A stretch of DNA of 64,000 bases. It comes from Bacteroidales bacterium. Lineage in GTDB: Bacteria > Bacteroidota > Bacteroidia > Bacteroidales > UBA10428. The notes under the pieces are model-generated. The model worked only from the letters and a program-made list of their open reading frames with translations, was not told the DNA's origin and did not search any database. The stretch is taken from positions 70,066 to 134,065 of the forward strand of contig DATGXG010000002.1 in assembly GCA_035299085.1 (NCBI GenBank). Direction: 5' to 3'. This document shows, piece after piece, positions 1 through 64,000 of this stretch. A program made the translations under genes and the position numbers. Numbering within the stretch: the stretch's first letter is position 1; every line of letters starts with the position of its first letter.

Positions 1-792
1 TTTGACCCTGTAAGACGTGAAATTGCACGTCTGGCGCTTCATCTTCTTGTAACCGACGGAAGAATACATCCCGCCCGCATTGAGGAAATTGTTGAAAAAG
101 TCAGAAAGCAGGTTGAAGAAGAAATTGTTGAAGTCGGAAAGCGAACAACAATCGATCTTGGAATTCACGGACTGCACCCCGATCTTATCCGCCTTGTCGG
201 AAAAATGAAATACAGGTCGTCATACGGTCAGAATCTTTTGCAGCACTCAAGGGAAGTTGCAAACCTTTGCGCAATTATGGCCAGTGAACTTGGGTTAAAC
301 GCTAAACTTGCCAAGCGGGCAGGCCTTTTGCATGACATCGGCAAGGTTCCTGATGATGAGCCCGAATTGCCCCATGCCGTTTTTGGTATGAAGCTGGCTG
401 AAAAATATAAAGAAAAGCCTGAGATTTGCAATGCAATCGGTTCACATCATGACGAAGTGGAAATGTCTACGCTGATTGCTCCTATTGTGCAGGTTTGTGA
501 TGCCATTTCAGGTGCCCGTCCCGGTGCCCGTCGTGAAGTGGTTGAATCCTATATCAAAAGACTTAAGGACCTGGAATCTCTCGCTCTTTCTTATCCCGGA
601 GTAATGAAGACTTACGCCATACAGGCCGGCAGAGAACTCAGGGTTATTGTAGGCAGCGAAAAGGTTTCGGATAAGGAAGCTGATAGCCTGTCATATGAGA
701 TTGCAAAGAAGATACAGGATGAAATGACGTATCCAGGTCAGATAAAAATTACAGTAATAAGGGAAACAAGAGCGGTTTCCTACGCGAAGTAA
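1..792 (+). CDS. rny: Ribonuclease Y, C-terminal part (end of KH region plus HD domain); the 5' end lies outside the window
   Basis: Frame 1 is open from nt 1 ([34 protein letters not shown]...) into the listed ORF. HD-domain motifs LLHDIGK and GSHHD are present, and the tail ...[14 protein letters not shown] is typical of RNase Y. Confidence 0.9.
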
Positions 793-795
793 TTG

Positions 796-885
796 ACGAT
801 TTACGATTTACGATTTACGATTATAGTTTAGGATGTATGCAGACGAATCGTAAATCGTAAATCAAAAAATCGTAAATTTTTTTTA
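796..885. repeat. Inverted heptamer array: (TTTACGA)x3.5 at 796-822 facing (TCGTAAA)n at 846-877, ending in a T-run. Probable bidirectional terminator hairpin between convergent genes.
   Basis: Read directly: acgatttacgatttacgatttacgatt ... aatcgtaaatcgtaaatc aaaaaatcgtaaatttttttt. The arms are reverse complements. Confidence 0.7.
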
Positions 886-1755
886 TTCCTTCACTTCCAG
901 AATTTCCAGCAATTCCTTCATCTTCGCGATCTTCTGCGCATAACCCAGCTTTTCAAACGACAGAATAAGGTTATTGATTAACCTTACAATAATGTCCACA
1001 TTTGAGCAGGGGATATAAAATGAAGGATGAGATTTGATTTGCTGCTGGCTTATGAAATAGTCGATTTCCCGGCGACCGAGAACTGCACCCTTGTTATAAG
1101 GATTGATATAAAAAAGGATATCTTCCGATTCATCGGCTGCATCATGCTGCCTGTATTCATCCTTATAGGCAAGTATGAAATTTTTCGGAAGATTTACTCC
1201 GTAAATGGGTAAGCTCAGCTTATGGGCAACCGAAAGATAAATGATAGCCAGTGAAATGGGATTACCCTTCCTGGTTTCAAAAACCTGGTTTATATAGGAA
1301 TTCTGCGGTGAATAAAAATCAGCGTTGTTGCGAGCGAATTTATGAAGGTCAAAAATAACATAATTCAGTATCTTGACTTTTTCAAGGGCAGTCAGGTTGT
1401 TATTGATCTCAAGCCAAACATCCTTCCGGATACTCTCAATCATACCGTTCATTTTGCTCATGGTGATATCCGGGAATTGAAAACGTGCTACATAAAAAGC
1501 ACCTTCAAGAACATATTCGGCACCTGTTTTAAGCCAACGTCCAAGATCTGTTTTTACCCTGTTGAATTGTATTTCCTGTATCAGATTTTCAAGCCGTGCC
1601 TGTGTTTTTTCATTTAATGTGCCTTCCCAGGCCTTTTCTAATTCGGGGATCACTTCAGCCCCCTGTCGTAATAACGTTCCAGTAACGGTATTGATAACCT
1701 CATGATCATTATCGTCAAGTAAGGAAATCATTGCCAATATCTCTCTCTTATCCAT
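883..1755 (-). CDS. SirB1/UPF0162-type transglutaminase-like protein with an N-terminal HEAT-like region
   Basis: 290-aa ORF. The central block FETRKGNPISLAIIYLSVAHKLSLPIYGVNLPKNFILAY resembles the SirB1 N-terminal/transglutaminase-like family. Confidence 0.65.
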   Translation of the reverse strand: MDKREILAMISLLDDNDHEVINTVTGTLLRQGAEVIPELEKAWEGTLNEKTQARLENLIQEIQFNRVKTDLGRWLKTGAEYVLEGAFYVARFQFPDITMSKMNGMIESIRKDVWLEINNNLTALEKVKILNYVIFDLHKFARNNADFYSPQNSYINQVFETRKGNPISLAIIYLSVAHKLSLPIYGVNLPKNFILAYKDEYRQHDAADESEDILFYINPYNKGAVLGRREIDYFISQQQIKSHPSFYIPCSNVDIIVRLINNLILSFEKLGYAQKIAKMKELLEILEVKE

Positions 1756-1829
1756 ATCCGATTGTTATTGTACAAAATTATCCAAATTCAATTTCTGAAG
1801 CTAAATAAATTGCTAACTATTTTTTTTCA

Positions 1830-1837
1830 TAAATTTG
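1830..1837 (+). promoter_or_regulatory. Candidate Bacteroidetes -7 promoter box (TAnnTTTG)
   Basis: TAAATTTG lies 18 nt upstream of the ATG at 1855. Confidence 0.45.
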
Positions 1838-1854
1838 GATAAAATCATGAATCT

Positions 1855-2325
1855 ATGATCCAACGCGTTCAATCAATCTACCTGCTTCTTGTTACCATCT
1901 TAATGAGCTTTATTCTTATAAAGCCTTATGCCGGTATTACCCTGGTCGACGGACAGTCATTGCTGCTTAAAGCACACGTTATAACCATCCAGTCAGGCGA
2001 AAATGTGATTTCCACTTATAAAACAACTATTCCGGTGATTTTCCTCGTGTTGGTATCGGGATTTTTAAGTTTTTTCACGATATTTCTTTATCACAAGCGC
2101 ATTTTGCAAATCAGGCTCACGTTACTGAATATGGTGTTTATTGTGATACTGACCTGCTCGATGCTGGCTTACTATTTTACGGTTAAGAGCAATTTTACCG
2201 ATGAAACATCAACGCTCAGGCTTGGCATGGCCTTTCCTGTACTTGCACTGATATTTTGCACCATGGCCATTCGCGGTATAAGGCACGATGAGCTGCTTGT
2301 GAAATCGTATGACAGGATCAGATAA
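1855..2325 (+). CDS. DUF4293-like small polytopic membrane protein
   Basis: 156 aa. The N-terminus MIQRVQSIYLLLVTILM and about 4 hydrophobic segments are typical of the Bacteroidetes DUF4293 family. Confidence 0.65.
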   Translation: MIQRVQSIYLLLVTILMSFILIKPYAGITLVDGQSLLLKAHVITIQSGENVISTYKTTIPVIFLVLVSGFLSFFTIFLYHKRILQIRLTLLNMVFIVILTCSMLAYYFTVKSNFTDETSTLRLGMAFPVLALIFCTMAIRGIRHDELLVKSYDRIR

Positions 2326-2326
2326 A

Positions 2327-2458
2327 CGTTTGAATACCGTTTGAACTGAAATCGTTTGAATAAAACCGTTTGAACTGAAATTGTTTGAATAAAACCGTTT
2401 GAAGTACTTTGATATTTAAACTTTTTCAAACTCTTTTTCAAACTTCTTTTTTAAACGG
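2327..2458. repeat. Six direct copies of CGTTTGAA (two 29-nt units) followed by three inverted copies (TTCAAAC/TTAAACG). Hairpin-forming spacer between convergent genes.
   Basis: CGTTTGAA/TGTTTGAA at 2327, 2338, 2353, 2367, 2382 and 2396. TTCAAAC at 2425 and 2437, TTAAACG at 2451. Confidence 0.7.
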
Positions 2459-2467
2459 CGAAGCCAA

Positions 2468-2932
2468 TCAAACAATCTCAATATGATCCTGGTCGGTGAT
2501 CTTTTCGCAATAATGGCATTTCAGCTTTACATTGCTTTTTGAAATTACCTGGAAACGGGTAACAATGCGCTCATTATTGGTTATGCATTTGGGATTCATG
2601 CATTTCGCAATCCCGATTATTTCTTCCGGAACTTCTACAATTCTCTTTTCTACAACCGAATAATCCCTTATGATATTCAGTTTAGCCTGGGGTGCCACAA
2701 GGGCAATTTTGTTTATTTCCTTGTCAATAAAGAATGTATCGGATAGTTTTATGATGGCCTTCTTACCCAGTTTTTTGCTGATAAGGTTAGTTCCGAATGT
2801 AATCTGCTTGTCAATCTTATCCAGGTTCAGAATGGATATGACCTTGAAAAGTACATTTGCGGGAATATGGTCGATTACAGTGCCGTTTTCGATGGCACTT
2901 ACTTCCAGTTTCTTGTCTTTCATGTGAAGCAT
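2468..2932 (-). CDS. pyrI: Aspartate carbamoyltransferase regulatory subunit
   Basis: 154 aa. Contains LKVSAIENGTVIDHIP-type N-terminal motif and a C-terminal zinc domain CMNPKCITN...KCHYCE. Lies immediately downstream of pyrB. Confidence 0.9.
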   Translation of the reverse strand: MLHMKDKKLEVSAIENGTVIDHIPANVLFKVISILNLDKIDKQITFGTNLISKKLGKKAIIKLSDTFFIDKEINKIALVAPQAKLNIIRDYSVVEKRIVEVPEEIIGIAKCMNPKCITNNERIVTRFQVISKSNVKLKCHYCEKITDQDHIEIV

Positions 2933-2940
2933 GATTAAAT

Positions 2941-3852
2941 TTATTTAAGTCCTAATATTGAAGCTATAATGGCTTGCCTTACAAAGACACCGTTCAGGGC
3001 CTGGGTAAAGTAATAGGCTTTGGGACTTGAATCCACATCCTGATCTATTTCATTCACCCTGGGAAGAGGATGAAGCACTTTCATCGTTTCCTTTGTTCCA
3101 TCAAGCATTTTGTTCTTTAACACATAGGCATTTTTAGTACGCTCATATTCAATTGGGTCTGAAAATCTTTCTTTCTGAACTCTTGTCATATATATAATAT
3201 CGGCATCTTTCACATTGGCGCCAAAATCTTTTTGTTCCGTATATTTCAATCCCAGCTGGTTGAGGTAATACTTATATTCTTCAGGCATTTTGAGCTCATC
3301 GGGTGAAATAAAGTGAAAGGTTGTCTGGAACTGAGTCATGGCCATCAGCAGGGAATGAACCGTACGTCCGTATTTGAGATCGCCTACCATCATAATAGTG
3401 AGGTTATCAAGTGTCCCCTGGGTTTTCTGAATGGAATACAGGTCGAGCAGCGTTTGGGTAGGATGCTGATTGGCCCCATCGCCTGCATTTACTACCGGAA
3501 TATTGGTTACCTCACTGGCAAACCGGGCAGTTCCTTCAAGCGGATGCCTCATCACAATAAGATCGCAATAATTACTTACGATTTTAATAGTATCATAAAG
3601 GGTTTCACCCTTTGTAACGCTTGATGAGCTTGAGTCGCTGAATCCGATGACTTTCCCTCCGAGTTTCAGCACGGCACTTTCAAAGCTGAGCCTTGTGCGT
3701 GTAGAGGGTTCAAAGAAAAGTGTGGCAACTACTTTATCCTTCAGCAAGCCGGGTTGTGGATTTTTTTCAAACTCATCGGCCAGCTGAAGTATGCGGAGAT
3801 ATTCCTCCTTGCTGTAATCGGTAATGGAAACCAGGCTTTTATTATTTATCAT
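2941..3852 (-). CDS. pyrB: Aspartate carbamoyltransferase catalytic subunit
   Basis: 303 aa with [17 protein letters not shown] and HPLPR signature motifs. Confidence 0.95.
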
Positions 3853-3916
3853 AAGATTCAGATTTTACTGCAATTAAGTTATTGTATTTTATGCATTATT
3901 TCTATGACTTTAATCT

Positions 3917-4507
3917 TCACTTTATATGAATATCACCAAGGGCCGAAAGCTTTTGAATTACCTTATCATATGATCCTTTTCTTACATGAAGCTGCATGCT
4001 GCAATCCATTTCGTACACCGGATGCTCAGGGACCAGGTTCTCATCTTTCAGTATTCGCATGATGCTGTTCAGTTTTTCATAAGGAAATTTCAATTCAATG
4101 GTTTGTTCAATAAATCGTTCAGTGATAGCAGCATGTTCAAACATATCGGCTGTTGCCGACTTATAGGCATTGATGAGACCTCCGGTTCCCAGCAATGTTC
4201 CGCCGAAATACCTTACCACAACAACGAGGACATTGGTTACACCATGAGATAAAATCTGGTTATAGATCGGTTTACCGGCAGTTCCTGAAGGTTCACCGTC
4301 ATCATTCATCCTGGTTTGCTCTGATTCAACACCTATTCGGTAGGCATAACAATGATGCCTTGCATCATGATATTTCTTCCGGAGAACTTCAAGAATCTCA
4401 AGCGCTTCATTCACAGAGGTAACCGGATTACCAAATGCAAGAAACCGGCTGTTCCGGTCGCGGAATGTTCCTTCAGCAGGTTGATCTATGGTTCTGTAAG
4501 CATCCAT
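3917..4507 (-). CDS. YigZ/IMPACT (UPF0029) family protein
   Basis: 196 aa with KYHDARHHCYAYR and DDGEPSGTAGKPI motifs. Confidence 0.8.
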   Translation of the reverse strand: MDAYRTIDQPAEGTFRDRNSRFLAFGNPVTSVNEALEILEVLRKKYHDARHHCYAYRIGVESEQTRMNDDGEPSGTAGKPIYNQILSHGVTNVLVVVVRYFGGTLLGTGGLINAYKSATADMFEHAAITERFIEQTIELKFPYEKLNSIMRILKDENLVPEHPVYEMDCSMQLHVRKGSYDKVIQKLSALGDIHIK

Positions 4508-4526
4508 TCAACTGAAAATAGCAGGC

Positions 4527-4558
4527 AAAAAAAAAGGTTCATTTTTCAATGAACCTTT
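4527..4558 (-). terminator. Rho-independent terminator downstream of dnaA
   Basis: 10-bp stem aaaggttcat/atgaaccttt with a 6-nt loop. On the minus strand it is followed by a run of about 9 T. Confidence 0.75.
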
Positions 4559-4564
4559 TTGTAT

Positions 4565-5986
4565 CTAGAATTTGAGTTTCTTTTCTATTTCTTCGATCTG
4601 GCCCTTAAACTGTTTATCCGTTTCAACCAGATTATTCACTGTTTTACAGGCATGAAGAACCGTTGCATGATCTTTTCCACCGATTTGTGACCCGATGGTG
4701 GCAAGAGAAGATTTTGTAAGGTTCTTCGAAAAATACATGGCAACCTGTCTGGCCTGTACAATTTCTCTTTTTCTCGTCTTCGACTGCAGAGAATCAACAG
4801 GCACATCAAAGTAATTGCAAACTACTTTCTGGATATAATCGATTGAAACTTCACGTTTTGTATTCTTGATCAGTTTGTCGATCATTTCCTTGGCCAGGTT
4901 GAGCGTGATCTCCTTTTTATTCAGCGTGCTCTGGGCAAGTAACGAAATCAGGGCGCCTTCAAGTTCCCTCACATTATCGGTAATATGGGTGGCTATGTAT
5001 TCAACCACGTCATCAGGCAGCGTAATCCCGTCTTTATAGGTCTTCTGCTTCAGAATGGCAACCCTTGTCTCGTAGTCAGGTATCTGCAGATCAGCTGAAA
5101 GCCCCCATTTGAACCTCGAAAGCAGCCGCTGCTCCAAGCCCTGCAATTCAACCGGAGGTTTATCGCAGGTAAGGATGAGCTGTTTGCCCGACTGATGAAG
5201 ATGATTGAAAATATGGAAGAAGATATCCTGAGTCTTTTCCTTGCCTGCAAATTCATGAACATCATCAATTACAAGCACATCAATCATCTGGTAGAAATGG
5301 AGAAAATCGTTCTTTGTGTTATTCCTGATGGCCTCTACGAATTGTGTCTGAAATCGGTTGGCAGGAACATATAAAACTGTTTTATCCTGGAACTTATCTT
5401 TAATTTCAATACCTATGGCTTGTGCAAGATGGGTTTTACCCAGTCCGCTGTCACCATAGATCAGCAGGGGATTAAAGGCAGTTCCTCCTGGATTATTGGC
5501 CACGGCAAAGCCCGCTGAACGGGCAAGCCTGTTGCATTCACCTTCAACAAAATTATCGAAGGAATACTCAGCATTAAGCCTGGGATCGATGTTCATCTTC
5601 TTGATCCCCGGGAAAATAAAAGGATTCCGGATGGTGTTTTCTTCCACATTGATCGGCACACTTACCGGATTGTTCTTTATTTCAATCTGGTTTTTAGCAG
5701 GGAGCTTAATGGTATAGAGCTTTGTTGCAGACTGGCCTGGATTTTCCATGACAATGCTGTACTCCAGTTTTGCTTCATAGCCAAGTTCCTTCCTCAGCGT
5801 TTTACTGATGATGTCGATATACTTTTCTTCCAGGTATTCATAAAAGAATGGGCTTGGCACCTGGATGGTAAGTATTTTATTCTCTAACCGCAAAGGAACT
5901 ATGGGTTCAAACCATGTGCGAAAACTGATAGAAGGTACGTTGTCTTTTATAATTTTTAAGCAATTACTCCAGACTTCTTTGTGCAT
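4565..5986 (-). CDS. dnaA: Chromosomal replication initiator protein DnaA
   Basis: 473 aa. Walker A GDSGLGKTHL, box VII/sensor motifs, and the C-terminal DNA-binding helix IGGKDHATVLHA. Confidence 0.97.
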   Translation of the reverse strand: MHKEVWSNCLKIIKDNVPSISFRTWFEPIVPLRLENKILTIQVPSPFFYEYLEEKYIDIISKTLRKELGYEAKLEYSIVMENPGQSATKLYTIKLPAKNQIEIKNNPVSVPINVEENTIRNPFIFPGIKKMNIDPRLNAEYSFDNFVEGECNRLARSAGFAVANNPGGTAFNPLLIYGDSGLGKTHLAQAIGIEIKDKFQDKTVLYVPANRFQTQFVEAIRNNTKNDFLHFYQMIDVLVIDDVHEFAGKEKTQDIFFHIFNHLHQSGKQLILTCDKPPVELQGLEQRLLSRFKWGLSADLQIPDYETRVAILKQKTYKDGITLPDDVVEYIATHITDNVRELEGALISLLAQSTLNKKEITLNLAKEMIDKLIKNTKREVSIDYIQKVVCNYFDVPVDSLQSKTRKREIVQARQVAMYFSKNLTKSSLATIGSQIGGKDHATVLHACKTVNNLVETDKQFKGQIEEIEKKLKF

Positions 5987-6329
5987 ATTAAATTTTGGTT
6001 TAGGTTAGGTTAATAACTGTTTTTGTCGGCTGATTTATTGTCACAGCAAGATTGTGAAAAAAAAATAAAAAAAAAAATCATTTTTCGCTTGATTTTCTTC
6101 TAAAAAAGGTATCCATGTTTATTTCAGTTATTTAATGATTCAGAATTTTGACAAAAGTATAATGTATTGATAATGATTACATTGTAAAACTATCATGAAT
6201 ACAAATTTGTCTTTTAGGACCTTAAGTGAAATATGTAAAGTTTTAATTTTAGGAATAAAGGATTAAACACTTTTGATATGAACTAAACAAATCAAAACAG
6301 CATTTTTCACCATTGTTAATAACTTAAAT

Positions 6330-7259
6330 TTATTTATCCTTTTTACCGAAAACAGAAAGGTGAACATATCGTTTCGGATGTTCCCGGAGGTCAATTAACA
6401 GAGAATCAAGACTTGACAGCGCATTATTGAGATTGTTGTAAACAGAGTCATTTACCATCAGCTGACCGGCTGTACCCTGACCGTTATTGATTTTTGTAAA
6501 CAGGTCAGTGGTTTGCGCGAATGTTTCACTTGCATGTACAATCAGGGCTTTCAGTTCAGCCTGTTTCAGTGTGTCGGATATTGCGGCAAAATTGGCAAGG
6601 ATGTTAGAAATATTCTCGTTGCTTTTCTTAAGATTGGCGGTAACTTCATTCAGATTCCCGAGTGTCTGTCCAAGCTGGCCTGAAGGTTGAAGATTTGAGC
6701 GTAACGAAGCCGTTGCAGAATTGAGGTTTGCCATCATATTTTTGAGGTTAGTCCTTGTCTGCGGGTCAAGCACGTCATTCAACGATAGCAAAAGCGTATC
6801 CACTGCACCGATCACAGATTGTACCTTATTAATTACAGGATCAAGAACACTGGTGATGTCAGGTTCAATTCCTCCTATCAGCGTATCGCCCGATACATGA
6901 AATCCGTTTTCAGTTCCCGGAATTATGTCGATATCCTTTGATCCTGATATCAGGCTGCCACTCTTGAGCAGTAAAGTCGTATTCTTTTGCAACCTGATGT
7001 CTTTATCCATTGAAATCTTCACTACGATGCGGTTTACATTGTCTTTGTCGAACTGGATTTTTGTAACATTCCCGACTTTATACCCATTGAGATTGACGAC
7101 TGCATTTTCAACAAGACCTTTAACGTTATTATACACAGCATAATACTGTTGACTCGACTCAAAAATGTTTTTACCTTTCAGATAATTGATTCCCCAAATG
7201 GCAAGGGCCACTGCAACAAAGGCAACAAAACCGATTTTAAATTCTCTGGAAAATTTCAT
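6330..7259 (-). CDS. MlaD/MCE-domain membrane-anchored protein
   Basis: 309 aa. N-terminal TM anchor, MCE-like block VNLNGYKVGNVTKI, and a long helical N/L/S-rich C-terminus. Confidence 0.75.
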   Translation of the reverse strand: MKFSREFKIGFVAFVAVALAIWGINYLKGKNIFESSQQYYAVYNNVKGLVENAVVNLNGYKVGNVTKIQFDKDNVNRIVVKISMDKDIRLQKNTTLLLKSGSLISGSKDIDIIPGTENGFHVSGDTLIGGIEPDITSVLDPVINKVQSVIGAVDTLLLSLNDVLDPQTRTNLKNMMANLNSATASLRSNLQPSGQLGQTLGNLNEVTANLKKSNENISNILANFAAISDTLKQAELKALIVHASETFAQTTDLFTKINNGQGTAGQLMVNDSVYNNLNNALSSLDSLLIDLREHPKRYVHLSVFGKKDK

Positions 7260-7271
7260 GTTTTAGTATTT

Positions 7272-7449
7272 TAGGCTATTAGGCTATTAGGCTATTAGTT
7301 AGTTTATAATATGTTTATAACAAAGTTCTTAAATGGGACGTATAGGACCCATGGGACGCATGCGACTTCCCGTTTAATGCTTCGACTCCGCTCAGCATGA
7401 CATCCGGTATCCAGCATCTCACCTACTCCCTACTCCTTACTCCCTACTG
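7272..7449. repeat. Composite spacer of three different short-period tandem repeats: (TAGGCTAT)x3.4 at 7272-7298, a 9-mer GGGACNNAT x4 at 7334-7369, and (CTACTCC[C/T])x4 at 7422-7449
   Basis: Read directly. The last array runs into the stop codon of the amidase gene (7444-7446). Confidence 0.7.
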
Positions 7450-8637
7450 CTCCTTCAGCGCCCTATCAAGCGGAATAATGGTGTCATTCTTCACTGCAAT
7501 GATAAAGGCATCCGGAAATTTTTCCTTCACTGTTTTACTATAAGGAATAATATCTTTAAAGGTACTGCTGCTTCCGACAGCATACTTATAATAATTACCC
7601 ACCCTGTATTGCGAAACATCCTTCATGCCCTTAAACAGGTGTGATCCCTGTGTTATGGGTTTGAGTGATGCTGCAATCTGAACTTTAAACTGAATATCGG
7701 GCTTTTTCGTTTCAAAACGATTGTCAGGAGCAACGGGATCAGGATCGACACCCGAAGAAGTATCGGTCGGATCCAGACTATTGCTGTCGGTAATTACGAC
7801 ATGGCGATTTCCCAAAGAAGCCGTCAGCGTTGATTTTGAATCCACAATATCTTTATAGTCCCTGAAAGCCCTGTAAATTGCCGATGCCAGGTAATCCTGT
7901 CCCTGCTTGCTCATCAGAAACGCCTCTTCATCAGGGTTTGAAAGAAAACCTGTTTCCACAAGTATTCCGGGCATTGCTGACTGCGCAAGGACAAGTAACC
8001 CTTGTCGCTTAACACCCTTATCACTCCTTTGTGCCTTTTCCCTGAATTGGTCCTGAACCAGCCCTGCAATGATGACGCTCTGGTCAAAATACAAGTTCTG
8101 CATCAGCGAGAACATGATATACGATTCCGGATCATTGGGATCAAAGCCGGCATACTTAGTATTATAATTATCCTCTAACAAAATAACGGAGTTTTCCTTT
8201 TTTGCCACCTCAAAATTCTCACTTGTCCTATTTAGGCCCAAAACCAAGGTCATGGTTCCTGAAATCTGCGGATTACTGATGGCATTTACATGAATCGATA
8301 TAATGAGGTCGGCTTTATTTTTATTGGCTATTTCCGCTCTTTCCAAAAGGGGAACAAACACATCGGTTTTACGGGTATAAATCACTTTAACTTCCGGTAT
8401 GTTCTCTTCAATATATTTCCCTGCTTTTAAAGCGATTGCAAGAGCGAGTTCCTTTTCTGTAGCATGTTTACCGATCGAGCCCGGATCTTTGCCACCATGC
8501 CCGGCATCTATAACCACCGTTTTTAGCTTATACCCGTTATCAGGAGTCTGAGCAGCTATCGATACCGGCCCGAGGATGAAAACATAAAAAAGTATAAAAA
8601 ACCTCTGAAAAATGAGCACGGTACATTTTTTGTTCAT
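7444..8637 (-). CDS. N-acetylmuramoyl-L-alanine amidase (Amidase_3) with a SPOR-like C-terminal domain
   Basis: 397 aa. Signal peptide, VVIDAGHGGKDPG and ISIHVNA motifs. C-terminal FKVQIAAS...YKYAVG is SPOR-like. Confidence 0.85.
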   Translation of the reverse strand: MNKKCTVLIFQRFFILFYVFILGPVSIAAQTPDNGYKLKTVVIDAGHGGKDPGSIGKHATEKELALAIALKAGKYIEENIPEVKVIYTRKTDVFVPLLERAEIANKNKADLIISIHVNAISNPQISGTMTLVLGLNRTSENFEVAKKENSVILLEDNYNTKYAGFDPNDPESYIMFSLMQNLYFDQSVIIAGLVQDQFREKAQRSDKGVKRQGLLVLAQSAMPGILVETGFLSNPDEEAFLMSKQGQDYLASAIYRAFRDYKDIVDSKSTLTASLGNRHVVITDSNSLDPTDTSSGVDPDPVAPDNRFETKKPDIQFKVQIAASLKPITQGSHLFKGMKDVSQYRVGNYYKYAVGSSSTFKDIIPYSKTVKEKFPDAFIIAVKNDTIIPLDRALKEQ

Positions 8638-8655
8638 TTCAACACGTTATTTTAT

Positions 8656-8663
8656 TAGCTTTG
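8656..8663 (+). promoter_or_regulatory. Candidate -7 box (TAGCTTTG) for the LptD-like gene
   Basis: Matches TAnnTTTG, 82 nt upstream of the ATG at 8745. Confidence 0.35.
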
Positions 8664-8687
8664 CAGCCTATGACCTTTTTGGATATG

Positions 8688-8695
8688 CAAAATTA
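8688..8695 (-). promoter_or_regulatory. Candidate -7 box (TAATTTTG on the minus strand) for the amidase gene
   Basis: The plus strand reads CAAAATTA, about 50 nt upstream of the start at 8637. Confidence 0.35.
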
Positions 8696-8744
8696 GCATT
8701 TCTTATTGATTCAATAAGCAGCATTTTTGGGGAACAATGTTCTT

Positions 8745-11432
8745 ATGTTTTCTAACAAACAACGAAATATAAAAATTTACCGCTTGTCTCCTTCCCTTTT
8801 CAGGCTTCTGCTTATTCCCCTGCTGGCTTTGATGACCCTTAACATGGCAGGCCAGCAGAATACTCAAAAACCCGATTCCACGGTATTTGCCGATTCTGTT
8901 AGAGTTAAGGCTGACACGCTGTTGAATGACAGTACAAAAAAAGCCAAGAAACCTCTGCTTGAAGCCGAAATAAAATACTCTTCCGAAGACTCGCTTATTT
9001 TTTCAATCGGGCAGCAAAAAGTCTTCCTATACGACAAAGGCGTTGTAAATTACCAGGATATCGGGTTGACAGGTAACTATATCGAATTTGATTATAACAC
9101 CCGTATAGCCATGGCTGCCGGGGCCATTGATTCGAGCGGACAATTGACAGGCAGGCCCGAATTTACACAGGGTACCGAAAAATTTGATTTCGATACCATG
9201 CGATACAATTTTCAAACCCGGAAAGCCAAGATTAAAAGTATTATTACCCAGCAGGGTGAAGGATACTTGCACAGTACCGTTACAAAAAGAATGGCAAACG
9301 GGGAAATCAATATCAAAAATGGTAAGTATACTACCTGCGATGCTCCCCATCCTCATTTTTACATTGCACTTACCAAAGCAATTTCAATACCCGGAAAGAG
9401 AACCGTGGCAGGACCCGGATACCTCGTTTTTGAAGACATACCTATGCCACTCGGATTGCCGTTTGGCTTTTTTCCCAATACAAACAAGCGAACGTCAGGA
9501 TTCATCATACCTGAGTTCCGCGACGAACAGCGTCGCGGTTTCGGACTTGAAAACGGGGGATGGTATTTTGCCTTTAACGATTACCTGGATGTATCTATCG
9601 CCGGTTCAATTTACTCAAGGGGCACCTGGGGAGTGAAGGCTGTGAGCCAATATCTGAAACGATATAAATACAACGGTCAGTTTTCAGCCCAGTTTTTCAT
9701 GAATAAAATCAACGACGATCCCAGTTCAATTTCATCCAGGGATTTCAAAATTAACTGGAGTCATTCACAAGATCCGAAAGCAAACCCCACCCGCACCTTC
9801 AGGGCAAGCGTCGATTTTGCAACCAGTTCTTTTGAAAAACGACAGGGCACCAATTTTGGCAATATTCTCGAAAATCAGAAGAACTCGAGTATAGCGTTCA
9901 CAAAAAGATGGCCCGGAAGGCCGTTTAATTTTGCTGCCAACCTGAACGCTTCACAAAACACAAGAAGCAAGACTATAAGCGCCACCCTGCCAAGCGTTAC
10001 TTTTAACATGGACCGCATTTACCCGTTCAGGGGAAAAAAGGATGACGGTGATTATAACTGGCTACAGAATATACAGATCAGCTATAATTCCAAACTGATA
10101 AACAGGATGAATAATATCGGGGATTCTGTATTTTTTACCGAAAGCACATTGAAGAAAATGGAAAGCGGTTTTGCACATACAATCCCGATTTCACTGGATA
10201 ATATCAGAATTCTTAAAAACCTGATCACCATCACTCCCGGAGTAAGTTACAACGGGGTTGTATTCCCTTATTACATTAGGAAAACACATGTTTCGGACAC
10301 TCTATTTTATGGGAATAAAAATTATATAACCGATACAATCCACAGAGTTACTTATGCCCATGCATTCTCTGCTTCGATCGGGGTGAGTGCTTCTCCGAAA
10401 CTTTATGGAATGTACACGAATAAACGGGCTAACCCAAAAATCATCGCAGTTCGACATGTAATGTCACCAAAGGCGTCCTTCAGTTTTACACCCGACATGA
10501 AAGGACTTGTTCCTGACTACTATCGCAAAGTTCCTACTAATTCTTCAATTGGCGCTAACAGAACTTATGAAGAATATTCGATGTATGCGGGACAAATGAA
10601 TTCAACACCGTCGGTGAATGGTAAAAGCGGATCATTATCCCTTGGTTTGGGCAATAACGTTGAAATGAAGGTACGTTCAAAGAACGACTCGACCGGAAAA
10701 GGGAAAAAAGTCACTATTCTTGACAACCTTGATTTTGCCACAAGTTACCGCCCGTTCTCGCCTGAGTTCAAATGGGCGCCTGTAACAATGAATGCCCGCA
10801 GTACCTTATTCAATAAGAACCTGCAAATCCAGTTAAGTTCAACATTTGATCCTTACGGACTCAATGAAAAAGGAAACAGGCAGGATGTATTCCTTATCAA
10901 TCAGACAGGAAAACTATTCCGGTTAACCACAGTGCAGTTCAGTACGGGTTTCCGTTTGCAATCAGCAGCAGGAAAGAAAAAGGACAGCAATGCAAAAACC
11001 GGGGGACAGACTGATATCGATAAGGGTTACGAAAATACCCAGGAAATGACGGATATGTATGAACAAGAAGGTGGCTCGGTAAGGAATGACTACGTTGATT
11101 TTGATATTCCCTGGTCGGTTAATATCGACTATTCATTCCGCTATGATAAACCCGGGTATGTAGCCCGTAAAACGAGCTCAGTGAGGATGAGCGGGGATAT
11201 CAGTATAACACCAAAATGGAAGATCGGGCTTAATTCATCCTATGACTTCGTTGCCAAGGAATTGAGTGCCACCAATATCAGCGTATACAGGGATCTTCAT
11301 TGCTGGGAAATGAAAATTGGTGTGGTACCTTTTGGTAACTACAAAAGCTACTACTTCACCATCAATGCCAAATCAGCCATCCTCCGCGACCTGAAGTGGG
11401 ATAAGAGGAAGAGCTGGAGGGATAATTTCTAG
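8745..11432 (+). CDS. Large outer-membrane protein, putative LPS-assembly (LptD-like) protein of Bacteroidetes
   Basis: About 895 aa, hydrophobic N-terminal signal, beta-rich and aromatic-rich throughout. Divergent amidase/LptD-like synteny is common in Bacteroidetes. The listed ORF starts at TTG 8727; the first ATG is at 8745. Confidence 0.65.
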   Translation: MFSNKQRNIKIYRLSPSLFRLLLIPLLALMTLNMAGQQNTQKPDSTVFADSVRVKADTLLNDSTKKAKKPLLEAEIKYSSEDSLIFSIGQQKVFLYDKGVVNYQDIGLTGNYIEFDYNTRIAMAAGAIDSSGQLTGRPEFTQGTEKFDFDTMRYNFQTRKAKIKSIITQQGEGYLHSTVTKRMANGEINIKNGKYTTCDAPHPHFYIALTKAISIPGKRTVAGPGYLVFEDIPMPLGLPFGFFPNTNKRTSGFIIPEFRDEQRRGFGLENGGWYFAFNDYLDVSIAGSIYSRGTWGVKAVSQYLKRYKYNGQFSAQFFMNKINDDPSSISSRDFKINWSHSQDPKANPTRTFRASVDFATSSFEKRQGTNFGNILENQKNSSIAFTKRWPGRPFNFAANLNASQNTRSKTISATLPSVTFNMDRIYPFRGKKDDGDYNWLQNIQISYNSKLINRMNNIGDSVFFTESTLKKMESGFAHTIPISLDNIRILKNLITITPGVSYNGVVFPYYIRKTHVSDTLFYGNKNYITDTIHRVTYAHAFSASIGVSASPKLYGMYTNKRANPKIIAVRHVMSPKASFSFTPDMKGLVPDYYRKVPTNSSIGANRTYEEYSMYAGQMNSTPSVNGKSGSLSLGLGNNVEMKVRSKNDSTGKGKKVTILDNLDFATSYRPFSPEFKWAPVTMNARSTLFNKNLQIQLSSTFDPYGLNEKGNRQDVFLINQTGKLFRLTTVQFSTGFRLQSAAGKKKDSNAKTGGQTDIDKGYENTQEMTDMYEQEGGSVRNDYVDFDIPWSVNIDYSFRYDKPGYVARKTSSVRMSGDISITPKWKIGLNSSYDFVAKELSATNISVYRDLHCWEMKIGVVPFGNYKSYYFTINAKSAILRDLKWDKRKSWRDNF

Positions 11433-11454
11433 ATACTGGTGCTGGATGCAAAAA

Positions 11455-11518
11455 GCTGCTTCGTCGCAGTTACATATACCGTAACCTGAATAATCCGTCT
11501 CGCTCCTCGCAATGACGG
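11455..11518. repeat. Half copy (B'...A' arm) of the nested palindromic REP/MITE-like element
   Basis: gctgcttcgtcgc ...(33 nt)... cgctcctcgcaatgacgg. These are reverse complements of the GCGACGAAGCA and CGTCATTGCGAGGAGCG boxes seen at 26665, 43412 and 63868. Confidence 0.7.
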
Positions 11519-11524
11519 TAAGGT

Positions 11525-13000
11525 TTAATAGGCCACTGCAAACAGTACCCTCTGTTTTGAAGGTTTTCCTGTTAAAATACACTTTCCTTCCTCTTGCGGG
11601 TTATCCAGCGGAATACAACGGATCGTGGCCTTGGTTTCTTCCTTGATCTTTGCCTCGGTTTCAGCAGTTCCGTCCCAGTGAGCATAAGCAAAACCACCTT
11701 TTACTTCAACTATTTCCCTGAATTCATCCCACGAATTAACATAGAATTTATTGCTATCCCTGAAAGTCAAAGCTTTCTGGTATATATTCTGCTGAATTTC
11801 TACCAGCAGATCCTTCACATAGGTTTCTATTCCTTCAAGAGGTAATATCTTTTTTTCAAAAGTATCGCGACGGGCCACTTCCACCGTATTGTTCTCAAGG
11901 TCTCTGGGCCCGATTGCCAGTCGAACCGGTATGCCCTTTAGCTCATATTCAGCAAATTTCCATCCGGGCTTCTGAGTGTCGCGGCCATCATATTTAACTG
12001 AAATGCCAAGATTGGTAAGCGATTTTCTGATGCTTTCGGCTTTTTCGGAGATGGCTTGTAATTGTTCGTCGTTTTTATGAATAGGAACGATGACAACCTG
12101 GATCGGAGCCAACCGGGGCGGCAATACAAGTCCGTTATCATCGGAGTGTGCCATAATTAGTGCACCTATAAGACGAGTGGTTACACCCCATGAAGTTGCC
12201 CATACATAATCCAGTTTACCTTCCTTATTCAGGAATTTCACATCAAAGGCGCGGGCGAAATTCTGTCCCAGGAAATGAGATGTACCACCCTGCAAGGCTT
12301 TTCCATCCTGCATAAGCGCTTCAATAGTGTAGGTGGCAATGGCACCGGCGAACTTTTCAGATTCTGTTTTTACACCTTTAATTACCGGTACTGCCAGGAA
12401 GTTCTCAGCGAAAGTTGCATAGACATCTAGCATTTTCCTTGTTTCTTCCTCAGCCTCTTCACGGGTAGCATGAGCGGTATGGCCTTCCTGCCAAAGAAAC
12501 TCAGTTGTGCGAAGGAACAAACGGGTTCTCATTTCCCATCTTACTACGTTGGCCCACTGGTTAATCAGGATGGGCAGATCGCGGTATGACTGAATCCAGT
12601 TTTTATAGGTGTTCCATATTATGGTTTCCGAAGTAGGCCTTACAATAAGTTCTTCTTCGAGCTTGGCGTTTTCATCAACAACAAGTCCCTTGCCCTTTTC
12701 ATCATTTTTAAGCCTGTAATGAGTTACTACGGCACATTCTTTGGCGAATCCTTCAACATGCTCCGCTTCACGACTAAAAAAAGACTTTGGTATGAAAAGA
12801 GGAAAGTATGCATTAACATGACCGGTTTCCTTAAACATCCTGTCGAGCTCGCCCTGTATCTTTTCCCAGATGGCGTAACCATATGGCTTAATAACCATGC
12901 ACCCTCTGACAGCGGAACTTTCTGCAAGGTCAGCTTTTATTACAAGATCGTTATACCATTGAGAATAATTCTCTTTTCTGCTTGTTAATTCTTTAGCCAT
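11525..13000 (-). CDS. proS: Proline--tRNA ligase (archaeal/eukaryote-like type, no editing insertion)
   Basis: 491 aa. N-terminus [26 protein letters not shown] and class II motifs. C-terminal ...[10 protein letters not shown] is typical. Confidence 0.95.
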
Positions 13001-13091
13001 AACAAATATTTGGTATAGAATTTGTGTTTACTTTTACGAAATTTTAACGTTTGCAAAATAAAGAATAAAAAGTTTAAATTCACATAAAAAT

Positions 13092-13097
13092 AGGAGG
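13092..13097 (+). promoter_or_regulatory. Canonical Shine-Dalgarno sequence AGGAGG
   Basis: aggagg-taaggtc-ATG, a 7-nt spacer to the ATG at 13105. None of the other CDS start regions I checked in the window has a comparable site. Confidence 0.5.
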
Positions 13098-13104
13098 TAA
13101 GGTC

Positions 13105-14547
13105 ATGAAAACTATTTTACGTTCATATTTTGTCCTGGTTCTTGGCATTTTTGCCTTCTCCGGCGCCATGGGTCAGAAGACTTCTCAGGAATATGACGAT
13201 ATGTACTATATACCTTCCGAAAAGAAGGCTGTACAGGCCACTGATAACAAGACTCCTGCAACCCAACAGGAAGCAACAGAATCAAGGCAACCCAGCGATT
13301 ACGAAAAATACATCCAAAATCTCGAGCAGCAGCGCAAAACCGGCAAAAACAAAAAAGCTAATCAGCAGGCTCAGCAGGGTGTTACCTATACCGATTCAGT
13401 TCAGTATGCTGAAGATCAGAACTACGTTGACAACAATGCAGATGCTGAATACAGCGAAGAACAGGCTGACGGTAATACTTATGTAACCAATAATTTCTAT
13501 GGAAGCGATTATTATTATGCATCCAGGATCCGCAGGTTCTATGATCCGTTTTACTCGGTAGGTTATTTTGACTATTACGATCCTTTCTTTTATTCGCCGG
13601 GGTGGTCATTCAGTATGTCATTCGGTTATCCCTATTATGGGTATGGCTATGGGTATGGCTGGCCATATTATTCACCGTATGGTTATTACGATAATTTTTA
13701 TAATCCCTATTATTATTCATCATGGTACGGATATAATCCTTACTGGAGAAGTCCCTACTACAGTTTCTGGGATTACTACGGGTATGGAACTTACCCCGGA
13801 TATTACGGCGGATATCATAATCATTATGCTCATAATGACCGTCCTGTTTATTACGGTCCCAGGAGAACCATTGAAAACAACCGTATTGCAGGTGCCACTG
13901 CTTATAACGGAGCCCGCAGGGTTAGCAGCGTGTCACCTTCGGACGGTCGCAGGTCAGTTGCCAGCGGAAATACCACCGGTGTAAAAAGCACTTCAGGCAC
14001 AACAACAACCCGCCGTGCATATGGTACAACCGAATCTTACAGGAGAACCGGATCCAACGGAACATCGGTTACTACAAGATCGGCTTCAACCACTCCGACT
14101 ATGAGGCAGTCAGGAAATTCACAGGAAAGACCGGTATATACAAGGCCATCGTCACAGAATAATTCAACTTACAGTGGATCCAATCGCGGTGCGTCATCAT
14201 CCGGATCAGGATATACCCGCTCTTCAGGCAGCAACGGTACTTCCTCAACTTACAGGTCGGGAAGTTCATCAACCTATAGCAGGCCCAGTAGCAGCTCATC
14301 ATCTTCATACAGCCGTCCCAGCTATTCAACCGGTTCATCAAATTACAGCTCAGGCAGCAACAGGTCAAGCAGTTATTCCAGCGGCTCGTCACCATCCTAT
14401 TCATCAGGAAGCAGCAGGAGCAGCAGCAGCAGTAGTTCTTACAGCGGCGGTAGCAGGTCCAGTGGAGGAAGCAGCTATTCAGGCGGTGGATCTTCATCTG
14501 GTTCAAGCAGCCATTCAGGAGGCGGCAGTTCAGGTGGAAGAAGGTAA
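13105..14547 (+). CDS. Secreted low-complexity protein: signal peptide, acidic/Gln-rich segment, Tyr/Gly/Pro/Trp-rich core, Ser/Gly/Thr/Arg/Tyr-rich tail
   Basis: 480 aa. MKTILRSYFVLVLGIFAFSGAMG signal. Core YPYYGYGYGYGWPYYSPYGYYDNFYNPYYYSSWYGYNPYW. Tail ...SYSSGSSRSSSSSSSYSGGSRSSGGSSYSGGGSSSGSSSHSGGGSSGGRR. Confidence 0.75.
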   Translation: MKTILRSYFVLVLGIFAFSGAMGQKTSQEYDDMYYIPSEKKAVQATDNKTPATQQEATESRQPSDYEKYIQNLEQQRKTGKNKKANQQAQQGVTYTDSVQYAEDQNYVDNNADAEYSEEQADGNTYVTNNFYGSDYYYASRIRRFYDPFYSVGYFDYYDPFFYSPGWSFSMSFGYPYYGYGYGYGWPYYSPYGYYDNFYNPYYYSSWYGYNPYWRSPYYSFWDYYGYGTYPGYYGGYHNHYAHNDRPVYYGPRRTIENNRIAGATAYNGARRVSSVSPSDGRRSVASGNTTGVKSTSGTTTTRRAYGTTESYRRTGSNGTSVTTRSASTTPTMRQSGNSQERPVYTRPSSQNNSTYSGSNRGASSSGSGYTRSSGSNGTSSTYRSGSSSTYSRPSSSSSSSYSRPSYSTGSSNYSSGSNRSSSYSSGSSPSYSSGSSRSSSSSSSYSGGSRSSGGSSYSGGGSSSGSSSHSGGGSSGGRR

Positions 14548-14600
14548 TTCAGGTCCTGAGCAAAAAGTTTAATTTCCAGTTTTTACTAACATCGCAAACT

Positions 14601-16121
14601 ATGAAAAAGATTCTTTCATTGGTGATAGTATCAGTATGCATTTCTTCAGCCATACAGGCCCAGTTAGCCAGCCCTGATCAGGAAGCCTGGGATGCCATAA
14701 AGTTTTCACAAAACTTCCCTACTTTGTCTGCAAGAAGCTTATCAATGGGTGGAGCATTTAGTTCACTTGGAGGGGACTTCTCATCTAGCTATATCAATCC
14801 GGCAGGGCTGGGTCTATATCGTAAATCAGAATTTGTGTTTTCTCCTTACCTGGGTTTATCTACTACAAAAGCCAATTATCTGGGTGAAACAAATACTGAT
14901 TACAAATATCAATTTAGTCTAAGTAATATTGGATATGTTGGCACCTTTATCACAAATAAGGAAAAAGGCCTTGTTAGTGCTTCATATGCCCTAGGTTATA
15001 ACAGGATCAATAATTTCAATAACAGGGTCAACATCGTTGGTACAAACGAACGAACTTCGCTAATTGATTATTTTATGAATCCTGGCGGCAATAATATAAA
15101 CGGAACCGATCCTGAAGATTTGGATCCCTTTACAAACAGGCTGGCCTTCGATGCCTATTTAATTGATACAACTGCAGGCACCAATTTTGAATACACTACC
15201 CCGGTTATGTATCGTAATCAGCAACGACGGATAATTGAATCCCGCGGTGGAACAGGACAATGGAACTTTGCCTTTGGGTTGAATTTCAATAATATATGGT
15301 ATGTGGGGGCAGGGTTGGGAATCAACCAAATCTCATATGAAACGCAAATGAGTCATACTGAAATCAACCGTGATCCAGCCGAATCGGACTTTGCTAATTT
15401 TACTTATACTGAAAAAGAGGTTGTCAACGGTCATGGAATAAATTTCAATTTTGGCACCATGGTACGCTTGTTTGAAATTGTCCGACTTGGGGCCAGTTTC
15501 CAAACTCCAACTTTTTACCGACTTGACGAATCCTATAAAAATTCAATGTATTCTGAATTCAAGTCTGGTTTTGTACCTACTGATGATTTGGGAGAGATTT
15601 ATGCAAATGGTGAGTATTCGTATAGGATGGCCACACCAATGAAATTACAGGCCGGCGCCAGCATACAACTTGGCAAAATGGGTATAATTTCTTCAGATAT
15701 AGAATTCCTTGATTATTCGAAAATCCATTTTAAATCAATAGATGATCCTTCATTTGAGGACAACAATGATTTCTTACCAGATATGTATGGGAAAGTTGTC
15801 AATTTTAAAATAGGTGGTGAGGCCAGATTTGACAATCTTTTTGTCAGACTTGGCGGTGGTCTGTACCAAAATCCATATGCAACTTCTGATTTGACACGGT
15901 TTTACGGTAAAAATAATACAAGCGAACTTACTGCAGGATTTGGTTTCAGAACCAGTTCCTTCTTCTTTGATTTGGGATTCTCATCCCTTTCAAACAAAAA
16001 AGACAAGTACCTGCTTTATTCTGCCTACGATCCCAGAAGTACAAATGATCTGATTGATAATGTTTCGACAATTAACCAAAACCGATTCAGGTTTGTAGCC
16101 TCTCTCGGATTCAGATTTTAG
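14601..16121 (+). CDS. Beta-barrel outer-membrane protein (FadL/PorV-like fold family suspected)
   Basis: 506 aa. Signal peptide ending AIQAQ, LSARSLSMGGAFSSLGGD motif like FadL/PorV N-termini, alternating aromatic beta-strand pattern, C-terminal ...SLGFRF. Confidence 0.7.
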   Translation: MKKILSLVIVSVCISSAIQAQLASPDQEAWDAIKFSQNFPTLSARSLSMGGAFSSLGGDFSSSYINPAGLGLYRKSEFVFSPYLGLSTTKANYLGETNTDYKYQFSLSNIGYVGTFITNKEKGLVSASYALGYNRINNFNNRVNIVGTNERTSLIDYFMNPGGNNINGTDPEDLDPFTNRLAFDAYLIDTTAGTNFEYTTPVMYRNQQRRIIESRGGTGQWNFAFGLNFNNIWYVGAGLGINQISYETQMSHTEINRDPAESDFANFTYTEKEVVNGHGINFNFGTMVRLFEIVRLGASFQTPTFYRLDESYKNSMYSEFKSGFVPTDDLGEIYANGEYSYRMATPMKLQAGASIQLGKMGIISSDIEFLDYSKIHFKSIDDPSFEDNNDFLPDMYGKVVNFKIGGEARFDNLFVRLGGGLYQNPYATSDLTRFYGKNNTSELTAGFGFRTSSFFFDLGFSSLSNKKDKYLLYSAYDPRSTNDLIDNVSTINQNRFRFVASLGFRF

Positions 16122-16148
16122 AAGTTTTCAAATTCCAGTTTGAGTGTG

Positions 16149-16178
16149 CGGCTCAGGTTAATCCCTGAGCCGTTTTTT
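16149..16178 (+). terminator. Rho-independent terminator after the OMP gene
   Basis: 9-bp GC-rich stem cggctcagg/cctgagccg, loop ttaatc, then TTTTTT. The T-run overlaps the trmD stop codon. Confidence 0.8.
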
Positions 16179-16887
16179 ATTCCCTGTCCTTTCCCTTTCT
16201 CCTGTTTACAGGTTCTCTGAGTAAATCAGGCCGAAGTTTTAATGTTCTTTCTTCCGATTGCTGATGACGCCATTCATCAATGTTCTTCTGATGCCCTGAT
16301 ATGAGTATTTCAGGAACTTTCCAGCCTTTATATTCTGCCGGACGGGTATACACAGGGGGAGCAAGCAAATTATCCTGGAATGAATCCGTAAGTGCAGATG
16401 TTTCATCAGAAATGCCTCCCGGAAGAAGCCTTACAACACAATCCGTAATTACGGCTGCAGCCAGTTCGCCACCGGACAATACATAATCACCAACCGAAAT
16501 TTCACAGGTAACCAGGTAATCCCTTACCCGCTGATCCACTCCTTTATAATGGCCGCATAACAATATTATATTCTCACATGTGGCCAGGTAATTTGCCCGT
16601 CTCTGGCTGAAAGTCTCACCATCGGGAGTGAGGTATATAATCTCATCATAGCTGCGTTCACTTTTCAGCTTGGTAATCAGCAGGTCAATAGGTTCGATGC
16701 ACATGACCATACCTGCACCTCCTCCAAAAGAATAATCATCAACCTGCTTTTGCTTATTCTGAGAGTAGTCCCTTATGTTGTGAATCACAATTTCAACAAC
16801 GTTTTTCTCCCGGGCCCTTTTTATGATGGAATGGCTGAGAGGACTTTCGAGCAGTTCAGGAAGGATTGTCAGTATGTCTATGCGCAT
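16177..16887 (-). CDS. trmD: tRNA (guanine37-N1)-methyltransferase
   Basis: 236 aa. [12 protein letters not shown] start, [13 protein letters not shown] and [13 protein letters not shown] motifs. Confidence 0.95.
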
Positions 16888-16896
16888 TTGAGGTCT

Positions 16897-16924
16897 GATG
16901 TTTGATGTTTGATGTTTGATGTTT
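16897..16924. repeat. (GATGTTT)x4 tandem heptamer filling the spacer between the AddB-like stop and the trmD start
   Basis: Read directly. Related TGTTTGA(G/T)G arrays occur at 33621-33649, 44015-44030 and 44085-44100. Confidence 0.75.
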
Positions 16925-19769
16925 AGGTGCGGCGGCAGATCTTGTTATAGGCACAATAGGTACAGGTTTTGAGGTTTTCGGTTTGAATAAAGGGAACGGT
17001 GATATCAAACAATTCTTCCAAACCTGATTTCAGCAACAATTCAAAGTCATTTTTTACAGTATTGAAATCCTGCAATGGTTCTTTTCCGTATTTAATTGAA
17101 GTGCTGAACGTTTCTTCATGACTTTGCCTGAAAAATATAAGGCCGGGGGTCAACCTGGCTCCCGGATGGGACTGGTCATAGATAAGACAATACAGCAAAA
17201 CCTGGAATGCCGCATCATTCCTGTCGTATTTGTTTCCATCGAAGAGCGATTCCATCAGTCCGAACCGGTTCTTAACTTTTCCGGTTTTATAATCGAGTAT
17301 TCTGACCATGCCGTCTTTTAAATCAACCCTGTCGATAATTCCCCCGATATTGAGGTTGAGATCCGTGCCGTTCACTGTTAAAGGAATTACTGTTTGGAAA
17401 CGGTTTTCAAGGGCAATAATACTGAAAGGAGCTGACCGGAGTTCCGATTCGAGAAACTGCCTTATATACTTGTAAATCACATGGCGTACAATCAGGTTAT
17501 ACCCTTCAATAGTCGTGTTTCCCGTCATCACCTTTGAAAATGATGCATCAAGGGCATTATTGATAAGCGCTTCGTTTTTAAGCAGTTCGGTAATATGTTC
17601 CGCGGTTATGACTGAAACGCCGAAATCTCTGTAAAGAATATTCAGACTTTCATGAAGGATGGTTCCGAACATCCTTGAATCGATTTCTGCTGAAACTTCC
17701 TCTGGTTGAGGAAGGGATGCGATATAGTGAAAGTAGAATTTAACGCCACAATTTAAATACTCATTTATAGCGCTCGGTGATAAGCATTTTCCATTTTCCT
17801 TGCAATAACCGGAAAGCAGGAAAAGGGCTTTTTCATCTTTAGGATAAGTTACAGCTTTTACAGGGATTTGCCCGACAAATGAGCTGAATTGCAATTCCTC
17901 GAACGGAAGTCGCATTTCATACTGTAACTGGTGTAGAAAACGACTTCTCTCACCTGTTTTCATTCCGCCTGAAGACGAATTATAAACCAGTGCCACATTC
18001 TGAGCCCTCTGAATCAGCCGATAGAAATAATATGCATAGATTGCATCCTGATGTTCCGGTGTAGGCAGTCCGAAACCCGACCGGAGATTATAGGGTATGA
18101 AAGACGGTTTTTCAGAAGGTTTGGGAAGAACCCCTTCATTGGCTGATAACAGGATCACATTGTTAAAATCGAGAGTCCTTGTTTCAAGTATCCCCAATAA
18201 CTGTAAACCGGCAAGCGGTTCACCGCTGAAGGGAATATGCATATTCCGGAGAATTTTACGGATCAATCTGAAAAGCACATCCCGTCCCGGTACCTCAGTT
18301 TGTTGATTCAGAATATCCTGTAGCCGCGTCAGAAAGGTATATACCTGGAATAACAACTCAATTTGCAGCGGATCGGCATGTTTGCTTCCGCTTTTTTCCC
18401 CCGGAAGATCGCGCAAAACAGAACTGATCACTTCAAGTAAATACATGCAGGCATTCTCATGGAGTCTTTCTGCAAAAATCACTTCTCCCGGTAGATCAGG
18501 AAGTATATCATCCAGGGTTACATATATCGTGTGCTCATTGGCTGCTCTTTCCCTGAAACGATCGATCACACCGGAATATCGTTTAATAAGCAGGGGATTG
18601 GTCATTACAGAAAGAACATCTTTATAATACCATTTAACCTGGCCTGAAGGGTTTGTCCTGGCGTTTTTCAGCAATTCATACAACGAATCCACCAGACTAA
18701 AAACAATAGATGTCCCAACCGGGTATCCCATGGTTACATTGACGGCAGATACAGAATCAGGCAATGCATAAAGTGCAGGCAAAAGAAGCTCCTCGTCTGC
18801 AAGAACCACCGCCGTGTTTTCTGATTCACCGGCATTAAGGTTTAGTTTATTAAAGATATGGGGTAAAGCTGATGCCTGTCCGCTGTTTGACGACACCGGA
18901 ACGAAATAAAGCTTCCTTTCAGTGTTACGCAGGTTTTCATCTGGGAGAGGTTTTGATTGTGGAAAGCTTGTGATGTTTTTGCGGATGTAAAAACCGGCTT
19001 CATGAATGTCGGTATTTGTGTACCATGTATGGTAATCCCAGAAAAAATCAGCTGATCCTGTATTTTTCAGAATGCGGAATAATCTTTCTTCACATGTATT
19101 CAGTGCATTGAATCCCACAAAAACAAACCGGGTGATTCCCGCTATGGGCAAAGGATCAGAATTTAGAATCTCAATAGCCTTCCTGTATGCCATACCTTCA
19201 TAGGCTATATTTTTTTCATTCAGAATAGCACCGAATTCTTTGTATATTCCCGAGAGTGATTCCCATAAGCTGATAAAACCTTCCTGGTTTTCAGAAATAT
19301 TTCCCGGCCTGAAAGTTTTCCAGAAGCGTTGTATATGATTGAGCTGATCTTCGGTAAGGTAGTTGAATTTACCGTCAATGGATTTAAGTCCCGACAGGTT
19401 CGTAAACAGGTCTGATGCCGGCACAAGGTACTTGTCAATTTCATCAAAATCGGCAAGCAGCGTTTCACCGTAAGGATAAAACAAATCAAAGCTTTCCGAT
19501 GAACCGGTAATCTTTCTGTAAGCATTGAACAGACTAAAAAGCAGTGTAATCCTGTCAGCCACCGAACATGTTGAAATCTTCTCCATCATTTCCACGATGG
19601 TAAGGTATTGTGGAGCCCAAACCGGCTTATGTGTGATTTCTCCCATATACCGGCTGAGATACAGCCTGGCCCTCTTGTTTGGGAAAACTACGCATGTCTC
19701 TGAAAGATTGTATTCTTCTGAATTCAGTAATATGCGGGCAATTTCCTTAAGAAATGGAGTGGATGACAT
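16923..19769 (-). CDS. PD-(D/E)XK nuclease family protein, AddB/RexB-like (inactivated helicase-like N-terminus plus C-terminal nuclease with a Cys cluster)
   Basis: About 948 aa. C-terminal RILDYKTGK nuclease-type motif and [10 protein letters not shown] cysteine cluster. Start moved to ATG 19769 because a -7 box overlaps the GTG at 19793. Confidence 0.7.
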
Positions 19770-19792
19770 GCTGCAGATATTTTCCCTGCTCA

Positions 19793-19800
19793 CAAAAATA
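19793..19800 (-). promoter_or_regulatory. Candidate -7 box (TATTTTTG on the minus strand)
   Basis: The plus strand reads CAAAAATA, 24 nt upstream of the ATG at 19769. Confidence 0.4.
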
Positions 19801-19869
19801 GGATTAATAAGTATAATTTATTTAAAAGATTTTTATCTTTAAAGAGGATTTAATCCCAAGACTGAAATC

Positions 19870-20151
19870 ATGTTAAATGAAAATGAAGTAGTAATGCTGA
19901 TTCTTGGAATTGGCGTACTTTTTCTGATCATTATGAATTTAGATCATATAAGGAAAATCAATTCATGGGTTTTCCTTATTGCATCGTATTGTTTTCTCCT
20001 CACCGCTTGGGTATTCACTGTTCTTGAAGGCTTTTTCCTTGAAAATCTGCTTAACTTTTCCGAACATATTTCTTATGCTGTAAGTTCTGTTCTTCTTCTG
20101 ATCTGGTGTCACAAAGCTACTCAAAAGAAAAAACAGGAGGCTAAAGCATGA
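19870..20151 (+). CDS. Small three-TM membrane protein, translationally coupled to the following sensor kinase
   Basis: 93 aa with three hydrophobic segments. Its stop overlaps the kinase start (ATGA at 20148-20151). Confidence 0.5.
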   Translation: MLNENEVVMLILGIGVLFLIIMNLDHIRKINSWVFLIASYCFLLTAWVFTVLEGFFLENLLNFSEHISYAVSSVLLLIWCHKATQKKKQEAKA

Positions 20152-22463
20152 ACGGAATTGCCGGACTTGACATCTTCAGTTTTTCAATCCTTTTCATGGG
20201 ACTTTTGTTCCTGTTTTTCAGATCTGCAACGCCTACCCGTGACATCCGGTTTCTTCTTGGCCTCTTAATTACAGATACACTGGCTTATGTTTTTTTCATG
20301 ATACTGGAATGGCTTAACATTACTCACCAGCTTGAATCGGTTGAAAATCTTGTCGGCGCTTCTGTTCCGATGATGTGGGCTTTCTTTATTTATTCTATTA
20401 TTCAGAACGGTATTACTAAGGACCTGGCTATAAACCGTGAAAATCTGAGGATTACGCTCAACTCAATAGGTGATGCGGTGATTGCAACAGACGTTAAAGG
20501 CAGGATCACTCAACTGAATCCCGCTGCAGAATCACTTCTCAGCTTAAAAGTAAGCGATTGCCTGGGGAAGAGAACAGAAGAGTTATTCACCTTCATTGAA
20601 ATTTCAACACGAAAAAAAATAAGCAATCCGATTGAGAGAGTGCTGGAATCAGGAAAACTGATCAAAATCGGACTGAATACCGTTCTCCAGACAAAATCGA
20701 ATAAGGAGTTTTATATTTCGGACAGCGCCGCTCCCATTTATAATGATCATAATGAAATCTGCGGGGTTGTGCTTGTATTCAGCGACATGACGGAACGTTT
20801 CAGGCAGGAAGAAAAAATACGCCAGCATGAGGAGCGGTTCAAACTGGCCATTGGAGCATCAAAAGCCGCATTGTGGGATTGGTTCTTTGATACAGGCAAA
20901 GTGGTATATGATGACCGTTGGGCTGAAATAATCGGATATACTCTGCAAGAACTTGAACCTCTCACAATGGATACCTGGCGTAAACGTGTGCATCCGGGTG
21001 ATCTCATTAACCTTGAGGAACTCATTGAAGCACATTCACGCGGAACAATTGATTTTATTGAACATGAGAGCCGGCTGAAACATAAGAACGGTGAATGGAT
21101 ATGGGTGATAGCCCGCGGGAGAATAGTTCAGCGGGATAAACAGAATAACCCGTTGCGAATGACAGGCACATTGATCGATATCTCACGGCAAAAGAAAAAT
21201 GAAGATGATCTGAAGGCTCAGATTGAACAAAACCGGATGCTTAACCAGGAATATGCTCAAAAAAACAAAGAACTTATTGAAAGCATTGATCATATAAGGA
21301 AAATAAATGCAGAACTTGTTGAAGCCAGGATGAACGCAGAAGAAAGCTATAAACTCAAATCTGCTTTCCTGGCCAATATGAGCCATGAAATCCGCACTCC
21401 GATGAATGGAATCATCGGGTTTTCAGAACTCCTTAATGATTCAAAAATTCCCGAGGATAAACGGATTAATTACGCCGGAATAGTAATTGACAGCAGCAAA
21501 CAACTGTTGAACATAGTTAATGATATCCTTGATTTCTCACGGATGGAAACTGGTAAGATTTCCCTGTCCTTTGAAGAAGTTGTGGTGAATGATATGATGA
21601 ACATATTATATGCCTTTTTTGAGCCACAGGCAAAGGCAAAATCATTGAAACTTACAGCTTACAAACCTCTGAGCAATGATAAAAGCGTTATTATAACCGA
21701 TAAAACGCGTTTAAGACAGATTCTTACAAACCTCCTGAACAATGCAATCAAGTTCACAGATCAAGGCAGTGTTGAATTCGGTTATAAGAAAAGCAGGACT
21801 GAAATTGAATTCTTTGTGGAAGATACCGGAATAGGCATTTCCCCGGAACTACATGAAAAAATATTCGAACCGTTCAGGCAGGCTGAACTGGAAATAAGCA
21901 ACCAGTTTGGAGGAACAGGATTGGGATTGAGCATTTCAAGAAAACTTACAGAGTACCTGGATGGAAAGATATGGCTGGATTCGAAACCCGGTGCAGGTTC
22001 AACATTTCATTTTACATTGCCTTTAAAACCGGATAAATCAGGTGATACAAAAATCAGAAGTGAAAAAAGATTGCCAAATAAAAAAATGTATAATATGTTA
22101 GTTCTTGTTGTGGAAGATGATGATGTCAACTACCTGTTTCTTGAAACCATCCTGTCAAAAAGCCAGATCAAAACAATCCGGGCAGCCAACGGATTGGAAG
22201 CTGTCGAACTCTGTCGTCAGAATCAGGATATAAACCTTGTTCTGATGGATATCAAGCTCCCTTTCTTAAACGGATACGACGCGACCCGTCAGATTAAGGA
22301 GTTCCGACCGCAACTGCCCATTATTGCCCAGACAGCCTACGCGATGCATGAGGACAGAAAAAAAGCCATGGATGCAGGTTGCAATGGATATATTTCAAAA
22401 CCCATCATTGCAACTGAATTGTTTAATCTTATTGACACCTACGGGAAGAAAATGTCATCCTGA
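20148..22463 (+). CDS. Hybrid sensor histidine kinase/response regulator (about 4 TM, 2 PAS/PAC, HisKA, HATPase, REC)
   Basis: 771 aa. H-box SHEIRTPMNGI, G-boxes DTGIGI/GGTGLGL, REC with LVLMDIKLP...AQTAYAM. Confidence 0.9.
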   Translation: MNGIAGLDIFSFSILFMGLLFLFFRSATPTRDIRFLLGLLITDTLAYVFFMILEWLNITHQLESVENLVGASVPMMWAFFIYSIIQNGITKDLAINRENLRITLNSIGDAVIATDVKGRITQLNPAAESLLSLKVSDCLGKRTEELFTFIEISTRKKISNPIERVLESGKLIKIGLNTVLQTKSNKEFYISDSAAPIYNDHNEICGVVLVFSDMTERFRQEEKIRQHEERFKLAIGASKAALWDWFFDTGKVVYDDRWAEIIGYTLQELEPLTMDTWRKRVHPGDLINLEELIEAHSRGTIDFIEHESRLKHKNGEWIWVIARGRIVQRDKQNNPLRMTGTLIDISRQKKNEDDLKAQIEQNRMLNQEYAQKNKELIESIDHIRKINAELVEARMNAEESYKLKSAFLANMSHEIRTPMNGIIGFSELLNDSKIPEDKRINYAGIVIDSSKQLLNIVNDILDFSRMETGKISLSFEEVVVNDMMNILYAFFEPQAKAKSLKLTAYKPLSNDKSVIITDKTRLRQILTNLLNNAIKFTDQGSVEFGYKKSRTEIEFFVEDTGIGISPELHEKIFEPFRQAELEISNQFGGTGLGLSISRKLTEYLDGKIWLDSKPGAGSTFHFTLPLKPDKSGDTKIRSEKRLPNKKMYNMLVLVVEDDDVNYLFLETILSKSQIKTIRAANGLEAVELCRQNQDINLVLMDIKLPFLNGYDATRQIKEFRPQLPIIAQTAYAMHEDRKKAMDAGCNGYISKPIIATELFNLIDTYGKKMSS

Positions 22464-22488
22464 AGGGGAGACATATGATTAAACCGGT

Positions 22489-23733
22489 ATGAAAGATTAC
22501 TATCAGATCCTGCGTGTAAGACCTGATGCTTCAATCGATGAAATCAAACAGTCATACCGGTTGCTTGCCAAAGAATACCATCCCGATGTAAACAAATCAC
22601 CCGACGCCCAGGAAAAATTCTGTGAAATCACCGAGGCTTATGATTACCTGATCAATCATGTAAAACGGCCTGTTTTTACAAGAACATATGAATCATACCC
22701 TCATGCGCCTCAAAATAACGAGGCCTATGAGAAATTCGTGAATGAAGCCCGTGAACGCGCCAGACGACAGGCAAGGATGCGTTATGAAAAATTCAAAAAA
22801 CAGCATGAAGCCTTCCAGGAGAGCGGAATAAATGATATAGCCCTCTTGTTCACTATGTTTATGAGGCTATTCAGTCTTTTTCTGTTTATTTTCCTATGTT
22901 TTACACCCATTGTGCTGGCTTTTGCCATACACTGGAGTGGTATCCTTGTTTTATTCCTTACCTGGCCGTTTGCCTTCGGTATTGGCTGGTATTATCATGA
23001 CAACCGCAAAAACTATTTCAAACCCGGTGAATTTTACTATTCCTTCAGCCGGATCATGAACAAGATAAAGAGTACCCATCCCTCTGCGGAAAAATGTTTT
23101 TACTGTCCGGGTAAAACTGCTAATTCGTCACCTTACAAGCTTGAATTACTTAAGTTGCAGGATATTAAACTGAATAAAGACAGCAATATTCTCAGAAGTG
23201 CTAACTATGTAACCAGGAGTATCAGTATTTTTGTTCCCCGGTCACAAAAAGCCCTGGTCATTCATACCCTGACGGTTCTTATAAAAGTGCTTTGTATAAC
23301 AGGTTGTTTAGTTTTTCTGAATTTTCCAAGCCTTGTATGGCGACTGATTGCCGGATTTGCAGGAGCAGCTTTTCTATCCGGGATACTACTGACAGCTTTC
23401 AGTACCAGGTCGAATATAAGCTATCTTTATAATACCGGCTTTTTTATCAGAATTTCCATTTGGCTTACAGCCATCTGTTTGGCTTCCAGGTTCAATATCG
23501 ATCCGCTGAGAATTTATACTACCGATGCAATCCATTTCATCATTGCAGTTATACTGATGTGTGATTGCCTGGTTATGCAGCTGATCAATGTTGTATTGGG
23601 CAAATCAGCATCCTATCCGGTTTCATATCAGCCCCCTGAAATCATTCAGAAATTCAATGAAGGATACAGGGCATACAACGATATACCCCTGATATCTATC
23701 ATGTACCCAGTTTTTAAGTGGATCTTCGGCTAA
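22489..23733 (+). CDS. J-domain (DnaJ-like) polytopic membrane protein
   Basis: 414 aa. N-terminal DYYQILRV...YHPDVNK with HPD motif, followed by multiple TM segments. Confidence 0.8.
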   Translation: MKDYYQILRVRPDASIDEIKQSYRLLAKEYHPDVNKSPDAQEKFCEITEAYDYLINHVKRPVFTRTYESYPHAPQNNEAYEKFVNEARERARRQARMRYEKFKKQHEAFQESGINDIALLFTMFMRLFSLFLFIFLCFTPIVLAFAIHWSGILVLFLTWPFAFGIGWYYHDNRKNYFKPGEFYYSFSRIMNKIKSTHPSAEKCFYCPGKTANSSPYKLELLKLQDIKLNKDSNILRSANYVTRSISIFVPRSQKALVIHTLTVLIKVLCITGCLVFLNFPSLVWRLIAGFAGAAFLSGILLTAFSTRSNISYLYNTGFFIRISIWLTAICLASRFNIDPLRIYTTDAIHFIIAVILMCDCLVMQLINVVLGKSASYPVSYQPPEIIQKFNEGYRAYNDIPLISIMYPVFKWIFG

Positions 23734-23736
23734 AAG

Positions 23737-25635
23737 TCATTGCTTAAACCATACCATCATTTTCTGCGGACCCCTGTTAGCCCATGCATAGTAAGGAATG
23801 GCCGTGAATTCATTTGTTTTGATTTCTGAAATACCGGATAAAACGCCGGGAACAAATTCGGGTTTCATGTTCTGTGAAGAAATGATTTCCGGTATTTTTC
23901 CATCCGGGTAATCAGCGCTTTCGGCACAATATACAAGCGGACCTCTTTCAATTGCCACTCTGCCTGCATCCGCAATAACCTGCGAATTAGCCCTGACATA
24001 CCTGACAGGCATCGGCAGGGTAAGTGAAAGCACATCACCGGTTTTCCAGCGCCGGGCTACTATGGCGTAACCTTTTTGAATCACGTATTTTACCGGGCTC
24101 CCATTCACAGTAAGTTCAATTTTTGATGAATCGGGAGAAGTGAATTCATATAAATTACCGGGTACGGGTTGATTCCTGGCCCAGCCGGGAATTCTTAAAG
24201 CCAGTTCGAGTTTTTCACTTTCTTCAGGTGAAATTTCAAAATCTACTTTGCCATCCCATGGATAGGAAGTTTTTTGCTCAATATTCACGGTGTTTCCATC
24301 GAGTTCGATTTCGGCATTGCTTCCTATGAAAAGATTCACATAAATCCTGTCAGTTGTATGTGCATATACATAGCCGGGAACGGACGGTATAAAGCGGCAA
24401 AGATTACTGGGACAGCAAGCACAGCCAAACCATTCGCTGCGTTCATACTTTCCATCCGATTCAAGAGGATTGGGATAAAAGAAATGATCTCCGCTCAGTG
24501 AAATACCGGAAATAAGTCCGTTGTAAAGCACCCTCTCAAGGACATCATAATAAGAAGACTCACCTTTAAGTAAGAACATTCTTGAATTCCAGTACACCTC
24601 GCCTATTGAAGCACAAGTTTCATTATAAGCCGTGAGATTGGGTAATTCATAGGCCGGACCGAAACCTTCGTGACCTGCTTCTGCACCGATTCCGCCAGTG
24701 ATATAGAATTTTGTCGAAATCAGATCGCTCCATATTTTATCCAGTGCTTTAACATACGAGGAATCTCCTGTCATGGCAGCCACATCAGCCATACCTGAAT
24801 ACATGTACATGGCCCTAACGGCATGACCAACTGCCTTCGTCTGCTCTGTAACCTTAATATGATCCTGGCTGTATTCGGTTCCTTTTCCTCTTATATCAAG
24901 AAAATACTTTGCCAGGTCGAGATATTCCTTTTTCCCGGTGACACGGTACATTTTAACCAGTCCCATTTCAACTACCTGGTGACCAGGTTCATAAGCAAGC
25001 TTTCCCGGTCCGAAATCCTTAACCAGCAGGTCAGCACTTTTAATGGCTATATCAAGAAGAGTTCTTTTACCGGTAGCCTGGTAATGCGCAACAGCTGCCT
25101 CATAAAGGTGTCCGAGATTATATAATTCATGGCTGCCCGTAGGATCACCTTCCCATCTTTTCTTACCTGCCCACGGATGAAGATGAGTAGAATCAATTGT
25201 GCGGTTTGTATACAAATAGCCGTCCGGTTCCTGCGCTTTGCCGATATAATAAATCAGGGTATCGATTCTTGCTTCCAAAAGGGAGTCCGGGAATGTTTGA
25301 AGAGAATAACTGGCACCTTCGATAATTTTATAGATATCCGAATCATCAAAAGGAAACTGCGTGCAAAAGTTACCCTGGCGGATACGGGCTGCAAACAGGA
25401 AATTATTCACCCTGCCGGTTTTATAGCACTGGTCGAGGGCAATGGGAATAGTCACCTCATGATTGATCTTCAACCGGGGAGCCCAGAATTGGTCATTAAC
25501 CTGCACCGAAGTAAAGGGAACCGGAATGATAGGATAGTCTTTCTTAGCGGTTTGCTTTTCTTTGTTACATCCTATGGTTAAGCTCACACTGAAAAGTATG
25601 GCAAACAATAATGATCCTGAAAATAGTGCTTTCAT
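23737..25635 (-). CDS. Glycoside hydrolase family 127 (beta-L-arabinofuranosidase-like, DUF1680) lipoprotein
   Basis: The MKALFSGSLLFAILFSVSLTIGC lipobox start is preferred over the upstream ATG at 25689. GH127-like blocks and C-terminal Cys motifs CASIGE...FGCACCPSN are present. Confidence 0.8.
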   Translation of the reverse strand: MKALFSGSLLFAILFSVSLTIGCNKEKQTAKKDYPIIPVPFTSVQVNDQFWAPRLKINHEVTIPIALDQCYKTGRVNNFLFAARIRQGNFCTQFPFDDSDIYKIIEGASYSLQTFPDSLLEARIDTLIYYIGKAQEPDGYLYTNRTIDSTHLHPWAGKKRWEGDPTGSHELYNLGHLYEAAVAHYQATGKRTLLDIAIKSADLLVKDFGPGKLAYEPGHQVVEMGLVKMYRVTGKKEYLDLAKYFLDIRGKGTEYSQDHIKVTEQTKAVGHAVRAMYMYSGMADVAAMTGDSSYVKALDKIWSDLISTKFYITGGIGAEAGHEGFGPAYELPNLTAYNETCASIGEVYWNSRMFLLKGESSYYDVLERVLYNGLISGISLSGDHFFYPNPLESDGKYERSEWFGCACCPSNLCRFIPSVPGYVYAHTTDRIYVNLFIGSNAEIELDGNTVNIEQKTSYPWDGKVDFEISPEESEKLELALRIPGWARNQPVPGNLYEFTSPDSSKIELTVNGSPVKYVIQKGYAIVARRWKTGDVLSLTLPMPVRYVRANSQVIADAGRVAIERGPLVYCAESADYPDGKIPEIISSQNMKPEFVPGVLSGISEIKTNEFTAIPYYAWANRGPQKMMVWFKQ

Positions 25636-25673
25636 ATAGAAATAAATTAGGCCGGTTAATCCCATAAAATTAA

Positions 25674-25681
25674 TAAATTTG
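25674..25681 (+). promoter_or_regulatory. Candidate -7 box (TAAATTTG) for the NIPSNAP gene
   Basis: 29 nt upstream of the ATG at 25710. It lies inside the rejected 5' extension of the GH127 ORF. Confidence 0.45.
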
Positions 25682-25709
25682 AAATGCAACAGTCATTTCA
25701 AATTAAATT

Positions 25710-26483
25710 ATGAAAAGAAGATCATTTATTAAAAGTTCGGCTTTGTTAGCCGGAAGTGCCGCAGTCACTATTCCTGCAACAGCTGCCATGAATGCCGGTA
25801 TAAATCAAAAATGCATTTACGAGTGGAGAGTTTACCATCTCTCACGCACCGGAAATGCAAAAGGCCAATTGATGGACTTCTTTAAAGAAGCTCTGATCCC
25901 CTTTCTGAATAAGAGGAATTGTTCCTTAGCGGCTTTTAATGATTACAGTCTTGAGGAGCCGGCTAAACTTTACGTGTTAATCTCCTACCCTGATTCAAAA
26001 GCATATTTTGATTTTCGTGCGGAGATGATGACGGACAATGATTTTCTTGTTGCTTCAAAAAAGTATAACAGCTTACCGGCATCCGGAGCCTTGTATAACC
26101 GGTATGAAACCTTCGTGCTGGAGGCATTCGACAGGTATCCGAATGTTGTTTTTCAAAATGACAAAAAGGGATTGTTTGAACTGAGGCTTTATGAAAGTGC
26201 CAGTGAAGATGCCGGAAGAAGAAAAATTAAAATGTTCAATTCCGAGGAAATCGACCTGTTTCTGAAGGTGGGATTAGATCCTGTATTTTTTGGAAAAATA
26301 ATTGGGGGCCAGTACATGCCGGCTTTGCTGTATATGGTAGGATTTAAGGATATGGCCGACCGTGATGCAACCTGGGGCGTTTTTGGAGGTCATCCCGATT
26401 GGAAAGCCATGAGCAGCAAACCGGAATATGCCGACACGGTGAGCAATATCCAGAGGATTTTTCTGACGCTGGAGATAGTTTGA
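25710..26483 (+). CDS. NIPSNAP family protein with a twin-arginine signal peptide
   Basis: 257 aa. MKRRSFIKSSALLAGSAAV Tat-type signal, then two NIPSNAP-like halves (YEWRVYHL..., FELRLYES...). Confidence 0.7.
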   Translation: MKRRSFIKSSALLAGSAAVTIPATAAMNAGINQKCIYEWRVYHLSRTGNAKGQLMDFFKEALIPFLNKRNCSLAAFNDYSLEEPAKLYVLISYPDSKAYFDFRAEMMTDNDFLVASKKYNSLPASGALYNRYETFVLEAFDRYPNVVFQNDKKGLFELRLYESASEDAGRRKIKMFNSEEIDLFLKVGLDPVFFGKIIGGQYMPALLYMVGFKDMADRDATWGVFGGHPDWKAMSSKPEYADTVSNIQRIFLTLEIV

Positions 26484-26550
26484 ACAGCCTCGTCATTGCG
26501 AGTAATCAAACCTATTTTTAAAGATCACCCTGTGATATGACAACATATTT

Positions 26551-26642
26551 ACACAGAGATTCACAGAGGCACCACAGAGATTCACAGAGAAAAAATCTGT
26601 TTTCTCCGTGGTTCTCTGTGTCTGCTCTGTGGTTCTCTGTGT
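26551..26642. repeat. Imperfect 92-nt palindrome built from CACAGAGA/TCTCTGTG words
   Basis: acacagagattcacagaggcaccacagagattcacagagaaaa / ttttctccgtggttctctgtgtctgctctgtggttctctgtgt. By eye the arms are about 75 percent complementary. Confidence 0.75.
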
Positions 26643-26664
26643 AATAATGGTGAGGAAAACAAGT

Positions 26665-26868
26665 CGTCATTAGTAGGAGCGTGAATTAAATCTGATTATA
26701 GTACTATGTTTATCGCGACGAAGCAATCTGCCAGCACAGGTAGGACATCACAAGGAGTACAGCCACTATTCTGTCTGTCTTTGTAAGGCTTTACCTGTTC
26801 GGGCAGATTGCTTCGTCTCAAATACTTTCAACTATAATCAAAGTTCGGTTACGCTCCTCGCAATGACG
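26665..26868. repeat. Complete copy of a nested palindromic REP/MITE-like element (outer boxes A/A', inner boxes B/B', central hairpin)
   Basis: A cgtcattagtaggagcg (26665) ... tgattatagt ... B gcgacgaagcaatctgcc ... centre ... B' ggcagattgcttcgtc ... actataatca ... A' cgctcctcgcaatgacg (26852-26868). Confidence 0.8.
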
Positions 26869-27532
26869 ATATGTTCCAATTATTTGCAATCGTCTCAAAC
26901 TTCAGCGCTTCTTTAAGCAATTTGAGAAACAGGTGCCGGGGAATATCCTCGGCGCCTAATGATTTAAGATGCGATGTGGATTGCTGTGCATCGATAAAAT
27001 GGAATTCATGGCTCAGACACCATTGCGTGAGGGCATAAAGGGCAAACTTTGAAGCATCCCGTTTCAGGTAAAACATCGATTCACCAAAAAAGGCCCTCCC
27101 CAATGAAACACCGTAAAGCCCACCTGCCAGTTCATCATTATGCCAGGTTTCGAATGAGTGAGCCAATCCCTTTTTATGTAAATTGATATAGGCCTGTTTC
27201 ATTTCTTTTGTAATCCAGGTACCGTCCTGGCCTTTTCTTGGTGCCTTTTCACAATGCTCAATCACTGAAGCAAAATCAGAATCAATTCTCACAGTAAAAC
27301 CTGAATTTTTAATCGACTGCCGCAGACTGTCAGTCAGTATAAATTTAGAAGGAAACAATACCATCCGGGGATCGGGTGACCACCAAAGGATGGGTGAGTT
27401 TTCAGTGAACCACGGGAAAATTCCTTGTGAATAGGCCGTAATAAGCGATTCCTGGCTTAAATCGCCTCCCACAGCCAGCAAACCATCGTGATCAGCGGTG
27501 GCCGGATCCGGAAACTGGTAAGTAAAGGGCAT
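26849..27532 (-). CDS. aat: Leucyl/phenylalanyl-tRNA--protein transferase
   Basis: 227 aa. PDPATADHDGLLAVGGDLS, GIFPWF and AQQSTSHLKSLGA motifs. The last 6 codons and the stop lie in the repeat A' box. Confidence 0.9.
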   Translation of the reverse strand: MPFTYQFPDPATADHDGLLAVGGDLSQESLITAYSQGIFPWFTENSPILWWSPDPRMVLFPSKFILTDSLRQSIKNSGFTVRIDSDFASVIEHCEKAPRKGQDGTWITKEMKQAYINLHKKGLAHSFETWHNDELAGGLYGVSLGRAFFGESMFYLKRDASKFALYALTQWCLSHEFHFIDAQQSTSHLKSLGAEDIPRHLFLKLLKEALKFETIANNWNISSLRGA

Positions 27533-27553
27533 AAAGCAAAGATAGGAAAGAGA

Positions 27554-27590
27554 ATAAAAAAATCCGGATCCTTTTTCGGATCCGGATTTT
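27554..27590 (-). terminator. Rho-independent terminator downstream of the tRNA-Leu pair
   Basis: 11-bp stem aatccggatcc/ggatccggatt (27561-27588). The minus strand has a T-run (plus strand aaaaaa at 27555-27560). Confidence 0.75.
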
Positions 27591-27591
27591 G

Positions 27592-27677
27592 TGCCCAGGA
27601 CAAGACTCGAACTTGCACGCCCGGTAAAAGGCGCCAGCCCCTCAAGCTGGTGTGTCTACCAATTCCACCACCTGGGC
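27592..27677 (-). tRNA. tRNA-Leu (anticodon GAG), class II with a long variable arm
   Basis: Minus strand GCCCAGGTGGTGGAATTGGTAGACACACCAGCTTGAGGGGCTGGCGCC...GCAAGTTCGAGTCTTGTCCTGGGCA. Acceptor GCCCAGG/CCTGGGC, anticodon loop TTGAGGG, T-loop TTCGAGT. Confidence 0.9.
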
Positions 27678-27717
27678 AAATCGGGTTTCAAAAATGCAAA
27701 ATAAAACTCTAAATCTA

Positions 27718-27750
27718 AAATCGTAAATCGTAAATCGTAAATCGTAAATC
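27718..27750. repeat. (TCGTAAA)x4-5 tandem heptamer between the two tRNA genes
   Basis: Read directly. Same word as the arms of the hairpin at 796-885. Confidence 0.8.
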
Positions 27751-27757
27751 AATTTAC

Positions 27758-27844
27758 TGGTGCCTGGAACAGGACTCGAACCTGCACATCCTTGCGAATA
27801 CTAGTCCCTGAAACTAGCGCGTCTACCAATTCCGCCATCCAGGC
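27758..27844 (-). tRNA. tRNA-Leu (anticodon CAG), class II, with encoded CCA
   Basis: Minus strand GCCTGGATGGCGGAATTGGTAGACGCGCTAGTTTCAGGGACTAGTATTCGCAAGGATGTGCAGGTTCGAGTCCTGTTCCAGGCACCA. Anticodon loop TTCAGGG. Confidence 0.9.
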
Positions 27845-27863
27845 ATTCCCTCAAAACGGGATG

Positions 27864-27871
27864 CAAATATA
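27864..27871 (-). promoter_or_regulatory. Candidate -7 box (TATATTTG on the minus strand) for the tRNA-Leu operon
   Basis: The plus strand reads CAAATATA, about 20 nt upstream of the mature 5' end at 27844. Confidence 0.45.
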
Positions 27872-28089
27872 TAAATTTCTATTAATAATTGACAAATTTT
27901 AAACAAAACTGAAAGATCATAAAAAAGACCGGGCATTCCCGGTCTTTGGATACAAAGGGTTGTATTGCATGAACGCTCAAATCGTGAGCAATATCTTGAT
28001 TTTATTATTGTCTTACTCTATATACGAACTTTTCGTCGCCGGGGTTCGGGTTTATGACGACGAAATTTATTACCTGAACTTACTTTTAA

Positions 28090-28097
28090 TACATTTG
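28090..28097 (+). promoter_or_regulatory. Candidate -7 box (TACATTTG)
   Basis: 21 nt upstream of the ATG at 28118. Confidence 0.45.
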
Positions 28098-28117
28098 GCG
28101 CACATAATCAAATCGAT

Positions 28118-30373
28118 ATGATCCTTTTCAACAGGTGCCTTTTCATCATTTTTCTTACAGTTTTAATTGCAATTAATTTTCCGGGATCATCATCAGCTCA
28201 AGAAACGGTTATTCCCCGTCTGAATGAAAAAATAGTATTTGATGGCTATATGAATGAAGCAGTGTGGAACGATTTGCCACCGCTTACATTTGTAATGCAT
28301 ACACCCGTTTTTGGTAAGGAACCGACTGAAAAATCTGACGTCAGAATAGGATACGACAATGAATGCCTGTATGTCGGCGCCCGGCTGTTTGATGACTCCC
28401 CTTCTGAAATCATGATGACGTCCAGGAAAAGAGATGAAATTTCTGCAGGAAACGACTGGTTCCAGGTAATATTCGACTCATTCAACGACAAAGAAAACGG
28501 TGTGGTATTTGCCACTAACCCCTTGGGATTGAGAACGGATTATACCATTTTAAAAGACGGAATTGCTGATATGCCGGAGCTTCCGTTTAACGTTAACTGG
28601 AATACATTCTGGGATGTGAAGACACATGTGGACGACAAAGGATGGTCGCTTGAAATGCGAATTCCCCTTTCCAGCTTACGGTACAAAGACATCAACGGGA
28701 CCGTTACAATGGGCCTTATTTGTGTGCGATCGGTGCCGAGGCTGAATGAAACTTATATTTCTCCTGCAATACCTCCTAACTGGGGTCGCTTTAGCTTTAT
28801 GCGCGTTTCACAGGCCCGGGAGGTTAAATTTAAAGATATCCGGTCAAAGAAACCTTTCTACATTGCGCCCTATGTAATAGGAGGGTACCAAAAGCAAAAC
28901 CTGTTGAATCAAGCTGAAACCGCTTACTACCAGGACAATGATCCCAAAATCAGCGGTGGCCTTGATCTGAAATACGGTCTTACAAATAATCTCACACTTG
29001 ATGTTACCCTGAACACCGATTTTGCCCAGGTAGAATCGGATGATCAGAGGGTTAACCTTACCCGTTTTGATCTGTTCTATCCTGAAAAAAGAAGTTTTTT
29101 CCAGGAACGGTCGAGCATTTTTGCATTTGACTTCGAACAGGGAAACAGCCTGTTTTATAGTCGCCGCATTGGTTTATCCGAAGATGAACCTTTACCGTTG
29201 TACGGTGGTGTCAGGCTCACCGGTATGATGAATAAGTGGGACGTTGGAATCCTGGATATGCAGACAAGGGAATTCAATTCATATAAGGATTCATCGCATA
29301 ATCTGCCTTCAGAAAATTTTGGAATTATCCGTATGCGACGCAACGTCATCAATAAAAACAGTTATGTAGGAGCCATTATGAGTTCAAGGGCCGGTATTGA
29401 CGGTTCTTACAATGTCAGTTACGGTGCCGATGCCATTTTGAAATTTTTTAAGGATGACTATCTGAATATTAAAATTGCCCAGGTAGTAACTGATTCACTT
29501 CATTACAACCTGTTCTCGGTAAATCCTACTGCTATATACGCGAACTGGAAACGTTTCAGGAATGAAGGACTGGGTTACAATTTTTCTTACGGCAGGTATG
29601 GAAAAGATTATGACCCCGGTTCAGGTTTTCATATGCATGATAATTACAGTTATTATAATGGCTCTTTACGATACGGATGGTTGTGCAAAGAAGCATCCGC
29701 CCTTCAAAGCGACGGTTTCCAGGTAACTTTGATGAATTACCAGTCAAATCTCACCGGAAAAACCGAGTCTTCAATTTTAAGTGCAGGATATTACTTCAAT
29801 ATGAAATCAGGCATGTTTTCTTACCAGGGAATTAACCGGCAGTTTGAAAGCGTAACCGATTCGTTTGAGTTTTCTGATAAAGCCTGTATACCGCCGGGAA
29901 ATTACAATTTCTGGATGCTTGAAATGCACAGCATGACCGCTTCAGTGAAGCCGTTTTATATAGGCATGGATCTGTTTGCAGGTTCATTTTATGACGGAAA
30001 CCGATTTTCGGTTATGCTTGCACCCTCATGGAATGTAAGTGCGTCTGTTCAATTAAAGGCAGAATATGAATACAACCGGCTGAGGTTTAGTACAAGGGGA
30101 CAGAAATTTGAAGGTAATGTAGGCAGACTGAGAGCTTTGTGGATGATGTCAACCAAATTATCCTTCAGTTCGTTCATTCAGTACAGCAATGCCGACCATT
30201 ATACTGGTGTAAACCTCCGGTTCCGGTATAATCCACGTGAAGGAGTGGATTTATATGTTGTTTACAACGAAGGAAGAAATTCAGATCTGAACCGTGAAGT
30301 GCCCCATCTCCCGGCATTAAGCGACAGGACGTTCATGGTGAAGTTTACCTACACGATACTGGCGAGGAAGTAG
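28118..30373 (+). CDS. DUF5916-type protein with an N-terminal CBM9-like carbohydrate-binding domain and a beta-barrel-like C-terminal body
   Basis: 751 aa. Signal peptide, N-terminal block IVFDGYMNEAVWNDLPP...ECLYVGARLFD (CBM9-like), aromatic-rich C-terminus ending ...FMVKFTYTILARK. Confidence 0.65.
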   Translation: MILFNRCLFIIFLTVLIAINFPGSSSAQETVIPRLNEKIVFDGYMNEAVWNDLPPLTFVMHTPVFGKEPTEKSDVRIGYDNECLYVGARLFDDSPSEIMMTSRKRDEISAGNDWFQVIFDSFNDKENGVVFATNPLGLRTDYTILKDGIADMPELPFNVNWNTFWDVKTHVDDKGWSLEMRIPLSSLRYKDINGTVTMGLICVRSVPRLNETYISPAIPPNWGRFSFMRVSQAREVKFKDIRSKKPFYIAPYVIGGYQKQNLLNQAETAYYQDNDPKISGGLDLKYGLTNNLTLDVTLNTDFAQVESDDQRVNLTRFDLFYPEKRSFFQERSSIFAFDFEQGNSLFYSRRIGLSEDEPLPLYGGVRLTGMMNKWDVGILDMQTREFNSYKDSSHNLPSENFGIIRMRRNVINKNSYVGAIMSSRAGIDGSYNVSYGADAILKFFKDDYLNIKIAQVVTDSLHYNLFSVNPTAIYANWKRFRNEGLGYNFSYGRYGKDYDPGSGFHMHDNYSYYNGSLRYGWLCKEASALQSDGFQVTLMNYQSNLTGKTESSILSAGYYFNMKSGMFSYQGINRQFESVTDSFEFSDKACIPPGNYNFWMLEMHSMTASVKPFYIGMDLFAGSFYDGNRFSVMLAPSWNVSASVQLKAEYEYNRLRFSTRGQKFEGNVGRLRALWMMSTKLSFSSFIQYSNADHYTGVNLRFRYNPREGVDLYVVYNEGRNSDLNREVPHLPALSDRTFMVKFTYTILARK

Positions 30374-30544
30374 TCTGTTAGTCTATAGTCTGTTAGTCTG
30401 TAGTCTGATCACTCAGGATATTATTTTGAAGAATCTCTTAGGCCTTAAAACCTTATTACTAAAATGCTCACCAAACACCGATCAACGAACACTGATTTAC
30501 GATTTAAGAAGTTTTACTAACGGACTAACAGACCAACAGACTAA
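30371..30544. repeat. Long-range inverted repeat of TAGTCTGT words (30371-30407 versus 30516-44). It encloses AACACCG-type and TTTACGA words.
   Basis: Left arm tagtctgttagtctatagtctgttagtctgtagtctga. Right arm actaacggactaacagaccaacagactaa. Interior caccaaacaccgatcaacgaacac and gatttacgattta. Confidence 0.75.
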
Positions 30545-30557
30545 AAAACTTTTTCCC

Positions 30558-30565
30558 TATATTTG
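30558..30565 (+). promoter_or_regulatory. Candidate -7 box (TATATTTG) for the GH130 gene
   Basis: 31 nt upstream of the ATG at 30596. It overlaps the TTG at 30563 used by the ORF track. Confidence 0.45.
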
Positions 30566-30595
30566 ATTCGGATCAAGAAACCAAAATATTTACCT

Positions 30596-31777
30596 ATGAA
30601 CACTGAATATAAAGAACGGCTGAAACTGCTTGAAGAATCATACAAATCGCTCATTACCAAAAAGAACAGGAAGGTACTTCCGGGCAACGGAATTTTTGAC
30701 CGGTATGAGAACCCGGTATTGACCGGTGATCATGCTCCTCTCTTCTGGAGGTATGATCTGAATCCTGAGACCAATCCGTTCCTTATGGAGCGATTTGGCA
30801 TACATGCTGCATTCAATGCAGGCGCCATGAAATTCAGAGGAAAATACCTGCTCATAGCCAGGGTTGAAGGAAACGACCGTAAATCGTTTTTTGCAGTAGC
30901 TGAAAGTCCGAATGGCATCGATAACTTCACTTTCTGGGATTACCCTGTTAAGCTTCCACAGGTGGAAAATCCTGAGACAAACGTGTATGATATGCGACTC
31001 ACAGCCCACCAGGATGGCTGGATATATGGTATATTCTGCGCGGAGCATAAAGACCCCCAGGCAGCCGACGGTGACCTGTCGTCAGCCGTTGCAAAGGCCG
31101 GCATAGTCAGGTCCAAAGACCTCATTAACTGGGAAAGGCTTCCAGATCTTGTTTCAAAGAGCCAGCAACGGAATGTGGTTCTTCATCCTGAATTTGTAAA
31201 TGGCAAATATGCCCTTTATACAAGGCCGCAGGATGGATTTATCGATGCAGGAAAAGGCGGAGGAATAGGCTGGGCCCTGATTGATGATATGACACATGCC
31301 GTGGTTAAAGAAGAAAAGATTATCAATCACCGGTATTACCACACGATAAAGGAAGTTAAAAATGGTGAAGGTCCCCACCCCATTAAAACACCAAAAGGAT
31401 GGCTTCATCTTGCCCATGGGGTAAGGGGTTGCGCTGCAGGCTTACGCTATGTCCTTTATATGTATATGACTTCCCTTAACGATCCGTCTGAAATGATCGC
31501 CGAACCTGCAGGTTTCCTTATGGCTCCTGAAGGCGAAGAGCGTGTGGGTGATGTATCCAACGTGTTGTTTACGAACGGATGGATTACAGAAGAGGATGGT
31601 ACTGTCTTTCTTTACTACGCCTCCTCTGATACCCGCATGCATGTTGCCACATCCACAGTTGACAGGCTTGTTGATTATTGCCTTAACACGGCACCTGACG
31701 GTTACCTTTCAGCCACTTCGGTAGATACTTTATCGGCTTTGATCAGCAAAAACCTGCAATACCTCGGAAAGAAATAA
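30596..31777 (+). CDS. GH130 4-O-beta-D-mannosyl-D-glucose phosphorylase-type glycoside phosphorylase
   Basis: 393 aa. Long near-identical blocks to my recollection of the Bacteroides fragilis MGP sequence, e.g. [91 protein letters not shown]. Confidence 0.9.
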
Positions 31778-31780
31778 ATA

Positions 31781-32974
31781 ATGAATTCAGAATTATTAAC
31801 AAACCTTGGTACCCGGGCAAATGGAGAACTAACCGAAAATATTCTCCCTTTCTGGATAAATAAAGCCATCGATAAAATCAACGGTGGCTTTTACGGCCAG
31901 ATCGATGGTTATGGAAAAGTTATACCTCAGGCCGATAAAGGAGGCATCCTGAATGCAAGGATTTTATGGACTTTTTCGGCAGCCTATAACCTGCTGGAAG
32001 ATGACCTGTATCTGGATACGGCCCGTATGAGCCTTGACTACGTTCTTAACCATTTCTTTGACAACGAAAATGGCGGAACATTCTGGAAAATCACATTTGA
32101 TGGCAAACCGTCGGATACCAAGAAACAGATATACTCGCAGGCTTTTTTCATTTACGCTCTTTCTGAATTTTATAAAGCAAGCAACGATAGAACAAGTCTT
32201 GAAAAGGCCATTACTCTCTTCCGGTTAATCGAAGAAAAGAGTTTTGACAGGGAAAAGAACGGCTATTTTGAGGCATATAGCCGCGAATGGAGTCTTCTTG
32301 AAGACCTTCGCCTGAGTCTTAAAGATGCCAATGAAAAGAAGACAACGAATACACATCTTCACATTCTTGAAGCTTACACCAACCTTTACCAGGTATGGAA
32401 GAATGAAGACCTTGAAAAACAATTACGAAACCTGGTGAACCTTTTTCTTGACCGCATAATTGATCCTGTTTCCCGTCATATGCTTTTGTTTTTCGATGAG
32501 AACTGGAATTCACGTTCTTCGCTTGTTTCATACGGACATGATATTGAAGCATCATGGCTCATTTATGAAGGGGCAAGAGTATTGGGCGACAAGACCCTGG
32601 TTGAAAAAGCAAGGTCCCTGTGCGTTGAACTCGGAATTGCATCACTTGAGGGATTTCAGCCTGACGGAAGCATGATCTACGAGAAAGATGATGATAAAGG
32701 CATTCATGATACCGACCGTCACTGGTGGCCGCAGGCGGAAACCGTTGTCGGCCTTCTCAACCTTCATTCGCTTACGGGTGATTCTTCCTATGCCGAGAAG
32801 GCCGTTTCATGCTGGAACTATATTGAGAAGTACATAATCGACAGGCAGAACGGAGAATGGTACTGGAGCATAAAGAATGGAAAGCCTAATTTGGCAGAGG
32901 ACAAGGCAGGCTTCTGGAAATGCCCTTATCACAATGCCCGTGCATGTATTGAAGTAATAAAGAGAACATACTGA
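31781..32974 (+). CDS. AGE-family epimerase, cellobiose 2-epimerase-like
   Basis: 397 aa. (alpha/alpha)6 AGE motifs (HWWPQAE, WKCPYHNARAC). Lies 3 nt after the GH130 gene, matching the known CE-MGP mannan pathway pairing. Confidence 0.8.
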   Translation: MNSELLTNLGTRANGELTENILPFWINKAIDKINGGFYGQIDGYGKVIPQADKGGILNARILWTFSAAYNLLEDDLYLDTARMSLDYVLNHFFDNENGGTFWKITFDGKPSDTKKQIYSQAFFIYALSEFYKASNDRTSLEKAITLFRLIEEKSFDREKNGYFEAYSREWSLLEDLRLSLKDANEKKTTNTHLHILEAYTNLYQVWKNEDLEKQLRNLVNLFLDRIIDPVSRHMLLFFDENWNSRSSLVSYGHDIEASWLIYEGARVLGDKTLVEKARSLCVELGIASLEGFQPDGSMIYEKDDDKGIHDTDRHWWPQAETVVGLLNLHSLTGDSSYAEKAVSCWNYIEKYIIDRQNGEWYWSIKNGKPNLAEDKAGFWKCPYHNARACIEVIKRTY

Positions 32975-32986
32975 CTTCTATTTCCC

Positions 32987-33081
32987 TTATTTCTTAACGC
33001 TTTTTAACCTGATTTCTTAACACCTTTTAACCTTATTTCTTAACACCTTTTAACCTGATTACTTAACCACTCTTTTGAACC
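32987..33081. repeat. Four tandem copies of a 23-nt unit (TTATTTCTTAACACCTTTTAACC; the last copy is degenerate)
   Basis: Copies at 32987-33009, 33010-33032, 33033-33055 and 33056-33081. TTAAC recurs at alternating 10/13-nt spacing. Confidence 0.8.
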
Positions 33082-33121
33082 ACTTTGGTTTTCGATCGTT
33101 TTACCTGTAATACATTTCATC

Positions 33122-33580
33122 ATGAAAGCAATAGGTGTTATAATACTGCTGCTGCTTGTATTTACAGGCGGTTGTGCACAGCAGGCTGAAAAAAACGATA
33201 CTATGGAACAATCAACTTTAAAATTCAAAAAGCTCACACCCGAGGAGGAGCGGGTGATTGTATACAAGGGCACTGAAAGGCCTTTTACGGGTAAGTATGA
33301 TGAATTCTTTAAACCCGGAACCTATGTATGTAAAAGGTGCGGTGCCGAGTTATACAAATCGGACGACAAATTTGATTCCGGTTGCGGGTGGCCGAGCTTT
33401 GATGACGCTATTCCCGGTGCCGTGAAACAGATCCCTGATCCCGACGGTATGCGAACAGAGATAATTTGTGCCAAATGCAATGCACACCTGGGACATGTTT
33501 TCACCGGAGAAAGGCTTACAGCAAAAAATACCCGTTATTGCGTGAATTCTATTTCGATGGAGTTTATTCCGAAGAAGTAG
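33122..33580 (+). CDS. msrB: Peptide-methionine (R)-S-oxide reductase with a lipoprotein-type signal
   Basis: 152 aa. Signal LLLLVFTGGC. Zinc CxxC pairs (CKRCGAEL, CAKCNAHLGH) and catalytic RYCVNS. Confidence 0.9.
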   Translation: MKAIGVIILLLLVFTGGCAQQAEKNDTMEQSTLKFKKLTPEEERVIVYKGTERPFTGKYDEFFKPGTYVCKRCGAELYKSDDKFDSGCGWPSFDDAIPGAVKQIPDPDGMRTEIICAKCNAHLGHVFTGERLTAKNTRYCVNSISMEFIPKK

Positions 33581-33581
33581 T

Positions 33582-33688
33582 ATCCAACCTGTCAGCGTCC
33601 GGAGGACCTGACAGCGTTGTTTAATTGTTTGAGGTTTGATGTTTGAAGAATCCAACCTGTCAGCGTTCAGAGAACCTGACAGCGTTGT
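33582..33688. repeat. Two 39-nt direct repeats (period 68 nt), each with an internal CTGTCAG/CTGACAG inverted repeat, separated by a TGTTTGA-type array
   Basis: atccaacctgtcagcgtccggaggacctgacagcgttgt (33582-33620) and atccaacctgtcagcgttcagagaacctgacagcgttgt (33650-33688). Confidence 0.8.
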
Positions 33689-33705
33689 ATAATGGAAGTA
33701 ACGTT

Positions 33706-34161
33706 ATGGAAATAAATGTAGAAAATGTCGGAAACCGTGTTCGGGAGAATACATCTGATAAGAAAAACGAGAAGATCGATCAGAAAATTCTGGATCACAT
33801 TCGTCAGTATAAAGGTTCAAGCCGGGAGGAAATCGATGCCCGTATAGAAAAACTAAGGAAAGAATGGGATATTGAAAAAGCCCTGGAAGTGAATGCATCT
33901 GCAGTGATCATGGCGGGACTTCTTATGGGAACCCTTGGCAGAAAAAGATGGTACCTGCTTTCCGGTGTTGTATCGGTTTTTCTTCTTCAACATGGCATCC
34001 AGGGCTGGTGTCCGCCGGCAAGCCTGTTACGTTCGCTTGGAGTGAGAACCCGCCGGGAAATTGATGAAGAGATTTACGCCCTGAAGGAATTACGTGGCGA
34101 TTTTAATCATGTTTCCGCGGATTCCTCAGCTGTTGAGATTCTGGCCAGTTTCAGGAAATAA
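33706..34161 (+). CDS. DUF2892 (YgaP C-terminal-like) membrane protein
   Basis: Two TM segments with the GIQGWCP motif. Start moved to ATG 33706 because the longer ORF begins inside the repeat. Confidence 0.65.
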   Translation: MEINVENVGNRVRENTSDKKNEKIDQKILDHIRQYKGSSREEIDARIEKLRKEWDIEKALEVNASAVIMAGLLMGTLGRKRWYLLSGVVSVFLLQHGIQGWCPPASLLRSLGVRTRREIDEEIYALKELRGDFNHVSADSSAVEILASFRK

Positions 34162-34164
34162 TTT

Positions 34165-35232
34165 TTACGGTTTCAATACTACAACATCCTTTGCCATCCT
34201 GAATTTGGGTTCGATCAACCAGTTTCCGGTGGTATCGATAATACCCCATAATTCATCTTCCGTGTTGTTGGTTTGTATACTTACAGCAGCATAGCCATTT
34301 TTAAAATCCCGGGCATTAACAAACCGGGGTTTGATGACCCATTCCCCCTTGCTGTTCAAGAAGCCCCATTTTCCGTCTTTTCTTCCCTTAGACAGTCCAT
34401 CATGGAAGTCATCCATAATTTCCGACATCCCGAAATCGATCATTTCACCTTTTAAACTGATATAGTACCATTTTTCATTAAACATGACCCTGGCCAGGCC
34501 ACTCACAGGATCCATATTTTTTACTGCCGTATAAAACGGGTTAATAACCCATTCCGCTGATTTATTTATATATCCGATCATTCCTTCAATATTTTTAGCC
34601 CATGCAATACCACCGAAAAAGTAACCGACCTGCTGGAATTCAGGTTTTATTGCAATCCTTCCGGTTGTATCTATAAAACCTTCTTTCCCGTTCTTAAATT
34701 TGGCCGGCGCCATACCTTCCTGGAAGGGTTTCATTTCAACGATTTCTTCATCTAATAGCGTTTCCCGGCCTGTACGCGCATTTATTACACTGAAGCGGTC
34801 CTTTAACACACCAATTCCATAACCCTTTTCGAATTCCAGGAGGGTTTTCCATTTCATAGGAACAATTACCTTACCGGTGGTATCCATGGCACCCCATCTG
34901 TTCGCCATCCTCATTACCAGGTAGCCACCGGTGAATTGACCCGGATAATAACTCAGATAATCCTTCACATCAAAATCGGTAACCTCAGTTTCTATTTCAC
35001 GGCCGAAACGGTTGATAATCCGGTATTGCTTCCTTGCCGATGAATAAACAACTGCAACACCATCTTCAGAAAAGGGCTCACAATAAAGATATTTCGCGTC
35101 ATAAACTTTTCCATTGGCATCAGAATAACCCCAGAATTTGGAGTCGACAGGCTTGACAAGAATGCGGATATCCTGGGCAAAAGTAACGGCAAATGCGATT
35201 GATAAAAAATAACCTGTGAGCAGATATTTCAT
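34165..35232 (-). CDS. WG/KWG-repeat protein, secreted
   Basis: 355 aa. Signal peptide and periodic motifs KFWGYSDANGKV, NRWGAMDTTGKV, GKEGFIDTTGRI, GKWGFLNSKGEWV, ELWGIIDTTGNWL. Confidence 0.75.
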   Translation of the reverse strand: MKYLLTGYFLSIAFAVTFAQDIRILVKPVDSKFWGYSDANGKVYDAKYLYCEPFSEDGVAVVYSSARKQYRIINRFGREIETEVTDFDVKDYLSYYPGQFTGGYLVMRMANRWGAMDTTGKVIVPMKWKTLLEFEKGYGIGVLKDRFSVINARTGRETLLDEEIVEMKPFQEGMAPAKFKNGKEGFIDTTGRIAIKPEFQQVGYFFGGIAWAKNIEGMIGYINKSAEWVINPFYTAVKNMDPVSGLARVMFNEKWYYISLKGEMIDFGMSEIMDDFHDGLSKGRKDGKWGFLNSKGEWVIKPRFVNARDFKNGYAAVSIQTNNTEDELWGIIDTTGNWLIEPKFRMAKDVVVLKP

Positions 35233-35289
35233 TGTAGTAAAGATTTGCAGAATGCAAAGTAAGTTTTTTTAAAATGAATGATACCGGTT

Positions 35290-37182
35290 TCACTCAGTAA
35301 ACTGCAATATCCTTGTTTCATAGGGTAGAAGCCTGATTATCCTTCGACTGACAGCGTGAGTATCTCTAATGGTTCCGTAATTGAACTTAACCGAATTGAT
35401 TCGTCTGACGGTTATAAGCTTATTGAATCGGTTAAGATTAATACTTTGTGGGACAGTTGTAAAATTAGCAAGAAAGATAAGCCCGTGATCCTCATTTTTC
35501 AGAATAAAACCATCGACCACCAAAGGCTTACTGCTTAATGATTTGACAATTTTATAGCTTTCACCAATTAACCGGAATATATGGTATACAGGGAAAATTG
35601 TGTATTCTTCAGCCGGGAATAACCCGGTTTGTAAAGACCTTTTTCCCATTAAAATGCCACGCTCCCCAATGGTTTCATAGTAAGTAACCGATTCTATTCC
35701 TGATTCAAGAACTGATTTCAAACTACCGACAGTCCAGGCTGCAGCGAAAAGCGACATTTGCCTAACGTCGACCTGATCAGGCATATGATCGGTGTTATAC
35801 GGGAGCTCATAATTGATCATATTGGCATTGAAGCGCCTTTTCAACGTTACCGGTGAAACATGGATCTTCTTTCCTCCGGTAACAGCAAAAGCCGAATTAA
35901 TGGCATCACGCTGCGCTGTCATGTTTTCAAATAACGTACTGTCATCATTGGCATGCTCCTGAGGGTGTATCGCGAACGACAGAAAATCGAGTGATCCCGA
36001 TGATGGTGTCATACGGTTCAATTCGGCAAAATTGCAATTTGTGCCCGCGCCAACCCGGATTCCGGGGAAATATTTTTTAACTTCAGGCAGGATGCTTTTT
36101 ACTATATCAGGCGGTGTCGATTTATGATCGCGTGAAAACAATAATATTGAAGATAAATCAACCGGAGTTTCTTTATAAATTGACAAGAATTTATCCCATT
36201 CGCCCCTGCAATTATCTCCGAAAACAAGGCATAAGACAACAGGTAACTGGAGCTGAACAGCCTCATTTAAAATTCTTCTATACCGCAAACTCCAGTTATT
36301 TTCAAAAAGGAGGATCTCCCCCCTGAGATGACGGAAACCTGTCCTTTTCAACAATTCAGCTTCCCGTGCAGTCATCTCAAACACAGCAGAAGAAACACAG
36401 GTACCAAGGGAAGGCATAGGTAAATCCGGACCGTTTAAGGGAAAGAAATTAATGATCTCAGAACCGCAAGATGAATTTGATTTTCCGTCAATCTTTATAG
36501 TAACTGACTGGCTAACCTTTGTGTTCTTTTTAAGCAATACGGGGAAAGGAATTTCAAGCGGTGTACTATAAGTTTTATAGGAAGCATCCGTCCAGTTTCT
36601 CTGGTCTTCAGTCTCAAACAGGTCGCCTTTGAATTGCAGGGTTACCTTATTGCTCCTGTCATAGTTCCATGACATTCCTGATATGTTTTTAAACGGCTGA
36701 TGCGGAGCTATTTTTTCGGGAAACATGCGTTTTTCAGTCGTTCCGTCCGGATGGGCAATAATGCATTCCTTTCCGCGGCATGTTTCGGGTGGATGTAATA
36801 GGCAGATGCCAATCCGGTTCTTTAGAAAATCAGTTTGTGCAGAACCCTTCATCTCATATGAAAGAATGTTTTGTGATGTGCCGGTTATGCGGATTTCAGA
36901 CAAAAACTCTATTTCGTTTTTTGAATACTGCACTGATAATTGAATGACAAATTCTTTGCCGGAAATGCTTATATTTTCGGTGAGGATTTTTTGCGGAACA
37001 TTCAGCCAAGCGTGATCCCTGACGGCCACATAAATCATTCGTATGACTTCATAACCGTTAATTGAAATATTGCGAAGTGTACCTTCTGAATATTCAACAG
37101 TTAAATTTCCCGCCCTCAATGTTTTGTATTTTGGGAAAGGGCAATCGGAACCATGTAACTTTTGTAAGGTGGTGTAAGGCAT
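35290..37182 (-). CDS. Cytoplasmic 630-aa protein of unassigned family; candidate sugar-lactone/sugar-acid enzyme of the adjacent locus
   Basis: Long clean ORF with no signal peptide, 10 nt downstream of the regulator gene on the same strand. I cannot name any motif with confidence. Confidence 0.5.
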   Translation of the reverse strand: MPYTTLQKLHGSDCPFPKYKTLRAGNLTVEYSEGTLRNISINGYEVIRMIYVAVRDHAWLNVPQKILTENISISGKEFVIQLSVQYSKNEIEFLSEIRITGTSQNILSYEMKGSAQTDFLKNRIGICLLHPPETCRGKECIIAHPDGTTEKRMFPEKIAPHQPFKNISGMSWNYDRSNKVTLQFKGDLFETEDQRNWTDASYKTYSTPLEIPFPVLLKKNTKVSQSVTIKIDGKSNSSCGSEIINFFPLNGPDLPMPSLGTCVSSAVFEMTAREAELLKRTGFRHLRGEILLFENNWSLRYRRILNEAVQLQLPVVLCLVFGDNCRGEWDKFLSIYKETPVDLSSILLFSRDHKSTPPDIVKSILPEVKKYFPGIRVGAGTNCNFAELNRMTPSSGSLDFLSFAIHPQEHANDDSTLFENMTAQRDAINSAFAVTGGKKIHVSPVTLKRRFNANMINYELPYNTDHMPDQVDVRQMSLFAAAWTVGSLKSVLESGIESVTYYETIGERGILMGKRSLQTGLFPAEEYTIFPVYHIFRLIGESYKIVKSLSSKPLVVDGFILKNEDHGLIFLANFTTVPQSINLNRFNKLITVRRINSVKFNYGTIRDTHAVSRRIIRLLPYETRILQFTE

Positions 37183-37192
37183 TTTCTTAAAA

Positions 37193-38203
37193 TCATAGCG
37201 ATTTTCTCCTGATGAAACGGCATGGATTGAAAAGCTTCTCCCTGCTGCCGGTCAGAATCATTTCAGCCGCAGTATTGCCCATAGCCTCAAAATCGGTAGA
37301 AATTACAGAGATACCTCCCTCCAGTATTTCCCGCATGGGAGAATCATCATAGGCAATTAATCCAATATCTTTCCCAATTTTCAGTTTCTGATTTTTAGCC
37401 TCCTTAATGATATAAATAAGGTCACTGTCGGGAAAAACAAGGAAGCAATCCCCTGTTTTAAAATCCTGGTCCTTTATGGAAGCAATTACCTCGCCGTTGT
37501 GTGCGGAATCATGTACAAACTTTTCAAAACCCGCTATCAGTCCCGAAGGTACAAACTGAAAACGGTTGGCTGATTTGCAGAATACAAGTCGCTTATATTT
37601 TTTCAGAACGGGCTCTGCATCAGTAAGAGCCTTGTAGATATCCTCCCTGAAATTCTGGCAGATGCTGGCATACTTTCCTTTCAGTTGTGGAACCGTCTTA
37701 TCGATGATCAGAAGCTTTTCCCTTGGAATTTTATCAAGAACAGGTGAAACATCATGGTTAAAATGAGGCATAATAACGTAATAGTTGTACTTGCCGACCG
37801 ATTCTTCAATCATTGACCTGAACCTCTCATCATCGTAATGATGAAAAAAAACCTGGACTGCTGCATCAGCGCCGATCCGGTTGTGAAAAGCATCGTAAAG
37901 TACTTCCTTATAGGAGCTGATGCGGTCGAACAGGACAAAAATGTTAAGCTTTCGGGTTATTTTTGTATTAAGCACGTAGTAGCCCTTGCCTCTTTTGGAA
38001 CCCAGGATACCGCTCCGGCATAAATCATCATAAGCCCTGAGGACAGTGCCAGGGGATATACTGAACTCCCGGCACAGTTGATTTATTGAAGGAAGTCTTT
38101 CATCCATCCGTAATACACCTTTTTCTATGGCCAGGGTTATGCTTTCCCTAAGCTGTTCATAGATGGGAGTAATATCGTCAGTATGAATTGTTATGAAATT
38201 CAT
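37193..38203 (-). CDS. Transcriptional regulator: GntR-type winged HTH plus a LacI/periplasmic-binding-fold sugar-sensing domain
   Basis: PIYEQL...LPSINQLCREFSISPGTVLRAYDDL (GntR HTH), then a PBP-like body. Start moved to MNFITIHT (ATG 38203); the longer ORF runs through the promoter palindrome. Confidence 0.8.
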   Translation of the reverse strand: MNFITIHTDDITPIYEQLRESITLAIEKGVLRMDERLPSINQLCREFSISPGTVLRAYDDLCRSGILGSKRGKGYYVLNTKITRKLNIFVLFDRISSYKEVLYDAFHNRIGADAAVQVFFHHYDDERFRSMIEESVGKYNYYVIMPHFNHDVSPVLDKIPREKLLIIDKTVPQLKGKYASICQNFREDIYKALTDAEPVLKKYKRLVFCKSANRFQFVPSGLIAGFEKFVHDSAHNGEVIASIKDQDFKTGDCFLVFPDSDLIYIIKEAKNQKLKIGKDIGLIAYDDSPMREILEGGISVISTDFEAMGNTAAEMILTGSREKLFNPCRFIRRKSL

Positions 38204-38208
38204 TTTTT

Positions 38209-38242
38209 GTACAAAAATATAAAATAGATTTTTATATTTGTA
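38209..38242. promoter_or_regulatory. 34-nt AT-rich palindrome holding two divergent -7 boxes (minus TATTTTTG at 38212-38219, plus TATATTTG at 38233-38240). Candidate operator.
   Basis: tgtacaaaaatataaaa-tag-atttttatatttgta, followed by the reiterated ATAAGTAT words at 38248-38280. Confidence 0.5.
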
Positions 38243-38296
38243 TTGAATAAGTATGAATAAGTATATATAAGTATAAATAAGTTTACCTTCACTATT

Positions 38297-39298
38297 ATGA
38301 TTCTTGTACAAAATTACACGCTTGCCGTCTTATTATGTGTACTGGCCATGATTTGCTGGGGATCGTGGCAAAACACACAAAACCTCACAGGAAAAGGATG
38401 GCGCTTTGAATTGTATTATTGGGATTTTATCCTTGGCATATTTATTTTTTCATTAATCATGGCTTTTACATTCGGCAGTCTTGGTCATGAAGGCAGGCCG
38501 TTCCTTGCAGACCTGCGACAGGCTTCGCCCGGCTATTTGATCAGTGCAGCCTTAGGAGGGGCAATATGGAACCTTGGAACGCTATTGCTTATTGCTGCTA
38601 TATCCATTGCCGGCATGTCAGTCGCATTTCCTATTGGCGGCGGGATTGGCTGGATACTGGGTATTGTGATCAACTACATAGGTATGCCCGAAGGCAATCC
38701 TGTCCTCCTTTTCGGAGGATCTGCCATTATCATCCTGGCCATTATTTTCAGCATGATTTCCTACAGGCGTTTGGCTAATGCCCAGCATAAAGCGCCCTTA
38801 AAGGGAATCCTTCTTTCGTTTGCTGCAGGATTAATGATTGCCTTCTTTTACAGGTTTGTTGCCTCTTCACTTGACACAACCTTTACTGCAGAAAACTCAG
38901 GTAAAATAACATCTTACACGGCTGTCGTTATTTTTTCAATCGGCGCCATTATTTCAACAGTTATTTTCAACCCTTTGTTTATGCGCTACCCTATCCAGGG
39001 TGATAGAGTAAGTATTGCGGATTATCTCAAGGGTAATTACCGAACGCACTTTTTTGGAATGCTTGGAGGAGCCATATGGTGCCTTGGAAATTCGGTGAGT
39101 TTCATGGCAGTGAATTCGGCCAGTCCTGCCATTTCATACGGACTCAGCAATTCTGCACCGGTGGTTGCAGCTATATGGGGTATTTTTGTATGGAAAGAAT
39201 TCCGTGAGGCCCCAACCGGCACATCCAGACTGCTTACTATGATGTTCATCTGCTATCTTATTGGTCTTTCCTTAATAGTATATTCACGAATCGGGTAA
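38297..39298 (+). CDS. DMT-superfamily sugar permease (GRP/RhaT-like, about 10 TM)
   Basis: 333 aa, uniformly hydrophobic, with two similar 5-TM halves. First gene of the sugar operon. Confidence 0.65.
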   Translation: MILVQNYTLAVLLCVLAMICWGSWQNTQNLTGKGWRFELYYWDFILGIFIFSLIMAFTFGSLGHEGRPFLADLRQASPGYLISAALGGAIWNLGTLLLIAAISIAGMSVAFPIGGGIGWILGIVINYIGMPEGNPVLLFGGSAIIILAIIFSMISYRRLANAQHKAPLKGILLSFAAGLMIAFFYRFVASSLDTTFTAENSGKITSYTAVVIFSIGAIISTVIFNPLFMRYPIQGDRVSIADYLKGNYRTHFFGMLGGAIWCLGNSVSFMAVNSASPAISYGLSNSAPVVAAIWGIFVWKEFREAPTGTSRLLTMMFICYLIGLSLIVYSRIG

Positions 39299-39308
39299 AA
39301 CACAATCT

Positions 39309-40697
39309 ATGAAAGCTTTTCCTGTTTTAGTTTTAATTTTTATCCTTACCGGGTCGCTCTCTGGCCAGATAAAACCTATTGAAGGTCCCTCGGTTGACCT
39401 GACGCATGGTAAGCTTGTGGTATCACAAAACCACCGCTTTCTTCAATTCACAGACGGCACACCTTTCTTTTATTTAGGAGATACGGGTTGGGAGTTTTTT
39501 CACAGACTGAATTACAAGGAGGCTGAAAAATATCTTGAAAACCGCAGGATGAAGGGATTTACAGTAATCCAGGCAGTCATACTGGCAGAACTTGATGGAT
39601 TGAACACTCCCAACCGAAATGGAGACAGGCCTTTAATTGACAATGATCCGTTAAAACCCAATGAAAGGTATTTCTTATATGTAGACAGCCTCATCAGGCT
39701 TGCTGCTTCAAAAGGAATTTTTATAGGGTTATTGCCAACCTGGGGTGACAAGATCGACAGGGCATGGGGAAAGGGTCCGGTTATCTTCAATACTCAAAAC
39801 GCTTATTCCTATGGACAATATCTCGGCAACCGGTATAAAGATTTCCCGAATATTATATGGATCAACGGAGGAGACCGTCCGGGCGGTAAAAGCGCAGATG
39901 GCAAATCCGATAATTTCCCGGTTTGGGACGCGCTGGGAAAAGGAATAAAATCAGTAGACCACAATCACCTGATGACTTTTCATCCTATGGGTGAAAGCAG
40001 TTCATCCAACTGGTTTCATAACTGCGACTGGCTTGATTTCAATATGACACAGACAGGTCACGGGCAACGGAGTTATGCCATCTATCATATGATAAAGGAT
40101 GATTATAACCGGAAGCCCATAAAGCCCTGTATGGATGGTGAACCCAGGTATGAAGATCACCCCATTAACTGGCAACCCGATTCCCTGGGTTGGTTCAACG
40201 AAATGCATGTCAGGCAGGCAGCATACTGGAACCTGTTTACCGGGGCTCATGGTCATACTTACGGCTGCCACCCCATATGGCAAATGGCAGCTCCCGGAAG
40301 GGATTTCGTAGGCTATGCAAGGCATTACTGGTACGATGTGCTTGATTTGCCCGGTTCATGGCAAATGCTGAATGTCAGGAGACTTATTGAATCAAGGCCT
40401 ATGCTGAACCGCGTCCCTTTCCAGGAAATTGTAATCAATCCCGGTGATGAGTATGGATATATTGTGGCCACTAAAGGAGACGGCTATATAATGGTCTACA
40501 CTCCGCTGGGTAATGAAATTCAGCTGAACGGGAACCTGTTACCGGCTAATGAATATAAAGTCAGCTGGTATGATCCACGGTCAGGCAAGACAGCAAAAGG
40601 AACAAATGTTAAGAAAAGTGCGGTTCTCAAATTTGAAGCTCCTTCAAGGGGACCCGGATTCGACTGGATTCTGATACTTGATGCCGCAGCAAAATAA
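39309..40697 (+). CDS. GH140-like (DUF4038) secreted glycoside hydrolase, apiosidase-family homologue
   Basis: 462 aa. Signal peptide. FLQFTDGTPFFYLGDTGWEFFHRL and GFTVIQAVILAE blocks are typical of DUF4038/GH140. C-terminal beta-sandwich-like tail. Confidence 0.7.
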   Translation: MKAFPVLVLIFILTGSLSGQIKPIEGPSVDLTHGKLVVSQNHRFLQFTDGTPFFYLGDTGWEFFHRLNYKEAEKYLENRRMKGFTVIQAVILAELDGLNTPNRNGDRPLIDNDPLKPNERYFLYVDSLIRLAASKGIFIGLLPTWGDKIDRAWGKGPVIFNTQNAYSYGQYLGNRYKDFPNIIWINGGDRPGGKSADGKSDNFPVWDALGKGIKSVDHNHLMTFHPMGESSSSNWFHNCDWLDFNMTQTGHGQRSYAIYHMIKDDYNRKPIKPCMDGEPRYEDHPINWQPDSLGWFNEMHVRQAAYWNLFTGAHGHTYGCHPIWQMAAPGRDFVGYARHYWYDVLDLPGSWQMLNVRRLIESRPMLNRVPFQEIVINPGDEYGYIVATKGDGYIMVYTPLGNEIQLNGNLLPANEYKVSWYDPRSGKTAKGTNVKKSAVLKFEAPSRGPGFDWILILDAAAK

Positions 40698-41509
40698 TGA
40701 AATTAGGGATCAGCACATATACGTATACCTGGGCATTCGGAATACCGGGACAGCAGCCGGAGGTTCATATGGATCCTTTCGGCCTGATTGATAAAGCTGC
40801 GGATTTTGGGATCGACTGTGTGCAGATTGCTGACAACTTTGACCTATCTGCACTTGATTCCGCACGATTATCGGTCCTTGCATCTTATGCAGCAAAGAAA
40901 AACATCGAAATTGAAGCCGGATCGAGGGGATTGACCGAAGAAAACCTGGACCGGTGCATTGATGTGGCAAAAAAACTGTCATCTCCCATTTTACGAATGG
41001 TCATTGATCAGAAGGATTATAAACCCGCACCGGATACTGTTATTTCAATTATCAGAAATGCAGCATCCAAACTGGCCTCACAAAAAATCACACTTGTCCT
41101 TGAAAACCACGACAGGCTGCCCTCCATTGTATTCAGGGAAATTATTGAGAAATCAGGAACTGAATTTGCTGCGATCTGCCTTGATTGTGTAAACTCAATG
41201 GGAATCGGGGAAGGATTGCAGACTGTGATCGAAAACCTTGCCCCGCTTACCGTTAATCTTCACGTTAAGGATTTCTCGGTGAAAAGGTTATCCCATATGA
41301 TGGGCTTCTTAATTGAAGGTAAACCGGCAGGACAAGGTTTCCTTGAGTTGCCCCTGATCCTGGAAAAATTGAATGCATACGGCAAATGCCGGAGCGCCAT
41401 CCTTGAACTATGGACCCCGCCTGCAACGCAGGTTGAAGAAACCCTGAAACGTGAGGAGGAATGGGCAACTGAAAGTATAGTTTACCTGAAAAAAATAATG
41501 AAGCCATGA
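40697..41509 (+). CDS. Xylose-isomerase-like TIM-barrel protein (sugar phosphate isomerase/epimerase family)
   Basis: 270 aa. LVLENH and LHVKD metal-site-like motifs. The start overlaps the upstream stop (TAATG). Confidence 0.7.
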   Translation: MKLGISTYTYTWAFGIPGQQPEVHMDPFGLIDKAADFGIDCVQIADNFDLSALDSARLSVLASYAAKKNIEIEAGSRGLTEENLDRCIDVAKKLSSPILRMVIDQKDYKPAPDTVISIIRNAASKLASQKITLVLENHDRLPSIVFREIIEKSGTEFAAICLDCVNSMGIGEGLQTVIENLAPLTVNLHVKDFSVKRLSHMMGFLIEGKPAGQGFLELPLILEKLNAYGKCRSAILELWTPPATQVEETLKREEEWATESIVYLKKIMKP

Positions 41510-42336
41510 ATACAAAAATCACTCTTGTCGGAGCCGGAGGCAAAATGGGAATGCGGCTTTCCCGGAACCTTAAAGATTCGGAATACAAAATGTTTTACCT
41601 CGAGGTAAGCCAGGCCGGGATCGACCGTCTGAAGGAAATCGGGCTGGCCGTTTCCGATGAAAAGGAAGTTGTCAGCCAGTCGGATGTGGTTATACTGGCC
41701 GTTCCTGATACTGCACTGGCTAAGATTTCATCGGTTATCATTCCGCAAATGAAGCCCGGCTCGCTGGTTATGACCCTTGATCCGGCGGTTGCCCGGGCCG
41801 GAAGGCTATATCTGAGGAAGGATGTGGCCTATTTTATAGCACATCCTGCACATCCTTCGGTATTCAACTGGGAACCGACACCGGAAGCTCAAAAGGATTT
41901 TTTCGGCGGTACACTTGCCAAACAGGCCATTGTTTGTGCGTTAATGCAGGGAGAGGATAAGGATTACCTCCTTGGCGAAAACATTTCGAAAAAAATGTAC
42001 AGTCCGGTTTACCAGGCATTTAAAATAACCATGGAACAAATGGCTTTGCTTGAGCCGGCTCTTGTGGAGACACTTTCTTCCTCGTGCCTTGACCTGGTTA
42101 GAGAAGGAATGGAAGAGATTATTAAAAGAGGGGTTCCGGCTGATGCAGCCCGGGCTTTTTTACTGGGCCATATAAATATTCAGCTTGCCGTGCTCTTTAA
42201 AGAACTTCCGAACGCTGTATTTTCAGATGCAGCAAATAAAGCACTTGAGAGAGGGCGCCGCATTCTTTTCAAGGAAGACTGGAAAAAAATCTTTGAGCCC
42301 GAGAATGTATTACAACAGGTGATTGATATAACCTAA
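41506..42336 (+). CDS. NAD(P)-binding oxidoreductase with a 6-phosphogluconate-dehydrogenase-like C-terminal domain
   Basis: 276 aa. Rossmann ITLVGAGGKMG at the N-terminus. ATGA overlap with the upstream gene. Confidence 0.65.
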   Translation: MNTKITLVGAGGKMGMRLSRNLKDSEYKMFYLEVSQAGIDRLKEIGLAVSDEKEVVSQSDVVILAVPDTALAKISSVIIPQMKPGSLVMTLDPAVARAGRLYLRKDVAYFIAHPAHPSVFNWEPTPEAQKDFFGGTLAKQAIVCALMQGEDKDYLLGENISKKMYSPVYQAFKITMEQMALLEPALVETLSSSCLDLVREGMEEIIKRGVPADAARAFLLGHINIQLAVLFKELPNAVFSDAANKALERGRRILFKEDWKKIFEPENVLQQVIDIT

Positions 42337-42346
42337 TTATCAAAAA

Positions 42347-43384
42347 ATGAATAAACTGAGATTTGCTGTTTTTGGATGCGGCTTCTGGTCGAAATTCCAG
42401 GTTGGCGCATGGACGGAAATTGAAGGGGTCGAACTCGTTGCCCTTTATAACCGTACCCTTTCAAAAGCCAAAGCCCTTGCTGAAATGTTTCATGTACCTG
42501 CAGTATATGACGATGCAGAAGAATTACTGAAGAATGAAAAACTTGATTTTGTAGAAATCATTACAGATGTTGATACCCATGAACTTTTTACAACGCTGGC
42601 GGTAAAACATAACATAAAAAACATTATCTGCCAGAAACCGATGGCCCCTTCCTTTGAGGCAGCCAACCGGATGGTTACTCTCTGCCGGAACGCCGGAGTC
42701 AACCTGTACATTCATGAGAATTACCGCTGGCAGGCGCCAGTCAGAAGGTTTAATGAAATCATCAAATCGGGCGTTATCGGGACTCCTTTCAAGGCAAGGG
42801 TTTCGTTCCTATCGGGTTATCCGGTGTTCGACAATCAGCCTTTCCTGGCTGAACTGGATAAATTCATCCTTACCGATATGGGATCCCATATTCTTGATGT
42901 AACCCGCTATTTATTCGGTGAGGTAAAATCGCTTTGGTGCCAGACCCTAAGCATAAACCCGGGTATCAAAGGGGAAGACCTGGCAACGGTGATGATGGAA
43001 ATGAAGAACGGCATGCCGGTTTATACTGAAATGTCGTATGCATCTATTGTTGAGCATGATTCATTTTCAACCGTACATATTTTAGTTGAAGGTGATAAAG
43101 GCTCAGTATTTTTGGGGCCGGGTTTTGAAATAAAAATAACTACACGACAGGGAACCGTTTCTGAAATAGTAAGATTTCCTTCCTATTCATGGGCCGATCC
43201 CGATTATATCGTCAATCATGAAAGCGGGATACCGCTGTCACGGAACATTCTGGCTGATATGCTCAAAAAAGGGAAGGCTGAAAATACCGGTACAGATAAT
43301 TTTGAAACGGTAAAGCTGGTATGGGCTTGCTATGAATCAGCCGCAACAGGGAAAATTATAGTATTGGAAAATTTTGCTAAATGA
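42347..43384 (+). CDS. Gfo/Idh/MocA family oxidoreductase
   Basis: 345 aa. LRFAVFGCGFWS Rossmann start and the EKP-type motif CQKPMA. Confidence 0.8.
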   Translation: MNKLRFAVFGCGFWSKFQVGAWTEIEGVELVALYNRTLSKAKALAEMFHVPAVYDDAEELLKNEKLDFVEIITDVDTHELFTTLAVKHNIKNIICQKPMAPSFEAANRMVTLCRNAGVNLYIHENYRWQAPVRRFNEIIKSGVIGTPFKARVSFLSGYPVFDNQPFLAELDKFILTDMGSHILDVTRYLFGEVKSLWCQTLSINPGIKGEDLATVMMEMKNGMPVYTEMSYASIVEHDSFSTVHILVEGDKGSVFLGPGFEIKITTRQGTVSEIVRFPSYSWADPDYIVNHESGIPLSRNILADMLKKGKAENTGTDNFETVKLVWACYESAATGKIIVLENFAK

Positions 43385-43480
43385 CTGTCTTTGAAACGAA
43401 TTGCCTGTGCGGGCAGATTGCTTCGTCGCATTTATAAGTTACCATAATCAATGATTTTCAGGCTCCTCGCAATGACGGCG
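43385..43480. repeat. Half copy (centre, B' and A' boxes) of the nested palindromic element. It exactly fills the gap between convergent genes.
   Basis: ctgtctttg...cctgtgcgggcagattgcttcgtcgc...ataatca...gctcctcgcaatgacgg. Confidence 0.75.
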
Positions 43481-43936
43481 CTAGTACCCGATCACCCAAA
43501 GCACCTTTTCCTCAAACGCACAACGCTCTACAAGTTCTATCAGGTCGTGGTTTACACCGATGAGTTTGCGGTTATATTCTTTCCAGTGAGTTAACCACTG
43601 GGAGTCTTCATCTTCGATTTCGGCCAGGAACTCCTTGCCCATAAAACGGCTTGAGACCATACCTGTAAATTCGGATGCAGTGTTTATAGCAGTGAGTTTC
43701 TCAAGATTTGCCTTCAGTTCATTCAGCAATACAATTATTTTGCGGGAATTATATTTGGTACCGCTGAAATAATCAAAGGTTGGATTTGCTGTTTCGAAGC
43801 AGGGCTGGAAAATATAAAATACCGGACTGTCAACATACTTCGATTCTTCATCGCAGCGGTTATAATTATCGTTGTCGCCGGTAAGATTAAATTCTACAAA
43901 ATTAAGAAGTTCAGCGCTATAAAGCTCAATATGCAT
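43481..43936 (-). CDS. Hypothetical acidic cytoplasmic protein, family not recognised
   Basis: 151-aa ORF with no signal peptide or TM segment. It is the only ORF in a repeat-flanked slot. Confidence 0.45.
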   Translation of the reverse strand: MHIELYSAELLNFVEFNLTGDNDNYNRCDEESKYVDSPVFYIFQPCFETANPTFDYFSGTKYNSRKIIVLLNELKANLEKLTAINTASEFTGMVSSRFMGKEFLAEIEDEDSQWLTHWKEYNRKLIGVNHDLIELVERCAFEEKVLWVIGY

Positions 43937-44014
43937 AAAGTTGCCTGACTAGGGTATAAATCGAATTTTAAAAATAGTATTTCCGTGTCAGAAATCAAAA
44001 TATGTGGATTAAAA

Positions 44015-44100
44015 TGTTTGAGGTTTGAGGTGTGGGACCAAAACTTCTTAAATCAAAAATCGGTGTTCGGTGTTCGGTGTTCCATGTTTGATGTTTAATG
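44015..44100. repeat. Cluster of heptamer arrays: TGTTTGAGGTTTGAGG, (CGGTGTT)x3 at 44061-44081, TGTTTGATGTTTAATG
   Basis: Read directly. Confidence 0.7.
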
Positions 44101-44113
44101 TTATGGATTAATT

Positions 44114-44121
44114 TATATTTG
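44114..44121 (+). promoter_or_regulatory. Candidate -7 box (TATATTTG)
   Basis: 19 nt upstream of the ATG at 44140. It lies inside the rejected 5' extension starting at 44098. Confidence 0.45.
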
Positions 44122-44139
44122 GAGCAAAATATTTCCACA

Positions 44140-45558
44140 ATGTATTCACCCGAAGAATTCAGAAAGGAAGCACATAAGCTGGTCGACTGGATTGCCGATT
44201 ATTATACTGAAATCGAAAAATATCCTGTGAAGGCCGCCATAAAGCCGGGATCAGTGTTTGCACAGATTCCTGCGGCACCTCCGGAAGCTCCCGAAGAAAT
44301 GGATGCTATTTTCAAAGACTTTCAGGATATCATTTTACCCGGGATCACTCACTGGCAGAACCCTTCGTTCTTTGCATACTTTCCGGCAAACAGCAGTTTT
44401 CCGTCTCTCCTCGGTGACTTTTTATCCTCAGCGCTGGGAGCACAGTGCATGAAATGGGAGACATCACCTTCCGCTACCGAGCTTGAAGAAGCCGTCATGA
44501 TCTGGCTCAGGAAAATGACAGGGCTTCCTGATTCGTTCACCGGTGTTATACAGGACACAGCTTCTACATCAACACTTGCAGCCATTATATCGGCGAGGGA
44601 ACGGGCGACAGGTTTTGCCGTTAACAACAACGGAATGACGTCGGTTATGCGAGTGTACTGTTCATCCGAGGCTCATTCTTCAGTTGAAAAGGCAGTTAAA
44701 ATAGCAGGTATCGGTAAAAACAATCTCGTGAAAATTCAAACAGACGATCAGTTCAGAATGAACCCGGCAGAACTTGAAAAAGCAATTACCGGTGATCTGA
44801 AAAGGGGTTTGTTGCCTGTTTGCGTTGTGGCTGCTATTGGTACTACCGGATCTACAGCAGTGGATCCCCTTCAGGATATCGCTGAAATATGCTCAAAACA
44901 CAGGGTCTGGCTCCATGTTGACGCCGCGTTTGCAGGTTCAGCCCTTTTGCTGCCTGAATACAGGTGGATTATTAAAGGTGTTGAAAAGGCCGATAGTCTC
45001 GTATTCAACCCTCATAAATGGCTGTTCACGAATTTCGATTGTTCGGCCTATTTCGTGAAGGATGTGGAAACGCTGATTGATACCTTCAAACTCATACCGG
45101 AATATCTCAGGACCCAGATCCCGGAACATGTAAATGATTATTCCAACTGGGGAATACAATTGGGAAGGCGATTCAGGGCGCTAAAGCTCTGGTTTGTAAT
45201 TCGTTCCTTTGGTATAAAAGGCCTGCAGAACCGGCTCAGAGAACAGCTTTCCATTGCTTCCGAACTTAAATCATGGATTGAACAATCGCCTGAATTCGAA
45301 ATCCTTGCCCCGGTACACTTTAACCTGGTGTGCTTCAGGTTTCATCCTGCAGGAATCGATGGCCTGGATGAGCTTAACCGGATCAATGAAAAACTAATGC
45401 TTGAAGTGAACAAAACCGGCAAAATGTACATTACCCATACCAAATTAAATGGAATTTTTACATTGAGAATGATAACCGCCCAGACGAATGTTCAGCACCA
45501 TCATGTTAAAAATGGCTGGGATTTGATTGTTGAGAAATCAAAATCCGTTCTTAATTAA
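44140..45558 (+). CDS. PLP-dependent group II decarboxylase (aromatic-L-amino-acid/tyrosine decarboxylase-like)
   Basis: About 472 aa. THWQNPSFFAYFP, the NPHKW PLP-lysine motif and DAAFAGSA are all typical of DDC/TDC enzymes. Confidence 0.85.
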   Translation: MYSPEEFRKEAHKLVDWIADYYTEIEKYPVKAAIKPGSVFAQIPAAPPEAPEEMDAIFKDFQDIILPGITHWQNPSFFAYFPANSSFPSLLGDFLSSALGAQCMKWETSPSATELEEAVMIWLRKMTGLPDSFTGVIQDTASTSTLAAIISARERATGFAVNNNGMTSVMRVYCSSEAHSSVEKAVKIAGIGKNNLVKIQTDDQFRMNPAELEKAITGDLKRGLLPVCVVAAIGTTGSTAVDPLQDIAEICSKHRVWLHVDAAFAGSALLLPEYRWIIKGVEKADSLVFNPHKWLFTNFDCSAYFVKDVETLIDTFKLIPEYLRTQIPEHVNDYSNWGIQLGRRFRALKLWFVIRSFGIKGLQNRLREQLSIASELKSWIEQSPEFEILAPVHFNLVCFRFHPAGIDGLDELNRINEKLMLEVNKTGKMYITHTKLNGIFTLRMITAQTNVQHHHVKNGWDLIVEKSKSVLN

Positions 45559-45569
45559 ACAACAAAGAA

Positions 45570-47012
45570 ATGGCATCAATTCTTCAGCTGTTAGAAAACC
45601 TTTACACTAAATGGAGCCAGCACAAGCCGGTTTCCATTGTGCCCCTCCCGGCCTCGGGTTCTTACCGCACCTATTACAGGATAACTTCTGAAATTGGCAG
45701 TGTGCTAGGCGTTCATAATGCCGACAAAAGGGAGAACGAAGCATTTGTTTACTTAAGCAACCATTTGAAAGCAAAAGGCAACAGGGTACCCAACGTATTG
45801 ATTACCGACCTCGATCATCATGTTTATATTGAAGAAGACCTGGGCAACGATACGCTTTTCGATTACCTGGCACGATTGAGAAATAAATCGTGCACCGTTG
45901 AGGATATACTTAAGGTATACAGAAATGTGATTGACGCAATGCCCGGTTTGCAGGTACGCTCAATTGAAGACCTTGATTTTTCACAATGTTACCCTCGTGC
46001 TGAGTTTGATGTTCAGAGCATGATGTGGGACATGAACTATTTCAAATACTGCCTGCTGAAACCATTGAAAATTGAGTTTTTTGAGCAGGACCTCGAAGAT
46101 GACTTTCTGACAATCGTAAAATGGCTTATTGAAGCCGACAGGGAATCATTTATGTTCCGCGATTTTCAGTCACGGAACATCATGCTTGTGAATGGCAATC
46201 CATGGTTCATCGATTACCAGGGAGGCCGGCGGGGACCGCTTCAGTACGATCTTGCCTCTTTGTTGTTCGAAGCCAAGACTCACCTTTCGGAGGATATCAG
46301 GAAACAGCTTCTTGAATATTACCTTGATGTTTTCAGCAAAACTTTTCCATGGTTTAACCGGGATACTTTTGTCAGGTATTATTATGGTTTTGTTTACCTG
46401 CGTTTAATGCAGGCGATGGGCGCTTACGGTTTCAGGGGATATATAGAACACAAGCCGTTATTTCTTCAAAGCCTTCCTTATGCCATAAAAACTCTCAGGT
46501 GGCTCATTGAAAACGAGCCCCTGCCGCTTCACCTCACAAGTCTGCCCCATGTGTTTGACAAGCTCATGAACCTGCCGCAGGTGAAATCATACGAAGTGCG
46601 GCCTGACGAATTTACCATTACGATAAACAGTTTTTCATATAAAAACGGCATACCTGAAGACCTGTCGGGTAACGGCGGAGGATTTGTATTCGATTGCAGA
46701 AGTCTTGAAAATCCCGGACGGTACCAGGAATACAAGACGTTTTCAGGGAAGGACCAGCCGGTTATCGATTTTCTTCAAAACCGTCCTGAAACTGTCGAGT
46801 TTCTTTCGCATGCCTCTTCCATGGTGCAGAATGCAGCAAGTAACTACCTTCATCGGGGATTTTCTCACCTCATGGTCAGTTTCGGATGTACCGGCGGACA
46901 GCACCGGTCGGTATATTTTGCCGAAAAAATGGCTTCCTGGCTAAGGGAAAATGTGAAGGCTAATGTAGTCGTTGTTCATCATGAACTGGCAAAAAAAATA
47001 TCCGGAGCATGA
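45570..47012 (+). CDS. Fusion protein: APH-fold anomeric sugar kinase (AmgK-like) plus a RapZ/YvcJ C-terminal domain
   Basis: N-terminal region has FRDFQSRNIM...FIDYQGGRRGPLQYDLASLL (APH/AmgK catalytic loop). C-terminal region has INSFSYKNGIPED...FVFDCRSLENP...GCTGGQHRSVYFAE, which aligns with my recollection of E. coli RapZ FESFGFKHGIPID...FDVRFLPNP...GCTGGKHRSVYIAE. Confidence 0.8.
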   Translation: MASILQLLENLYTKWSQHKPVSIVPLPASGSYRTYYRITSEIGSVLGVHNADKRENEAFVYLSNHLKAKGNRVPNVLITDLDHHVYIEEDLGNDTLFDYLARLRNKSCTVEDILKVYRNVIDAMPGLQVRSIEDLDFSQCYPRAEFDVQSMMWDMNYFKYCLLKPLKIEFFEQDLEDDFLTIVKWLIEADRESFMFRDFQSRNIMLVNGNPWFIDYQGGRRGPLQYDLASLLFEAKTHLSEDIRKQLLEYYLDVFSKTFPWFNRDTFVRYYYGFVYLRLMQAMGAYGFRGYIEHKPLFLQSLPYAIKTLRWLIENEPLPLHLTSLPHVFDKLMNLPQVKSYEVRPDEFTITINSFSYKNGIPEDLSGNGGGFVFDCRSLENPGRYQEYKTFSGKDQPVIDFLQNRPETVEFLSHASSMVQNAASNYLHRGFSHLMVSFGCTGGQHRSVYFAEKMASWLRENVKANVVVVHHELAKKISGA

Positions 47013-47752
47013 AAGCAATGATCCTGGCGGCCGGTAAAGGAACACGCATGATGCCTCTTACGCTTGACACTCCGAAACCGCTGATAGAAATACAGGGAAT
47101 ATCGCTCCTGGAACATACAATCCGGTATCTTAAGTACTACGGTGTGACCGAGATAATAATCAACATCCATCACCTGCCTGATCAGATTATTGATTTTGTC
47201 AACCGAAATAATTCATTCGGAATTCATATTGAATTTTCAGATGAATCCGGGGAACTTCTTGATACTGGCGGAGGACTCTATAAGGCAGGATGGTTTTTTG
47301 ATGATTGCGAACCCTTCATCCTGACCTCATCGGATGTGATTACGACCCTGAATCTTCATCAAATGATGCAGGAATTTAAAGATGCCGATCCGCTGGTACT
47401 CCTTGCAGTGAAGCACCGGAATTCAACAAGGGATTTTATTTTTGACTCAGAGTATAACCTGATTGGCTGGCATAACAATAAAACCGGTGAAAACCGGCTC
47501 ATCCGCCAGGAAAATGAATTTACAAGAGCTGCTTTCAGTACAATCCATGTTATCCACCCCCGGATTATCGATTTGATCACCGAAAGAAACAGGTTTTCGA
47601 TAATTGACCTTTACCTTCGGCTGGCCCTTGAGCATAAAGTAAAGGGATTCCTTCACGATGATTCTGAATGGTTTGAATGCGGCCGGTTTGAGAGTCTGGA
47701 TATGCTTAACCGTTCGGATGAAATCAAGCGGATAATTAAAAAATATGAGTAA
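47009..47752 (+). CDS. Sugar-1-phosphate nucleotidyltransferase (MurU-like)
   Basis: 247 aa. MILAAGKGTRMMPLT signature. ATGA overlap with the kinase gene. Confidence 0.8.
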   Translation: MKAMILAAGKGTRMMPLTLDTPKPLIEIQGISLLEHTIRYLKYYGVTEIIINIHHLPDQIIDFVNRNNSFGIHIEFSDESGELLDTGGGLYKAGWFFDDCEPFILTSSDVITTLNLHQMMQEFKDADPLVLLAVKHRNSTRDFIFDSEYNLIGWHNNKTGENRLIRQENEFTRAAFSTIHVIHPRIIDLITERNRFSIIDLYLRLALEHKVKGFLHDDSEWFECGRFESLDMLNRSDEIKRIIKKYE

Positions 47753-47761
47753 TTTTACCGC

Positions 47762-48463
47762 ATGGACAACAGAATAGATGCGTGGAACGAGCGTTTTGCA
47801 AAAGCGCCCGCCGAAGAAGTGGTTGAATTTTTCAACAGTGAATTCGGACAGGAAATATGCCTGTCTTCAAGTATGGGAGCCGAAGACCAGGTTCTTACCC
47901 ATATGCTCATGAAGGTTAATCCCTCTTTCAGAATTTTTACACTCGATACAGGACGCCTTTTCCCGGAAACCCTGGATCTTATCCAAAAAACAAGAGACCA
48001 TTATAATACATCAATAGAAGTATTTTTCCCCGATTACCGGATGGTTCAGCAAATGGTTCGTGAAAAGGGAATAAACCTTTTTTACGCCAGCGTGGAAGAC
48101 AGAAAATATTGCTGCAACGTCAGAAAAATGGAGCCCCTTAAAAGAGCCCTTTCAGGAATGAAAGCCTGGATGACGGGTATCCGGAAAGATCAGACAATCA
48201 ACCGGTTTAATACACAGGTTGTGGAATGGGATGAAGCAAACGCTATCGTAAAAATCAATCCCCTGTATCGCTGGTCAGAAAAAATGGTTTGGGAATACAT
48301 CCGCTCAAACCAAATTCCTTATAATGAACTGCATGACAGGAACTTCCCCAGTATAGGCTGTCAACCCTGCACCAGGGCTGTCACCCCCGGAGAAGACACA
48401 CGTGCCGGTCGCTGGTGGTGGGAAGACCAGGGACATAAAGAATGCGGTTTGCACATCAAATAG
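47762..48463 (+). CDS. cysH: Phosphoadenylyl-/adenylyl-sulfate reductase (thioredoxin-dependent, Fe-S type)
   Basis: 233 aa. SSMGAEDQVL, the Cys pairs YCCNVRK and GCQPCT, and C-terminal KECGLH. Confidence 0.85.
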   Translation: MDNRIDAWNERFAKAPAEEVVEFFNSEFGQEICLSSSMGAEDQVLTHMLMKVNPSFRIFTLDTGRLFPETLDLIQKTRDHYNTSIEVFFPDYRMVQQMVREKGINLFYASVEDRKYCCNVRKMEPLKRALSGMKAWMTGIRKDQTINRFNTQVVEWDEANAIVKINPLYRWSEKMVWEYIRSNQIPYNELHDRNFPSIGCQPCTRAVTPGEDTRAGRWWWEDQGHKECGLHIK

Positions 48464-48527
48464 GTCATTCAGAACATTTTGCAACCCTTAATGCCATAGG
48501 CCCGTATATAGGGCAAAAATAAATGGC

Positions 48528-48899
48528 ATGGAGCAGAGAGCAAGATTTATTGAGCACAAAGGAAAGCAAATCTATTATGTAGATTATTCAAATCTCAAGA
48601 ATAACGATGAGTTTCTTTCGGTTATCGCACAAACCAATGCATACAGGGAAAAAATAAAAGCACAGGGAAGAAAGGATCTTCTTATGCTTGTTGACATAAG
48701 CGGGAGCTTTGTTTACGGTGAGGTACTGGAATCCATCAAGCGTTCTGGAAAAATCACCAAGGAACTGACAGCCCGTGAAGCGGTAGTTGGAATAACCGGC
48801 AGCAAAAGAATCCTTCTTAAAATAGTTCAGACCGTAACCAATATGAATTTCAGGACCTTTGACACGGTTGATGAGGCAAAGGACTGGCTGGTGTCATAA
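48528..48899 (+). CDS. Small hypothetical protein, possibly with a STAS/SpoIIAA-like fold
   Basis: 123-aa ORF. Alternating beta/alpha pattern. The family assignment is a guess. Confidence 0.4.
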   Translation: MEQRARFIEHKGKQIYYVDYSNLKNNDEFLSVIAQTNAYREKIKAQGRKDLLMLVDISGSFVYGEVLESIKRSGKITKELTAREAVVGITGSKRILLKIVQTVTNMNFRTFDTVDEAKDWLVS

Positions 48900-49010
48900 G
48901 AAAGCCCGCACACGGGCATATTTCACTAAAAATACTTTGACTATTGGTCATTAATGTATATTTTCGTAGTTTCTTTCAAAAGTGGTGAACTTTTAGTAAA
49001 GTAACTGAAG

Positions 49011-50981
49011 ATGAGTGACCTTAATAGTTCTGTTCATGATGAACAAGTCGGTAACACCGGTGGTGCTACTGATAATACGGATCCTGTTACCCCTGCTGCG
49101 TCTGAAGATGCTGTTGCCAAGGCTTCTGTAAACGATTTGCCTGCTCACGAAGCTGAAGAATTTGAACAGTTTTTCGAGGAGGTTGAGGATGATGTAGAGC
49201 TGACAGAGAAGGCTACGCCGGTTGAACCGGCTGAACCGGTTGAAGCACAGCCTGAAGAAGCCGTAAACCTTGCACTTATGAGCAAGGAAGAATTGATTGC
49301 GCTGTTAGCCAATCTTCTGGATACAAAGCCTATTGAAACGATCATTAATGATGTGGAAAACATCAAGATCAATTACTACAAAAAACACAAGGCTGAGATT
49401 GAAAGAAAAAGAAAGGCATTCGTAGAGCAGGGCGGTGAAATCGAAGATTTTAAAGTTGAAGACGATCCGCATGAAGCGGAAATTAAGGAACAGTTGCGCC
49501 GCTACCGTGAACTGAAAGCAGATTATAATAAAGTACAGGAAGATCACAAACATAAAAACCTTGAAGATAAATACAAGATCATTGATGAAATCAAGGAACT
49601 TGTTAAAAACAAGGAATCGATAAATCGTACATTCCAGGAATTCCGGGACCTTCAGAAAAGATGGCGCGCTATCGGACCTGTTCCACAGCAGAATGTAAAG
49701 GATCTCTGGGAAAATTACCACCACCATGTTGAAGCGTTTTATGATTATATCCGCATAAACCAGGAATTAAGGGACCTTGACCTTAAGAAAAACCTGGAAT
49801 CGAAGATTCATTTGTGTGAGAAAGCTGAAGAACTGATCCTTGAAACCAACGTAGTTGAGGCTTTCAGGGTTCTCCAGGATTTACACGAACAATGGCGGGA
49901 AATTGGTCCTGTGCCTGCTGAAATGCGGGTTGAGATCTGGAACCGGTTTAAGGAAGCCACTGCCAAGATTAACAAGAAACACCAGGATCACTTTGTGGAT
50001 CTTAAGACCGAGCAGAAATCAAACCTCGAAGCAAAAATTGCCCTCTGTGAAAAAGCTGAGGAACTGGCTAACGTAGAAATCAATTCAAATAAGGAGTGGA
50101 CCAGTCGTTCGAATGAACTTATCGAACTGCAGAAGGTTTGGAAAACAATTGGTTTTGCTCCGAAAAAAGATAATGCAAAAATATACAAGCGCTTCCGTGA
50201 AGCCTGTGATGCTTTTTTTAACCGGAAAAGAGAATATTACGGCGTTTTCAAAGAAGAGCAGAATAATAACCTGCAGTTGAAGATTGACCTGTGCATTCAG
50301 GCTGAAGCGCTCTGCGAAAGCAATGAATGGAAGAAAACAACAGAAGAATTGATCGCTCTCCAGCAACGCTGGAAAGAAATTGGTGCCGTTCATCACAAAC
50401 AGTCGGAAAAAGTCTGGAAACGATTCAGGACTGCCTGCGACAAATTCTTTGAAAGGAAATCAAAACACTTTTCTGAAGTTGACAATTCATTTGGAGTGAA
50501 CCTGCAGAAAAAACAGGATCTGATTAAAGAAATTGAAGCTTTTGAGATCGGCGAAAATGCTGAGGAATCATTAACCCGCCTGAAGGACTTCCAGCGCCAG
50601 TGGGCTGAGATCGGTTTCGTACCCCTCAAACTGAAAGATGAGATCCATGAAAAATACCGCGAGGCCATCAATAGCAAGTTCGACGCCCTCCGTATTGATG
50701 ACAGCCACCGGAATATGCTGAAATTCAAGACCAAACTTGAAGAGTATCTTGATAAGCCAAATGGAATGCAGCGGATCAGGCAGGAACGTGAGAAATACAT
50801 TACCCGTCTGAAGCAGCTTGAAAGTGACATTGTTCTTTGGGAAAATAATATTGGTTTCTTTGCCCGGTCACGTAATGCTGAAACCATGATCAGGGATGTT
50901 GAAACCAAGATTGAAAGTTCAAAAAAGAATATTGAGCTGCTTAACCGCAAAATCAGTATGATTGATGATCTTGATGATTGA
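49011..50981 (+). CDS. DUF349 repeat protein
   Basis: 656 aa. Acidic N-terminus, then about 6 reiterations of the ...LQ(K/Q)(R/E)W(R/K)EIGPVP...W.RF... unit characteristic of DUF349. Confidence 0.8.
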   Translation: MSDLNSSVHDEQVGNTGGATDNTDPVTPAASEDAVAKASVNDLPAHEAEEFEQFFEEVEDDVELTEKATPVEPAEPVEAQPEEAVNLALMSKEELIALLANLLDTKPIETIINDVENIKINYYKKHKAEIERKRKAFVEQGGEIEDFKVEDDPHEAEIKEQLRRYRELKADYNKVQEDHKHKNLEDKYKIIDEIKELVKNKESINRTFQEFRDLQKRWRAIGPVPQQNVKDLWENYHHHVEAFYDYIRINQELRDLDLKKNLESKIHLCEKAEELILETNVVEAFRVLQDLHEQWREIGPVPAEMRVEIWNRFKEATAKINKKHQDHFVDLKTEQKSNLEAKIALCEKAEELANVEINSNKEWTSRSNELIELQKVWKTIGFAPKKDNAKIYKRFREACDAFFNRKREYYGVFKEEQNNNLQLKIDLCIQAEALCESNEWKKTTEELIALQQRWKEIGAVHHKQSEKVWKRFRTACDKFFERKSKHFSEVDNSFGVNLQKKQDLIKEIEAFEIGENAEESLTRLKDFQRQWAEIGFVPLKLKDEIHEKYREAINSKFDALRIDDSHRNMLKFKTKLEEYLDKPNGMQRIRQEREKYITRLKQLESDIVLWENNIGFFARSRNAETMIRDVETKIESSKKNIELLNRKISMIDDLDD

Positions 50982-50994
50982 TAAGAAATAATAA

Positions 50995-52605
<1,611 letters not shown>

Positions 52606-52653
52606 ACGATGAATTATTCTCAAAATTTTCTTTTTTGACAACTCAGGTAACAC

Positions 52654-54549
52654 ATGGATAAAAATTCAATTTTTGGTATTCTTATTATCGCCGCTATTCT
52701 TGTTGTGTGGGGGGTTATACAATCTCCCAACAAAAAGGAGCTTGAAAAGCGCCGAAAATATGAAGATTCCCTTGTAAGAGAACAACAAAAGGCCTTAAGG
52801 ATTGAGGATTCGATTAAAACGGCACAGGCATTCGCACAAAAAGACTCGACAATTGATTCAGTGAATACAAAACAATTGTCTGCGGAACTCGGTCAATTTG
52901 CTGCTTCAGCAACAGGTAAGAATGAGTTTTATACAATTGAAAACGATGTAATAAAACTCGTTGTCTCTTCAAGAGGAGGCAGGCCCTATTCTGTGGAACT
53001 GAAAAAATATAAAAAGTTTAATGGTAATCCTGTTGTACTATTCAGCGGTGACTCCACCCAATTTGGATTGAGTTTTTATGATAATAAAAGGGATATCCAT
53101 ACTAACGATCTTTACTTTAAACCCACTGATTCCACAACTGCGTTAAAGGAAGGTGCTGACAGCATCGCTATGCGACTTGCTGTAAGCAATGATCGCTATA
53201 TTGAATACCATTATGCTCTTCAACCCGGCAGCTACATGGTTGATTTCGGGATAAGCCTTTCAGGTATGAAGGACATTGGTACACGCGACCCGTCATCTCT
53301 TGATTTTAGCTGGGAAGTTTATATACCACAGCATGAACAGCTGAAGAAAAATGAAAATCAGTATACTTCGTTATATTATAAACATTATAAGGAAGATGTT
53401 GAGTTTTTCAAACCCAAGCAGAGCAAGCAAATTGCTGAAGAAAATATTCCCACACAAATTGAATGGGTAGCTTTTAAAAGCCAGTTTTTCTCATCAGTGA
53501 TTTTAGCTCCGACGGCCTTTTCCAATGCATACCTTAAATCTACCAATCTTCCCGAAGCCGATAATTACCTTAAAGATTTCAGGGCTGAACTCGGCATTCC
53601 TTTCCAGCGACTGGATAATGAAAATATCAACCTGCAATTTTACTTCGGACCCAACAAATTCAAGTTATTGAAACAGTATCACGACCGGAAACTTGAAGAC
53701 CTGGTTTCATTAGGGCGTAATATCATACGCGCTATTAACCAGTGGCTTATCATACCGGTGTTCGACTGGCTGAGCAAATTCATCGGCAATTTCGGTATCA
53801 TCATCCTGTTACTCACCATTATAATTAAGGTACTCCTGCTTCCTTTAACTTACAAATCTTATTTGTCACAGGCCAGGATGAAGGTTCTGAAACCCATGAT
53901 GGATGAGATAAACGAAAAATATCCGAAGGGTAAGGAAGTTGAAAAACAACAGGCCACAATGGCTTTGTATAAAAAGGCCGGTATCAGTCCGCTTGGCGGC
54001 TGTTTGCCCACATTGCTCCAATTCCCCATATTGTTTGCCATGTTCCGGTTCTTCCCCACCTCAATCGAGTTGCGCCAGGAAGGATTTTTATGGGCAAAGG
54101 ACCTTTCAACCTACGATGCGTTCATCACATGGCATCAGACAATTCCTATCATCAGTAATATATTCGGAAATCATATCAGCTTGTTTACAGTGCTGATGAC
54201 CGTTTCAACCATTCTCCAGATTAAGATGAGCGACACTTCTTCTTCGCAGCAAATGCCGGGAATGAAGACCATGATGTATGTGATGCCGGTTATGTTCATG
54301 TTTATGCTGAACAATTTCTCAGCCGGTTTGACCTATTATTATTTCCTTGCCAACGTAATTACTATTGGCCAGAATTATATTTTCAAGCAATTTGTGGATG
54401 AGAAGGAGATCCTGCGAAAAATAGAAGAGCGAAAAGCCAAACCGGTCAAAAAATCGAAATGGCAGCAACGGCTTGAAGAAATGACCAAACAACAGCAGCA
54501 GCGTAAACCGGGTGCAAAACCTCAGCCCAAAACCGGCAAGAAGAAATAA
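52654..54549 (+). CDS. yidC: Membrane protein insertase YidC (long periplasmic-domain form)
   Basis: 631 aa. N-terminal TM, large P1 domain, conserved core GCLPTLLQFPILFAMF, and a basic tail. Confidence 0.92.
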   Translation: MDKNSIFGILIIAAILVVWGVIQSPNKKELEKRRKYEDSLVREQQKALRIEDSIKTAQAFAQKDSTIDSVNTKQLSAELGQFAASATGKNEFYTIENDVIKLVVSSRGGRPYSVELKKYKKFNGNPVVLFSGDSTQFGLSFYDNKRDIHTNDLYFKPTDSTTALKEGADSIAMRLAVSNDRYIEYHYALQPGSYMVDFGISLSGMKDIGTRDPSSLDFSWEVYIPQHEQLKKNENQYTSLYYKHYKEDVEFFKPKQSKQIAEENIPTQIEWVAFKSQFFSSVILAPTAFSNAYLKSTNLPEADNYLKDFRAELGIPFQRLDNENINLQFYFGPNKFKLLKQYHDRKLEDLVSLGRNIIRAINQWLIIPVFDWLSKFIGNFGIIILLLTIIIKVLLLPLTYKSYLSQARMKVLKPMMDEINEKYPKGKEVEKQQATMALYKKAGISPLGGCLPTLLQFPILFAMFRFFPTSIELRQEGFLWAKDLSTYDAFITWHQTIPIISNIFGNHISLFTVLMTVSTILQIKMSDTSSSQQMPGMKTMMYVMPVMFMFMLNNFSAGLTYYYFLANVITIGQNYIFKQFVDEKEILRKIEERKAKPVKKSKWQQRLEEMTKQQQQRKPGAKPQPKTGKKK

Positions 54550-54550
54550 C

Positions 54551-55783
54551 ATGAAACTCATTCATAACAGGTACCAGATCAGCGGTGTAGACGCCGTTGA
54601 TCTTGTTGAAAAATACGGATCTCCCGTTTATGTGTACGACACAGCTAAAATGAAGCTGCAGTATGATAAACTGCTTCATGCTTTTCGCGAAATAAAAGTA
54701 AAGGTAAACTTTGCCTGCAAAGCCCTGAATAATATAAATGTATTGAGGTTTTTTAAAAATACGGGCAGCGGCCTTGATGCTGTTTCCATACAGGAAGTGC
54801 AACTGGGGCTGAAAGCCGGTTTTGCTCCGCAGGACATTATTTTTACACCCAACTGTGTATCAATCGAGGAAATTTCAGAAGGGGTGAAACTCGGTGTGCG
54901 GATCAACATCGACAATATTTCCATCCTGGAGCAATTCGGAAATATTTACGGAAATAAAGTTCCGGTATGTATCCGGATCAATCCGCATATTTTCGCAGGC
55001 GGAAACCAGAAAATATCAACCGGACATATTGATTCTAAATTCGGTATTTCCACATACCAGATGCCTCATGTTCACCGGGTGGTGGAAGCCACCAACATCA
55101 GGGTCGAAGGTCTTCACCTGCACACGGGTTCGGATATTCTGGATGTTGAAGTTTTCCTGAGGGCTGCCGAAATTATGTTTGACGTGGCCAAAAGTTTTCC
55201 GGGCCTTGAATACATTGACTTCGGAAGCGGTTTCAAAGTACAGTACAAGCCTGATGATTATTTCACCGATTTGGAAAACCTGGGAAAAGAACTCAGCAAA
55301 CGGTTTAAAAAGTTCTGCAAGGAATATGGCAAGGACCTGACCCTGATTTTCGAACCCGGAAAGTTCCTTGTAAGTGAAGCAGGTTTATTTTTTGCACGGG
55401 TTAATGTGGTTAAGCAAACTTTGTCCACTGTTTTTGCAGGTGTGGATACCGGCTTGAATCACCTTATAAGGCCTATGTTTTACGATGCCTATCACCAGAT
55501 CATCAATGTTTCGAATCCGAAAGGGAAACTCAGAATATATACGGTAGTTGGCTATATATGTGAAACCGATACATTCGGCTGGAACCGGAAAATGAATGAA
55601 ATCCGTGAAGGTGATTATCTCGCCTTTCTGAATGCCGGTGCTTATTGCTTTACTATGGCATCAAATTACAATTCCCGCTTAAGACCTCCTGAAGTTCTCA
55701 TTCATGAAGGAAAGGATTACCTGGTGAGGGAAAGAGAAACTCTTGATGATCTCCTGAAGAACCAGATCATTCTGGAATTATAA
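54551..55783 (+). CDS. lysA: Diaminopimelate decarboxylase
   Basis: About 410 aa from ATG 54551 (MKLIHNRYQISGVD...GSPVYVYD). FACKAL PLP-lysine, HLHTGS, EPGK. Confidence 0.9.
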   Translation: MKLIHNRYQISGVDAVDLVEKYGSPVYVYDTAKMKLQYDKLLHAFREIKVKVNFACKALNNINVLRFFKNTGSGLDAVSIQEVQLGLKAGFAPQDIIFTPNCVSIEEISEGVKLGVRINIDNISILEQFGNIYGNKVPVCIRINPHIFAGGNQKISTGHIDSKFGISTYQMPHVHRVVEATNIRVEGLHLHTGSDILDVEVFLRAAEIMFDVAKSFPGLEYIDFGSGFKVQYKPDDYFTDLENLGKELSKRFKKFCKEYGKDLTLIFEPGKFLVSEAGLFFARVNVVKQTLSTVFAGVDTGLNHLIRPMFYDAYHQIINVSNPKGKLRIYTVVGYICETDTFGWNRKMNEIREGDYLAFLNAGAYCFTMASNYNSRLRPPEVLIHEGKDYLVRERETLDDLLKNQIILEL

Positions 55784-55794
55784 AACCTAATGAT

Positions 55795-56739
55795 ATGTTG
55801 CGGCCCGGAATCGTCCTTCTGGATGCATATACCCTGGGTGAAATGAGCTTTTATCCCCTGACTAAACTGGGGAATCTAGCCGTTTATCCTGTAACTCCCA
55901 TGGATAAGCGCATAGAGCGCATTTCGGGCAGGGAAATTGTCATCACTAATAAAGTGGTGATTGATAAAACAGTGATGGACGCCTGCCCCGATCTCCGGTT
56001 GATATGCGTTGCCGCCACAGGGATGAACAATGTGGATTTGGCCTGTGCGGAATCAAAGGGAATTATTGTCAGAAATGTTGCCGGCTATTCCACTCAGAGT
56101 GTGGTTCAGCATACTTTTTCGCTTCTTTTTTACCTGATGGAACACTTGCCGTATTACGACAATTACGTAAAATCGGGGCAATATTCCCGGGGCGACCTGT
56201 TTACCCACCATGGAAGGCCTTTTAATGAACTTGCCGGCAAAACCTATGGTATAATCGGTTTGGGAACAATCGGTAAAAGAATTGCAGATGTTGCCAGTGC
56301 GTTTGGCGCCCGTGTAATTTATTATTCCACAAGCGGAAAAAATCTCAATACCGGGTATACCCACGTAAAACTAAGCGAACTGCTTACTGAAAGCGATATC
56401 GTTTCGGTTCACTGTCCGTTGAATGAATCGACAAAAGACCTCATCACGTATGAGGAGCTTCGGAAAATGAAGAGCTCGGCTATTCTTATCAATGCCGGCA
56501 GAGGAGGCATAGTGAATGAACTTGACCTGGCATCGGCGCTTGATGAAGAACTGATCGCCGGAGCCGCATTGGATGTTCTATCCAAAGAGCCTCCTGATGC
56601 GGATAACCCACTGTTTCAAATACGATTTCCTGAACGGTTGGTCTTTACACCCCACATTGCATGGGCAAGCATTGAATCACGAGAAAGGCTTTTAAGCCGG
56701 ATCGTTGAGAATATCAGCGAGTATCTCGGTAAACGATAA
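55795..56739 (+). CDS. D-isomer-specific 2-hydroxyacid dehydrogenase (glycerate dehydrogenase-like)
   Basis: 314 aa. GIIGLGTIGKRIA NAD motif, LINAGRGGIVNE, TPHIAWAS. Confidence 0.85.
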   Translation: MLRPGIVLLDAYTLGEMSFYPLTKLGNLAVYPVTPMDKRIERISGREIVITNKVVIDKTVMDACPDLRLICVAATGMNNVDLACAESKGIIVRNVAGYSTQSVVQHTFSLLFYLMEHLPYYDNYVKSGQYSRGDLFTHHGRPFNELAGKTYGIIGLGTIGKRIADVASAFGARVIYYSTSGKNLNTGYTHVKLSELLTESDIVSVHCPLNESTKDLITYEELRKMKSSAILINAGRGGIVNELDLASALDEELIAGAALDVLSKEPPDADNPLFQIRFPERLVFTPHIAWASIESRERLLSRIVENISEYLGKR

Positions 56740-56742
56740 GCT

Positions 56743-59700
56743 TTACAAGTACCTGCTGATTACAGCCATAAAATCATTGGGCTTGATCGGCTTTGAAATA
56801 TAATCATCAAATCCTGCATTCATGAAATGAAGCCGGTCCTCAGGCCGTGCGTAAGCTGTTATGGCAATGACTGTCTGCCTGGGATTGGCCGCCTTTACCT
56901 TTTTTGTGGCTTCATAACCGTCCAATACCGGCATTTTGATATCCATCAGTATTATATCATACTTAATTCCTGAGGCAGCCAGTTTAACAGCGTCAAGTCC
57001 GTTTTCAGCCCAATGTACATTTACATTCATCCTGTTCAGCATTTTCTTTGCATACAGGTAATTGGCTTTCTCATCTTCTACAATAAGGATTTCTTTTTCG
57101 CCTTTTTTAGCCTTATGTTTGGTTGGTTGTAATGACTTTTTCGGAATACTGGCAAAGGAAACCTTCTCCCATGGGATCATGAGGAAGAAAGTAGAACCCA
57201 CGTTCAATTCTGATTCCATAGAAATGGTTGCCCCGAGCAATCCCGACATAGCTTTACAAATGGCAAGTCCTAAACCTGTTCCCCTGTAAAGTGTGTCACT
57301 TTGTTCCATACTTTTTCTGAACCTCTCAAATACAAGGTGCTGTTCACCCTGTTTAATTCCGATACCTGAATCCTGCACATAGATCATAAGCTGTTCATCT
57401 TTACGAACGGCACCAAGTTCGACAAATCCTTTGGATGTAAATTTGCAGGCGTTACTCAGCAGGTTTGTAAGAATCTGGGTTATTCTTACCCGGTCAGAAA
57501 ACAATAAAATATTCAGCTCATGCAACTCGTTGTTCAACCTGATATTCACATCACGGTTCCGGTTCATAAGAGAAAATGAAGAATACAAATGATCAAGTAC
57601 TTCATTCAGATTGAAATCCTCTTTTCTTATTACCAGTTGATTTGCCTCTATAAGGGATAAATCGAGAATATCATCTATAAGAACAAGAAGTGTTTCCGAA
57701 TTGGAATTGATGATATCGATGAATTCTGTTTTTTCATCTTCATTCAGATTTTTTTCTTTCAGAAGATTGGCAAATCCCACGATGGCATTCATCGGAGTAC
57801 GGATCTCATGCGACATGTTGGCAAGGAAAGCCGATTTAAGCCTGTCGGATTCTTCCGCCTTTCGAAAGGCTACTTCGAGTTCACCTGTTCTTTGGGCAAT
57901 AAGGTTTTCAAGGTTCTGCCTGTGGTCTTCCAACTCCTTATTCTGTTTCAATATTTCTGCGCTCATTTGAGATAATTGTTCATTCTGAGCTGCAATTTCC
58001 TCATGCTGCTGTATTAACTTGTTATGCTGGTCTTTCAGCATGGTATTGGCATCGAATAATTCCTTTGTTCTTTCTTTAACTGTTTTCTCCAGAAACAACT
58101 GGTTCTTTTTCAGGTTTCTAACTCTTCCATAGTAAATGATTAAAGCTGCAGCCAATAAAATCATAGCGAATAATACCCTGAACAACCACGAGTGCCAAAG
58201 CGGTGTTTTTATTTGTACCTGTATTTCTCTGCCAATTAAATTCCAATATCCATGGCTGTTTGAAGCAATCACCCTGAAAGTATAATTGCCCGGAGGAAGA
58301 TTCTGATAATTTGCTTTGTTTACGTTGCCCGACTTTATCCAATCCTTATCATAGCCTTTCAGCATATATTTAAACTGGTTGCCTTCTGAATTTACATAAT
58401 GAAGGGCCGCAAAAGCAAACCCAATGTTATTTTGTTTGTAGGAGAGTTTAATTACCGGTTTATTGGATGAAAAGAATTCAGAATTCCTCAAAGGTATGCT
58501 ATTCACTGTAATTCCGGTAATTACAACTTTGGGTGATAAAGTGTCATCGCTTATGTTTTCGGGTTCAAACCGGATCAGACCCTTGGAGCTTCCAATGTAA
58601 ATAATCTGATCATCGGTTACAGCACCTGAATTCGGATTGCAAGCAATATACCTTATGTCATCACTTACCGAGTAGTCGCGAAATTTCTCAGATTTCAAAT
58701 CAAAGCTCAGAATTCCGGCATTTGTGCCTAACCAAAAGACATTGTTTTTATCCGGGGTAATTTGGAGAATGGTTCGCAAATTACCGTTCACTTCCGAGTA
58801 AAACTGGATTGATTTATTGGTTTCCCTGTTATATTTAAACAATGCTTTTTCTGTGCCTAACCATAAATTCCCGTTAGAGTCATCATAAATATCATAAACT
58901 GCCATAGATGATTGTAAGGGGTCAGTCGTAAATCCTATCCTGTCGAGTGTTTCAGTTTTCTCATTATAGCGGTTCAGTCCTGAAGCAGTTGCTATCCAGA
59001 TTATGCCCTGCTTATCTTCAATAATTTTAAAAACTAAATTGCTCCATAATCCATCGTGTTTTGACGCATCAAATGCAAATCTTCTGCTTATTTTGTTTTT
59101 ACTGTTATACATCACCAAACCGCGGCTCATGCTGCCGAACCAAAATCGATTCCGGCTGTCAACAAAAGTCCGCACGGCATCAGGATATGAATCAGAACCG
59201 GAAAGGCCGGGAAGACTTTTCAATCGCTCCACTTTACCACTCCTGATATCATAAACGTATAGACCATTAAGCCATGTGGCTATCCATATTTTTCCTTCAT
59301 GCTCAAACAAATCAAATACTGTAGTATTGCCGATTTCCGGAAGAAATCGTTCCATTGAACGTGTAATGGGATTAAACAAATAAAGGCCGTTATTCTCAGT
59401 ACCGGCAAGAATTTTCCCGTCATGCATTTTAAATATGGAGTAAACAGGATATGAGGCTTCAACAAGATATTCATCTGAAACGATATTAAGTATCCTTGAA
59501 AAACGCAGTGCTGCCTTGCTGTAGATACTCACTCCGTTATCAGAACTTGGTATCCAGATCACACTATCAGCAGACCTGAATGAACCTAACAGATGGTTGC
59601 TGCAAATTCCGAAGGGGTTACCCGGATTGTAATTATAGTGTATTGTTCGGCCACTATTTGTATCTAACAGATAGAACCCGTCATTTAAAGTGGTAATAAG

Positions 59701-60588
59701 AAGAGCATTTTCTGAAAGATCAAGAATGGATGTTATGCAGTCAAAACGGTAAAATTCTTTTTTCGCAGTCAAAACCGGTATTTCTTTAACTTTTGATGTC
59801 AGGGGATCATATAAATACAAACTCTGTAAATGACTGTACCAGATTCGTTTTTGACGGTCAATATGAAGAACAGGATAAACCACAGGCTCATATGTAAATC
59901 CGAGATCAGGAATAATCTGTATGTTTTCAGACTTTCCTGTTAATGGATCAAACTTTATAAGAAGGCCGTGGGGCGATGAAATCCAGAGTTTTCCGGATGG
60001 GTCTTCGGCAATGCATGCCAGGTTATTCGATCCCGGTGAGGAACTGTCCCCCTTGATATGTTGAAAATGGATAAATGTACTGTCCTTAGGATTATATAAA
60101 TTCAAACCTGCATTGGATGTCGTAATCCAAATATTACCATGTGAATCGCGGTAAATAAACCTGACCCTGTTACTGCTTAAACTACCGGGATTTCCCGGTT
60201 TGTTCTTAAACCTTACTGTAAGTTCAGTGATCTTATTAACGACAACCACACCACTGCTGTCATTTAAAAACCACATATTACCTGCAACATCTTCGGTTAT
60301 ACCGGTTGTACTCTGAAGGTAGCGCATGGTAGTATCCTTGATGAACCTGAAATAATTATAAAAATCTTTTCCATCATACCTGTCAGTACCGGCTTCACCG
60401 CCGAACCACATAAACCCATCCTTGTCCTGAAAAATACGTCTTATATCATCGGTCGAAAGACCATCCTGAACACCAATATGTTTGAAACTGAGATGTGGCA
60501 ACTGGGCCTGGAGTGAAATGTCTGCCGAAAGAAGAAGGAATCCAGGCAACACAGAAATCATGAGCCTTGAAAATAGGGTGATTTTCAT
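56743..60588 (-). CDS. Hybrid sensor kinase with periplasmic two-component-regulator propeller and Y_Y_Y domains, HisKA/HATPase and REC. No DNA-binding output domain.
   Basis: 1281 aa. Signal/TM, reiterated propeller-blade motifs (..G.LW.GT..GL..), single TM WLFRVLFAMILLAAALIIYYG, H-box SHEIRTPMNAI, REC ending at the C-terminus. Confidence 0.88.
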   Translation of the reverse strand: MKITLFSRLMISVLPGFLLLSADISLQAQLPHLSFKHIGVQDGLSTDDIRRIFQDKDGFMWFGGEAGTDRYDGKDFYNYFRFIKDTTMRYLQSTTGITEDVAGNMWFLNDSSGVVVVNKITELTVRFKNKPGNPGSLSSNRVRFIYRDSHGNIWITTSNAGLNLYNPKDSTFIHFQHIKGDSSSPGSNNLACIAEDPSGKLWISSPHGLLIKFDPLTGKSENIQIIPDLGFTYEPVVYPVLHIDRQKRIWYSHLQSLYLYDPLTSKVKEIPVLTAKKEFYRFDCITSILDLSENALLITTLNDGFYLLDTNSGRTIHYNYNPGNPFGICSNHLLGSFRSADSVIWIPSSDNGVSIYSKAALRFSRILNIVSDEYLVEASYPVYSIFKMHDGKILAGTENNGLYLFNPITRSMERFLPEIGNTTVFDLFEHEGKIWIATWLNGLYVYDIRSGKVERLKSLPGLSGSDSYPDAVRTFVDSRNRFWFGSMSRGLVMYNSKNKISRRFAFDASKHDGLWSNLVFKIIEDKQGIIWIATASGLNRYNEKTETLDRIGFTTDPLQSSMAVYDIYDDSNGNLWLGTEKALFKYNRETNKSIQFYSEVNGNLRTILQITPDKNNVFWLGTNAGILSFDLKSEKFRDYSVSDDIRYIACNPNSGAVTDDQIIYIGSSKGLIRFEPENISDDTLSPKVVITGITVNSIPLRNSEFFSSNKPVIKLSYKQNNIGFAFAALHYVNSEGNQFKYMLKGYDKDWIKSGNVNKANYQNLPPGNYTFRVIASNSHGYWNLIGREIQVQIKTPLWHSWLFRVLFAMILLAAALIIYYGRVRNLKKNQLFLEKTVKERTKELFDANTMLKDQHNKLIQQHEEIAAQNEQLSQMSAEILKQNKELEDHRQNLENLIAQRTGELEVAFRKAEESDRLKSAFLANMSHEIRTPMNAIVGFANLLKEKNLNEDEKTEFIDIINSNSETLLVLIDDILDLSLIEANQLVIRKEDFNLNEVLDHLYSSFSLMNRNRDVNIRLNNELHELNILLFSDRVRITQILTNLLSNACKFTSKGFVELGAVRKDEQLMIYVQDSGIGIKQGEQHLVFERFRKSMEQSDTLYRGTGLGLAICKAMSGLLGATISMESELNVGSTFFLMIPWEKVSFASIPKKSLQPTKHKAKKGEKEILIVEDEKANYLYAKKMLNRMNVNVHWAENGLDAVKLAASGIKYDIILMDIKMPVLDGYEATKKVKAANPRQTVIAITAYARPEDRLHFMNAGFDDYISKPIKPNDFMAVISRYL

Positions 60589-60682
60589 GGATTAAAGGCT
60601 TTAGGGATATACTTTTAAAGTAACAAAAATTCCCGAATATTCCAAAGGAAGTTTCCAACCGGCTAATTCCTGCAAATTATTG

Positions 60683-60690
60683 TATTTTTG
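60683..60690 (+). promoter_or_regulatory. Candidate -7 box (TATTTTTG) for aguB-aguA
   Basis: 16 nt upstream of the ATG at 60706. It overlaps the TTG at 60688 used by the ORF track. Confidence 0.45.
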
Positions 60691-60705
60691 CTTGCTAAAA
60701 TTCAT

Positions 60706-61587
60706 ATGCTGAACATGCAGGAACAACGGATAAAAATAGGACTTGTGCAACACAGCTGTGCCGAAGATGTAAATGTCAACCTCGACAGGGCAATCCAGGG
60801 GATAACGACCGCAGCAAGAAGTGGTGCAAATATTGTGTGCCTTCAGGAACTGTTCATGACCCGTTATTTCTGTGATACAGAAGACTACCAGAATTTCAAC
60901 TATGCCGAGATCATCCCGGGACCTACCACTACAAAATTCCAGGAACTGGCAAAGGAACTCAACGTGGTTATAGTAGCCTCTTTATTTGAAAAACTCGATG
61001 CAGGTGTATACTTCAATACCGCTGCTGTTATTGATGCCGATGGTTCATACCTTGGCAAATACAGGAAAAGCCATATTCCTGATGATCCGGGTTATTATGA
61101 AAAGTTTTATTTTTCACCCGGGGATACAGGTTACAAGGTGTTTCCTACCCGTTACGGCAGAATCGGTGTGCTGGTTTGCTGGGATCAATGGTATCCGGAA
61201 GCCGCCAGGATCACCAGCCTGATGGGCGCACAAATACTTTTTTATCCTACTGCCATTGGCTGGGCTACTTCGCAGACTACTGGCGTAAATGAAGAACAGT
61301 ACCAGGCCTGGCAAACCATACAGCGGTCACATGCCATTGCCAACGGGGTGCATGTTGTAGCCGTTAACCGCTGTGGTTTTGAAAAGGAAATGCAATTCTG
61401 GGGCGGATCTTTCGTTGCGAATCCGTTCGGTTCTGTGATTTACCAGGGACCTCATGATACCGAAGATACCCATGTTGTCGAAATTGATCTTTCAGAATCG
61501 GATTTCTACAGGGTTCACTGGCCTTTCATGCGCGATCGAAGGATTGATACATACAACCCTCTCATTAACCGCTATTTAAAATCCTGA
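60706..61587 (+). CDS. aguB: N-carbamoylputrescine amidase (carbon-nitrogen hydrolase)
   Basis: Nitrilase-superfamily Glu/Lys/Cys triad context (CLQELF, YRKSHIP, LVCWDQWYPE). Adjacent to aguA. The start could also be ATG 60715. Confidence 0.85.
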   Translation: MLNMQEQRIKIGLVQHSCAEDVNVNLDRAIQGITTAARSGANIVCLQELFMTRYFCDTEDYQNFNYAEIIPGPTTTKFQELAKELNVVIVASLFEKLDAGVYFNTAAVIDADGSYLGKYRKSHIPDDPGYYEKFYFSPGDTGYKVFPTRYGRIGVLVCWDQWYPEAARITSLMGAQILFYPTAIGWATSQTTGVNEEQYQAWQTIQRSHAIANGVHVVAVNRCGFEKEMQFWGGSFVANPFGSVIYQGPHDTEDTHVVEIDLSESDFYRVHWPFMRDRRIDTYNPLINRYLKS

Positions 61588-61588
61588 C

Positions 61589-62641
61589 GTGTCATCCAAG
61601 AATTTGAAAACTCCCAGGGAATCGGGATACCGTTTTCCGGCTGAATGGATAAAACATGCATCCACCTGGTTAAGCTATCCGCACAATGAAGCTTCATGGC
61701 CCGGAAAAATTCATACGATATTCCCCTATTATAATCGTTTTATTAAAGAGCTTGCCAGGGGCGAAACGGTTAACATCAATGTGGTCGATGGTGAAATGAT
61801 GAAAAGGGTTCAGGAAGAGCTGTTGAAAATTGAAACCCGGATGGACAACATCAGGCTGCACCTGCATCCTACAAACGATGCCTGGTGCAGGGATCATGGT
61901 CCCGCGTTCGTTATCAGTCCTTCTTCGGATCAACCCAAAGCCATTGTGAGCTGGAATTACAACGGCTGGGGTGGCAAATACCCGGCTGAGCTTGATAACC
62001 AAATACCTGATCGCATAGCAGGTTTGCTGAATCTGCCTGTTTTTTACCCGGGGATTGTGATGGAAGGCGGATCGGTTGATTTCAACGGAAAAGGTACCAT
62101 TCTCACAACTACATCGTGCCTGCTGAATCCGAACCGTAACCCGGAACTGAACCAGGAACAGATTGAGAAATATCTTCTCGATTATTATGGCGCTGACCAC
62201 GTGATATGGCTTGGCGACGGAATTGACGGCGATGACACCGACGGGCATATTGACGATCTTACGAGGTTTGTGAATGAAGATACCGTCATTACAATGGTAG
62301 AGGCTAATAAATCCGATGCCAATTATTTACCGTTAAAAGAAAACCTGAAACAACTTACAAAATGCAGGCTGTCAAACGGAAAGCAATTGAATATCGTTGA
62401 AATTCCGATGCCTGAACCTATGTATTACCAGGATCAGCGGCTCCCTGTTTCCTATGCCAACTTTTATATTGCCAACGCAGGCGTAATGCTCCCGGTATAC
62501 CGGTGCAAACAGGATGATAAAGCGGTTTACCTTCTTGAGGACTGTATTAAAGACAGGCCGGTTATTGCTCTCGACTCTGTTGAAATTATCTGGGGATTAG
62601 GAAGCTGGCACTGTTTGAGCCAGCAGGAACCTCAAAACTAG
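61589..62641 (+). CDS. aguA: Agmatine deiminase
   Basis: 350 aa. RFPAEW, WCRDHGP, DGHIDD and C-terminal GSWHCLSQQ catalytic Cys motifs. GTG start 1 nt after the aguB stop. Confidence 0.9.
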   Translation: MSSKNLKTPRESGYRFPAEWIKHASTWLSYPHNEASWPGKIHTIFPYYNRFIKELARGETVNINVVDGEMMKRVQEELLKIETRMDNIRLHLHPTNDAWCRDHGPAFVISPSSDQPKAIVSWNYNGWGGKYPAELDNQIPDRIAGLLNLPVFYPGIVMEGGSVDFNGKGTILTTTSCLLNPNRNPELNQEQIEKYLLDYYGADHVIWLGDGIDGDDTDGHIDDLTRFVNEDTVITMVEANKSDANYLPLKENLKQLTKCRLSNGKQLNIVEIPMPEPMYYQDQRLPVSYANFYIANAGVMLPVYRCKQDDKAVYLLEDCIKDRPVIALDSVEIIWGLGSWHCLSQQEPQN

Positions 62642-63837
62642 TCAATTACCCCCGACCCCACCAGTTCATCCCCGTCATACCATGCCGCGAACTGGCCGGA
62701 GGTTATGCCCCGCTGCCTTTTATCAAAAATAATGTGCAGTCCCTCTTCCTTCATATATAACGTAGAATCCTGCAAGGGCTGACGGTACCTGACCCGTGTG
62801 AGCTGTTTTCTTATTTCACCCGGTTTCATGGCAAGATCACGCCGTATCCAGTGAATTTCACCGGCAGGTACAAACAATCCCCACCGGTTTAACCCGGGAT
62901 GCTCATGTCCCATGCCAACATAAAGCGTATTACTTTCAGTATCCGTATCGATTACAAACACCGGCTCTGCTTTGCCACCGATATTTAAACCTTTACGCTG
63001 TCCTATTGTGTAGAAATGAGCCCCTTCATGTTCACCGGCAACCAGTCCGTCCTTCACCTCATAATGAAAGGCTCCTGTAAGTGTTTCAGGATGTTCCTGT
63101 AAGCGGAGCCACTCCCTGTGGGCTTTTGAATAATCATCATACTCCGCACGATTTCCGGGTATTTCAATGATCAAACCATTCCGTGATTTCAGTTTTTGTT
63201 TCAGGAATTCGGGAAGATCCACTTTACCTACAAAACAAATTCCCTGGGAATCTTTTCTTTCGGCGGTTGCAAGGCCCTGTTGACGGGCAATATCCCTAAC
63301 CTCCTGTTTTAAAAGTCCCCCGATGGGAAAAACAGCACGACTTAGTTGTTCCTGTGACAACTGGCATAAGAAATAGCTCTGGTCCTTATTCGGATCGAGT
63401 CCCTTCAACAGCCGGTAAACGGGTTGTCCATCCACTACTGTTTCGTCTTTTCTGCAGTAATGACCAGTAGCTACAAGGTCGGCACCGTTTTCAAGGGCCG
63501 CTTTAATGAAAAGGTCGAACTTAACTTCACGGTTACATAATACATCGGGATTCGGTGTGTGTCCCCTCTGGTATTCGTTGAACATATAATCAACCACCCT
63601 CTTCCTGTATTCTTCACTGAAATCAACAGTGATGAGAGGTATATCAAGCTTGCGGGCAACGAGCTGCGCAAAGATCAGGTCATCGTTCCAGGGACAATCA
63701 CCGGCCAGCGTACCTGTTGTATCATGCCAGTTGATCATGAACATGCCGAAAACATCATACCCCTGTTCTTTTAACAGCCAGGCTGCGACACTTGAGTCAA
63801 CACCACCCGAAATACCAACTGCAATTTTTGCTTTCAT
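62638..63837 (-). CDS. mnmA: tRNA 2-thiouridine(34) synthase
   Basis: MKAKIAVGISGGVDSSV PP-loop start (ATG 63837), TPNPDVLCN, GHY..., DQSYFL. Confidence 0.93.
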   Translation of the reverse strand: MKAKIAVGISGGVDSSVAAWLLKEQGYDVFGMFMINWHDTTGTLAGDCPWNDDLIFAQLVARKLDIPLITVDFSEEYRKRVVDYMFNEYQRGHTPNPDVLCNREVKFDLFIKAALENGADLVATGHYCRKDETVVDGQPVYRLLKGLDPNKDQSYFLCQLSQEQLSRAVFPIGGLLKQEVRDIARQQGLATAERKDSQGICFVGKVDLPEFLKQKLKSRNGLIIEIPGNRAEYDDYSKAHREWLRLQEHPETLTGAFHYEVKDGLVAGEHEGAHFYTIGQRKGLNIGGKAEPVFVIDTDTESNTLYVGMGHEHPGLNRWGLFVPAGEIHWIRRDLAMKPGEIRKQLTRVRYRQPLQDSTLYMKEEGLHIIFDKRQRGITSGQFAAWYDGDELVGSGVID

Positions 63838-63867
63838 GAGGTGCAAAAATAGCAATAAAAAAAGGCC

Positions 63868-64000
63868 CGTCATTGCGAGGAGCGTGACAAAACTATGATT
63901 ATAGTAATAATTTATAGCGACGAAGCAATCTGCCAGAACAGGCAGAACCTTGCCAAGACAGACAATTCAAAAAGGTAGTTTGTCTTGGTAATGTCCTTCT
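63868..64000. repeat. Left half plus centre of another nested palindromic element copy, truncated by the window end
   Basis: cgtcattgcgaggagcg (63868-63884) ... tgattatagt ... gcgacgaagcaatctgcc (63917-63934) ... ccaagacagacaa/ttgtcttgg central hairpin. Confidence 0.75.

Follow-up and report, generated by a model that had tools for sequence, protein, structure and literature searches.

A conserved gene pair of Bacteroidales-type Bacteroidota encodes a predicted FadL-type outer-membrane barrel and an exported Tyr/Gly- and Ser/Arg-rich partner predicted to be disordered

Organisation of the locus

The window analysed here, a stretch of 64,000 nucleotides, carries two co-oriented genes between proS and trmD. 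We refer to the first as the partner gene and to the second as the barrel gene. The features of the locus are as follows.

11525..13000, minus strand: proS, prolyl-tRNA synthetase, divergent neighbour (Pfam ProRS-C_1, HGTP_anticodon and tRNA-synt_2b)
13091..13096, plus strand: canonical Shine-Dalgarno sequence AGGAGG, read directly, ending 8 nt 5' of the partner ATG
13105..14547, plus strand: partner gene, 480-aa exported, predicted disordered Tyr/Gly- and Ser/Arg-rich product (ORF list; gene call also in the source assembly)
14548..14600, plus strand: spacer of 53 nt from the partner gene to the barrel gene, without a terminator-like site
14601..16121, plus strand: barrel gene, 506-aa predicted FadL-superfamily outer-membrane beta-barrel (ORF list, AF2, Foldseek)
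16148..16180, plus strand: intrinsic terminator with a 10-bp stem (7 G-C pairs), a 6-nt loop and a T-run, between the convergent barrel and trmD genes
16177..16887, minus strand: trmD, identity by Pfam

The ORF list and translations reproduced the coordinates, lengths, 53-nt spacer and unusual composition given in a preliminary description of this DNA, and the strong terminator that it had placed after the barrel gene was found as well, with its stem at 16148-16173 and the T-run behind it. A terminator was looked for in the spacer and none was found, which is consistent with co-transcription of the pair. Across related loci the spacer has a median length of 80 nt, and the Bacteroidota -7 motif TAnnTTTG was found in 3/71 spacers versus 23/71 regions upstream of the partner gene. 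These sequence signals support the earlier reading of the two genes as a self-contained, co-oriented unit.

Conservation of the pair and its neighbourhood

The pairing recurs well beyond the window. Each of the 72 related genomes whose upstream DNA sufficed for the count has a Y/G/S/P-rich ORF of 408-621 aa ending just 5' of the barrel gene, and the pairing test in the reverse direction held in three of three cases. The association is obligate (72/72 loci) over a range of barrel identity that runs from 63% to about 29%. The barrel family always occurs with this partner and is not scattered among ordinary FadL transporters, so that the suggested synteny check and the check for ordinary transporters both came out in favour of a dedicated unit.

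Upstream, proS is the first gene in 50 of 70 loci and the second in 11-12 more, which makes a divergent proS a neighbour in about 61/70 overall. It is the only conserved flank and lies outside the operon. The linkage to trmD was not conserved across related loci, so of the position between proS and trmD emphasised previously, only the proS side holds generally. A gene for LptD lies near the cassette in the window and in its relative L001; LptD adjacency was not conserved (1/67 loci), and the neighbourhoods of related loci contained no conserved accessory genes. The two-gene operon is vertically inherited and widespread in Bacteroidales-type Bacteroidota. As the preliminary description had surmised, it is not a described system: we found no account of this pair in the literature or in curated families (Pfam, NCBIfam).

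A Shine-Dalgarno site in front of the partner gene

In Bacteroidota-type lineages, ribosomes generally ignore Shine-Dalgarno sequences. Nonetheless, GGAG or GAGG is present at -20..-4 in 53/71 partner genes, with the longer forms GGAGG in 44 and AGGAGG in 30. The same motifs were found in 0/71 cases in a mock window and 0/71 5' of the barrel gene, and in 2/48 of the window's own genes. The partner family therefore represents non-ribosomal genes with a conserved Shine-Dalgarno site in a lineage that ignores such sites, which makes the partner gene a natural reporter for the ribosome-heterogeneity model.

Composition and segments of the partner protein

The composition of the partner is far beyond chance: Y, G, S and P make up a fraction of 0.517, versus 0.216 ± 0.036 in the other 29 window ORFs of at least 300 aa. 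Its translation contains YPYYGYGYGYGW... and ends ...GGSSGGRR. There was no Pfam or NCBIfam match. The AF2 model (pLDDT 40.5, pTM 0.17) predicts an almost entirely disordered chain, and no beta-solenoid was predicted by AF2. Because TRF reported only two tiny arrays in the gene and all six Ser codons are used, the low complexity is not a DNA-repeat artefact. Amyloid-type imperfect repeats were not found by TRF. The reading frame, whose conservation had been proposed as a check, is kept relative to the related loci L001 and L002, indicating selection at the protein level. Many database copies of the partner end prematurely inside the repeats.

Eukaryotic FUS-type low-complexity and RGG domains and Ser/Arg/Tyr-rich structural proteins, for example the Bacillus spore-coat protein CotG, are rich in Y, G, S, R and Q/N and have very few aliphatic residues. 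The partner resembles them in composition and predicted disorder. The resemblance is compositional, without homology, and the partner differs from them in belonging to an exported cell-envelope compartment. [G/S]Y[G/S] motifs number 10 in the partner versus 7.2 ± 2.4 in shuffles, so the likeness to FUS lies in composition and not in motif enrichment; the prion-like character attributed to the protein earlier is matched in composition and predicted disorder.

Behind this overall composition, the chain is divided into distinct segments, all on the plus strand.

13105..13173, plus strand: signal peptide, aa 1-23, SPase-I type, Gln at +1 (AMG/Q), cleavage site inferred
13192..13215, plus strand: anchor-proximal motif YDDMYYIP, aa 30-37, the best-conserved partner element
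13216..13494, plus strand: acidic Q/E/D/N-rich head, aa 38-130, with the SDYEKY helix (aa 65-89) and a D-S-V sequon (aa 97-99, nt 13393-13401)
13495..13890, plus strand: aromatic core, aa 131-262, with YASRIRRF (aa 138-145), PGWSFS, a Y/G/P/W-rich run and YGPRR (alignments)
13891..14544, plus strand: basic Ser/Arg/Gly/Thr/Tyr tail, aa 263-480, ending ...GGRR, pI 11.3, net charge +20

The N-terminal portion (aa 26-130) has a pI of 4.3 and a net charge of -9, and its helix at aa 65-89 is the only confident AF2 element of the partner besides the signal peptide. The D-S-V sequon, of the O-glycosylation type, occurs in 53/71 copies (0.87 observed versus 0.36 expected), so the acidic head probably carries one O-glycosylation site. 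The aromatic core has 40 Tyr in 132 residues; family-wide, aromatic residues account for 40% of the second fifth of the chain, and RIRRF is found in 41/71 copies. The tail contains 84 Ser and 22 Arg, and the last fifth of the chain in the family is 49% Ser, with Arg at 8.2% versus Lys at 2.0%. The C-terminus is RR in 57/71 copies, and the acidic-to-basic charge polarity is conserved across the family.

Anchoring of the partner N-terminus

The window's partner reads ...FAFSGAMG/QK, without a Cys, which makes this copy an SPase-I substrate of the Q-rule type; the Q-rule has been described (PMC5837995). The absence of a lipobox Cys rules out the window's partner as a lipoprotein (SPase II substrate). 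A lipobox is nevertheless present in 64/71 partner orthologues (about 90%) and is kept by the close relative P0128 (...IGAC/SSVMGQK). This widespread lipid anchor points to a tethered rather than a released product.

Within the anchor-proximal motif, D31 and Y34 never vary, conservation of D32 and P37 is at least 90%, and 65/71 copies have a YDDxY[YF]-like motif. Counted from the lipid-anchor Cys, its DD is at +11 or +12 in 50 of the 64 lipoprotein partners. A fixed distance of this kind would be expected if a membrane protein kept the peptide at a set depth. Even where the Cys has been lost, in the window's clade and in loci L019 and L060, the motif is retained.

An acidic residue at +1..+6 after the Cys is absent in 63/64 lipoprotein partners, which thus lack the classical Bacteroidota lipoprotein export signal, and this favours a periplasmic orientation. 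The partner might then be a periplasmic tether or spacer: a lipoprotein in the inner leaflet of the outer membrane whose strongly basic tail, with its conserved terminal RR, binds peptidoglycan or another anionic polymer, while the barrel stabilises or positions it. We consider this unlikely, since it leaves unexplained both the co-inheritance of a dedicated barrel in 72/72 genomes and the loss of the anchor with retention of the YDD motif.

Fold and family of the barrel

The AF2 model of the barrel (pLDDT 82.8, pTM 0.79) found its best Foldseek match in BtBamG (9hiv_F, E-value 3.5e-17, TM-score 0.68 target-normalised and 0.56 query-normalised). Further best matches were E. coli FadL, FjBAM 9n2d_B, PgBAM 9hjm_F and TodX; against FadL, TodX and CymD, E-values were between 1e-10 and 1e-16 and target-normalised TM-scores were 0.59-0.66. 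The predicted structure is that of a monomeric FadL-superfamily barrel with an N-terminal hatch as plug.

14661..14828, plus strand: mature N-terminal tail and plug of the barrel, aa 21-76, with NPAG at aa 66-69 (nt 14796-14807)

Residue Q21 is invariant, N66, P67, A68 and G69 are invariant among 26 diverse members, and the plug (aa 41-76) is the most conserved barrel segment (0.80 versus 0.58 overall). The protein ends ...GFRF.

At the sequence level the barrel stands apart. Its family counts 923 relatives and 3,479 clusters (50% identity, E<=1e-30). The window barrel had 0 matches to Pfam PF03349 (Toluene_X) at E<=0.01; this model weakly matched 6/26 relatives (best E-value 5e-8), and some sub-clades carry precomputed PF03349 matches. 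No PDB chain was found by phmmer (E<=10) or with the family profile (E<=1). All three chains 9hiv_F, 9hjm_F and 9n2d_B belong to the PDB structure library, and the 2026 PDB sequence copy used for these searches ought to include them as well. With no sequence match to BamG, FadL or PorV, the barrel forms a large family of its own. Most copies are annotated 'hypothetical protein' and the family has no curated model; some clades are auto-annotated 'outer membrane protein transport protein' or 'long-subunit fatty acid transport protein'.

The T9SS, whose barrels (PorV/PorQ and those of the PorP/SprF-cargo pairs) hold surface proteins and often have their cognate cargo genes next to them (PMC9143113), offers another Bacteroidota barrel for comparison, and PorV/PorQ share with ours a weak match over the N-terminal plug motif. 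NCBIfam PorV_fam and PorVQ2 reached 33.8 and 34 bits where their cut-offs are 90 and 325, in the N-terminal region only, and the 50 best fold matches listed do not include PorV; we rejected a PorV/PorQ identity. The label FadL/PorV-like used previously is thus borne out for the FadL-type fold and the NPAG plug but not for PorV. As the partner has no Pfam or NCBIfam match at all, no T9SS C-terminal domain was detected in it, and it differs from T9SS cargo in ending with a Ser-rich tail and RR.

FadL, TodX and OMPP1 (PF03349) share with the barrel the fold, a plug with the NPA motif and a C-terminal aromatic beta-signal. The window barrel differs in failing the Pfam model, in its apparently longer N-terminal tail, in its obligate low-complexity partner and in the lack of a catabolic context. 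The mature N-terminus and NPA are typically 39 aa apart in the family, 45 aa in the window and 32 in E. coli FadL, as counted from predicted cleavage sites rather than from a structural alignment; the NPA of FadL was placed at mature residues 33-35 as judged from PDB mutant names. The FadL-like fold and invariant NPAG plug, together with the Toluene_X matches and transporter annotations of some clades, could indicate an uptake system, in which the barrel would import a hydrophobic or aromatic compound and the Tyr-rich partner would be a capture accessory comparable to Bacteroidota transporter lipoproteins. This is doubtful: the AF2 model of the partner lacks a folded binding domain, this housekeeping locus beside proS (~61/70 genomes) has no linked genes for catabolism or regulation, and the BAM papers single out an extended conserved N-terminal tail as the feature separating BamG from transporting FadL channels.

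Comparison with BamG-BamH and with curli and Fap

BamG is a Bacteroidota BAM subunit with a conserved N-terminal extension of 10-12 residues (PMC12578637), an extended tail that sets it apart from transporting FadL channels (PMC12578637, PMC12611786). Two BamG strands clamp the N-terminus of the lipoprotein BamH between them, and a paralogous pair, BamG2-BamH2 (Bt1785-Bt1786), forms a putative operon (PMC12578637, PMC12611786). Our pair resembles BamG-BamH in combining a FadL-family barrel, whose conserved N-terminal tail appears extended, with a lipoprotein whose N-terminus is conserved. However, the window barrel is about 100 residues longer than BamG and has no detectable sequence similarity to it. 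BamH-K carry the classical Bacteroidota lipoprotein export signal (PMC12578637), and BamH is a folded, arch-shaped scaffold, whereas the partner is a disordered low-complexity chain without that signal. A BamH-type protein would be folded and have two or more acidic residues among the first six that follow the Cys; this was rejected on the partner's pLDDT and, in 63/64 lipoprotein forms, on the missing acidic residues at +1..+6.

The barrel might still join BamA as BamG does, with the Tyr/Gly-rich chain of the partner surrounding nascent outer-membrane proteins or surface lipoproteins with aromatic residues in the manner of a holdase. BamG as the top structural match, a core and vertically inherited locus, and the LptD gene nearby in the window and in L001 speak for such an accessory of outer-membrane biogenesis, as does the unexplained, flexible Tyr/Gly/Asn-rich loop EL3 of Bacteroidota BamA (PMC12578637). 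We think it improbable, as the barrel appears to be an additional one rather than a BamG orthologue, LptD is adjacent in a single locus of 67, and the partner is unlike BamH.

The preliminary description had drawn an analogy to curli and Fap, in which the barrel would be a pore secreting the unfolded partner to give an extracellular amyloid, glue or coacervate matrix. In curli (CsgA/CsgG/CsgF) and Fap (FapC/FapF), too, a substrate that is unfolded during export is encoded together with an outer-membrane protein. Here the substrate gene precedes the barrel gene in one operon, a disordered partner could be threaded through a narrow pore, its composition is adhesive and prone to phase separation, and the lipid anchor has been lost in several clades including the window's. 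A surface condensate is reported for CsgF of the curli system (PMC10133297). Yet the analogy fits poorly and such export has little probability: 64/71 partners are lipoproteins, and the barrel is of a different architecture, a predicted monomeric FadL-type fold with the plug as its most conserved part, with neither CsgG nor FapF among the 50 best fold matches listed. Imperfect amyloid repeats and an AF2 beta-solenoid are lacking, and genes for a chaperone, nucleator or protease are not conserved nearby. On these grounds we rejected membership in the curli/Fap functional amyloids.

A tentative model for the pair

The partner is a Sec-exported chain, lipid-anchored in about 90% of genomes, and is built to a fixed plan of anchor or N-terminus, short S/T spacer, YDDxYYxP, acidic head, aromatic core and long basic Arg/Ser tail ending in RR. 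While the gene pair with its synteny, the barrel fold, the predicted disorder and this layout of motifs and charge come from the analysis itself, we infer the physical interaction, location and function of the pair as follows. The barrel would provide the docking site in the outer membrane for the partner's conserved N-terminal peptide and may also carry that peptide and its lipid to the outer leaflet. A stable complex of the two may display a multivalent Tyr/Arg/Ser polymer, about 450 residues long, that stays attached to the envelope and forms a brush or gel-like layer.

Docking of the partner's N-terminal peptide by the barrel, perhaps with its exposure at the surface, would tether a disordered polymer to the envelope; this is a tentative proposal, which we hold at somewhat less than even odds. 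For docking, the estimated distance from the barrel's N-terminus to NPA parallels the conserved extension of BamG; against it, the barrel has no detectable BamG sequence similarity, the TM-scores are moderate and the partner is unlike the folded BamH. The product is probably a tethered envelope polymer rather than a secreted curli-like fibre, and we slightly favour the cell surface over the periplasm as its site.

A more elaborate version of docking, which we regard as a long shot, would make the barrel a dedicated surface-exposure device with a single client. Through its lateral opening, the partner's acyl chains and anchor peptide would reach the outer leaflet, planting a FUS-like, phase-separating Tyr/Arg/Ser polymer as a new surface layer (hydrogel or brush). 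Its translation would be gated by a functional Shine-Dalgarno site, very rare in Bacteroidia, tying the coating to ribosome state (ribosomes without bS18 or bS21).

Implications

The lack of a curated barrel model, the 'hypothetical protein' labels and the partner copies cut inside their repeats leave this pair largely invisible to routine annotation. If the docking model is true, the clamping of a lipoprotein N-terminus by a FadL-like barrel, as seen in the 2025 BAM structures, would extend beyond BAM to a second widespread module. The client of that module would be a long intrinsically disordered polymer, a little-studied class of bacterial envelope component. The pair also bears on how Bacteroidota place lipoproteins at their surface.

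A conserved two-gene cassette

The preliminary description had placed a secreted Tyr/Gly/Ser-rich protein (the partner) and a β-barrel outer membrane protein (the barrel) between proS and trmD. An ORF map and Pfam scans bore out the coordinates and descriptions of both ORFs, their spacer and their flanks, and the strong terminator reported after the barrel gene was recovered as a hairpin.

Gene layout of the cassette in the window
11525..13000, minus strand: proS, flanking the cassette upstream (Pfam)
13105..14547, plus strand: partner ORF, 480 aa (ORF map)
between the two ORFs, plus strand: 53-nt spacer, with no terminator-like site inside
14601..16121, plus strand: barrel ORF, 506 aa (ORF map)
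16148-16173: terminator-like hairpin, a 10-bp stem with 7 G-C pairs, then a T-run
16177..16887, minus strand: trmD, flanking the cassette downstream (Pfam)

The Y+G+S+P fraction of the partner is 0.517, compared to 0.216 ± 0.036 in the other 29 window ORFs of at least 300 aa. Its four-part organisation was confirmed: behind the signal peptide, aa 26-130 form an acidic head of pI 4.3, aa 131-262 an aromatic core in which 40 of the 132 residues are Tyr, and aa 263-480 a basic Ser/Arg tail of pI 11.3 that contains 84 Ser and 22 Arg and ends in GGRR. DNA tandem repeats were ruled out as the origin of this low complexity, as Tandem Repeats Finder detected only two tiny arrays and all six Ser codons are in use. 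FUS-type enrichment of [G/S]Y[G/S] motifs beyond composition was not found in the partner. A sigma-70 promoter scan gave no excess (4 sites, 8.5 expected by chance), nor does the window have the Bacteroidota -7 motif TAnnTTTG ahead of its partner gene, so that no promoter was located.

A word-indexed search retrieved 923 barrel relatives, and an exhaustive profile search 3,479 clusters (50% identity) at E ≤ 1e-30, nearly all full-length at 470-520 aa. We fetched 80 genomic loci from Bacteroidales MAGs and cultured Marinifilum, Labilibaculum, Mangrovibacterium, Geofilum and Perlabentimonas, and counted synteny over the 72 with at least 1.7 kb upstream of the barrel gene. All 72 carried a same-strand ORF of 408-621 aa with a Y+G+S+P fraction of at least 0.33 that ended at most 400 nt before the barrel gene, a composition found in just 10 of 320 other long ORFs (≥300 aa) of the fetched loci. 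These ten lie outside the partner interval (loci L001-L080) and may represent alternative reading frames or additional proteins of low complexity. The pairing persists from about 60% down to about 29% barrel identity to the window. Conversely, three partner homologues found by sequence all had a match to the barrel profile in the next gene (E-values 1e-110 to 1e-138).

Compared with its two closest relatives, 19 of 21 and 20 of 22 indels in the partner gene are multiples of three, third codon positions are the most changed, and identical residues are encoded by different codons more often than not. As judged from these two sequence comparisons, the partner reading frame is under protein-level selection. 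The signs against such a unit named in the preliminary description (lost synteny, a barrel lying among ordinary FadL transporters, a frame not conserved or not expressed) did not turn up. No description of the gene pair was found in Pfam, NCBIfam or the searchable literature. Cultured carriers of the family exist and are of the Marinilabiliales type, among them Marinifilum breve, Labilibaculum filiforme, Mangrovibacterium lignilyticum and Perlabentimonas gracilis; for tractable gut, oral or standard model genera, a search from a Bacteroidaceae-labelled locus gave environmental MAGs only.

Genomic neighbourhood

Pooled Pfam scans across loci identified the flanking genes. The first upstream gene is a divergent proS in 50 of 70 loci, and proS is second upstream in 11-12 more. 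Downstream, the first gene lies on the opposite strand in 51 of 66 loci; it is WbqC-like in 26 of 66, with an AIR-carboxylase-like (AIRC) gene next in 18 of 62. Both were set aside as members of the unit, being mostly convergent and not universal. Functional links to trmD or LptD were rejected, as trmD follows the barrel gene in 1 of 66 loci and LptD adjacency occurs in 1 of 67, namely the window's closest relative L001 alone. A Bacteroidota-type LptD gene (PF19838) and an Amidase_3 gene lie just past proS (window 8727-11432, plus strand; locus L081 68-1261), and this envelope neighbourhood, common to the window and L001 only, is probably coincidental. In L001, a DUF6452 and DUF6048 gene pair (7460-8579, plus strand) lies downstream of the barrel gene and is co-oriented with it. 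From these scans, the functional unit is therefore the two genes alone. Its anciently fixed position speaks for vertical descent and a core role in the envelope, not for a mobile accessory island.

The partner family

Pfam and NCBIfam scans assigned the partner to no family. A search with the first 260 aa, which span the signal peptide, the acidic head and the aromatic core, found 40 relatives (P0121-P0160), all named 'hypothetical protein' except for one generic JGI label. Many of these are only 150-300 aa long and end inside the low-complexity region, and in locus L082 the partner and barrel are each split into two called genes (4001-5616 and 5880-7338). Such records suggest that assembly and gene calling struggle in or near this region and often break there, leaving the family under-represented and mis-annotated.

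AlphaFold2 predicted the partner to be disordered (mean pLDDT 40.5, pTM 0.17), the signal helix and aa 65-89 around SDYEKY being the only helices with any confidence. Divided into fifths, the chains of the family are on average acidic at the start (net charge per residue -0.14) and basic at the end (+0.12), with aromatic residues making up 40% of the second fifth and Ser 49% of the last. Arg makes up 8.2% versus 2.0% for Lys, and 57 of 71 copies end in RR. A D-[S/T]-[L/V/I/T/A] sequon, which matches the Bacteroidota general O-glycosylation motif, is found at a conserved position in 53 of 71 partners, a few dozen residues ahead of the RIRRF motif (D97-S98-V99 in the window, nt 13393-13401). Its frequency per N-terminal region is 0.87, where 0.36 is expected from composition. 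This suggests a single conserved O-glycan on the exported partner.

A lipobox Cys, the predicted lipid-anchor site, is present in 64 of 71 copies. YDDxY[YF]xP motifs occur in 65 of 71, with the DD at +11 or +12 from the Cys in 50 of 64, and are followed by the conserved short motifs GNTYVxNNYY, YASRIRRF, PGWSFS, YGPRR and PxYTxP. The window clade (the window, L001 and L002) has an SPase-I site and then Gln in place of the lipobox (window 13105-13176), in agreement with the Bacteroidetes Q-rule of a Gln after the signal cleavage site (PMC5837995); its close relative P0128 has kept the lipobox (...IGAC/SSVMGQK). Loci L019 and L060, whose barrels are about 31-33% identical to that of the window, show a similar lipobox-to-Gln change, possibly of independent origin. 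In all of these partners without the lipobox, the predicted mature protein starts with Gln and still carries the YDD motif, which lies nearer to the new N-terminus. L064 provides a further comparison copy for lipobox replacement.

Acidic residues are missing from +1 to +6 in 63 of the 64 lipobox partners, which thus lack the classical Bacteroidota lipoprotein export signal; BamH-K of the Bacteroidota BAM complex have it (PMC12578637). One reading is a periplasmic tether with an anionic polymer as its ligand, consistent with the missing signal and the basic tail, but such a role is improbable, as it leaves the obligate barrel unexplained.

A conserved Shine-Dalgarno site

Upstream of the partner gene lies a canonical Shine-Dalgarno element, which in the window is AGGAGG at 13091-13096 and ends 8 nt before the ATG at 13105. 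GGAG or GAGG is found at -20 to -4 in 53 of 71 partner genes (GGAGG in 44, AGGAGG in 30), usually about 7 nt from the ATG, compared to 0 of 71 in a mock window, 0 of 71 before the barrel gene and 2 of 48 among the window's genes. In the class Bacteroidia, about 1.7% of genes have a strong Shine-Dalgarno site, and ribosomes are blind to it unless they lack bS21 or bS18, the known genes with such sites encoding ribosomal proteins (PMC7797042). We found no literature report of a non-ribosomal Shine-Dalgarno-bearing gene family in Bacteroidia. Judging by these upstream sequences, the partner may be a non-ribosomal member of a small gene set that responds to ribosome state. The only other Shine-Dalgarno-like element in the crude gene map of the window, ACAGGAGGCTAA, lies just upstream of the gene for a 771-aa hybrid PAS/histidine-kinase/receiver protein (20148-22463, plus strand); a small membrane ORF (19870-20151) overlaps the start of this gene. 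This could reflect translational coupling or chance.

The barrel, a probable distinct FadL-superfamily branch

The window barrel had no Pfam match, and in NCBIfam its N-terminal plug scored about 34 bits to PorV/PorQ models with cut-offs of 90 and 325. Pfam Toluene_X was matched weakly by 6 of 26 diverse members, and some sub-clades carry precomputed PF03349 matches and automatic 'fatty acid transport protein' names. The AlphaFold2 model from a 26-sequence alignment (pLDDT 82.8, pTM 0.79) has a helical N-terminal plug within a β-barrel. Its top Foldseek match in the PDB was BtBamG (9hiv_F, E-value 3.5e-17, TM 0.56 query-normalised and 0.68 target-normalised), and other best matches included E. 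coli FadL, the F. johnsoniae BAM FadL-like chain 9n2d_B, PgBAM 9hjm_F, TodX and CymD. PorV, CsgG and FapF were not among the 50 matches listed. Given the sub-threshold PorV/PorQ scores and the absence of PorV from those 50 matches, we rejected a T9SS link of the cassette.

PDB sequence searches with phmmer (E ≤ 10) and the family profile (E ≤ 1) found no chain, so by sequence the barrel is not a BamG, FadL or PorV orthologue. BlastP is reported to detect a BamG orthologue in every free-living Bacteroidota genome screened except one (PMC12578637). From these two points we infer that the barrel is not the BamG of its lineage but a further, separate branch of the FadL superfamily. BamG as the top fold match would suit an accessory of BAM or outer membrane biogenesis, as would the unexplained Tyr/Gly/Asn-rich loop of Bacteroidota BamA (PMC12578637), but with no sequence relationship and a partner unlike BamH we consider this role unlikely.

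The plug at aa 41-76 (...ARSxSMGGAFxSLGGDFSSxxxNPAGLGLYRK) is the most conserved barrel segment (mean top-residue frequency 0.80 versus 0.58 overall), and its NPAG is invariant. From the mature N-terminus to NPA there are typically 39 residues, and 45 in the window (predicted Q-rule cleavage); for E. coli FadL this distance is 32, numbering from PDB mutant names. A conserved N-terminal extension of 10-12 residues sets BamG apart from transporting FadL channels (PMC12578637, PMC12611786), and the longer predicted tail of this barrel family may parallel it. Fold and NPA motif would also fit a FadL-type uptake channel with the partner as capture accessory. We give that reading a low probability, since it agrees poorly with a disordered partner, with the housekeeping locus and with an extended N-tail.

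The likeness to curli and Fap drawn in the preliminary description would have the partner secreted through the barrel. This is doubtful in view of the conserved plug and the lipid anchor in 64 of 71 partner copies; moreover, the partner has no amyloid repeats or predicted β-solenoid, and the cassette no accessory genes.

A proposed docking model

The closest characterised situation is BamG-BamH, a FadL-like barrel with a cognate lipoprotein, in which the N-terminus of BamH is lodged between two strands of BamG and the BamH lipid lies at the barrel surface; the paralogous BamG2-BamH2 form a putative operon with a similar AlphaFold2-predicted complex (PMC12578637; for BamG2-BamH2 also PMC12611786). 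By analogy, we propose that the barrel docks the partner's N-terminal peptide, because the two genes are obligately paired, the best-conserved partner element keeps a constant spacing from the lipid anchor, this YDD element is kept where the lipid is lost, and the barrel is most conserved in its N-terminal tail and plug. The docked partner would be a barrel-tethered disordered polymer that, through its acidic head, its sticky aromatic core and its long basic Arg/Ser tail, would assemble into a multivalent brush or gel at the envelope. As a whole we hold this model tentatively, at somewhat less than an even chance, and all of it beyond sequence, fold and synteny is interpretation. Surface exposure of the partner is plausible because of the BamH analogy and because a periplasmic lipoprotein would need no dedicated barrel; the missing export signal counts for the periplasm, and we lean modestly towards the surface.

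The superfamily of the barrel is already known, and the 2025 BAM structures showed the principle of a FadL-like barrel with a cognate lipoprotein. What is unlike anything described in that role is the client, a long disordered polymer that resembles FUS in composition. The conserved Shine-Dalgarno site in the non-ribosomal partner family may be a second point of interest.

Follow-up and report, generated by a model that had tools for sequence, protein, structure and literature searches.

A seven-gene cluster in the genome of a soil Bacteroidales bacterium appears, from homology and gene context, to be a self-contained module for the utilisation of D-apiose that is independent of any PUL, and we put the probability of this reading at roughly 0.78. 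The original prediction had proposed apiose release, uptake and oxidation for this locus, and family matches, the residues of its GH140 protein and the co-occurrence of the genes in other genomes all lend support to that proposal. Every enzyme family concerned is already known, and it is the arrangement rather than the pathway that is new: leaving Carter et al. 2018 aside, there appears to be no earlier description of oxidative apiose enzymes combined with both an apiosidase and a simple permease.

Organisation of the locus

The window, the whole 64-kb stretch of DNA that was analysed, contains the cluster at positions 35290-43384. In the ORF list its genes are arranged divergently as follows:

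35290-37182, minus strand: ApnL-like protein, 630 aa
37193-38203, minus strand: GntR/PBP regulator, 336 aa counted from ATG
38297-39298, plus strand: GRP/DMT-type permease, 333 aa
39309-40697, plus strand: GH140 protein, 462 aa
40697-41509, plus strand: TIM barrel, 270 aa
41506-42336, plus strand: ApnO-like protein, 276 aa
42347-43384, plus strand: ApsD-like Gfo/Idh/MocA oxidoreductase, 345 aa

The regulator and ApnL-like genes form a two-gene unit, with the ApnL-like gene second, 10 bp downstream of the regulator. On the plus strand the GH140 gene lies 10 bp from the permease gene and overlaps the TIM-barrel gene by 1 bp, the TIM-barrel and ApnO-like genes overlap by 4 bp and the gaps elsewhere are 10 bp. 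The ORFs, the divergent layout and the overlapping junctions, TAATG at 40695-40699 and ATGA at 41506-41509, are as first described, and the Pfam assignments of the proteins agree with the earlier description. A longer ORF for the regulator, with a TTG start, extends to 38311.

Hydropathy shows the permease to be polytopic and the GH140 protein to carry an N-terminal hydrophobic signal segment; no such N-terminal signal-like segment is seen in the other five proteins. The ApnL-like and ApnO-like proteins each have one internal segment just over the hydropathy threshold. A Pfam scan of the ORFs of at least 130 aa across the 64-kb window found no SusC/SusD-type gene, in keeping with the placement of the locus outside a SusC/SusD PUL, and no L-erythrulose kinase or isomerase.

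The putative catabolic enzymes

The ApnO-like protein combines a PGDH_C domain (PF16896, 212 bits) with a Rossmann N-terminus bearing a GAGGKMG motif, and matches PDB 5t57 over its full length with 296 bits and 50.7% identity. The latter structure is that of ApnO (bioRxiv 10.1101/2020.08.24.261826). The protein is also 52% identical to the product of a rhizobial gene clustered with ApnL-like, Gfo, OiaX and kinase genes, and is a putative D-apionate oxidoisomerase that would yield 3-oxo-isoapionate. The ApsD-like protein, with the Pfam domain GFO_IDH_MocA and its C-terminal domains, matches PDB 5uhw with 250 bits and 35.6% identity, the next-best structure scoring 73 bits. This structure is in turn 72.7% identical to the Gfo gene adjoining ApnL on Shinella plasmid p1, to which the ApsD-like protein itself shows 35% identity; for the second Gfo gene of that region the figure is just 23%. 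Relatives of the ApsD-like protein at 74-82% identity bear the JGI name D-apiose dehydrogenase, and we regard it as a putative NAD-dependent D-apiose 1-dehydrogenase with D-apionolactone as its product. Both structures, 5uhw and 5t57, are closely matched (73% and 75% identity, respectively) by neighbouring genes of one rhizobial cluster, which also has an ApnL-like gene, an OiaX so named by NCBI and a four-carbon acid sugar kinase. The closest characterised homologues (5t57/ApnO and 5uhw) are apiose-pathway enzymes and do not belong to inositol, rhamnose or fucose catabolism, as had been envisaged as a possible objection.

The 630-aa protein had been left unassigned, a description that is now outdated. 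Its suspected similarity to apionolactonases is borne out by a full-length alignment with the NCBIfam model NF049900 (ApnL; residues 8-583 on positions 4-593 of 595, E = 5.8e-82), although its 276 bits fall below the equivalog cut-off of 750 bits. PF25837 and PF25838 (Apionate_lact_N/M) are listed in the database record of the protein and its relatives, several of which bear the JGI name D-apionolactonase, and it is 26% identical over its full length to the gene in the ApnL position of a rhizobial apiose cluster. An AlphaFold2 model (pLDDT 88) has a beta-sandwich followed by a (beta/alpha)8 barrel and then a beta-sandwich; its nearest PDB folds, with 8-13% identity, are of the GH36/GH30-like kind, and by sequence it matches nothing in the PDB. 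The protein diverges fast, with 42-50% identity between loci where the other module proteins share 75-85%. We consider it a putative cytoplasmic D-apionolactonase, belonging to ApnL at the family level only. The family may lack a single function, because 32 of 80 ApnL-like loci have no other module gene within 10 kb.

The TIM barrel is xylose-isomerase-like (PF01261), and many of its relatives, at 53-62% identity, bear the JGI name 3-oxoisoapionate decarboxylase. Glu136, Asp163, His189 and Glu237 (E136, D163, H189 and E237) are invariant in alignment A4 and, we infer, serve as metal ligands. On the basis of the JGI names and the gene context the protein is a putative decarboxylase that would convert unphosphorylated 3-oxoisoapionate to L-erythrulose and CO2. 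The enzyme families originally matched to the pathway hold for ApsD, ApnL, ApnO and the decarboxylase; the label OiaX for the TIM barrel was wrong, its counterpart being the decarboxylase of unphosphorylated 3-oxoisoapionate.

The putative apiosidase and the permease

The GH140 protein contains PF13204 (Apiosidase, 403 bits) and PF12904. The closest solved structure is PDB 8t9w, named 'Apiosidase' (432 bits, 48.6% identity over residues 37-462), and BT1012 of Bacteroides thetaiotaomicron (PDB 3kzs/5msy) is matched with 267 bits and 38% identity. Asp189 (D189) of the GGD motif and Glu278 (E278) of the GEPxYE motif do not vary in alignments A2 and A6 and are, by alignment, the counterparts of the corresponding Asp and Glu in BT1012, so that the candidate catalytic pair expected of the protein is indeed present. 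The hydrophobic segment at residues 1-19 resembles a type I signal peptide and has no lipobox Cys, consistent with a putative periplasmic beta-D-apiosidase. Since BT1012 frees whole side chains ending in apiose, and not free apiose, a further enzyme may be needed unless the substrate has a terminal or single apiose. The permease matches the Pfam families Ureide_permease, Sugar_transport and TMEM144, together with a weak match to the NCBIfam RhaT/GlcU subfamily, and has about 9-10 hydrophobic segments by hydropathy. It is a putative D-apiose importer of the inner membrane.

The suggestion that the locus is built around the GH140 gene does not strictly hold, since most close relatives of this gene lie outside such modules. 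Among the 80 closest metagenomic relatives a module gene is nearby in only 15, and among the approximately 17 with full 10-kb flanks in only two; the remaining 65 have neither a module gene nor any other recurrent neighbour nearby.

Conservation of the gene set

With the ApnL-like gene as anchor, the gene set was surveyed in 10-kb neighbourhoods from 80 species-level genomes, many of them on truncated contigs. No families recur more often around the ApnL-like genes of other genomes than the seven found here, and the arrangement is therefore not due to chance. Co-occurrence of the set, which had been predicted, is seen in many genomes: at least 13 to 25 further species, most of them Bacteroidales that have not been cultured, have it beside an ApnL-like gene, with the same or nearly the same gene order in L002, L003, L006 and L009. 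The TIM barrel is found in 34 of the 80 loci, the TIM-barrel, ApnO-like and Gfo genes together in 22, and the full set of these three with the permease and GH140 in 13. Permease orthologues (48-77% identity) are present in 28 loci, in 22 of which, across several families, GH140 keeps its internal place with the permease on one side and the TIM barrel on the other. This type of GH140 is within 10 kb of the ApnL-like gene in 25 of the 80, all but one of them (24/25) with at least one catabolic gene. No locus has both the permease and the ABC transporter that marks the alternative architecture. The RuBisCO-like protein and kinase are absent from every locus with GH140 and share a locus with the TIM barrel only twice. 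Exclusion of this kind is what one would expect of a single pathway with alternative branches, with the permease and TIM barrel standing in for the ABC transporter and RuBisCO-like protein/kinase of the classical clusters.

These data bear on three other explanations of the locus. Coincidental adjacency of functionally unrelated genes, for which only the general risk of homology-based annotation speaks, is effectively refuted by the conservation analysis: dozens of species-level genomes, as well as metagenome contigs, carry the same seven families together, the junctions are operon-like, and a conserved regulator and putative operator accompany the module genes. It is unlikely, too, that the apiose pathway is real with GH140 a mere neighbour, serving a distant RG-II/pectin PUL or another glycan, while the cell feeds on free apiose released by others. 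Free apiose is available in such communities, because it is lost to the medium by Bacteroides and by most of the Flavobacterium strains that have been tested, and GH140 is absent from L013, where the TIM barrel follows directly on the permease, and from L036, L040 and L053; the many isolated GH140 relatives noted above point the same way. Against this stand the close spacing of GH140 within the operon, the retention of its internal position in most permease-bearing loci and the catabolic genes beside nearly every GH140 near an ApnL-like gene.

The module might instead catabolise some other rare sugar, such as a branched-chain or RG-II-derived sugar or acid, through paralogues of shifted specificity, with GH140 freeing that sugar. 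The low score and fast divergence of the ApnL-like protein would fit this, as would the identities of only about 35% between the ApsD-like protein and its rhizobial and PDB counterparts and of only 38% between this GH140 clade and BT1012. A possible activity of ApnO-type enzymes towards D-erythronate and other related acid sugars has also been raised (PMC12994016). However, four consecutive steps are all best matched to the apiose pathway, by characterised or annotated proteins, the ApnO-like protein is 51% identical to a solved enzyme, both the characterised member of GH140 and the closest structure are called apiosidases, and in other phyla these four families are found alongside the canonical RuBisCO-like/kinase branch. 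On balance a sugar other than apiose seems improbable.

Proposed pathway and comparison with known systems

In the preferred reading, that of an apiose module, GH140 would be exported by its signal peptide and cleave beta-D-apiosyl linkages in the periplasm. Its substrates would be apiose-bearing fragments whose small size lets them through the outer membrane with no SusCD pair devoted to them; apiosylated plant glycosides are candidates, as are fragments of rhamnogalacturonan-II or apiogalacturonan. Free D-apiose would enter the cytoplasm through the permease and be oxidised at C1 with NAD(P)+ by the ApsD-like enzyme to D-apionolactone, which the ApnL-like protein would open to D-apionate. 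The ApnO-like enzyme would oxidise and rearrange D-apionate to 3-oxo-isoapionate, a beta-keto acid from which the metal-dependent TIM barrel would form L-erythrulose and CO2. The L-erythrulose would presumably be handled by genes outside the module.

Carter et al. 2018 reportedly assigned oxidative D-apiose pathways running through ApsD, ApnL and ApnO and then into alternative end branches. The Gfo/Idh/MocA dehydrogenase, large ApnL lactonase and PGDH_C ApnO in one cluster are common to those pathways and the present locus, and the locus also fits the end branch in which unphosphorylated 3-oxoisoapionate is decarboxylated by a PF01261 protein, an enzyme for which the JGI annotation vocabulary already has a name. 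Unlike those clusters, which use binding-protein-dependent TRAP/ABC uptake, the locus has a single GRP/DMT permease, no kinase or RuBisCO-like protein, and a periplasmic GH140 within the operon. The host also differs, being a Bacteroidales bacterium whose ApnL-like protein is only 26-29% identical to those encoded in the ApnL position in proteobacteria. The oxidative pathway is also present in rhizobial plasmids (L004), and a Rhodobacteraceae isolate possessing it grows on apiose (PMC11747546).

BT1012, from the RG-II PUL of B. thetaiotaomicron, shares with the present GH140 protein its family and domains, its periplasmic location and the conserved Asp and Glu. Its gene, however, sits in a large SusCD PUL with dozens more CAZymes, whereas GH140 is the only CAZyme of the operon here. 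B. thetaiotaomicron excretes apiose rather than consuming it; here, in contrast, GH140 would be wired directly to apiose catabolism. Among GH140 proteins, 8t9w falls with those of the module type and shares 66-67% identity with the module GH140 of Telluribacter, a genus that includes a cultured carrier, Telluribacter humicola (L061).

The regulator and its candidate operator

The regulator has Pfam domains GntR (residues 15-77; winged HTH) and Peripla_BP_3 (residues 253-319; LacI/PBP-type, sugar-binding), and orthologues with 41-68% identity occur in 15 of the 80 ApnL-anchored loci, plus L002 and L006. AraR-type regulators, named after AraR of Bacillus subtilis, have a GntR-family HTH fused to a LacI/GalR-type sugar-binding domain. 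The same two-domain architecture and the divergent position beside a sugar-utilisation operon are seen here, and the protein is likewise a probable repressor, in this case of both divergent units; classical apiose clusters have a regulator of the NanR/GntR-FCD type instead. The following elements were read from the sequence between the two units:

38212-38219, minus strand: candidate Bacteroidetes-type -7 box TATTTTTG of the regulator-ApnL unit
38233-38240, plus strand: candidate Bacteroidetes-type -7 box TATATTTG of the permease-to-dehydrogenase operon
38246-38283, plus strand: putative operator of four WATAAGTW direct repeats with exact 10-bp spacing

The TATTTTTG box was matched to TAnnTTTG, which we take to be the Bacteroidetes -7 consensus. 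The repeats start at 38246, 38256, 38266 and 38276, just downstream of the plus-strand -7 box, and overlap the expected transcription start of that operon; four of the 14 matches to WATAAGTW in the whole window fall within these 38 bp. The AraR-like regulator would probably bind the four phased repeats, blocking both transcription units, until its sugar-binding domain binds apiose or a pathway intermediate, for instance apionate. The operator of AraR is palindromic, in contrast to the phased direct repeats seen here. Of 16 loci with the GntR regulator, 13 have phased repeats upstream of the permease, as against four of 17 without it, and the TATATTTG/TATTTG box directly precedes the repeats in L002, L006, L010, L011, L019, L021, L025, L030, L031 and L047. 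A second clade bears CATAACAGTA repeats in place of WATAAGTW.

Gene organisation

Seven genes occupy 35290-43384, and in the ORF map their layout is exactly that of the original prediction, with two minus-strand genes divergent from a close-packed run of five genes on the plus strand. The TAATG and ATGA overlaps that it described are present, and the remaining intergenic gaps are of about 10 bp.

Genes of the module (window coordinates, strand, assignment)
35290-37182, minus: 630-aa protein, ApnL-like, putative lactonase (NCBIfam NF049900 family match)
37193-38203, minus: regulator, 336 aa (Pfam GntR and Peripla_BP_3)
38297-39298, plus: permease (Pfam Ureide_permease/Sugar_transport)
39309-40697, plus: hydrolase, GH140 (PF13204 'Apiosidase', 403 bits, and PF12904)
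40697-41509, plus: TIM barrel, 270 aa (PF01261)
41506-42336, plus: ApnO-like 276-aa protein (PF16896 PGDH_C, 212 bits)
42347-43384, plus: Gfo/Idh/MocA oxidoreductase (Pfam Gfo/Idh/MocA)

No SusC-like or SusD-like Pfam family was found among the ORFs of at least 130 aa scanned over the 64-kb window, which places the module, as proposed, outside any SusC/SusD PUL. The flanks are unrelated to it and carry WG repeats, MsrB, a GH130 and epimerase pair and a PLP decarboxylase operon. Near-identical sequence was found in soil metagenome runs only, and the closest related loci come from uncultured Bacteroidales MAGs.

Putative dehydrogenase, oxidoisomerase and lactonase

The proposed route would lead from D-apiose through D-apionolactone, D-apionate and 3-oxo-isoapionate to L-erythrulose and CO2. 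For its first step, the Gfo/Idh/MocA protein matches PDB 5uhw, which we take to be ApsD, with 250 bits and 35.6% identity, while all other solved structures score at most 73 bits. The 5uhw protein is 72.7% identical to the product of the Gfo gene adjacent to the ApnL-like gene in L004, the apiose cluster of Shinella plasmid p1, and the window protein is closer to this Gfo (35% identity) than to the other Gfo of the same region (23%). JGI gives the name D-apiose dehydrogenase to relatives of the window protein that are 74-82% identical. The competing pathways that the original prediction had named, for inositol, rhamnose or fucose, were rejected as alternatives, as the matches of the Gfo protein to the iolG, xylose-dehydrogenase and similar NCBIfam models are all weak, at most 78 bits against cut-offs of at least 350 bits.

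The ApnO-like protein, with a Rossmann N-terminal domain and a PGDH_C domain, aligns over its full length with PDB 5t57 (50.7% identity, 296 bits), which is D-apionate oxidoisomerase, apnO, in a published classification (bioRxiv 10.1101/2020.08.24.261826). In the rhizobial cluster of the Shinella plasmid, a TRAP transporter and the ApnL-like gene lie between the orthologues of 5t57 (75%) and of 5uhw (73%).

The similarity of the 630-aa protein to apionolactonases, which the original prediction had proposed, is borne out by an end-to-end alignment with the NCBIfam model for D-apionate lactonase ApnL, NF049900 (E = 6e-82, 276 bits). The homology is full-length and highly significant, but the score is far under the curated equivalog cut-off of 750 bits, and we therefore file the protein as a member of the ApnL family and a putative lactonase. 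Precomputed Pfam matches for the exact protein and for all relatives listed are to Apionate_lact_N/M (PF25837/PF25838); the local Pfam copy gave no match. Several relatives carry the JGI name D-apionolactonase. No relative was found in a sequence search of the PDB. The AlphaFold2 model (pLDDT 88, pTM 0.90) has a (beta/alpha)8 barrel between two beta-sandwiches, and in a fold search this model resembled GH36/GH30-type glycosidase scaffolds at only 8-13% identity. Such a generic glycosidase-like scaffold, as modelled, would not inform the mechanism of a lactonase.

Conservation and alternative architectures

To survey conservation, 80 loci anchored on the ApnL-like gene were collected, one genome per species and with 10-kb flanks, and gene presence was scored by tblastn with the window proteins, exact counting of degenerate DNA motifs having undercounted. 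Despite the many contigs that end within the flanks, the regulator was found near the ApnL-like gene in 15 of the 80 loci, the permease in 28, a GH140 of the module type (at least 45% identity) in 25, the TIM barrel in 34, ApnO in 35 and the dehydrogenase in 33. The expectation that the gene set would co-occur in other genomes holds, with the TIM barrel, ApnO and Gfo genes together in 22 loci (22 of the 35 with ApnO) and the full transport, hydrolase and catabolic set in 13. Most carriers are MAGs of Bacteroidales, Rikenellaceae and Prolixibacteraceae, and Telluribacter is also among them. The gene order of the window is repeated in two contigs (L002, L006), where the regulator and ApnL genes diverge from those for the permease, GH140, TIM barrel, ApnO and Gfo.

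Unsupervised clustering of all ORFs neighbouring the ApnL-like genes returned, as its top seven families, exactly the seven of the window, followed by an ABC transporter, a RuBisCO-like protein and a four-carbon acid sugar kinase. Across the 80 loci the ABC transporter and the permease never co-occur, and the RuBisCO-like protein and kinase are found in no locus with GH140 and in only two with the TIM barrel, with which they alternate near-exclusively. These exclusions point to two alternative architectures of one pathway. The window carries the permease/GH140/TIM version, and neither the RuBisCO-like protein nor the kinase was found in it.

Some loci depart from this pattern. Contig L003 keeps the module order and is otherwise syntenic, but a serine recombinase gene (4031-5533) stands at the expected position of the apiose dehydrogenase and the regulator is absent, which points to a mobile element having disrupted the module. 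In L009 the module is rearranged and lies near fucosidase, GH141-like and sulfatase genes; this locus also has a gene for a 345-aa protein without a Pfam match between the TIM barrel and the dehydrogenase (15304-16341), and SASA and GH92 genes and a second GH140, fused to DUF5060, are nearby.

The ApnL-like proteins are 42-50% identical between loci whose other module proteins are 75-85% identical. For the window protein the values against L002, L006, L010 and L011 are 41-43%, with GH140, ApnO, dehydrogenase and permease at 74-84% in the same contigs. By these values, and with the same pattern between other pairs of loci, the ApnL-like protein diverges much faster than its operon partners. The gene stands alone in 32 of the 80 loci, and the family may have more than one function.

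The TIM barrel and the fate of L-erythrulose

In the original prediction the TIM barrel was taken for OiaX, the 3-oxo-isoapionate decarboxylase. The enzyme name fits, but the label OiaX is wrong, as OiaX is a RuBisCO-like enzyme acting on a phosphorylated substrate. The protein named OiaX by NCBI in the Shinella cluster has 418 aa and is 46% identical to a PF00016 protein; an OiaX is recognisable by a RuBisCO large-chain fold, a length of about 415 aa and a neighbouring four-carbon acid sugar kinase, whereas the window protein is a PF01261 barrel of 270 aa. This barrel matched no NCBIfam model and found only a marginal match in the PDB (Art22, E = 0.004). For many of its relatives, 53-62% identical to it, JGI uses the name 3-oxoisoapionate decarboxylase, and E136, D163, H189 and E237, residues typical of metal sites in such a fold, are invariant in alignment A4. 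Together with the near-exclusive alternation with the RuBisCO-like protein and kinase, these observations lend indirect support to a putative decarboxylase of unphosphorylated 3-oxoisoapionate.

Genes for an L-erythrulose kinase or isomerase were searched for across the window and none was found. The pathway is incomplete there, the fate of L-erythrulose not being encoded in the window. Locus L015 encodes, at 6049-8365, another PF01261 TIM barrel, of about 281 aa, together with a 441-aa Gfo/Idh/MocA protein bearing a C2 domain. The pair recurs in L018, L026, L028, L034, L036 and L062, in all in 7-10 other genomes with a permease-type module, and is absent from the window. It is a possible candidate for later processing steps, for instance of L-erythrulose.

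The GH140 hydrolase

PF13204 matches the hydrolase over model positions 1-319 of 320 (403 bits) and is followed by PF12904 (76 bits). As a member of GH140, the CAZy family of beta-D-apiosidases, it would hydrolyse beta-D-apiofuranosyl linkages. The closest structure is PDB 8t9w, 'Apiosidase' (432 bits, 48.6% identity), and BT1012, the GH140 of the Bacteroides thetaiotaomicron RG-II PUL (3kzs/5msy), is 38% identical. Candidate catalytic residues are retained, as the original prediction required of a GH140: D189 (in GGD) and E278 (in GEPxYE) occupy the aligned positions of D167 and E264 in the 3kzs construct, which we take to be the catalytic pair of BT1012, and both are invariant among the GH140 relatives in alignments A2 and A6. 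The catalytic residues assigned to BT1012 by Ndeh and co-workers in 2017 are reportedly D187 and E284.

The hydrolase has a signal peptide without a lipobox cysteine and is therefore predicted to be most likely periplasmic; BT1012 is also reported to be periplasmic. BT1012 releases apiose-terminated side chains and not free apiose, so that the substrate of the module may be singly apiosylated material, or a further enzyme may be needed.

A second scan was anchored on GH140 in JGI metagenomes, where the 80 closest relatives are 43-69% identical. A module gene lies near only 15 of these 80, and near only 2 of the approximately 17 with full flanks, and no other recurrent neighbour is common to them. 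This rules out a GH140 clade dedicated to the module; by these comparisons, the module has recruited GH140 in some lineages.

Regulation

The divergent intergenic region is of 93 bp and contains a TATATTTG box at 38233-38240, presumably a match to the Bacteroidetes -7 promoter consensus. Immediately after it, at 38246-38283, are four WATAAGTW repeats with an exact 10-bp spacing. The box followed by phased repeats is kept in orthologous loci, with a second clade having CATAACAGTA repeats instead. Of 16 loci that have the regulator, 13 have phased repeats, versus 4 of 17 without it. The arrangement is consistent with an AraR-like repressor that would bind over the transcription start, with the repeats as its candidate operator. 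A scan for sigma-70 promoters and terminators, which does not cover Bacteroidetes promoters, gave no more than chance.

Relation to known apiose systems

D-apiose is characteristic of rhamnogalacturonan-II, of apiogalacturonan and of many plant glycosides, and the organisms known to consume it are for the most part Proteobacteria and Actinobacteria with binding-protein-dependent transporters. As far as homology can tell, the chemistry of the module would be the known oxidative apiose pathway, every enzyme family being already catalogued, and JGI annotates close relatives of three of the catabolic proteins with these activities; it is therefore not a new kind of biochemistry. The module differs from the clusters inspected in its Bacteroidales host, in putative uptake by a single GRP/DMT permease where theirs is by TRAP or ABC transporters, in a putative unphosphorylated decarboxylase branch, in an AraR-like regulator with a direct-repeat candidate operator, and in embedding a putative apiosidase (GH140) in the operon, outside any PUL. 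The combination of these features was found nowhere described in the searchable literature.

According to a 2026 preprint, B. thetaiotaomicron and most of the Flavobacterium strains tested release apiose but excrete rather than metabolise it. One tentative reading, to which we give a probability of roughly 0.3, is that the module represents an undescribed and widespread Bacteroidales lifestyle of PUL-independent apiose scavenging. Its carriers would feed on the apiose-capped leftovers of primary RG-II degraders (Bacteroides, Flavobacterium) or on apiosylated plant glycosides; the module GH140 would have an exo-type or small-substrate specificity of its own, unlike the endo-acting BT1012; and the pathway would be finished by a further L-erythrulose route, for which the extra TIM-barrel/Gfo pair of the 7-10 related loci is the candidate.

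The module is a compact and recurrent Bacteroidales set in which a putative apiosidase, a simple permease and a putative oxidative pathway stand under one probable sugar-sensing repressor. As such it would mark out a guild of soil and sediment bacteria that consume apiose, of relevance to pectin cross-feeding. It offers a naturally occurring system in which GH140 specificity can be probed, a putative minimal seven-gene cassette for apiose utilisation and a candidate apiose-responsive regulator/operator pair.

Other features of the window

The window contains dnaA (4565-5986, minus strand) among other housekeeping genes, which probably puts the region close to the origin of chromosomal replication; the minimum of the cumulative GC skew is at about 24-28 kb. 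Adjacent genes at 13105-14547 and 14601-16121 (plus strand) encode proteins of 480 and 506 aa with no Pfam match at E <= 1e-5. A 1281-aa hybrid two-component-system-like sensor (56743-60588, minus strand) has Reg_prop, Y_Y_Y, HisKA, HATPase and receiver domains. Unlike the usual HTCS protein of Bacteroidota, it has no AraC-type DNA-binding domain, and there is no PUL beside its gene.

About 10 kb upstream of the module a GH127-family glycosidase gene stands alone (23737-25689, minus strand; 385 bits). The family includes beta-L-arabinofuranosidases and an RG-II aceric-acid-releasing enzyme, so a link of this gene to pectin fragments is possible. The adjacent genes for a GH130-like phosphorylase and an N-acylglucosamine 2-epimerase-family protein (30563-32974, plus strand) are a typical mannoside-salvage pairing, unrelated to the apiose module. 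Directly downstream of the module, a tightly packed operon (44098-48463, plus strand) has an unusual combination of genes. Its products are a PLP-dependent decarboxylase that resembles diaminobutyrate decarboxylase but scores far under the cut-off, a fusion of an APH-type kinase with a RapZ C-terminal domain, a nucleotidyltransferase whose gene has a 4-bp overlap, and a protein of the PAPS-reductase family.
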